Origin: Leptogorgia sarmentosa
Lineage: Eukaryota
Length of the DNA: 64,000 bases
Reading direction: 5' to 3'
Assembly (NCBI GenBank): GCA_964658305.1
Contig: OZ210884.1
Span: forward strand, 3,782,001-3,846,000
Below the pieces are notes generated by a model that worked only from the letters and a program-made list of their open reading frames with translations, was not told the origin of the DNA and searched no databases. The stretch's first letter is position 1. The number at the start of each line of letters is the position of its first letter. Positions 1-64,000 of the stretch are shown in pieces. A program made the position numbers and the translations under genes.

Positions 1-1147
1 AAATTTGGCTATAGAATTTTGTTTTCTATTCATAAACGTAATAAAGAGAAACGAATTCATCAAAATACCAGCAAATTTTGCCATAAAACCTTTTATAGGG
101 AAAATGTGGTACATTGAATAGTCTAATAATATACAAATACACATTAATTAAAATTTGGCAATTCTGGCTGATTTCGCTTTTGTTTACTGGGTTACTGTTC
201 ACAAATGTAAACAATGGCACAAGAATGTAGCAGAAAACCAATTAATTTTGTCACCATCAAAAGTTTAAAATTCTCCACCATGCAATTTTCACGCAACTTG
301 TAAGTGAAAATTATTTCATGATCATGCTTTGTTTTGGGAAGAAAAAAATTGATGTGTTTTAATCGGAATTCAGAATAATACGAATTTACTTTTTGGATTA
401 AAAAGTTGAGAAAAATTGTAATAGTTGAGGTGTTACAAAGCGACGAAATTTCAAGCATTGCGAAGTTAAATTGAAACAAAAATCGGCAGTAATGCAACAT
501 ATGGCGTAATTTGACAAAGAAAACAGTAGTCAGAAGCGACGCTGCGAGGCTGATTGCGAGAGAGTATAATTTTGCAACTACAATGGCAAACTTTCAATGT
601 TTAGGATAAAAAGCTTATCGCTGTAAACTATACGGGGGAGGGGAGTCATACCATTAATAAAATTCATACCACATGGGAAATTTTGATAAACACTGGTCCA
701 ATCGAATCTTTTTGACAATATGTTGGAAATTTATTCGTTATTTGTTGCCTGAAAAGTTTTGCGTGAGTATTGTGAATGCAATAATTTGTTAATTGACTTT
801 ATGCTACTTCATTATCCAAAGAGAGTGCAAGTAGGCAGAGTGTTAAGGTTGTTGAGAAAATAAAAATAAAAATGTTGGATGAAATGTTTAAAAATGTTCA
901 AAACCACGATACATGCAACCCAAAATAATATTCATGAAAAAATACATCTTACGAATGCTTCTTTTGAAAATTTGCGCAAAATATTCCTAAGCAATTAAAG
1001 GATGCGTTAAAACTTGCATATAAACTTATATAAACCTAACCTTTCTTTTTTCTTTCCTTTTTTTTCTTTTTTCTTTTATTTTTATCTTCACTTCAATGCA
1101 CGATATAGTTGTTGAGATTCCCACTAATAGCAAATCTATATTTTCAG

Positions 1148-1553
1148 CCATCGAATACTGTGGCACATGCAAGGGGCCTACCGTAAAGCCTGCATGTGGA
1201 CATCTGGTCCACTTGCAGGATGTGAGCGATCTTCCCTTCGGGGAAAGATTTCTATGTTCTGTGTGCAAGTATGTCTCAAATACATTCTTTGATATACAAT
1301 TAGAAAATACACTCTTGACAATTACTAACTTTTCATGTCTTCTTCTTGTTTTTTGTTGTAATAGAAAATTCGATCACAGAGTCTCGTCGTTATTATAAAC
1401 GACTTTAATTTTTGGATAGATTTACTCAAGTATGTATGAAGATTTACGCTATCTATGCATTAAATGACAACAGTATCACAAGATCTACAATTTTTATTTA
1501 TATATTTATTTGTTTTCTCTTACAGTGTTTTCATGGTTGCAATGAAAAAGTAA
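1148..1553 (+). pseudogene. Mini-RING gene, divergent variant; exon 1 missing and a 2-nt insertion giving TAA in exon 3
   Basis: Exon 2 reads CGTCKGPTVKPACGHLVHLQDV...CSVCK with the same splice signals as the other copies. TTA TTA TAA at ~1390-1398 breaks exon 3. Confidence 0.7.
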
Positions 1554-2766
1554 ATTGTCAGTAATAAATGTTCAAAACCAATACATTTGTGTGTGTGTTT
1601 TTATTTCACCGGCGCCATATGTGCGGGGTAATACTACAACCCATTCTACTACCCTATTATAGGTAATTTATTAACACCAATTTTGAAAAATTAAATTATT
1701 TAGATTAAATGACTCGTCAAATTTATGTCGCGTTAATTTAGTGCATCGTTAACTTCCTATAATGACGTGTGTATGATATAATTGTTATTCTTAATTATTA
1801 TTCGTTATACAAAAAAAAAAACAAAACAAAAAAACTTCAGCATACGTCACAAAACTTTAGCTATATATACGCGCATACATGTAAGGCTTCGCATTTCTCA
1901 ACACGTACTCAGTATGGATATCACTGAAGTTAGGAAGATGAATGCCAAGGAACAGAAGAACTTCAGAAGAAAGGAAAAAGAGAGAAAAGAACGAGCAAAG
2001 ATAACTGAGGCGTTCCTAATGAAGAAGTACGCCCCATCAGGCAGGAGCTTCAAGAACACATCCGAACAACCCTACTATCCCAAACCTCTTCACCAAAAAC
2101 CACCACACCAGCAACGCAAACCCGTGAAACCTCACCAAACCTTATTCCCTCCACAGATCCCTTTTTCATCCTCGATCCTTTTTTGGATGAATTTATGACA
2201 GATCCCTTTTTGATCCCCGATCCTTCTTTGGATGAATTGACAGTGGACCTGCCAGATCTGGGGGACATTTCCCATGATCTCCAGTTATTATAAATAAAAA
2301 ACAAAAAACTCCATTACAACATGGACAGCATAACAACCATCATCGATATGGACGGTTTTACCGTAAACAAGAAATTCTACTGCAAGGGGCTGGTTATGAT
2401 TAAAAAGAATCAAACCTATGCCACATCCATACTCTTCGAAATTCGACCTCGGGTTAAACTGGAAACACCTCACCGAAAAAGACAAAAAATCAGCGCGTTT
2501 CCTCGAGAAGCACATCCACAAGATCCGTTTCAACTCCCCCTCAACCGTCCCAGTATCCAACCTACCTCAAATCGTAAGAACATATTTCAGCGAACCAGAA
2601 ACTTTGGTGGCTTATAAGGGAGGACATTTTGAAAAAAGATCTACTGGACCAACTAGGAATTCCATCCGTCAAACGGGAAAACTTTAGATGCCCCAAAGCC
2701 GAACAGCTGTTTCAGAAACTTGGATGGTTGGAGACCTGTGGACACCAGATCACCCCCGACGCATAC

Positions 2767-2927
2767 CAGGGGTGGGGCATAACAGGCATGGGGTTTTAAG
2801 ATTACCAAAAATAATTTTTTTTTAAACATGATGAAAAGTGGGGGGGATAATTAGATATTCGTCCCCCCCACTTCAAAAAGTGGGGGGGACGCGTCCCCCC
2901 ATCCCCCCCCCAGGATTGACGCCCTTG
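2767..2927 (-). mobile_element. G/C-run hairpin MITE fragment truncating ORF-C (also ~4977-5135, ~7089-7246, ~9195-9353)
   Basis: The minus strand starts CAAGGGCGTCAATCCTGGGGGGG, a typical MITE end with internal GGGGGGG/CCCCCCC stems. It replaces the ORF-C C-terminus present at 12399-12444. Confidence 0.65.
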
Positions 2928-3114
2928 ATAGAATGTGATCTGGCACCGATCCATATGAGATTGGTCGAAGAGGTTTCATTTATAGTTGTATAGGTTTTTG
3001 TCATTTATATGCAATAAAAGTCACTTCATATAGATCATTAGACCTAAATTAATGCAAAACATATCGTATATATATAGCCGTCATACATGTATAGACTCAT
3101 AGCCGGCACCTGAA

Positions 3115-3762
3115 ATGGCATCAACTCAAGGAGGTATATATCTATAAACCTAACCTTTCTTTTTTTCTTTCCTTTTTTTTTTCTATTTTCTTTTATTTTT
3201 ATCTTCACTTCAATGTACGATATAGTTGTTGAGATTCCCACTAATAGCAAATCTATGTTTTCAGCCATCGAATACTGTGGCACATGCAAGGGGCCAACCA
3301 TTATGCCGTTATGTGGACATCGAGTCCACATAATTGAAATATCCGATCTTCCCTTCGGGGAAAGATTCATCTGCAATATTTGCAAGTATGTCTCAAATAC
3401 ATTCTTCGATATACATTTAGAAAATATACTCTTGACAATTACTAACTTTTCATGTCTTCTTCTTGTTTTTTTTTTGTATTAGAGTGTCAGATGAGAGAGT
3501 TACGTCGTTGATGAACGACGTTGACTTCTGGCTTGACCTTTTTAAGTATGTATGAAGATTTACGCTATCTATGCCTTCAATGACAACAGTATCACAAGAT
3601 CTAGAATTTTTATTTATGTATTTATTTGTTTTCTCTTACCCGTGTTTTCATGGTTGCAATGAAAAAGTGATTGTAATAAATGTTCAGAACCAATACATTT
3701 GTGTGTGTGTGAAAACACTCTCTTACAGTGTTTTCATGGTTGCAATCGGAAAAAAAAAGTAG
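3115..3762 (+). CDS. Spliced mini-RING (RING-H2 variant) protein, copy with duplicated last exon (ends NVFMVAIGKKK)
   Basis: Exons 3115-3133, 3265-3385, 3483-3545 and 3729-3762 join in frame with GT-AG introns. The first copy of exon 4 has its acceptor mutated to CCG; the duplicate has CAG. Confidence 0.7.
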
Positions 3763-5322
3763 CGTGATTCTAATAAATGTTCAAAACCGATACATTTGTG
3801 TGTGTGTTTTTATTTGACCGGCGCCATATGTTCGGGGTAATACTACAACCCATTCTACTACCCTATTATAGGTAATTTATTAACACCAATTTTGAAAAAT
3901 TAAATTATTTAGATTAAATGACTCGTCAAATTTATGTCGCGTTAATTTAGTGCATCGTTAACTTCCTATAATGACGTGTGTATGATATAATTGTTATTCT
4001 TAATTATTATTCGTTATACAAAAAAAAAACAAAACAAAAAAACTTCAGCATACGTTACAAAACGTTTAGCTATATATACGCGCATACATGTAAGGCTTCG
4101 CATTTCTCAACACGTACTCAGTATGGATATCACTGAAGTTAGGAACATGAATGCCAAGAAACAGAAGAACTTCAGAAGAAAGGAAAAAGAGAGAAAAGAA
4201 CGAGCAAAGATAACTGAGGCGTTCCTAATGAAGAAGTACGCCCCATCAGGCAGGAGCTTCAAGAACACAACCGAACAACCCTACCATCCCAAACCTCTTC
4301 ACCAAAAACAACCACAACAGCAACGCAAACCCCTGAAACCTCACCAAACCTTATTCCCTCTACAGATCCCTTTTTCATCCTCGATCCTTTTTTGGATGAA
4401 TTTATGAAAGATCCCTTTTTGATCCCCGATCCTTCTTTGGATGAATTTACAGTGGACCTGCCAGATCTGGGGGACATTTCCCTTGATCTCCAGTTATTAT
4501 AAATAAAAAAACAAAAAACTCCATTACAACATGGACAGCATAACAACCATCATCGATATGGACGGTTTTACCGTAAACAAGAAATTCTACTGCAAGGAGC
4601 TGGTTATGATTAAAAAGAATCAAACCTATGCCACATCCATACTCTTCGAAATTCGACCTTGGGTTAAACTGGAACCACCTCAGCGAAAAAGACAAAAAAT
4701 CAGCGCGTTTCCTCGAGAAGCACATCCACAAGATCCGTTTCAACTCCCCCTCAACCGTCCCAGTATCCAACCTACCTCAAATCGTAAGAACATATTTCAG
4801 CGAACCAGAAACTTTGGTGGCTTATAAGGGAGGACATTTTGAAAAAAGATCTACTGGATCAACTGGGAATTCCATCCGTCAATCTGGAAAACTTTGGATG
4901 CCCCAAAGCTGAACAGCTCTTCCAAAAACTTTGATGGTTGGAGACCTATGGACACCACATCACCCCCGACGCATACCAGGGGTGGGGCATAACAGGCATG
5001 GGGTTTTAAGATTACCAAAAATATTTTTTTTTTAAACATGATGAAAAGTGGGGGGGATAATTAGATATTCGTCCCCCCCACTTCAAAAAGTGGGGGGGAC
5101 GCGTCCCCCCATCCCCCCCAGGATTGACGCCCTTGATAGAATGTGATCTGGCACCGATCCATATGAGATTGGTCGAAGAGGTTTCATTTATAGTTGTATA
5201 GGTTTTTGTCATTTATATGCAATAAAAGTCACTTCATATAGATCATTAGACCTAAATTAATGCAAAACATATCGTATATATATAGCCGTCATACATGTAT
5301 AGACTCACAGCTGGCACCTGAA

Positions 5323-5877
5323 ATGGCATCAACTCAAGGAGGTATATATCTATAAACCTAACCTTTCTTTTTTTCTTTCCTTTTTTTTTTCTTTTTTCTT
5401 TTATTTTTATCTTCACTTCAATGTACGATATAGTTGTTGAGATTCCCACTAATAGCAAATCTATGTTTTCAGCCATCGAATACTGTGGCACATGCAAGGG
5501 GCCAACCATTATGCCGTTATGTGGACATCGAGTCCACATAATTGAAATATCCGATCTTCCCTTCGGGGAAAGATTCATCTGCAATATTTGCAAGTATGTC
5601 TCAAATACATTCTTCGATATACATTTAGAAAATACACTCTTGACAATTACTAACTTTTCATGTCTTCTTCTTGTTTTTTTTTTGTATTAGAGTGTCAGAT
5701 GAGAGAGTTACGTCGTTGATGAACGACGTTGACTTCTGGCTTGACCTTTTTAAGTATGTATGAAGATTTACGCTATCTATGCATTCAATGACAACAGTAT
5801 CACAAGATCTAGAATTTTTATTTATATATTTATTTGTTTTCTCTTACAGTGTTTTCATGGTTGCAATGAAAAAGTAA
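5323..5877 (+). CDS. Spliced 76-aa mini-RING (RING-H2 variant) protein MASTQGAIEYCGTCKGPTIMPLCGHRVHIIEISDLPFGERFICNICKVSDERVTSLMNDVDFWLDLFNVFMVAMKK
   Basis: Exons 5323-5341, 5473-5593, 5691-5753 and 5850-5877 total 231 nt in frame. Donors are GTATAT/GTATGT/GTATGT; intron 2 has a TACTAAC branch point and a pyrimidine tract. There is a TATA run upstream and AATAAA at 5887. Confidence 0.78.
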
Positions 5878-7433
5878 ATTGTCAGTAATAAATGTTCAAA
5901 ACCAATACATTTGTGTGTGTGTTTTTATTTTACCGGCGCCATATGTGCGGGGTAATACTACAACCCATTCTACTACCCTATTATAGGTAATTTATTAACA
6001 CCAATTTTGAAAAATTAAATTATTTAGATTAAATTATTCGTCAAATTTATGTCGCGTTAATTTAGTGCATCGTTAACTTCCTATAATGACGTGTGTATGA
6101 TATAATTGTTATTCTTAATTATTATTCGTTATACAAAAAAAACAAAACAAAAAAACTTCAGCATACGTTACAAAACGTTTAGCTATATATACGCGCATAC
6201 ATATAAGGCTTCGCATTTCTCAACACGTACTCAGTATGGATATCACTGAAGTTAGGAACATGAATGCCAAGAAACAGAAGAACTTCAGAAGAAAGGAAAA
6301 AGAGAGAAAAGAACGAGCAAAGATAACTGAGGCGTTCCTAATGAAGAAGTACGCCCCATCAGGCAGGAGCTTCAAGAACACATCCGAACAACCCTACTAT
6401 CCCAAACCTCTTCACCAAAAACCACCACACCAGCAACGCAAACCCGTGAAACCTCACCAAACCTTATTCCCTCCACAGATCCCTTTTTCATCCTCGATCC
6501 TTTTTTGGATGAATTTATGACAGATCCCTTTTTGATCCCCGATCCTTCTTTGGATGAATTTACAGTGGACCTGCCAGATCTGGGGGACATTTCCCTTGAT
6601 CTCCAGTTATTATAAATAAAAAACAAAAAACTCCATTACAACATGGACAGCATAACAACCATCATCGATATGGACGGTTTTACCGTAAACAAGAAATTCT
6701 ACTGCAAGGAGCTGGTTATGATTAAAAAGAATCAAACCTATGCCACATCCATACTCTTCGAAATTCGACCTCGCGTTACACTGGAACCACCTCACCGAAA
6801 AAGACAAAAAATCAGCGCGTTTCCTCGAGAAACACATCCACAAGATCCGTTTCAACTGCCCCTCAACCGTCCCAGTATCCAACCTACCTCAAATCGTAAG
6901 AACATATTTCAGCGAACCAGAAACTTTGGTGGCTTATAAGGGAGGACATTTTGAAAAAAGATCTACTGGACCAACTAGTAATTCCATCCGTCAAACTGGA
7001 AAACTTTAGATGCCCCAAAGCCGAACAGCTGTTTCAGAAACTTGGATGGTTGGAGACCTGTGGACACCATATCACCCCCGACGCATACCAGGGGTGGGGC
7101 ATAACAGGCATGGGGTTTTAAGGTTACCAAAAATAATTTTTTTTTAAACATGATGAAAAGTGGGGGGGATAATTAGGTATTCGTCCCCCCACTTCAAAAA
7201 GTGGGGGGGACGCGTCCCCCCATCCCCCCCAGGATTGACGCCCTTGATAGAATGTGATCTGGCACCGATCCATGTGAAATTGGTCGAAGAGGTTTCATTT
7301 ATAGTTGTATAGATTTTTGTCATTTATATGCAATAAAAGTCACTTTATATAGATCATTAGACCTAAATTAATGCAAAACATATCGTATATATATAGCCGT
7401 CATACATGTATAGACTCACAGCTGGCACCTGAA

Positions 7434-7986
7434 ATGGCATCAACTCAAGGAGGTATATATCTATAAACCTAACCTTTCTTTTTTTCTTTCCTTTTTTTTT
7501 CTTTTTTCTTTTATTTTTATCTTCACTTCAATGTACGATATAGTTGTTGAGATTCCCACTAATAGAAAATCTATATTTTCAGCCATCGAATACTGTGGCA
7601 CATGCAAGGGGCCAACTATTATGCCGTTATGTGGACATCGAGTCCATATAATTGAAATATCTGATCTTCCCTTCGGGGAAAGATTCATCTGCGATATTTG
7701 CAAGTATGTCTCAAATACATTCTTCGATATACATTTAGAAAATACACTCTTGACAATTACTAACTTTTCATGTCTTCTTCTTGTTTTTTTTTGTATTAGA
7801 GTGTCAGATGAGAGAGTTACGTCGTTGATGAACGACGTTGACTTCTGGCTTGACCTTTTTAAGTATGTATGAAGATTTACGCTATCTATGCATTCAATGA
7901 CAACAGTATCACAAGATCTAGAATTTTTATTTATATATTTATTTCTTTTCTCTTACAGTGTTTTCATGGTTGCAATGAAAAAGTAA
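7434..7986 (+). CDS. Spliced 76-aa mini-RING protein (array copy)
   Basis: Exons 7434-7452, 7583-7703, 7800-7862 and 7959-7986; all splice sites intact. Confidence 0.78.
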
Positions 7987-9540
7987 ATTGTCAGTAATAA
8001 ATGTTCAAAACCAATACATTTGTGTGTGTGTTTTTATTTTACCGGCGCCATATGTGCGGGGTAATACTACAACCCATTCTACTACCCTATTATAGGTAAT
8101 TTATTAACACCAATTTTGAAAAATTAAATTATTTAGATTAAATGACTCGTCAAATTTATGTCGCGTTAATTTAGTGCATCGTTAACTTCCTATAATGACG
8201 TGTCTATGATATAATTGTTATTCTTAATTATTATTCGTTATACAAAAAAAAACATAACAAAAAAACTTCAGTATACGTTACAAAACGTTTAGCTATATAT
8301 ACGCGCATACATATAAGGCTTCGCATTTCTCAACACGTACTCAGTATGGATATCACTGAAGTTAGGAACATGAATGCCAAGAAACAGAAGAACTTCAGAA
8401 GAAAGGAAAAAGAGAGAAAAGAACGAGCAAAGATAACTGAGGCGTTCCTAATGAAGAAGTACGCCCCATCAGGCAGGAGCTTCAAGAACACATCCGAACA
8501 ACCCTACCATCCCAAACCTCTTCACCAAAAACCACCACACCAGCAACGCAAACCCGTGAAACCTCACCAAACCTTATTCCCTCCACAGATCCCTTTTTCA
8601 TCCTCGATCCTTTTTTGGATGAATTTATGACAGATCCCTTTTTGATCCCCGATCCTTCTTTGGATGAATTTACAGTGGACCTGCCAGATCTGGGGGACAT
8701 TTCCCTTGATCTCCAGTTATTATAAAAAACAAAAAACTCCATTACAACATGGACAGCATAACAACCATCATCGATATGGACGGTTTTACCGTAAACAAGA
8801 AATTCTACTGCAAGGAGCTGGTTATGATTAAAAAGAATCAAACCTATGCCACATCCATACTCTTCGAAATTCGACCTCGGGTTAAACTGGAAACACCTCA
8901 CCGAAAAAGACAAAAAATCAGCGCGTTTCCTCGAGAAGCACATCCACAAGATCCGTTTCAACTCCCCCTCAACCGTCCCAGTATCCAACCTACCTCAAAT
9001 CGTAAGAACATATTTCAGCGAACCAGAAACTTTGGTGGCTTATAAGGGAGGACATTTTGAAAAAAGATCTACTGGACCAACTAGGAATTCCATCCGTCAA
9101 ACTGGAAAACTTTAGATGCCCCAAAGCCGAACAGCTGTTTCAGAAACTTGGATGGTTGGAGACCTGTGGACACCACATCACCCCCGACGCATACCAGGGG
9201 TGGGGCATAACAGGCATGGGGTTTTAAGATTACCAAAAATATTTTTTTTTAAACATGATGAAAAGTGGGGGGGATAATTAGATATTCGTCCCCCCCCACT
9301 TCAAAAAGTGGGGGGGACGCGTCCCCCCATCCCCCCCAGGATTGACGCCCTTGATAGAATGTGATCTGGCACCGATCCATATGAGATTGGTCGAAGAGGT
9401 TTTATTTATAGTTGTATAGGTTTTTGTCATTTATATGCATTAAAAGTCACTTCATATAGATCATTAGACCTAACTTAATGCAAAACATATCGTATATATA
9501 TAGCCGTCATACATGTATAGACTCACAGCTGGCACCTGAA

Positions 9541-10095
9541 ATGGCATCAACTCAAGGAGGTATATATCTATAAACCTAACCTTTCTTTTTTTCTTTCCTT
9601 TTCTTTTTCTTTTTTCTTTTATTTTTATCTTCACTTCAATGTACGATATAGTTGTTGAGATTCCCACTAATAGCAAATCTATGTTTTCAGCCATCGAATA
9701 CTGTGGCACATGCAAGGGGCCAACAATTATGCCGTTATGTGGACATCGAGTCCATATAATTGAAATATCTGATCTTCCCTTCGGGGAAAGATTCATCTGT
9801 AATATTTGCAAGTATGTCTCAAATACATTCTTCGATATACATTTAGAAAATACACTCTTGACAATTACTAACTTTTCATGTCTTCTTCTTGTTTTTTTTT
9901 TGTATTAGAGTGTCAGATGAGAGAGTTACGTCGTTGATGAACGACGTTGACTTCTGGCTTGACCTTTTTAAGTATGTATGAAGATTTACGCTATCTATGC
10001 ATTCAATGACAACAGTATCACAAGATCTAGAATTTTTATTTATATATTTATTTGTTTTCTCTTACAGTGTTTTCATGGTTGCAATGAAAAAGTAA
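9541..10095 (+). CDS. Spliced 76-aa mini-RING protein (copy in the half unit)
   Basis: Exons 9541-9559, 9691-9811, 9909-9971 and 10068-10095; all splice sites intact. Confidence 0.78.
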
Positions 10096-10544
10096 ATTGT
10101 CAGTAATAAATGTTCAAAACCAATACATTTGTGTGTGTGTTTTTATTTTACCGGCGCCATATGTGCGGGGTAATACTACAACCCATTCTACTACCCTATT
10201 ATAGGTAATTTATTAACACCAATTTTGAAAAATTAAATTATTTAGATTAAATGACTCGTCAAATTTATGTCGCGTTAATTTAGTGCATCGTTAACTTCCT
10301 ATAATGACGTGTGTATGATATAATTGTTATTCTTAATTATTATTCGTTATAATAAGAATAGAATGTGATCTGGCACCGATCCATATGAGATTGGTCGAAG
10401 AGGTTTTATTTATAGTTGTATAGGTTTTTGTCATTTATATGCAATAAAAGTCACTTCATATAGATCATTAGACCTAAATTAATGCAAAACATATCGTATA
10501 TATTTAGCCGTCATACATGTATAGACTCACAGCTGGCACCTGAA

Positions 10545-11186
10545 ATGGCAACAAGTCAAGGAGGTATATATCTATAAACCTAACCTTTCTTTTTTTCTTT
10601 CCTTTTTTCTCTCTTTTTTTTATTTTTATCTTCACTTCAATGTACGATATAGTTGTTGAGATTCCCACTAATAGCAAATCTATGTTTTCAGCCATCGAAT
10701 ACTGCGGCACGTGTAAGGGGCCCACGGTAATGCCGTCATGTGGACATCGGGTCCACATAAATGATGTAGCTGATCTTCCCTTCGGGGAAAGATTCATTTG
10801 TAATATTTGCAAGTATGTCTCAAATACATTCTTTGATATACATTTAGAAAATACACTCTTTACAATTACTAACTTTTCATGTCTTCTCCTTGTTTTTTTT
10901 TGTATTAAAGAATCAGATGAAAGAGTCACGTCGCTGCTGAACGACGTTGACTTCTGGTTAGACTTATTCAAGTATGTATGAAGATTTACGCTATCTATGC
11001 ATTCACAGACAACAGTATCACAAGATCTAGAATTTTTATTTATGTATTTATTTGTTTTCTCTTACCCGTGTTTTCATGGTTGCAATGAAAAGTGATTGTA
11101 ATAAATGTTCAGAACCAATACATTTGTGTGTGTGTGAAAACACTCTCTTACAGTGTTTTCATGGTTGCAATCGGAAAAAAAAGTAG
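10545..11186 (+). pseudogene. Mini-RING gene, third sequence variant (MATSQG...CKGPTVMPSCGHRVHINDVA); intron-2 acceptor mutated
   Basis: TATTAG has become TATTAA at the intron-2 acceptor, although the retained intron is in frame and stop-free. The duplicated last exon is one A short. Confidence 0.6.
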
Positions 11187-11543
11187 CGTGATTCTAATAA
11201 ATGTTCAAAACCAATACATTTGTGTGTGTTTTTATTTTACCGGCGCCATATGTGCGGGGTAATACTACAACCCATTCTACTACCCTATTATAGGTAATTT
11301 ATTAACACCAATTTTGAAAAATTAAATTATTTAGATTAAATGACTCGTCAAATTTATGTCGCGTTAATTTAGTGCATCGTTAACTTCCTATAATGACGTG
11401 TGTATGATATAATTGTTATTCTTAATTATTATTCGTTATACAAAAAAAAACAAAACAAAAAAACTTCAGCATACGTTACAAAACGTTTAGCTATATATAC
11501 GCGCATACATATAAGGCTTCGCATTTCTCAACACGTACTCAGT

Positions 11544-11923
11544 ATGGATATCACTGAAGCTAGGAAGATGAATGCCAAGAAACAGAAGAACTTCAGAAGA
11601 AAGGAAAAAGAGAGAAAAGAACGAGCAAAGATAACTGAGGCGTTCCTAATGAAGAAGTACGCCCCATCAGGCAGGAGCTTCAAGAACACATCCGAACAAT
11701 CCTACCATCCCAAACCTCTTCACCAAAAACCACCACACCAGCAACGCAAACCCGTGAAACCTCACCAAACCTTATTCCCTCTACAGATCCCTTTTTCATC
11801 CTCGATCCTTTTTTGGATGAATTTATGACAGATCCCTTTTTGATCCCCGATCCTTCTTTGGATGAATTTACAGTGGACCTGCCAGATCTGGGGGACATTT
11901 CCCTTGATCTCCAGTTATTATAA
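11544..11923 (+). pseudogene. Cassette ORF-B: bZIP-like basic N-terminus plus acidic/hydrophobic C-terminal tail in a second frame (one frameshift). Other copies at 1914-2293, 4123-4502, 6236-6615, 8346-8725 and partial 12562-12765
   Basis: Frame 1 gives MDITEARKMNAKKQKNFRRKEKERKERAKITEAFLMKKYAP. The shifted frame continues IRQELQEHIRT...DPFFILDPFLDEFMTDPFLIPDPSLDEFTVDLPDLGDISLDLQLL* with no stop. TATATATA lies upstream. Confidence 0.55.
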
Positions 11924-11950
11924 ATAAAAAACAAAAAACTCCATTACAAC

Positions 11951-12444
11951 ATGGACAGCATAACAACCATCATCGATATGGACGGTTTTACCGTAAACAA
12001 GAAATTGTACTGCAAGGAGCTGGTTATGATTAAAAAGAATCAAACCTATGCCACATCCATACTCTTCGAAATTCGACCTCGGGTTAAACTGGAACCACCT
12101 CACCGAAAAAGACAAGAAATCAGCGCGTTTCCTCGAGAAGCACATCCACAAGATCCGTTTCAACTCCCCCTCAACCGTCCCAGTATCCAACCTACCTCAA
12201 ATCGTAAGAACATATTTCAGCGAACCAGAAACTTTGGTGGCTTATAAGGGAGGACATTTTGAAAAAAGATCTACTGGACCAACTAGGAATTCCATCCGTC
12301 AAACTGGAAAACTTTAGATGCCCCAAAGCCGAACAGCTGTTTCAGAAACTTGGATGGTTGGAGACCTGTGGACACCACATCACCCCCGACGCATACCATC
12401 ATTGCGGTAAAGTCGAGGTCGAAGCGTTTGCGATGTGGTTATGA
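11951..12444 (+). pseudogene. Cassette ORF-C: ~163-aa DEDD/DnaQ-like exonuclease, Polinton/adintovirus-type, with two +1 frameshifts. 3'-truncated copies at 2321-2768, 4531-4978, 6643-7090 and 8749-9196
   Basis: Joining the three overlapping ORFs (11951, 12048, 12259) gives IIDMDGF..CKEL..VAYKGGHFEKDLL..LENFRCPK..TCGHH..HHCGKVEVEAFAMWL. The paralog at 14.2-14.4 kb reads GAA AAG GAT TTG in frame across the second shift. Confidence 0.65.
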
Positions 12445-13569
12445 TAGAAAAAAAAAACAAAAAAACAAAAAAAACAAAAAACTTCAGCATACGTCACAAA
12501 ACGTTTAGCTATATATACGCGCATACATGTAAGGCTTCGCATTTCTCAACACGTACTCAGTATGGATATCACTGAAGTTAGGAAGATGAATGCCAAGAAA
12601 CAGAAGAACTTCAGAAGAAAGGAAAAAGAGAGAAAAGAACGAGCAAAGATAACTGAGGCGTTCCTAATGAAGAAGTACGCCCCATCAGGCAGGAGCTTCA
12701 AGAACACATCCGAACAACCCTACCATCCCAAACCTCTTCACCAAAAACCACCACACCAGCAACGATTTTTCCCCTGAAGACTTTTTAAATCAAAACAAAA
12801 CAAAAGAAATGAAGACTATTTAAATGAAGACTTTTTAAATCTTTATAACTATGAAGACTTTTTTAATGATTTAAAAGATTTTAGAAGATTTAAAAATGAA
12901 GACTTTTTAAATCTTTATAACTGACAGTTTTCTTTTCTAAAATACACGTAAAATGAGTTTCCCACTATACGTTCGTGCCTTTTATTTTAATTGAACGTTA
13001 ATTTACGTTGCTACTAAGCGAATAGCCTTCATGAAAATTCGCGTTAATTTTATCGATGTTAATTTTTCCCGAGTGTTTTTGCTATATTAATTTATAATAT
13101 TAAATTATTTAAATTAAATCGTCAATTATTTATGTCGCGTTCATATAGTGCATGGTTAATTTCCTATAATGAGGTGTGTAAGATATAATTGTTATTCTTA
13201 ATGATGGTGTTATGATCGGAAAGCGGAACTACCAACGACGACAACAACGACAAGATATGGGAAAAGACAAGAAAAAAGAGGCTAAAGGCAGACAAAAAAA
13301 AGGGTTTGAAAACTAAAGGCGTTGGAGTGTGCAAGATATTGAAGTATCCTGAGCCATCAGCTTCGCACAGAGAGTACTTTGAATCACTTTTTGATATGTC
13401 ATGTTTTGTGTGGTTTCAGAATTATTCTGAATCTGAAAGAACAATCCATAATCTTTTGGACTATGTTGTGTGTGTACAAATTAAATCTAATATGACTGTA
13501 TGTAATAAACTAAATAATACTTTATTTTTAAAACATGTTGTTTTGTTGTTCTTTTTCATTTTAATAATT

Positions 13570-14085
13570 GTATAGGTTTATCATGTATAGGCAATAAAAG
13601 TCGCTTCATATAGATCATTAGACCTAAATTAACGCAAAACAAAACGTATATATTTAGGCGTCATACATGTAGACTCTCAGTTGGCACCTTACACCTGAAA
13701 ATGGCTGCGAGTCAAGGAGGTATATCTATAAACTTAACCTTACTTTTTTTATCTTCACTTATATGCATGATAGTTGTTGAGATTCCCACTAATATCAAAT
13801 CTGCCCAAACTGTAAGGGACCAACCATGATGCCCTCGTGGGGCAGAAAATTAGATGAAAGAATCACGTCGTTAAGATTTTTATTGCAGTAAATGCAAGTA
13901 TGTCTCAAATACATTCTTTGATATACAAATAGAAAATACACTCTTGACAATAAACTTGTATAGGTTTATCATTTATAGGGAATAAAAGTGGCTTCATATA
14001 GATCAGAGACCTATATTAACGCGAAACAAAACGTATATAATTTATATATTTAGCCGTCATACGTGTAGACTCACAGTGGGCACCA
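13570..14085 (+). pseudogene. Degraded, rearranged older copy of the mini-RING gene and its promoter (promoter present twice)
   Basis: ATG GCT GCG AGT CAA GGA G|GTATATC at 13701; CPNCKGPTMMPS; the intron-2 start GTATGTCTCAAATACATTC is conserved. The promoter-like block recurs at ~13958-14085. Confidence 0.7.
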
Positions 14086-14185
14086 AGTAGGAGTCAAGTC
14101 CTAATTGATTGTAGTTTCATGATTAAATTAATTGTTGTAAGCTTATCTTTTATTCCCACCCTTCTTAAAATAATTTTCAAACTAG

Positions 14186-14423
14186 ACTAAAGTATACGTC
14201 AAAACTCCAAGTCTGCTATTGCATATAAAGGAGGAGATATTGAAAAGGATTTGCTTGCTGTGTTAACATCCCCGCGATCAACTTGGAAGATTTTGGTTGT
14301 CCAAAGGCCGAAAAGCTAATGGATGAATTGATATGGTTGGAAACGTGCGGGAAGAATTTGACAGCCAACGCATATCAACATTGTCCCAAAATGGAAGTGG
14401 AGGCACTTGGATTATGGCTGTAA
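14186..14423 (+). pseudogene. Diverged paralog of the ORF-C exonuclease C-terminal half
   Basis: IAYKGGDIEKDLLAVL/IPAINLEDFGCPKAEKLMDELIWLETCGKNLTANAYQHCPKMEVEALGLWL*, with one frameshift. Confidence 0.8.
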
Positions 14424-14538
14424 AAACAGCGGTGAAAGGAAAAACAACATAAAAACCGAATCTTTAAGAACCATCAAAATTATAAAAGAACATAAACAAA
14501 TCGATACCTCTACTTAAACATGTTTATAATACCTATAG

Positions 14539-14825
14539 GTGGTACCTGCCAAAATCCTCTCACGGATGAGACAGCAGTGGTTGCAGAGAATCAAGTTTTG
14601 TTGAAAAATTTGGGATTCCTGGATGCAGTGGAATCGATGTTAATCATCTACTATGTATGTAATTTGGAGTACCCAAAAGAATGTTTTAGTACTTTTTTAA
14701 TTTTGCAAAGGCAAGCAATGAGAGTGCATGACACCCAAAAGGTACCAAGCAAGGTACTGGAACTAATGTCAGAGAACTTGGCAACTTGCATCCTGAACTT
14801 AATGTGTACTCGTGGACTAACTTAG
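14539..14825 (+). mobile_element. C-terminal exon of a SAMD3-like accessory protein typical of animal CACTA/EnSpm transposons (remnant)
   Basis: Motif YYVCNLEYPKEC..TFLILQR, preceded by acceptor ACCTATAG. It resembles the ORF at 63672-63884 inside the CACTG element. Confidence 0.55.
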
Positions 14826-16433
14826 CAAGTGAACATATTTTTTTATCTATTAAAAATTAATATTTTAGGCTTACTGATTTTAGGCTGCAAATTATTTTAT
14901 ATAAATTAGGTATAAAAATACTATAGGGCTGAATCATTGTATATATGTATATTTGTTCCAAATTATATATTTTTATCAACTTTAATACGAATACAACTGA
15001 TTTGTTATTTGCAGGTGTAAATTATCATGAAGACACAATAAAGTGCAATAACCTCAAATTGTCATTCTATATTTTCAAATTACCGCATTATATACTTTCA
15101 TAATTTACTATATACTTTTTGTGGTTGCGAAGAACATGTTGTCACCTTAGTGAAAATGAGCTTGTGGCCAGGAAGTGCTACATGGCCAACTGTAGCATTT
15201 CATTTTAAATTAAATGGGTTTGCAGAACTCTTCTTTTGGAATTCCATGTTTCATTAAAGAAATTCTCTGATGCATTAAGCATTCTAACGAAGAGTACTAT
15301 GTTGCCAAAATGGGTAAGTATAAGAAATAATATACAGCTAATTCAAGGCTGTCTTGTGAAAGTCAAAACATAGCAAAATAGCTATCATGTTGCTAGCAAA
15401 ATATTTATTTGATTGTTTTTACTTATTTGGCCAGGTTGGAGAGAATTGTATACGGGTTGTGTGTGTTTGTACAGTGAAACATGTATAATTTATCATGAAG
15501 ACAAAATAAAGGGCAATAACCTCAAATTATCATCCTACATATTTTCAAATTACCGCATTGTATACTTTAACCATAAATTCCATATAACAGGGACCAGTGT
15601 TTATCAAAATATCAACTGTAGCATTTTTTAGATCAATTAGCATAGAAAGCTGCATTACGTGTCGCATGACGGGGTTCAGATCGTTCAGTTTCTATTATAG
15701 TAGAAATATTTTCACCATTGTAGTGTAGCGCAACATACTTTCCGCAGCAATAAATCGCAGGGACGTATTCACCTACCAATCGATAGGCAAATATCCTACT
15801 TTTACACACGCAAGACCGAGATACACACGCGCTTTCGTCCAGCGCATTTTGCATGAAATTTATTAGTCAATGTAACACCTCATCTAACGTGATATTCGAA
15901 ACAAGTTGCACGACAAATTGCACGTATTAAATGTGAAATGAAACCGTATCACGAAAACAATAATTTTTACGGGTATACGTAAGGCTCGAACGATTGTTCG
16001 TTCCGGATTTTTCATTCCTCTTTTTACCAAGCAAATAGAGGTCATAGTTAGTGGTCAAATATCGCTTCATTTATTCAAATAGAGGTGAGATCTACTATCG
16101 AGTTCTCCCAATATTTGGTAGGCTTGCATAAGTCTCTATGCAAACATGAAATTACAGAAACAACTTTGCTGATGCACATTTTTGCCCATGCAGAAAATCT
16201 TGAAATATCTTACATAACATTGTTTTAAAAGAATTGCCAAATTTTCAACGTGTACTGTATATAAAACTATTCACTTACCACATCTTGCCATCTCCCCATT
16301 CATCCATGCAGTGTATTTCAATATTCTTCAGTTTACCATGTGGAATGATGTACGGTGTACCACGTGACGACTACGGTCATCGGATCTTCTGGTCTTCATT
16401 TTCTATGGACTTTCATTGCACCGTTATAAAATT

Positions 16434-22354
<5,921 letters not shown>

Positions 22355-23061
22355 TCTCGAGAATCAAAACCACATCAAAACGAATTTAATTCGAATGGTA
22401 ATACGAGTATGATTTTGTTGAAAATATATATTTTCATAGGGATTGGGAACACATAGGATTGTATGGCATCGCATGGGTATATCATGGGATAACATTGAAT
22501 TATCATGGCCTATCCATCTGTGTCAATCATATCTATGGTGTCGATATATACCATACCTATATTCAAGGTGCGTTAATCAATTTCTGCTCTCCAATACGAA
22601 TTGGGAAAAAGTACGCAAGGGAGATTGAACAAAAGTAGAGTCAAAACCACTGATCAAAACTGACTATAACTGTTCATCACCATCCTAAAATATACCTGTG
22701 CGATCTTTTGCGATCCCCAATTGACAATAACCAATATCCGGTATAGGTTCAGGTAAAGATTTATTGTTTCAAGTTCAACCGAATGCAAATAGATTTTTCA
22801 ACATGATTTCGAAGAGTTCGAAAGTATCCAAAATAAAATGCACCTAGGCCCAGCGTTATCAATTTGTTTCGGTAATTAGGGCATGTCTGGACTGTCAGTG
22901 GTAGTTGGGGATAGTTAGTTGGTGTGGTTTAAAGTTGATGTTATAGGTTGAAGATAAAATGTCAAAGAATCAATGATAGTTGATTACCAATACATTATTC
23001 TCACCACTGAACTAGCCTGCGTGCAGCCACTATTTGATTAGTGACTAAGGAGAGGTTACAA

Positions 23062-23263
23062 CAGGGTCAGCGCTAGAACGTTAATTTGGGGATGGGTGGG
23101 GTGTGGGGGTGTATATCAAAATTTTGGCGTTCTGCCGACTGATTTCTTTCAAATCAGTTGTTCATGAATTAATTTCAAGAGAAATCAGTCGGCAGAACAC
23201 CAAAAAATGAATATGCACCCCCTCCGCCCCCCCCCCCCCCATTAACCTTCTAGCGCCGGCCCT
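23062..23263. mobile_element. MITE in the GPATCH4/NUCB divergent promoter region
   Basis: Inverted ends CAGGGTCAGCGCTAGAA...TTCTAGCGCCGGCCCTG and an internal inverted pair TTCTGCCGACTGATTTC/GAAATCAGTCGGCAGAA. Confidence 0.75.
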
Positions 23264-23581
23264 GTGTGACATAGCTGTCCCCTATTTTTCCTACTTGGCA
23301 TCCCCTGCAGTCCCTTCGAACTTGACCTTCGATATTCGCGATCAAAAGTGTTCGAAGCTGTCGTTGGGCCACGTTTTGTAAAGGAAGTAAACGCACGATT
23401 TCGGCGGAAACCAGCTGAAAATTGCCTGTTTATATTCAAATTTTCTCTAAGTCTCTCCAGCTTTGCGCGTTTTGCTTTGTTTGATGTGAAATTTGGTGTT
23501 TCTAACCGCCTTAAATATACCTTGATTGTTCAGAGCGCGGTTTATTTTGTGTTTTGTGTCTACCTGTCAGATTTCGAAAGA

Positions 23582-26500
23582 ATGACGCATATTTCAAGAC
23601 AATTTGCGTTCTATGTCGTGCTTTTTACCGTAATATTTGTTGTCCACTGTAAACCTGTACAAAAACCGAAGGACGCGGAGGAGAAGAAGGACGACTGGAG
23701 GAAAGAAGAGGATCCTGCTTATGTGAAATACTTAAAACAAGTGATCGAAATTCTAGAAGAAGATGAAAATTTCTCAAAGCGCCTCGAGAATGTGACAGAG
23801 GAGGATATACGGAGCGGTAAGATCGCCGAAGAGATCGATTTTGCAAGCCATCACATTCGTACTAGACTCGACGAACTTAAACGCAAGGAGATCGAGTCAC
23901 AAAGACAATTACTGAGAAAGGAACAGGATTTACGTCGGGGCATACATAGGGAATACTGGAATCCTTTGAACGACAGAGAGAATCCGAATACATTTGAGGT
24001 TGAGGATTTGAAGAAACTACTTTCAAAGGTAATTATAAGGCGTTACACTTGATAATAGAGTAGGTAGCAAGTTTACACACAACTGAAAGTACGTATCAAG
24101 TTCGAACTTGCAAATTAACTTTAGAATTATGTGATATAAATCTTTATAGGAGGGGTAACTGCCACAAATGCCCCCACAGTTGGCGCCAAGCATAAAAGTA
24201 TTGAAAGCTTGAAGTACCCATATAGATCATTGACAATGGCATTTTGAGGGCTTTCTAGTGAAATATTTCATCATACTTCTTTTAAAATGGAATTGTTTGT
24301 GGGGATGATCAATAGCTATTTGCCTTGCATAAATTATATGTATTCCTTGCTAATTGCTTGCTGTTTCTTGTGTGTGTACCATATTTTGATTGTACAACAG
24401 TGTATGCAATACTGGTGACAAAGAAATGCTGATGTGAAAGGGCTCATGTGTTGCTGAAATGGTTTAAATCTTTGCTCTTGTGATCCAGCAACAAGCAGTA
24501 GAAGTTCTAAGTACTCACTACCTAAACAATGTAAACAGATTCAACGTTTCGAGCAAAGGCCCTTTGTCAGGCACCAACTGATTCCCGAAGAAGGGCGTTG
24601 AATATAACCTTGGTTGCTTGTTCATTACCCTCTACCCACACTGGTCACGTATTGAAGTTTGTTATTTATAATCCAACTGGCAATTGATGCAGGTTACTTT
24701 CAACAGTTCTACTCACTATTGTACCAATGATACCTAAACAATACAATTAGATCTTATTGTATTGCTTAACGAGTGAGTTGATCTCTTACTGCACATTGTT
24801 ACGGTATGTTGTTATTCGTTACCTAGACCGGCCAATTGAAAAATTGTTGCAACTTATAGTGCCCAATTCTTCCTGGATGCCTGAATAATAATATTCACAT
24901 TTATGATTGCCTTAATTTCAACTATTCAAGTTTACACAGCATGACTAAGCTGCCCTGAATGCTGGCTTTGCCACCAGGCAAGTTGCACCTGAATCAATGC
25001 TTACACATCTGTCATGGTGAACAAATACAAACTGTTTACCAACTTTTTCTAAAATAGAATGCCTATAAATTTGTCCTCTACAACTGTGATAAGCTACAGT
25101 GCACTAGCCACAGCTTGATTCCTTCTGTAATTTTTTCACAGAAATTAAAAACACACCTTTCTAAGCTCACTTCCTCTATAAGAAAAAAACAGACTTTTGA
25201 AAGTCCACAATGCACTCTTAAGTTTTATCTATCTATTATGGGCCTCTACAATACTTGGAGTAGGCATCTTTCACCTTTGAAATGGATTCAAATCTCACTG
25301 TTTATACATGATAAGAACAAATTCTTCTAAGCAGTCACTCTCCTAACAAAAACTCCAGACTTCATGAAATAATTTACAATGCTTCCTTAGTCCCTATTTT
25401 TCTGTGTCTGTGGGCGTCAGTATCACAATGATTGCACTAAGCATCATTTACCTCCGAAATGGATTCAAGATTCATGTTGGCACATGATACCATGGAGACA
25501 GGTGCTACCCCCTCCCTACTACCCTACTACCCCACCCTCTACTACCCCTCGCCCTTACTACCCCCCCCCCCCCCTCCCTTTTTTGTGAAGTAAAGTGAAA
25601 TGAATTTACAAAAGGCTAAAAATAATGTTGTCTATATGTAGACCTATGGACCTAGATATTATGTTCAGGTTCTCTTAAAATGCAGGAAATAACGTAAACA
25701 GGACAGAGAGAATTAAAAATTATACAGGGGCGTAGGAAGCGTGTCGGCTGTGGTCGCCATTTAAACCATTTAGTGCTGGGATCAAACCCACCTGAATGAG
25801 TGTCGAGTCCCTCTTAGGAATCCCTACGATTATACTCTGTATTACGTCCTTAATTTCTTTACACAAATGGAAGATTTATACATCCGTCTAATATCAATAA
25901 GTGCGCATTATATCACATAGACAAAGTTTGCTAAAATCAAGTGCAAATGGCGTAGCTCAAACTGAGTCTAGGCGAAGTAAATGATGTAAATAAAGAAACA
26001 CTCACTTCTTATGGCCATCTCAAGAACAATATCCCAATGTCAAACGATTTACTGTACAATCAAATCACTTACATGTCAACACGCACGCTTTTAGATCTCA
26101 TAGTTCGATCGAAGCTCTCTCCTCACGCCCTCATAAATTATGTTATTATGCGAAAATGGTGCGAAATATTTAAAATAATTTGCGCAATTAGCACGACGTT
26201 CGTAACACGCATTTCAGATGGCATATGTATCAATCAACTTTAGGTGCTCCAAATTCCAAAAATTTTGGTGGCGCTTGGTGGGCTTACACACCTCCAATCT
26301 ACTATCGTTTTCCTCAGCCCCAACCCCACTGTTAAACACGCTCAGTGGGCCCTTTGCAATTGCTCTGCTGAATCATATCGTAATTGTTTCATAAAATAAC
26401 TGCAGTGAAACAACGGAAAACATTAATTTCTCTTCCATAAATAGGAGAAACCCTTGTTTGTTGTTTTCGATAGAAAATTGATGGGCTATCCTGTCAAATT

Positions 26501-29500
26501 TTCGTATTTTACTTTTATTTTATTGCCGACATTTTAAAAATCCCGTGACTCGTGAGCATTATGCTCGTGAGAAAGCATTCAGAATTTTCCGTGCAGGATA
26601 ATGTGCAGGATTGTCTAATCCTGCATGGCTTCTAACCAATCAAATTGCGTTTTCACTGTTGTTATATAAAATTTCTCTTCTTTTATAAACAGCACCATGA
26701 AGAAATGGACGAGATTGACAAAAGAAGGAAAAAGGAATTTCAACAGCATGAAATGGAGAAAGAACACAAACGAAGGAAGGAAGAAAAAGGATTTGATGAG
26801 GCAAAGAAAAAGGAAGTCGAAGAAGAGCGAAAGAGGTTGCGAGAAAAACATGTGAAAGATGCCGAAAGAGTTAATCATCCCGTGAGTAAATGTACTATAA
26901 ATAAAAGCCAGCTTTTGGATAAAATCTGTTCTAGGCCACAACAACAAAATCCATCACTACAACTCCGAAGAGTGTCTTAAGATTAGTAAAAACTGCAAAG
27001 TTGCGTCGCAAAAAGTTGTAAGATGTTACAAATATAGCCTTGCAATATTTGCATATTATGCATTACTCTAGGTCTAGGTCTAGGTGATCCGATAATTAAT
27101 GGTAACATATTTTTGTTCAATATTTATGCTTGTGTGATTAGTATTACTCAGTTTTGAACTATATTGATTACGCGCGGTCAGCCTTGTGACCTGGGGCCGG
27201 TTTTTCATAGCCCGTTACACTCCCATTCGCCTTGTTTAACTCAAATTTTAAACACTAAATAATATGTAGTTGCGTACATGAGTGTTCCTCTCAGACTGAA
27301 GAATTTTATTTTCCTTGTTCAATGAACACATAGACTTGCTTGATATTCCGGACTTATCCGAATTTAGGCAAACCGGGCTAAACTGGGCCCTATCGTGTAA
27401 ACGTCAATGAGCTTCCTCGTCCTCACTGATATGTCGTTAAGTAAATGATCTATTTTATCATTCTATCTATTACAGGGAAGTAAACCACAACTGGAGGAAG
27501 TTTGGGAAGAAGAAGACGGATTTGATAAAGACCAGTTTAATCCAAAGACGTTCTTCCGACTCCATGGTAAGTATAAATATGAAAGAAATAGTTTTGAAAT
27601 ATACATGATGGACGAAATCTCTATCGGGATAGCTTGCAGAAGCGTCTTGAATTTAGTAACATCGCAAAATTTTGCAATGAAATGTGGTAAAATGAAAAAA
27701 ATCTAGTCTTTGGAATTTTGGGGATGCTGCATGATGGTTTTAGTGGTATCACGGATATTCAGTATGTCGTTTACGCGCCGACCCGAGCAAGAGCTCCTGG
27801 AAAAGCAATGGTCTGGTACATGATGGCCAACAACAACATTTTTGCCAAATCGTTCATTATCTTCATTCAACCAATTACTACAATTAATGCAACGCTCCCC
27901 GAATTACCAATAATGGGAGTCGTCTGTTATAGAACCAAGAGAAAACCCACGACTTTCGGAAGAGCGTTGATTGTCTATTTTTACATAAATATCATGCACG
28001 TGTTCACAGTGAGACTGTCTAGAACCCACGATTCAGAGTGAAAGACAATAATATTGTTCTGACGATTGCTCAGCCGATACTCCATGGGGACTTCATGTTT
28101 AACCAATTTGTTTACTTTTTACAGACAAAGATAATGACGGGCAGCTTGACCCATATGAAATGGAAAGCTTGTTTTATCGCGAGGTAATTTTTTTAAACTT
28201 CAACTATAGTTTTAATATGGCCAAAACGGTTTTAAGACGAAGATTTTCTGTATGTTACGTGTCTCGCGCTCAAAACTCAAATTCGTCGAAACATAAATTT
28301 CAAATTTTGACGTTTCTCAATCGGCAGACTCACTTAAAAAGCTTGATGGATTCATAATTAATGATATAAAACGAAAATAGAAAGATTTTGGAGGGTACGC
28401 CAAAGAGAAAATTGAAATCTTGCATTTATTGTTGAAATCATGCAAGGCTTCATTTATTTTGCTCTGGTTGTACAAACATTGATGCTCAAATTTTATATAT
28501 TCCTTTTAGTTTCTCAATACCTAGACAGAGTTTCGAAGATAGCAAATAGTTTTGTCGAGACAATAATGACGGAATAATTTGATTTTGAGAGGGGCGCCAA
28601 AAGGATTTCGGGTTTTAAACACATTTCGATTCGTCGAAAATACGCAACATGGAAAAAATTATCCTGTTAATAAATATAATAAAACCATCCGATTTCAGTA
28701 GAAAACATTGAAATACACTAATATGCCAATGTTTATCGCTTAAAACTGAAAACGTGGGAAATTTGACTCATTTTGTCTAACTGCATGTTGTGTACTTTAA
28801 TATTTGAACTACCATAATGTATATTTGTTGTTTAGGCAAGCAAGATCCACAACAGTTCTGATCCTGACTTTGATAGGCGGGCACTTGATGAAGAAGTACA
28901 GAGAATGCGTGAACATGTTGTGAGAGAGGTAAAGTTTGAACTTCGGAAAATGCTGGACAATAAATTTGTCTTTGCATGGTCCTACAGCAACTTGCAAATT
29001 TGATTTTGCATGTTCTATGTTCCCTCGCAATATTTCAAATTTGATAATGTGATAGGGAGTATTGAGAACAATGCATGAATAGAGTCAGATTATTGATACT
29101 AGTATGTTTTCAATAGCATAAACTGGCACCGAAACGTGGCATCGCCATATTATGGGCGATATTATGGAAATTCGGAAAGTCATGCGAAATATTGAAAGCA
29201 CTCCATCACAAAATATATCAAAATGAAGTTAAAAAATGCAGAATTTAAATTTGAAAAGCTTGATTGCCCTAGCCTCTGTGAATGTTCGAGCATATTTTAA
29301 CGCCTAGAAACGCTGGTCACCTTCGAAGCGCTCTTATCTGAGCCAAAGTTACTTAAGACCCGCGCGAAATTCTGTTTCTCCGGGAAATACGAATGGCTTC
29401 TTCTTTGATTTTTCTGTTGAATTATTGGTCGGATGTATTAGATATTTGTAACTTTTTTTAAATACTGCAGTTGTTTCGCTTAACGATGCTGAACGCTTAC

Positions 29501-31105
29501 GCGGGCGCCGTGGTTATGCATGATTTCTGACGATGTATTTAAGAAATAGATAACGAGTCGCGTGCCATTATGCTGTTATAATGAACGAGGGAAATGTTGG
29601 GAGAATACGAGAGAATCGCGTAAAACACGAGGCGTAGCCGAGTGTTTTACGCGATTCTCGAGTATTCTCACAACATTTCCCTCGTTCATTATAACAGCAT
29701 AATGGCACGCGACTCGTTATCTATTTCTTAATTATAATATAAGTAGGGTAAAATCTGCAACGTGATTGGCTAATGAGCGCGCATTATAACAGCGTAATGC
29801 ACGCATCTGGCTATTAAATTTCTCCCGCGACTCTTTGGTTGGACAAAAAGACAATAAAAATACATATATACTAAAAATACATTAGCCAATCACGTTGCAG
29901 ATTTTACCCTACTTATATTATAAAACGGTATAGTGGTGATTGCGGCAAAATAATATCACCATATAGCAATTTGAAAAACATACGTATTTGCAAATCACTT
30001 GTAATTACTGTACCAGAAACTCCTTCAGATAGATTAGTTTTAAAACTCGGTTTTCATAGCTAAATTTTAGTTCGTTTCAGGGGTTTTTTAGGTAATAATC
30101 GTTTTTTTTTTCGTGACGTAAATAGGTGGACAAAAACAACGATGGTTTTGTATCTTATGACGAGTTCATTGGGGCAACGAAGGAACCTGATTACGAAAAA
30201 CCCGCGGGAAACTGGGACCCGATTGATGATGAAAAAGAGTATACTGATGAAGAATTCGAAGAATATGAGAAACATTTTGAAGATGATGATGATGAGGAAG
30301 AGGAGGAGGTAAGCGTGCATACTAGTCAAGCCCGTTTTCAGTTGACGATATTTTCGCGAGGACAAGCAAAAAGCGAATGCGATTGGTTGGTGATACCGTC
30401 ATTGTTTGTCGCCAGCCAATCAGTTTCCTTTTTCCTCTGTTCATGTTAACAAATGGGCCTGTGAAATTTGTAAAACAGGCTTCAGTGACGACCCTTGTAC
30501 ACTCAGCGTGTCTTCAAGTCTCCGTGAGTTGATGTCACAGAGACGAAAAGTGAGAATAGATCAACCAACACATCGCATGATTTGATTGCAATAGAATACT
30601 GGTATCATTCGACTAAATCTATTTAGGAGAATGATACTGGTAAACTAGTGTAAATACTGTAATTTTATTGACTACTCTAATTCGCTATCTTTCTATATCC
30701 ATCGATATAGATACAAAGAAGAAAAACAATTATTTTCCTGACGAATTTGTACTGATGTTTGTTCTATGAGTCTACGAAAACACATTAATTTTTACATTGC
30801 TCGCTTTCCATTTCTGAAATAGCGTCTACCGAAGAGAGATTTTGGTCGATTGGTGTAGTTTTGTTGCTCCAAACACTGAAATATTGAACACTCGTCCTCA
30901 TAAATACTTGACATAACAAACTTTTTATTATTTCCTTCTCATCTAGGCTGACCATGCAGGCAATGCGGAAACGCACAATGAAGCTCCCGCCACTCATGAC
31001 GAAACCGCTCCCAAGGATGCGGCTGCCCCTCACGTACCGCTGGCGCATTCGCCTGAGCAGGAAAAACTTGAACATGGCCAGAAGGCCCCCGAAACTAAGA
31101 AATAA
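23582..31105 (+). CDS. NUCB2: Nucleobindin (NUCB1/NUCB2 family), signal peptide plus EF-hands
   Basis: Exons 23582-24028, 26693-26881, 27476-27566, 28125-28183, 28836-28928, 30126-30308 and 30947-31105. Motifs [69 protein letters not shown] and [13 protein letters not shown]. Confidence 0.95.
28230..28670 (+). mobile_element. Interspersed repeat end (TTAA-GA..., Kolobok-like); an inverted copy lies at ~45045-45493
   Basis: TTAAGACGAAGATTTTCTGTATG...TTTCAAATTTTGACGTTTCTCA matches the reverse complement of 45290-45493, with further matching blocks to ~45045. The superfamily assignment is tentative. Confidence 0.7.
29539..29923. mobile_element. Double-hairpin non-autonomous element (Crypton-like) in NUCB intron 5
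   Basis: A near-perfect palindrome at 29539-29731 centred on GGCGTAGCC, abutted by a second inverted repeat at 29732-29923 with ~43-bp arms. Confidence 0.7.
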
Positions 31106-31660
31106 AATGTAAATAGAAAATGTATTCTACAATCAACGTACTCTAGGCCATTAATTGTGGCGGAATGTGTGAAATGAATAAATGCGTACTTCTTACAAGT
31201 TTTTGTATTTTTTGTGTATTTAAGAATTATGTATATTAATTCATATTTTAAAGCATCAAAGTTTGACAAGAATACATTTCGAAACAGCCAAAAGTGCGAA
31301 TTGTCCACTTAAAGCATCTAACCTGAACTGCTTATAGTGGACCAAATTGTAACTCAATTTAACTTCCAAGGTTAAATAAAAAGGTGAAGAAAGGTTTTGC
31401 TACTATGCAGCTAGTAACTCGTACTCAGGTTAATACGCTAATGGCATAACCATCCCAATGATCTATGTCCTACCGAACCAATCGGGCTGTCAATTGATAC
31501 TTCGCTCACTAATTCGATATATTTATCGTTGGTTTATCAGGAAAATAAGATCTTCCCCCATTCTGCATGATTATGGAAGGGAAATAAAAAACGAACAAAA
31601 ATTACTCAAACACAATTTGTACGAACATGTAGTTATTTATTGAAGCTTACAACATGCAGT

Positions 31661-34398
<2,738 letters not shown>

Positions 34399-36030
34399 CT
34401 CGTCATGGTATGAATGAACTTTAAATAGACCCGCTGTTCTTGACTTCAACACAACGCGCAGAAATTTGATATCCGTTCAATAACATTAATAATTACTTAT
34501 TACTCCGCCTGCGTGGGCCTAGTAATCAGCGATTAATTAAACTCGCGTTCTCGTCTTAAAATTAAAACTCGCACGAGTTTAATAGTTTAATTAATGACTC
34601 AAACGACAGAATTACAAATAGCCATATAAATTTTCGCAAGCAACAAAGCAAGTTTTCGTAAAGGCCGATTTACACTGTACAACGTTTGCTTACAACCAGG
34701 GGCGGATCAAGCTCGCGCGGGGCCCCTGGCACAAACATTGGTTGGGCCCTTGGCTGATTACTTGGCTGATTACCCCCACTTCCCCCTACCCCGCCACGCA
34801 CTGTAAAATATCGGAGAAATTTTCTAACCAAAATAGTGCCATTCACAAATAACGTTTCTAACCAAAATGTTTTGCAAAAAGGAACTTTTTTAGCCTTTCC
34901 AGAAACAAAACTATTTGCCGGTGTTAATACAGAGCTTTAGATTGGCGACGGCTACGAAATCTAGTACGAATATCTACCGGATGATATTTTCGCAAATCGC
35001 AATAATTACAATTGTGCATTGTTTCAAGTTTCAACTGGACCTGGCCTTTGTTAAAAAGATGCAGAATGTAAATAAAAAGACGATTAGACGTTTGGGGTTG
35101 CAAATATTCGAAGGAAAAAACGCCGTAGCCGTACTAGATTCCGCGGCCGTCGCCGAAAAAGCAAAAGGCGAATGTGATTGGATGGTGATGACGTCAGTGT
35201 TTGTCACCAGCCAATCAAATTCGTTTTTCCTCTGTTCGCACGAACAAAATCGCCTAGTGGAAAACAGGCTTAATATGAGAACCCAGAAACACAATTTACA
35301 GGCGTGAATTACTTTCATTTCTTATCGATTGTTCCATAATGAATCCGATAAAAAAATCAGGGTTAGTTTACACGATACCCCATGCTGTTATTACTGAAAA
35401 CTATTTCCATGAATAAAGCCCCATTTACGCAACCAAATTTTCTTTAACAAATTTCGAGTGTCAAATGCAGTTTTCAGGCCACTTTACACAAGCAATTTTT
35501 AGTGCGATTTTTTCCTTTTGATAAAGGTGAACGAGTGGATTAATGAAAACCATTGTATAAATGCATGAAAATGTTCCTGGATTATATATTATTCCTGATA
35601 TAGAATGCGTCCTCACCAGAACAATGAGACATTTGTCACTGCATGGCTTACTCGTTCACATCGGTTGAAAGGAGAAAATCGCATTAGGAATCGCAGCGAA
35701 ATCTCTTGTGTAAACTACGGGCCTTTTCAGGAAACGCATTTGTCAAAATCAATTTTACGAAAATTACAGATATACACATGAAATTTTTCAAGGAAAATTT
35801 GGGCGGTAAATAGGCGATTGTTCGCATAGAATCATGCAAACAAACGAAGGGTGTATCTTGGGTCGCCTATACGTTACGTTTACGCCAATATGGACAGTGT
35901 TAACAAATTCTTCGCTCAATACGTCTTTCGCGTACATGATATAAAACTTCACAATTCACTCTGCTTGTTCATTAAAACTCCATATCCAATGCCATTCTAA
36001 TACATAGTGTTTTTCATCTGTAACATTCTC

Positions 36031-43500
<7,470 letters not shown>

Positions 43501-44590
43501 TTTACGATCACAATTTGTGTATTTCGAACGTCTTTTACTTGTTGTTCTTGATCTACCTTGTATTCGTGGCTGTTTTTGAATACATCCGCTGACCATAAAA
43601 ACAGGCGTAAATAGAACGATCTCTGATCTCAATTTGTTAATGGATTGACAAACATAATACATGTTACATTTCTTCTATTCACTTTTCCTGAAATTAATAT
43701 CACCGCTGTATGAATTGAAATTTCCTTTCATATAGGATGGTTGTATTATAGTTTTTAAAGGATAAAAGAGTTCAGCCCTTTTAAACGACTAAATTTTCTT
43801 TTACGAACTTCATGTGCAACGGCATTTGCCCAAAATCTAACAACCCTGGATTGATGTACAAATTCCTCATCTTTACGCGGAAATACATATGAATGACCAT
43901 TCTTTCGGTATAAAATGGTTCTCTTATAGTTTTAACACAAAAACAGTTCAATCGCGTTTACACGACCAAGTTTTCTCTGGCAAATGCATTTGCTCAAAAT
44001 GTAATCACCAAATCCCGCATCCCGTCTTAATTTTTGGCTCATTCCGCCATCCCGCAAAACTTCTACAGGCCCCTCCTCAAGGAATGGAATACGGACTTAA
44101 TTCCTATTTCCCAATCAGTAATGTTCATGGCAGTGCCTAGACAGGCTAGTATGTAAGAGGGGATTTTGAAAATGGAGTCGTGTGGTAAAATGACGCGAAA
44201 ATAGATTTGCAACAAGTTTGCGACCGGTGCAAGGTGGTCATTGCCGTAATTGCTTAATTGCATCAAATTTGCCATTGTGCGAATTTTGTGCAAAGTTGGA
44301 AAGAAAATTCGTAAATAAATATGTTCGGAAGTACATTATGATTATATTGTTCATGTTCATGTTCACGTGGCAGCGATGGTGCAATTCACCATAGATGACC
44401 CAGTGACCCCTGTGCTGCTGATTCATCTTTATGAAATATTGACACGTCATTCGGTCATAGACAATTACGCAATACCATATGATCATGGTCCAAATCATAA
44501 TTGCAAATATTCATTTCAAACGACAAGCCGCGTGTAGTACAAACAACGGTGACTGAGTGAAATTTTGTATTGCCTGATCGAGCTAGAAAG

Positions 44591-50606
<6,016 letters not shown>

Positions 50607-52188
50607 AAACTCTACATTTTTAATGAACATATATGATATTATATAGAGCTGATTCAATTTGAAAATCGGGTTGATTTTGTAATGAGTAATAAGTACAGTC
50701 AGTGCAATTATACTTGCTGGATAACTTTTCATAATTATTGAGTTTGTATACCGAGAAAATAATCACTATATATAAGTCATAGTATCTCTATATATGGTTA
50801 GGGGTAGAATGGGTTGGGGTTGGGGCTAGGGCTATAGAGATTATATAAGTTTCAGGATTGTTAGTACGGAGCTTAAACGACTGCTTTCCCGTTTCGCATT
50901 TGTTTTTCACCATTAAAATCTATCTAAATTTTATTCAATTACTATAATTACGTTATTTAACAATTAGATTACGAGCTCGAGATTTCTATGAGGTGATAGT
51001 TGATGAGGGCGAAGAATCAGAGATCAAACATGAAAATATTGCAAAAAATAATTTAAAAACGCGTCTCAGAAGACATTTTCTTGAACGAAAATTCACATAT
51101 TTTGCTACTCGCTATATCTATCGAGGAATAGATATCGAGTAGAGTAGCCAATCAAAATGCAGCATTTGCAATAGTATACGAGTATGATTCTACTAATAAC
51201 GAATAGACATCAAATCGTACATCAAGTTGTATTCTGTCTTTTTAATGCAACTAGTCATTACAGGGCGAAAAAACAGATTTGCAATATATTTGCACGCTTG
51301 CAAATTATTTGTTAATTCGATAACTAAGGGCCTGTTAACGTTTATATAATCCCACTTACCAGAGTTAAATAACGCGTAAAATGATTTTGAGTTATTGAAA
51401 CGAGTCATATAGTTTATGATTTGAATATGTTAAACTGGCAGGTTGCTCAACATTTTGTGCCGCTAAAATATCAAACAGTCATCAAAACAATCATCCTATA
51501 ATATAACCTAGCTCTGTTCACTGAATCCCTAGTACAGTCCCGCACAATATTCTCTGGTTGTCTCATAAAATTATTTCAAAAAGTGAAGGCACGCCATTGT
51601 ACTGAATATATAATGATTGAATTACTCAGTTTAGCCGACAAAAAACGTTTATTTGGATTTTGGATTGTACAATTGTAATCCCAAGCGGTCATTCCAACCT
51701 GTCATTCATTTGAACTTTGGCTGGAGTGGGTAACGAGTAACGACCTTCTAGATCTTGCAAATCTCGAATCTTCTAGATCTTGCATCGTTTCCGGTGGTTT
51801 TTCTTGGTAATGCGTCTTCCAGGAAAAAGGTAATATAATATTATACACCCTTCCTGAATGTAATAAGTCAGACAAATCGAAAGCGAAAATGAACGCTATT
51901 AATTTTGATATAGGCTTATTTATCTTTATTTTTGTAAAAATCTGAGCAAAGATGGAGGCCAGAAAAAGTCAAATTTTGTCAGGTATTGTGTCATTGTTGA
52001 CTGCAGCAATAGTGCAGTTCTTCCTGTAGCTACTAACAAGGCTTAGCCATTCAGCCTCGATTTCGAGTTCGGCCTTAACGCATGCTTGCGGAAGTCTGTA
52101 TTTATTTTACTATACCAGCCTCTCATTCGGCCATCATTTGCCAGTACCTTGATTATTTGCACCGTGTTGCCCGAATCATGAAGTAAAA

Positions 52189-54771
52189 ATGCCACAGTTT
52201 TCTACATGTTGGCGTTGTGGCAAATCTTCGGCAAAAGTGGTTTGCCGATCATGTGAGGTCGCGAAATACTGCAGTAACAAGTGCAGGAAGAATGATGTCG
52301 CAAGGCATACTGACGCCGAATGTCGACCAGTATCTTTGATGAATACATGCTCATCGTGTCGTAAGGAAGGTCCATCGCTACGGAAGTGTACTGGCTGTTA
52401 CCGTGCCTTTTACTGTGACGCTACATGTCAAAAAAATCATCGACGTCAACACAAAGACGAGTGCAGACGTATCGAAGAAAAAATAAAATCACTGGCTTTG
52501 AAGTTTAAATCCTTTTTTGATGTTAATTGTAGGGATCATCATTACTGGGGCACTGTACCAGCGTTCGATTACCTGAACTTGTCAGAAAACGAAGGCCTCG
52601 ATTATAATCCACCCGGTAGTATGAATATCCTCGATCTTGGGGTTGGTGATATACGAAATATCGTGCTTACTTGCGCCTCATTGCCTGAGAAGTTTACCAG
52701 CAAGGTCAAGTTTACATTAAATGACAGAGACAGATGTGTCCTGGCAAGACTGATTTTATTTCTTTACATGCTGATCAAATGTAAGTTTTTGACTTATTTT
52801 GATAGATTTAATGCCTTAAGGCCCTGTTACACCATACAATTTTTCTTGCAACTTTCAACGCAATTCTGCTTTTGAGACATGTAAATTAGTGAAGACTGTT
52901 TGATTTGTAAAGAATTCATTAGGAAAATCTGATGAAGACTCGTGCTTGCCAATTTCACATCTCTTGACAGTAGAATTGCGATGCAAGTTACAAGAAAAAT
53001 TGCATCGTGTAACAGGGGGTTGCATTTTCGCACGTAATTATCAACACATTTTCCAGTACTGTCCTAATACCATCATAGAATATTTATTGCATGTATAATT
53101 TGTGGTCTTTTTGTGTTAGGCGATTCAAACGCTATTGTTTGCGTTACTGAAATTTGGTACTCATCGTTACTAAGTGAGAAAACGTACAACTACCTGTGTG
53201 CATCCCTTGAGGAACTTCTTTTGCACAAAAATGCCGCAGACTTCACGTCTTCAACAAATGGGCTAATCGGTATGGATAGCGCCCACTTCCGAGAGATGCA
53301 GTACGTCTGGAAGCAATGGCTTGACCTGAAAGTTGTTGGTACATCAAACATTCGAGGGCAACGCAATGCACTGATCAGATCATATCCAAATAGTTCGATA
53401 GGTTGGGACATTTACTACAGGTCGATTCCAAAAGAGCACGTCCCTTCCGCTATGGAGTATATGGAAGATGGCGTCTTCCAATGCACAGAAATGTGTACAT
53501 TCGCAGAAAATCCTACACTGACCGGTCATCCTACTCAGGACGAAGGTGGAACATTCAGTTACTGCATACCAGCTGACGGTTTGCCATTTAAAATGTGAAG
53601 AAAATTCGGGCACAGTGAATCACTCGTCTCTATGTATGCAAACTACATCAGGTCCAAATTAACTGCATTCATGGAAAAGCTGTCTTCCAAACAAGTTAGC
53701 TTTGACATTGTTCTGGGAGATTGCATGAAGATAGATAAGAACCTAAACGAAGAAGAGAAATATGACAGGATTTTAACTTCTAATCTCATGGACTATATCC
53801 TTCTTCCGAAATTGTTAAGGTATGTCGCATCGCTTAGATTAGCTCTTTCTTTTTATTAGACTCACTTCGCCTTGTAACTACGCTAAACCTGATTCAAAAT
53901 GCCTCTATCAGTTGCAACAAATTTGACGTTTAAATTTATAAACCTAATTGTAAACCTGACCTGAAAAATCGTAATTAGTAAAAGACTTCATTATTAAAAG
54001 AAATTTCTGTACAGTTCGAAATGAACGTCTGTTTCATTTGCTGCCCTAAAAGATCACATCTTATGAAGTAGCTAGTGAGCGCACTTGTCTTTCGATTTAA
54101 CTATAAGGTGGCAGGTTCAACATTGTCGTAGCCAGAAGGACAACGGGGGGGAGGGAGGGGGGGGGTTAATACATGACTATAAGAATATGCCCCCCCCCCC
54201 AATTATCGTTCTGGCTACGCAATAAGGAATTCCAGATATCCATATATTTTATACACTATCTATAATGAGCTCGAGTGTATTCCAACGTATAGATTTTTAT
54301 TTCAGGGCCTATTCAGTCAAGCTTAATCGAAATAATCCATTCGCTACACTGGTGACCGTTTGCCAAAATTGGATAAATTTTTGTCCAAAAGCCAATGTGT
54401 ACAGCAGAGAATGTTTGACATCGGGAGAGTGGGCATACCTTGGTGGAATTGCGTTGCAGGACACAGATAATCCAGTTTTGGCTAAAAGTGGTGGACTAGC
54501 TTTCACAGAGTACAGAGATAATTCTCATGAATTTCAAGATTACCTTCGTGCGTTATTTCACGGGTATCATAAGCGACGTGAACCGGGAGAGTCTAGCCCG
54601 TCAACTGGCTTACCAAGTTTGAAGCAACTGGGGAATGAATTTCAGCTACGATTACGCGACGGCCTCCGAAATGAAAACAGGATTGTTTTCTTTAGACAAG
54701 CGGTTAATCGGCGAAGGGTTACAGTGGTGTCTGGCCAAGAGCGTTATATGGAGTGGATTGCTAATGAATAA
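52189..54771 (+). pseudogene. Double MYND zinc finger plus DUF4470-like (DNAAF3-related) protein with an in-frame TGA
   Basis: Exons 52189-52780, 53120-53819 and 54306-54771 are in phase. Two MYND motifs (YCSNKCRKND..H; CTGCYRAFYCDATCQKNH..HK.EC), YWGTVPAFDYLNL, LDLGVGDIRNIV and YDRILTSNLMDY. TGA at 53596-53598, with the same frame open downstream. Confidence 0.75.
52817..53019. mobile_element. Harbinger-type MITE in intron 1 of the MYND gene
   Basis: GGCCCTGTTACACCATACAATTTTTCTTGCAAC...GTTACAAGAAAAATTGCATCGTGTAACAGGGG inverted termini. Confidence 0.7.
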
Positions 54772-55824
54772 TGATGTGAAGGAATTTATTGAAATGGTTC
54801 TAACAAGCAAATAATATGAAAACATACTATATAAACAACTATAACAAGTAATGAAAGAAAATAGGGATTTTTGAAAGTTGTTCAAAACTTTAGTTCTGTT
54901 CTTTGACCATTCATAACTTAAGGGTTTCAAATTGAAAAATTAATGTTTAAAATATAAATGGTGTTGATTATTTGTACATTTGTGTTTTTCTGGCTGCCCT
55001 GGTTCTAATAAATGATTGAAAAAAAAACGCCAGAATGGTCAGACTCGCGTCTTATTTGAATTGCATCCTATGCAAGTTGCAAATTATTTTGTTTAGTATA
55101 AACGGCCCTGTTATATTGAAATAAAATTCCTGATTTCATTCAGGCAAAAAATGTTTGTATTTTGATGCGGACTGAGAAAATTACCGTCAGTTGATTGTGG
55201 ATGAAATTCAGTTGATATATACCCTAGTGAATCTAGGTTATTTTTTCATGACTCGCTCTGTATATAGGGCAGCAAATTCATCATTGCTCTCGATTTGAGG
55301 TAAAGACGTTCATTGCAGCAAAACACAAAATTAATGTATTGTTGCTATAAAAACGATACATATGAGATTTGGAGCGATTGAGCAAAAAGGTGAAAACTCC
55401 TACATTTTGACCTATTAAATAATTCCCTTAGTTCAATAAGCATGCATAGTTGTTGAACTTCAATTGTCGGCGGAACTTATGAATTGCGACTCCAAAATTT
55501 TTAATTGTCTGCGAATATAGCTCAAGGGCAGATGAACCCGCCAACTGTACGTATGTGCAAGAGGCGAAACCCTGCAGTACATGCAACGGCTAAAGTGAAT
55601 TAACATTAACAAAAGTTCAGGTGTGAAATATTTTATCTATCATATTTAATCGTATTGGATTGTGACTAAGGACCTTGCAGGAAATTTCGAATCTTCTTGC
55701 ATCGTTTCCGGCGGTTTTTCTTGGTAAAGCGTCTTCCAGGGAAAAGGTAACACACTTTAGATGTATATTTTAACAATCGTAACACCACTTTTAGACGGAA
55801 ACTGACTCTACCACACTGAGAAGG

Positions 55825-58800
55825 ATGGACTATTCCAAAGTTATTGGATCAATATTGTTTATATTCTTCTTTCTAAATGTCGCGGAATCAATTAAAGGTA
55901 TGTCCATGAACGATGTTGCATTTGTAGAATATAGACTGTATTCTTCCACGATATTGGTCATGTAAAGCATGGCGCTTTCTTGTCGCTATAATCTGTCGTT
56001 ATAATCTGTCTAATCAATCCCGCCAGATCAAGATGGGGACAAACACTCAGCTTTCGCAGTGTTATAACGGTCCTACTATTTTATGCCCGGGACTGAGAAA
56101 TAATTGAACACAGGAAATAAGTTAGAAAAAATTGTAAATAAATGAAATATATACGTATTCTTTCGATTATTCCTGAGCTAAACGTATTTTTTAAAAGGAA
56201 CTGGGCTAGACAATGTTGATTTTGAATTATGCGAGAGCGAACAGGTTTCTCTGAAACACTGCTAGTAAATTGGTGGTTGTCGTTGTGTTTTTTTTTTTAC
56301 ATAAAAATATAAATCAGAAGGTGAATAGAAACAAATAGCGAATAGTCATGCGGTGGCGGTGATTCGTGCATGACCAGCGTGTCTGGCAAGTACAAAATTT
56401 AATGCATGATTTAATACGGAACAAGACGCCCATCAGGCGTTCACTCGGGCTACATGAAGTTTATAAAATTAATGACGAACCCACTGGCAGTGCGCGTGGC
56501 ATGCACCATGAACCCACGCGTGAAACGATTCAACGAAGGTTTTCATTGGTTCAAAGACTTCGTGTCGCCCACGCGTGTTTTTTGCAAACTCGCGACCGAA
56601 AAAAAAATCGAAGCCCATTTTTAACTTTTCACACTTAGAGTAATTAGATAGGAAATGTCAAATAAACGACGATTTGAAGAAAACTTATACCGCAAGATTG
56701 CCTTGGTTCGCAGATATTTATAAAAACAAGTTGTCCTTTATATTTCAAGCAATAAATTAGCTTATGTTTTTGTCCTTGTCGCTTAAAAAACGGCGAAAAC
56801 CATTTTTCCGTAATACATTTGTATTGAAAATCGAACAAATGTACTTGCCAGAAATCCGTGTTGACATGACGTAATGCGTAGGACAGCAAAATCGTAGGCA
56901 AATATCCCGAGTTGCACATCTATGTATCCTTAATCTATGGTACAATCTAGGTGATCTCGGAAGTTTTTGTTAGGGTTTAGGACCTAGTTAGGACATCACA
57001 ACACGAACATTTTTTGTGTTGGCATTTTGGCATTGTATCACTTATACAAAGCACGAAAAATTCGAATAGTAACTACCCCATTTTGGCTGCTCTAACTAAC
57101 CCTAGGTAGTAATCATGGACCACAAATATTTCTTTTTCTTTTTTAGCTAACTGCACAGCTGTGAAAACCTGTCAATCGTGCTTAAGTTATAATGAAACAA
57201 ATGTAAGTACAGGTACCGGTACCCTTGCCACTTAGCATGTCTGGTGCTTTGGACTGGATTAAAAACCTATATAGTTTACACTACTTTGCCTTACAGACCC
57301 CATTTTTGAAACCATAAATATATAATGTTTCACAGCGTATTACCAATGACAACTGTTAACATGTGTATTGTAATAAATGTAGTGTTTTTGGTGTTCATCC
57401 ACTGAAGAATGCATGAAGAAAGATGGGATTCTTCCAAAAGGATGTAAATCAATTGACTGGAGATATTATGATAACTGTTCAGGTACTTTTTAAACAGCAG
57501 TTGCCCTAACACGTAGTTCTCCTTAAAGCTACAGTATGATTGAGTGTTTATGAAGACGGGTTTTTGATGAGAAAAGACTATGCAATATGCATTCTATATC
57601 TATTATTTCAATCAGGAATACACAAACATGAAAATAATTATAAGGTAGAATTTCAAATAAATTCAGCATATAGCTAGTTTTGTATTTTTCGAGAAGCTAC
57701 TAATGAAAAATTGCACGCGTGTTTGGCGAAATACCGCGAGGGCGAACAAGTGTAATTTCCTTTTAATATCATTGTAGTCAATTTCAGTGCAATTTCAATA
57801 TCAAACAAATCAAAACCCATCGTAAATTTATACGAAAAACAAAAATTTTTCTGTAGTTTTACTTGTTTTTAAATTTACCGCTCGCATATCGCGGGCTCGA
57901 AGTGTGGTATTTGAAAAATTAACTACACACTTGTGTAATTAATGTTTAATTCGCACAGTTGTTGAAGCTTTTTAGCCAATCAGCGTCCAGGAATTTGCTA
58001 CAATTATATTAGTCCTGAATATCACAACAATGTTTGAGGAAGATTGTCACAATACAGATGTTACATATCTATATTTAAAGTTCCCATAATTTCCATTTTT
58101 TTTCAGTGCCAGGCTATATATGGGTGATTGTGCTACCTGTCGTGGGCTTTATTATTTTTATTACTCTGGGTATTTTGTTTTATTGTTGCTGCTGCAGAAT
58201 TGAAACAAGCAAAAGAGGGTAAACATTTTATGCACACTACTTTATAATGAGACTGACACTTGCAGTGGCGTAGCCAGAGTCCCAACGTTGGGATGGCAAC
58301 ATGCACATACCAAGGGTGTGAGTCCTTATTGGGAGATACAATTAGGACATGCTCCTCCAATAAAATTTTGTCCAAAGTTTCTCAATGGTGATTTTCTGTG
58401 TTACTGATGTGCAACTGATTTTTAGCTGAATTTGAGCTTTTCACAAAAGTGGTCTTTCAGATCATTGGACCACTGACACCTTGCATATAAATATACAGGA
58501 TGTTGTGTTGGTTCATTTTCGTAGCCTTTGGACATAAAGCGGTTCAAAGTATTTTCTTTCTCGCAAAGACTGAATCTTGCATGCACATGCATATATTTCT
58601 TTGAACTTGCTCCCTTTTTAACTTGATGTTGTATAACAGGGTATGGTTACAGTTAAGATTGAACGGTTGAAGCAATGAAATGAACGCATTTTTTTCTTAC
58701 CTGTCTTTTACCCCCCAGTCCTAGTTCAAGATCGATCTGAGGTCGGTTTCATATGCTAATTTACCGTTACGCAATTACAGAGCGAAAAATGAGGAAACAA

Positions 58801-59474
58801 AGTTTCATTGCGAAAGAATTGAATTAAATAATCAAGTCGTTTTAACTCAGGTAGTTGGAGCCGTTGTTTATCTATATTTACCATTGTTTATCTATATTTA
58901 CCATTTGTTTATCTATATTTACGGTTTACCATTGTTTATTTATATTTATCCTTGTCTCAACTCACAACCAATTTGTATCCACGTAACGCGCGTACAATTG
59001 ACCATAGAAAAAAAGATGTCATCTGCATTTTACCACAATGCATTGCGGCCTGAAATAGATTGAAAAAGCAGATTTAAAACATCTTTTGAAGAACGGACAG
59101 AAGACATAAGTTATTTTCTCATTGGTTTTGAAATTTTTATCCATTAGCTATATACGTCTTGTAACATTATTTCAGCTATACGTATTTAATACCCGCAATG
59201 CATTCTGGTAAAATGTACATCCCGCTTTTTTTCTCTTAATAATTGTGTCAATTTATAGACGAGCTGAACGAAAATTAAGGACAGATGAAGTTCGAGGAAA
59301 ATATGGTAAGAGATGAATTCACTGAAATGTGGCTTTAAGGCGTATAGTTAGCAGTGCAATCACAATGATGCCAAAGTATACACTCAAATATATCGATGAA
59401 CTTGCTATTTGAAGAAGTTCAAAACGTCCAATTATGACTGATTTTTTCTTTCAGGCAATGTTTGGATGTTCTGA
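55825..59474 (+). CDS. PTTG1IP: PTTG1-interacting protein-like (signal peptide, PSI domain, TM, Cys cluster, basic tail)
   Basis: Exons 55825-55897, 57147-57202, 57383-57482, 58107-58218, 59258-59305 and 59455-59474. NCTAVKTCQSCL...CFWCSSTEEC...C...W...C, a TM ending YCCCCR, then RAERKLRTDEVRGKYG. The 3' exons are less certain. Confidence 0.75.
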
Positions 59475-59569
59475 TATTTGAACAATTAGCTAAACGTAAA
59501 GTGATTTTTTTAATATTTTTACCTACTTAATTTTTGGACCTGGAACTGGTCCCCAAACGCTGCTAATCT

Positions 59570-59608
59570 TGTCGTTGTTGTTGTTGTTGTTGTTTTTGTT
59601 GTTGTTGT
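59570..59608 (+). repeat. (GTT)n microsatellite
   Basis: A run of GTT triplets is visible directly. Confidence 0.9.
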
Positions 59609-59937
59609 TAGGGGCTGATGCCTCTTTGAAAAACCCTAAGGCTCCGTCAATTCGCAAGAGACTGCCGTGAAACTTCACACATTCTAAGGGATATTCCCCA
59701 TCGACTGACGGAGTTAGATTTTTGACTTTTTGTCACACCACACAACTTTTGTCGGATGTCAACTTTTTATGTAATTTAATTGTTTTACGCAGTAATTTCG
59801 CAGTGTAATTAAACTAAGTTAGTTTTAACGATTGTTACCACAATAAATGGTAACAGGAATATTGTTGGAAATTGAAACAAACTTTGTACTTCAAACCTAT
59901 CTCAGTTTTTTACGAGTGTATTTAAAAGTTAGATGTT

Positions 59938-60680
59938 CCTTACTGGACCTCTAGGAAGAACAGTTTAGAACTGATAGAGCTATCCAGTATAAATAGTTTA
60001 GTTTAGTATAGGTTTCCTCGTGTAGTAATACTGGATTCAATAAGAGATGATCCTTACTGGACCGCTAGGAAGAACAGTTTAGAACTGATAGAGCTATCCA
60101 GTATAAATCAAAAGTTAGTTTAGCTTAGTACTTACAGTTTAGCCTCTTCTTCCATTTGCTTTCTCCTTTGTTCTTTTTCTTCCCTTTTCTTTCGTTCCAG
60201 TTTCATCTGCTCTCGGATTTTTCTCAACTTTCTCCTCCTCTTCGCGTTTCTTCTGCAGTTCTTTCTGTTTCTGCAGGTCCACGAGCTACTTGTCTACTTT
60301 AGCCTCCAGGCCTCTCGATCTGATCACATGTCAGAATCGTGCTCTGCAATGAACGTTCACCCAAATGAGTTTCTTTAACCTAAAATGTAACTTCGACATT
60401 TGTTTCCTTACCTTAATTTCCTTGATTGCTGTTGCCAGTTCTTTCTCGATGTCGGCAATTTGTTTACTCAGAACTTTCTTGTCAGTTTTTAAACCGGAAA
60501 CTGAAACAGAACGAAAGGTCCTGTAAGGATCATCTCTTATTGATCCAGTGTTACTACAGGAGGAAACCTAAACTTAACTAACTTTATTTATACTGCATAG
60601 CTCTATCAGTTCTAAACTGTGCTTCCCTGAGGTCCAGTAAGGATCATCTCTTATTGATCCAGTGTTACTACAGGAAGGAA
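59938..60680. mobile_element. Foldback-like element: inverted arms built of 114-bp tandem units enclosing a spliced coiled-coil gene fragment
   Basis: CCTTACTGGACC repeats at 59938 and 60052. The reverse-complement units (GTAAGGATCATCTCTTATTG) lie at ~60523 and ~60637. Confidence 0.6.
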
Positions 60681-60740
60681 TCTGAAATGTGCACGTAATA
60701 TTTCTTTACCAATGGTGTTCATTGTTTCCAGTCGAGAATG

Positions 60741-63700
60741 CACTGCAAAAAATCCATTTCTGGATATGAGTAAAATGACTCAAAAATTGAGTCAGGATGC
60801 TCACGTTTTGAGTGAATTGAAATTGTTACTCAGATAGCTGAGTAAAAATACTCGCATCTGAGAGTAAGCACTATTTGCGAGTAATTTTACTCAATCATGC
60901 GAGTAATACAATACTCACTATATTGAGTAAAAATTCATCTTGAGTCATTTTAACCAACAACATGAGTAAATTGACTCAAAAGGATGAATATTTACTCAAC
61001 CGCAAAAACAATACTCAAAAATTTGAGTAATTTGAACTATATTACTCAAAAGTTGAGTAAAGTCAACAAAATGTCAAAACAAGTTACTCACAGATATCCA
61101 CGATATGAGTAACTTTACTCACAGCTACGCATGACATGAGTAACTTTACTCACAGCTACTCATGACATGAGTAAGTTCACTCACAGCTACCATGACATGA
61201 GTAACTTTACTCACAGCTACCACGACATGAGTAACTTTACTCACAACTACCATGACATGAGTAACTTTACTCACAGCTACGCATGACATGAGTAACTTTA
61301 CTCACAGCTACGCATGACATGAGTAACTTTACTCACAGCTACGCATGACATGAGTAACTTTACTCACAGCTACTCATGACATGAGTAACTTTACTCACAG
61401 CTACTCATGACATGAGTAACTTTACTCACAGCTACGCATGACATGAGTAACTTTACTCACAGCTACTCATGACATGAGTAAGTTCACTCACAGCTACCAT
61501 GACATGAGTAACTTTACTCACAGCTACCACGACATGAGTAACTTTACTCACAACTACCATGACATGAGTAACTTTACTCACAGCTACGCATGACATGAGT
61601 AACTTTACTCACAGCTACGCATGACATGAGTAACTTTACTCACAGCTACGCATGACATGAGTAACTTTACTCACAGCTACTCATGACATGAGTAACTTTA
61701 CTCACAGCTACTCATGACATGAGTAACTTTACTCACAGCTACTCATGACATGAGTAACTTTACTCACAACTACCATGACATGAGTAACTTTACTCACAGC
61801 TACGCATGACATGAGTAACTTTACTCACAACTACCATGACATGAGTAACTTTACTCACAGCTACTCATGACATGAGTAACTTTACTCACAGCTACGCATG
61901 ACATGAGTAACTTTACTCACAACTACCATGACATGAGTAACTTTACTCACAACTACCATGACATGAGTAACTTTACTCACAACTACCATGACATGAGTAA
62001 CTTTACTCAGAGCTACGCATGACATGAGTAACTTTACTCACAGCTACGCATGACATGAGTAACTTTACTCACAACTACCATGACATGAGTAACTTTACTC
62101 ACAGCTACTCATGACATGAGTAACTTTACTCACAGCTACGCATGACATGAGTAACTTTACTCACAGCTACTCATGACATGAGTAACTTTACTCACAGCTA
62201 CGCATGACATGAGTAACTTTACTCACAACTACCATGACATGAGTAACTTTACTCACAGCTACGCATGACATGAGTAACTTTACTCACAGCTACTCATGAC
62301 ATGAGTAACTTTACTCAGAGCTACGCATGACATGAGTAACTTTACTCACAGCTACGCATGATATGAAGATTGCCATCGTTGCATATACGTAAAAATTTGC
62401 ATAACTGCCAACATGAACCAATCAGTGAGTCCCAAAGGGATACCGTTGAGTCACATAATTGTCTATTCGGCACCTGGAATCCTACACGTGTATCCTGCTT
62501 CGTGTTCAGAGCAAAGTTTCTTGTGGTCGAAGACCCGCTTATACTACCAAAAGTTAAGCTTTTTTAAATCTCGCTATTATGGAGCAAGTCCAGGAATGTT
62601 TGAAAAAAAATGGTTTTGAAGAATATCGTGACAGATTCCTTGGTAAGTTGTTGTGGAATAATGTATTAATGCGCTACTTAAGGCGAAGCACGTTTGTCTA
62701 TATATCTGCCGATTAACGGTGCCGAGTATTGATGTTTTAAGCCTAGTTATAGGTTTGTGTTTTTGAAATACGTTCTGCTTTGTTTATTTGTGAAAACGGA
62801 ATTTGCAATTGTGACTGTGTGCCAGCCGAAATACCGTATAAGCGGTATAATCAAAGGAGTTTGATGTCACTAAACACCATGAGCAGTGGTTGCTAGTAAT
62901 CTATGGTAATCACTCAACTAGCTGCATGATGCTATAAATTACCTGCATAACAAAGAAATTCTTCATAATGACATAAAGTATAGACATATTACTTGTAATC
63001 TGCTCGCGTTTGTGTTGCCCAATACTTATTGACTTTGGTAAGGCATGTCTTATCAATAAAGCAAAAAAGAAAGCTCAGACTCTTGAGGAACAACAATCAC
63101 AAATATCACAGTCATATTGCTCCGGAAGCAGTCGATGGTACACACACACCCTGAGTTAAAAATGATATTTACTCTGTTTATATTGTCGTTTCAAAGATTT
63201 ATAGCCGTTGCAAGTGCCGACCTTTTGCGAGGAGATGTTTAGAAAAATTCCCTTCCAAGTGTGATACAGAGCAGTTAATGGCGCTTGTGAACAGTTCAAA
63301 GAGTTAAACTGATATACATGCACTGCATGTAACAGTATAATATGCATGTGCTTGATAGTGTACTTCACCATGCAATTCAGTTATTAAATTAACATTCTGT
63401 AATAACAGTATACATGCAAAGTAAACAGACAGTCCTGAAATAAATATCTTAGTATAGGACATTTTACTATATGTTGTCATATCACATATGCATGTGATTT
63501 GTTGCAAACAACTCCGCATTCGTGATAAATCTACACATAACTCAATCTCGGCACCTATATTTTGCGTTTTAGGAGGAATCCACGGTTGAGGAAATCGTCG
63601 AAGGTGATCGGAAAGATTACCCAAAAATTTTTATCAAAGGTGACTGCCGAACACCCGAACGAGTTGTCATTGTGGCAGAACGCACAGTGTTGTTCTCGGT

Positions 63701-64000
63701 GGAAAGTGTGGAATCGTCAAAGCAACTTTATAAAGCACTGCTGGAAACGTATTACGTATTTATGTTTGAGTATCCTCAAATACTGAACAACTTTTATTTA
63801 TATTTGCAAAAATGCGTTTTAAATATACAGGATGGGAAAAAACGTCCTGCAGCAATTGTAAATTTTGTTAACGATATGGATTAAAGGATTTGTATTACAA
63901 ATAACTGTTGGACTGGTACTTGTACTGCATGGCTTTTAGGAAGGAAATTGGTCAGTATAAGTGAGTAAAATTTTGATTTTCCTGGTGCGTTTTCTGTGAG
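60741..64000 (+). mobile_element. CACTA/EnSpm-like DNA transposon, left end (runs off the window)
   Basis: Begins CACTGCAAAAAAT, followed by dense subterminal TGAGTAA/TTACTCA motifs in both orientations. It contains a SAMD3-like C-terminal ORF (YYVFMFEYP..LNNFYLYLQ) at 63672-63884. The right end is not seen. Confidence 0.6.
61105..62365 (+). repeat. 30-31 bp palindromic minisatellite ATGAGTAACTTTACTCACAGCTAC(G/T)CATGAC, about 41 units
   Basis: Head-to-tail units with the internal dyad TGAGTAA-CT-TTACTCA and only a handful of variants. Confidence 0.97.

What the first reader, a model, noticed from the sequence alone, without database searches (positions are those of the whole stretch)
1148..11000. 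Hidden 4-exon mini-RING gene whose exons are hypervariable while its introns are conserved
Seen: the '89-113 aa ORFs' of the track are better read as one 76-aa spliced gene. It has a TATA run, GT-AG introns, a perfect TACTAAC branch point and AATAAA, and the T-run length changes that frameshift the unspliced ORF fall inside intron 2. Hand counts: exon 2 differs at about 27/121 nt between the 1148 and 5473 variants and about 16/121 between the 3265 and ~10692 variants. Exon 3 differs at about 11/63, but the intervening intron 2 at only about 4/96. Many changes are synonymous and all Cys/His ligands are kept. Exon 1 also varies (MASTQG/MATSQG/MAASQG), while the neighbouring ORF-B and ORF-C are nearly invariant. 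Established: exons diverging faster than introns is known from toxin gene families such as conotoxins and snake PLA2. Inference: either an arms-race effector under diversifying selection, exon-restricted replacement (e.g. cDNA- or conversion-mediated from divergent paralogs), or strongly constrained introns.
Basis: partly seen in the sequence, partly recalled or inferred. Interest (0 to 1): 0.88.

Follow-up and report, generated by a model that had tools for sequence, protein, structure and literature searches.

The report
Coral gene: silent-hypervariable exons, frozen introns
In a likely soft-coral repeat array, copies of a tiny spliced gene differ at about 45% of the silent positions of their exons but only 3-5% of their intron positions while the protein stays conserved, most likely because copying between old gene variants keeps the introns alike, though escape from small-RNA silencing is not excluded.

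Summary
Observation confirmed. A 2.1-kb tandem unit holds six copies of a four-exon Cys/His gene in three variant classes (A, B, C). Exons 2+3 differ at 49/184 (A-B) and 27/184 (B-C) sites, introns at 8/309 and 10/320. Contigs of one of four public runs skip introns 1 and 2 exactly; intron 3 is unverified and the run type is unknown. The arms-race-protein reading fails: dN/dS is 0.12-0.36 and silent sites differ at 43-47%. The host is likely an octocoral. RING identity is only a lead. Best explanation (0.40): old paralog lineages whose introns are homogenised by gene conversion while selection rejects foreign amino acids. Mosaic copies are present, and simulation reproduces the bulk numbers. 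It fails one post-hoc test: ten silent B-C differences at exon edges, reached in 1 of 2,962 matched runs. Rivals: selection on mature-mRNA sequence to escape piRNAs (0.22), cDNA-templated exon replacement (0.15), intron constraint (0.13). Four scan look-ups found no earlier report of this locus type; one returned a loose octopus analogue.

The parts
5323..5341 (+). exon 1 coding part of reference copy c3 (class B)
   Evidence: a contig of run X2 ends exactly at 5341 and two contigs join it to 5473
5342..5472 (+). intron 1 (131 nt, GT-AG, pyrimidine microsatellite)
   Evidence: skipped exactly in 2 contigs of X2
5473..5593 (+). exon 2, 121 nt; C-x2-C-x8-C-x-H-x2-H-x2-[E/D]-x11-C-x2-C motif; silent-site hypervariable
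5520..5538 (+). predicted hairpin 1 in exon 2; silent sites in the stem nearly invariant
5553..5575 (+). predicted hairpin 2 with a UUCG loop; identical in all six copies
5594..5690 (+). intron 2 (96-97 nt, TACTAAC at 5648, T-run length varies)
   Evidence: skipped in 1 contig of X2
5691..5753 (+). exon 3, 63 nt; silent-site hypervariable
5754..5849 (+). predicted intron 3 (96 nt, GT-AG); splicing not seen
   Evidence: no joint in 4 of 4 runs
5850..5892 (+). predicted exon 4 coding part (to 5877) and AATAAA (5887); not hypervariable
1029..1553 (+). copy c1, class A: 5'-truncated inside intron 1, broken in exon 3; likely a B/A' recombinant
3115..3670 (+). copy c2, class B: intron-3 acceptor lost, exon 4 duplicated at 3729; intron 3 shares alleles with both B and C
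7434..7986 (+). copy c4, class B, intact
9541..10095 (+). copy c5, class B, intact
10545..11096 (+). copy c6, class C: acceptors of introns 2 and 3 lost, exon 4 duplicated at 11154
13554..13951 (+). degenerate, rearranged copy c7 (a further lineage): non-coding parts differ 26/286 from c3, exon pieces 7/32 and 8/28
6236..6520 (+). ORF-B of the repeat unit, Lys/Glu-rich, no family found
   Evidence: Pfam scan run on the copy at 11544-11825
6643..7088 (+). ORF-C of the repeat unit, frameshifted and truncated; member of a multi-copy ~162-aa family, likely nuclease-like
4977..5135 (.). ~160-bp G/C-run element with imperfect inverted ends (MITE-like) at the unit junction
14262..14423 (+). second, deeply diverged ORF-C 3' end beside c7 (30/53 aa; 20 of 30 same-residue codons differ)

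Best explanation
This is a small spliced Cys/His-motif gene in a tandem repeat, and its exon variants are likely old paralog lineages whose introns and promoter are likely kept alike by gene conversion. Shown: exons 2 and 3 differ at 43-47% of silent sites under purifying selection, introns differ at 3-5%, the rate changes near the splice sites, and copies are mosaics. Inferred steps: (1) The gene rides in a multi-copy mobile-element-like cassette beside ORF-B and ORF-C, and its lineages (A', B, C, plus P0002 and c7) split long ago. (2) Ectopic conversion tracts of about 100 nt keep overwriting introns, which is neutral. (3) Tracts that would import another lineage's amino acids are removed by selection, so linked silent differences persist as islands that coincide with the exons. 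(4) Longer exchanges anchored in the near-identical introns swap exon blocks between lineages, as in c1. The protein is predicted to be a RING-H2-like zinc finger with an acidic sixth ligand, possibly a ubiquitin-ligase-type accessory factor; this is untested.
For: Exchange is visible. c1 equals class B over exon-2 bases 1-31. Beyond that it matches the X3 contigs: the 8 differences in the exon-2 contig are 7 within bases 1-23 plus 1 in intron 1, and the 133-nt exon-3 contig has 0. c1 lacks the X3 intron-3 variants; linking those X3 contigs rests on equal depth (27.6, 29.8, 30.1), not phasing. c2 intron 3 carries B alleles at positions 35-36 and C alleles from position 73 on. dN/dS of 0.12-0.36 fits old lineages under constraint. 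A two-copy simulation reaches intron divergence <=0.05 with silent divergence >=0.35 in up to 13 of 14 A-B-like runs and 7 of 18 B-C-like runs; its near-exon intron divergence (0.04-0.07 in the best settings) matches the observed 1/24 and 3/66. The islands-of-divergence model is established (Teshima and Innan, as described in PMC3728101, Discussion part 1 read).
Against: B and C differ at 10 silent codons lying between an exon border and the nearest amino-acid difference. Matched simulations give a mean of 2.0-2.6 and reach 10 in 1 of 2,962 runs (the statistic was chosen post hoc and the model has two copies only). Only 3 of 72 settings of the first grid matched, all without a homology requirement or mismatch stop. 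Intron characters seem to follow the exon grouping B+C versus P0002+c7: the microsatellite, the intron-1 start and intron-2 position 31 (P0002 read from its translation; few sites). The model does not explain why introns lack in-register stop codons (2 of 31; 13 of 20,000 controls).
Confidence: 0.4

Rival explanations
1. Small-RNA escape. The lineages are young (3-9% non-coding divergence). The element's mature mRNA is sliced by host piRNAs, so variants that recode their exons while keeping the protein escape and spread; introns are never in the target and stay at the neutral level. The array of broken A, B, C and c7 variants would be the host's archive of captured variants.
For: Predicts high dS, low dN/dS and sharp, uneroded borders. 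ML changepoints fall 13, 5, 10 and 2 nt from the four splice borders, and the X3 variant differs from the first base of exon 2 with 1 difference in about 60 flanking intron bases. All four bases occur at one fourfold site (exon-2 position 35) among six copies; serine and leucine codon switches occur. The ORF-C copy beside c7 is saturated at silent sites (20 of 30 codons) while nearby non-coding DNA differs 13/127 and 26/286. CpG decay is not the cause (4/27 and 1/27). piRNA slicing of transposon and gene transcripts is shown in a cnidarian (PMC5731801, passages).
Against: No small-RNA data were examined. No precedent appeared in searches (listings only). The first 23 bases of exon 4 show no difference in the pairs compared and a 23-nt hairpin in exon 2 is invariant. 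Within class B the silent excess is weak (4/39 vs introns 9/324, P 0.04; vs upstream 9/200, P 0.24). Strong selection on single silent changes is hard to obtain (own knowledge).
Confidence: 0.22
2. Exon-restricted replacement. Spliced cDNA or intronless DNA from diverged family members converts the exons of an intron-bearing copy, leaving introns in place and sometimes removing one.
For: Borders are sharp. Contigs of runs X1-X4 bridge introns and run past the poly(A) signal, as DNA would; if they are DNA, the exact intron-1 and intron-2 skips in X2 are intron-less genomic copies.
Against: The run type is not on record, and splicing in one sample explains both X2 joints at once. No contig with a similar exon and unlike intron flanks is among the loose ends shown (20 of 29; 14 of 14). 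The c1 tract carries the donor's intron 2, so it was DNA-templated. Intron characters track the exon grouping.
Confidence: 0.15
3. Old lineages with all three introns and the promoter held by purifying selection (splicing signals, a retained-intron isoform or an overlapping frame).
For: Introns are depleted of in-register stops (2 of 31; 13 of 20,000 controls), and an antisense frame stays open for 185 codons in c6. Intron length changes of 3 and 6 nt occur. Exon-2 hairpins show that silent sites here can be frozen (1/11 vs 8/16, P 0.04, post hoc).
Against: Intron differences are not enriched for synonymous changes in either frame (antisense 5 of 15, P 0.19; sense 2 of 15). Introns show no folding signal (z -1.5 to +1.0). 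A roughly 10- to 15-fold lower rate than silent sites along whole AT-rich introns would be exceptional (own knowledge).
Confidence: 0.13
4. Diversifying selection on the protein, as in venom toxins.
For: 11 of 39 exon-2 residues differ between A and B; selection at a few sites cannot be tested with three lineages.
Against: dN/dS is 0.12-0.36, changes are conservative, and silent divergence exceeds replacement divergence two- to sixfold. Protein selection alone cannot raise dS far above intron divergence. The N-terminus has no obvious signal peptide (by eye).
Confidence: 0.05

Closest known systems
Islands of divergence under interlocus gene conversion (Teshima-Innan model; Tigriopus GOT1p1/p2, with RH and opsins cited there; PMC3728101, abstract, section 6 and Discussion part 1 read)
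   Same: Paralogs with patches of high divergence, low Ka/Ks and chimeric haplotypes made by conversion.
   Different: Here the islands coincide with two whole exons and end near splice sites. GOT1p1/p2 has no introns in the region, and in GOT1Sd/Sr the pattern is reversed (exons converted, intron unalignable).
Snake venom PLA2 genes (PMC7285919, passages read); conotoxins (search listing only, otherwise recalled)
   Same: Introns and UTRs far more conserved than coding exons in a multigene family.
   Different: PLA2 has KA close to or above KS and equal rates at the three codon positions; here dN/dS is 0.12-0.36 with a third-position excess, and the protein does not look secreted.
MHC class I intron homogenisation (recalled; the MHC paper opened, PMC12674619, did not analyse introns)
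   Same: Old exon lineages with silent divergence above intron divergence.
   Different: No sign of positive selection on the protein; the introns are only about 100 nt and lie between two diverged exons.
RING-H2 (C3H2C3) zinc fingers
   Same: C-x2-C...C-x-H-x2-H...C-x2-C order; Atlas neighbours are RING clusters, many viral (0.85-0.89); the top two Foldseek rows are RNF168 RING entries.
   Different: The sixth ligand is Glu/Asp and the first loop is 8 residues; no Pfam hit; structural matches are not significant (E >= 3).
Accessory-gene cassettes of large mobile elements (Polinton/Maverick recalled; Terminons with DEDDy nucleases, PMC6431247, passages read)
   Same: Small RING-like gene beside a ~162-aa multi-copy ORF with an N-terminal DxD motif; Atlas leads to Maelstrom (0.86) and a 3'-5' exoribonuclease (0.82).
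   Different: No polymerase, capsid, integrase or RT gene was seen in the unit or beside it; no relatives in IMG/VR.

Membership tests
Spliceosomal four-exon gene | GT-AG borders and an open spliced frame | tested here: met
   c3, c4 and c5
Spliceosomal four-exon gene | Exact removal of introns 1 and 2 | tested here: met
   joints in X2 contigs, 1 of 4 runs; mRNA or intron-less DNA cannot be told apart
Spliceosomal four-exon gene | Exact removal of intron 3 | tested here: inconclusive
   no joint listed in 4 runs; contigs show presence, not absence
RING-H2 / C3HC4 RING finger | Eight Cys/His ligands at canonical spacing (consensus recalled) | tested here: not met
   seven Cys/His, Glu/Asp at the sixth place, 8-residue first loop
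RING-H2 / C3HC4 RING finger | Profile or fold match | tested here: inconclusive
   no Pfam family; Atlas 0.85-0.89; model pLDDT 74 from 5 sequences; Foldseek best E 3.2 in PDB and 0.95 in BFVD; VIA best Z 2.2
RING-H2 / C3HC4 RING finger | Zinc binding and E2-dependent ligase activity | not testable with these tools
   needs biochemistry
Toxin-type accelerated exon evolution | Introns more conserved than coding exons | tested here: met
Toxin-type accelerated exon evolution | KA close to or above KS | tested here: not met
   dN/dS 0.12-0.36
Conversion with islands of divergence | Recombinant or converted copies | tested here: met
   c1 and c2 mosaics
Conversion with islands of divergence | Silent divergence confined near protected amino-acid differences | tested here: inconclusive
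   fits A-B (0/6 silent sites >15 nt away differ) but not B-C (7/19); edge test 1 of 2,962 in a two-copy model, post hoc
Polinton/Maverick or other large mobile element | pPolB, ATPase, capsid, integrase and long inverted repeats | tested here: inconclusive
   none recognised by eye among the ORFs listed for the window; only 11 ORF pieces were scanned against Pfam; the array begins near the window's left edge
piRNA-escape recoding / piRNA cluster | Small RNAs with ping-pong signature on the exons | not testable with these tools
   no run on record as RNA

The most novel reading that the evidence does not exclude
A mobile-element gene in a soft coral recodes its exons at silent sites roughly 10-15 times faster than its introns drift, to escape piRNA slicing of its mature mRNA while keeping the protein; the host array archives successive escaped variants. 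Its own introns would be a built-in neutral clock for a nucleotide-level arms race.
Probability: 0.22. Interest if true: 0.9.

Novelty: new variant of a known kind. Interest (0 to 1): 0.62.

Why it matters
Exons outrunning introns is known, but the PLA2 case comes with positive selection on the protein. Here the excess is silent, the protein is conserved, and the switch lies near the splice sites of 100-nt introns. If conversion explains it, this is an unusually sharp island-of-divergence case and a warning that introns cannot date paralogs in arrays. If small-RNA escape or cDNA templating explains it, the locus makes an open question testable: whether selfish genes evolve silent mRNA changes to evade piRNAs. 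One small-RNA library and one long-read genome would decide.

Tried and rejected
No own genome is held, so copies outside the window could not be collected. No RNA holder was listed. Family searches for the gene found one homolog only: P0002 among 4 HMMER hits (the other three are two WD40-type proteins and one repeat protein) and 1 of 64 candidates. DNA patterns from introns found nothing in metagenome contigs or viral contigs; protein-pattern scans of viral contigs confirmed 0 of 86 and 0 of 108 stretches. The one metagenome locus for ORF-C (L001, 52% over 66 aa; 1 of 157 stretches) showed nothing useful on reading. Rfam gave 3 weak hits below gathering score. The ORF-C model had pLDDT 53.5 and no meaningful fold match; a PDB sequence search gave one hit at E 1.2, so the DEDD label rests on a recalled motif and Atlas leads. 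CpG hypermutation rejected. A real antisense protein is not supported. An A-specific, DGR-like spectrum is not seen. The prokaryotic promoter scan was irrelevant. I first took the low divergence of intron sites near amino-acid differences as evidence against conversion; simulation showed conversion gives the same, so I dropped it. Assembly artefact is unlikely: A- and B-type exons recur in X3 contigs and a C-like one in X2; these runs are one study and may include the window's source. Paper searches returned nothing; 43, 44, 55, 70, 74, 82 and 94 were seen as listings. No supplements were read, and subscription papers are not searched, so absence from print is not shown.


Full report
Setting. 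Window 1029-12780 is a tandem array with a unit of about 2.1 kb. A nucleobindin exon at 23660-24037 is 92% identical to Dendronephthya gigantea nucleobindin-2-like; the next named hit is 58%. The host is therefore likely an octocoral. No whole genome is held. Each unit carries the small gene, an AT-rich spacer, ORF-B, a broken ORF-C and, in four units, a ~160-bp G/C-run element at the junction. ORF-C belongs to a multi-copy ~162-aa family (6 clusters, 66-85% identical to the 62-aa query). Its nearest Atlas clusters are unnamed and mostly eukaryotic (0.96), with weaker leads to Maelstrom and a 3'-5' exoribonuclease. That suggests mobile-element cargo, but no element class was shown.

Gene model. 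The four-exon model is in the sequence as stated. Four public runs of one study hold the stretch; their type is not on record. In run X2, two contigs skip 5342-5472 at GT..AG, and one contig joins exon 2 to a C-type exon-3 start, removing intron 2 exactly. No joint is listed for X1, X3 or X4, and none for intron 3 in any run. Other contigs bridge the introns and run on past the poly(A) signal, so the runs may be DNA or unspliced read-through RNA. Either way, exact GT-AG removal supports introns 1 and 2 as real. Only c3-c5 are intact. c1 and c6, the two divergent copies, are broken, and the X3 contig matching c1 exon 3 carries the same break.

The contrast. The six copies form three classes. 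Exons 2+3 versus introns: A-B 49/184 vs 8/309 (P 1e-15); B-C 27/184 vs 10/320 (P 3.7e-6). For A pairs the gapped aligner undercounts exon 2 in three of five pairs, so the ungapped c1-c2 and c1-c3 values are used. X3 adds an exon-2 variant with 35 differences in 182 nt, beginning at the first exon base; by comparison with c1, 34 lie in the exon. P0002 is a further lineage whose read-through intron translation is largely conserved while exon 2 is 59% identical. Degenerate copy c7 differs at 26/286 non-coding sites but 7/32 and 8/28 in exon pieces. Maximum-likelihood changepoints (A and C pooled against B) fall at 83, 186, 278 and 349 against splice borders at 70, 191, 288 and 351; log-likelihood is -170.6 at the splice borders against -195.7 for one rate.

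What kind of change. Silent sites differ at 43-47% (dS 0.64-0.73) and dN/dS is 0.12, 0.30 and 0.36. The protein is under purifying selection, which rules against the venom-toxin reading, where KA is close to or above KS (PMC7285919, passages). CpG transitions account for 4 of 27 and 1 of 27 differences, and the spectrum is not A-specific. What needs explaining is why silent exon sites differ roughly 10-15 times more than intron sites a few bases away.

Leading mechanism. Copies exchange sequence. c1 is B-type for exon-2 bases 1-31, matches the X3 variant from there through exon 3 including intron 2, and lacks the X3 intron-3 alleles; c2 intron 3 switches from B to C alleles. Linking the X3 contigs rests on equal depth. 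A two-copy simulation with conversion and selection against importing amino-acid differences matched the bulk numbers in 3 of 72 settings of a first grid, all mismatch-tolerant. In a finer mismatch-tolerant grid it matched up to 13 of 14 A-B-like and 7 of 18 B-C-like runs. This is the islands-of-divergence model (PMC3728101). I give it 0.40.

Where it fails. B and C differ at ten silent codons that lie between an exon border and the nearest amino-acid difference, for example five bases in the last 14 of exon 3 beside an intron start whose first 34 bases are identical in c3 and c6. Conversion should erode these: matched simulations average 2.0-2.6 and reach ten in 1 of 2,962 runs. The statistic was chosen after seeing the data, and exchange through third lineages with edge amino-acid differences could soften it. 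The few informative intron characters also seem to follow the exon grouping. Beside c7, a second ORF-C copy is saturated at silent sites while a neighbouring non-coding motif differs at 13/127; that these belong to one lineage is inference from adjacency.

Rivals. Selection on mature-mRNA sequence to escape piRNAs fits the sharp borders and the coding-versus-non-coding contrast, and piRNA slicing exists in cnidarians (PMC5731801, passages). It has no direct evidence here, and I found no precedent in searches (0.22). cDNA-templated exon replacement would gain strongly if X2 is DNA, but no donor was seen and the c1 tract carried an intron (0.15). Intron constraint has one odd support, the lack of in-register stops (2 of 31; 13 of 20,000 controls), but intron changes show no synonymous bias (0.13). 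Protein-level diversifying selection gets 0.05; the remainder is unassigned.

The protein. Exon 2 carries C-x2-C-x8-C-x-H-x2-H-x2-[E/D]-x11-C-x2-C, RING-H2-like in order but with an acidic sixth ligand. Pfam is blank, Atlas RING neighbours score 0.85-0.89, and fold searches of a pLDDT-74 exon-2 model are not significant. I do not file it as a RING family member; it likely works as a small zinc finger.

Verdict. A real, statistically strong pattern, misread as protein diversification. It is a new variant of a known kind, with a residual that the known mechanism does not cover. Interest 0.62. Four look-ups of earlier scan notes returned one loosely similar octopus case attributed to copying between repeats; I did not test it.

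Noticed in passing
window 5406-5472, 5594-5672, 5754-5849; antisense 10504-11061: Introns are depleted of stop codons in register with the exons (2 of 31 on both strands; 13 of 20,000 controls), and an antisense frame is open for 185 codons in c6. Intron changes show no synonymous bias, so this is unexplained; it may be a relic of former coding sequence.
   Followed up: partly
window 5520-5538 and 5553-5575: Two predicted RNA hairpins in exon 2, one with a UUCG loop. Silent sites in them vary at 1 of 11 against 8 of 16 outside (P 0.04, post hoc); the one change keeps a G-U pair.
   Followed up: partly
window 13554-14423: Degenerate copy c7 has exon pieces in scrambled order (exon-2 start, exon-3 start, exon-2 end, intron 2), followed by a second promoter copy and a diverged ORF-C end. 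Similar pieces appear in contigs of X2, X3 and X4.
   Followed up: partly
run X2 on window 5323-5593: A B-like exon-2 haplotype seems to occur both with and without intron 1 at similar depth, while the other haplotype appears only with it; read from contig break points, not phased.
   Followed up: partly
window 2767-2926, 4977-5135, 7089-7246, 9195-9353: A ~160-bp MITE-like element with G/C runs and imperfect inverted ends cuts ORF-C and marks the unit junction.
   Followed up: partly
window 6045-6117 and 13085-13213: An AT-rich motif upstream of ORF-B recurs with several different flanks in all four runs; it is likely a dispersed repeat or shared promoter element.
   Followed up: no
window 40238-41126 (-): Reverse-transcriptase-like ORF fragments, Penelope-like by recalled motifs; not scanned.
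   Followed up: no
window 23270-24052 and 52153-52875: Host genes: a nucleobindin exon (NUCB1_N) and a zf-MYND/DUF4470 gene.
   Followed up: partly
window 61084-62366 and 38183-38825: A 31-bp minisatellite of about 42 copies and a 15-17-bp purine-rich repeat array.
   Followed up: no
P0010: An ORF-C family fragment fused behind a Cys/His-rich region resembling zf-GRF (recalled motif; no such Pfam hit).
   Followed up: no
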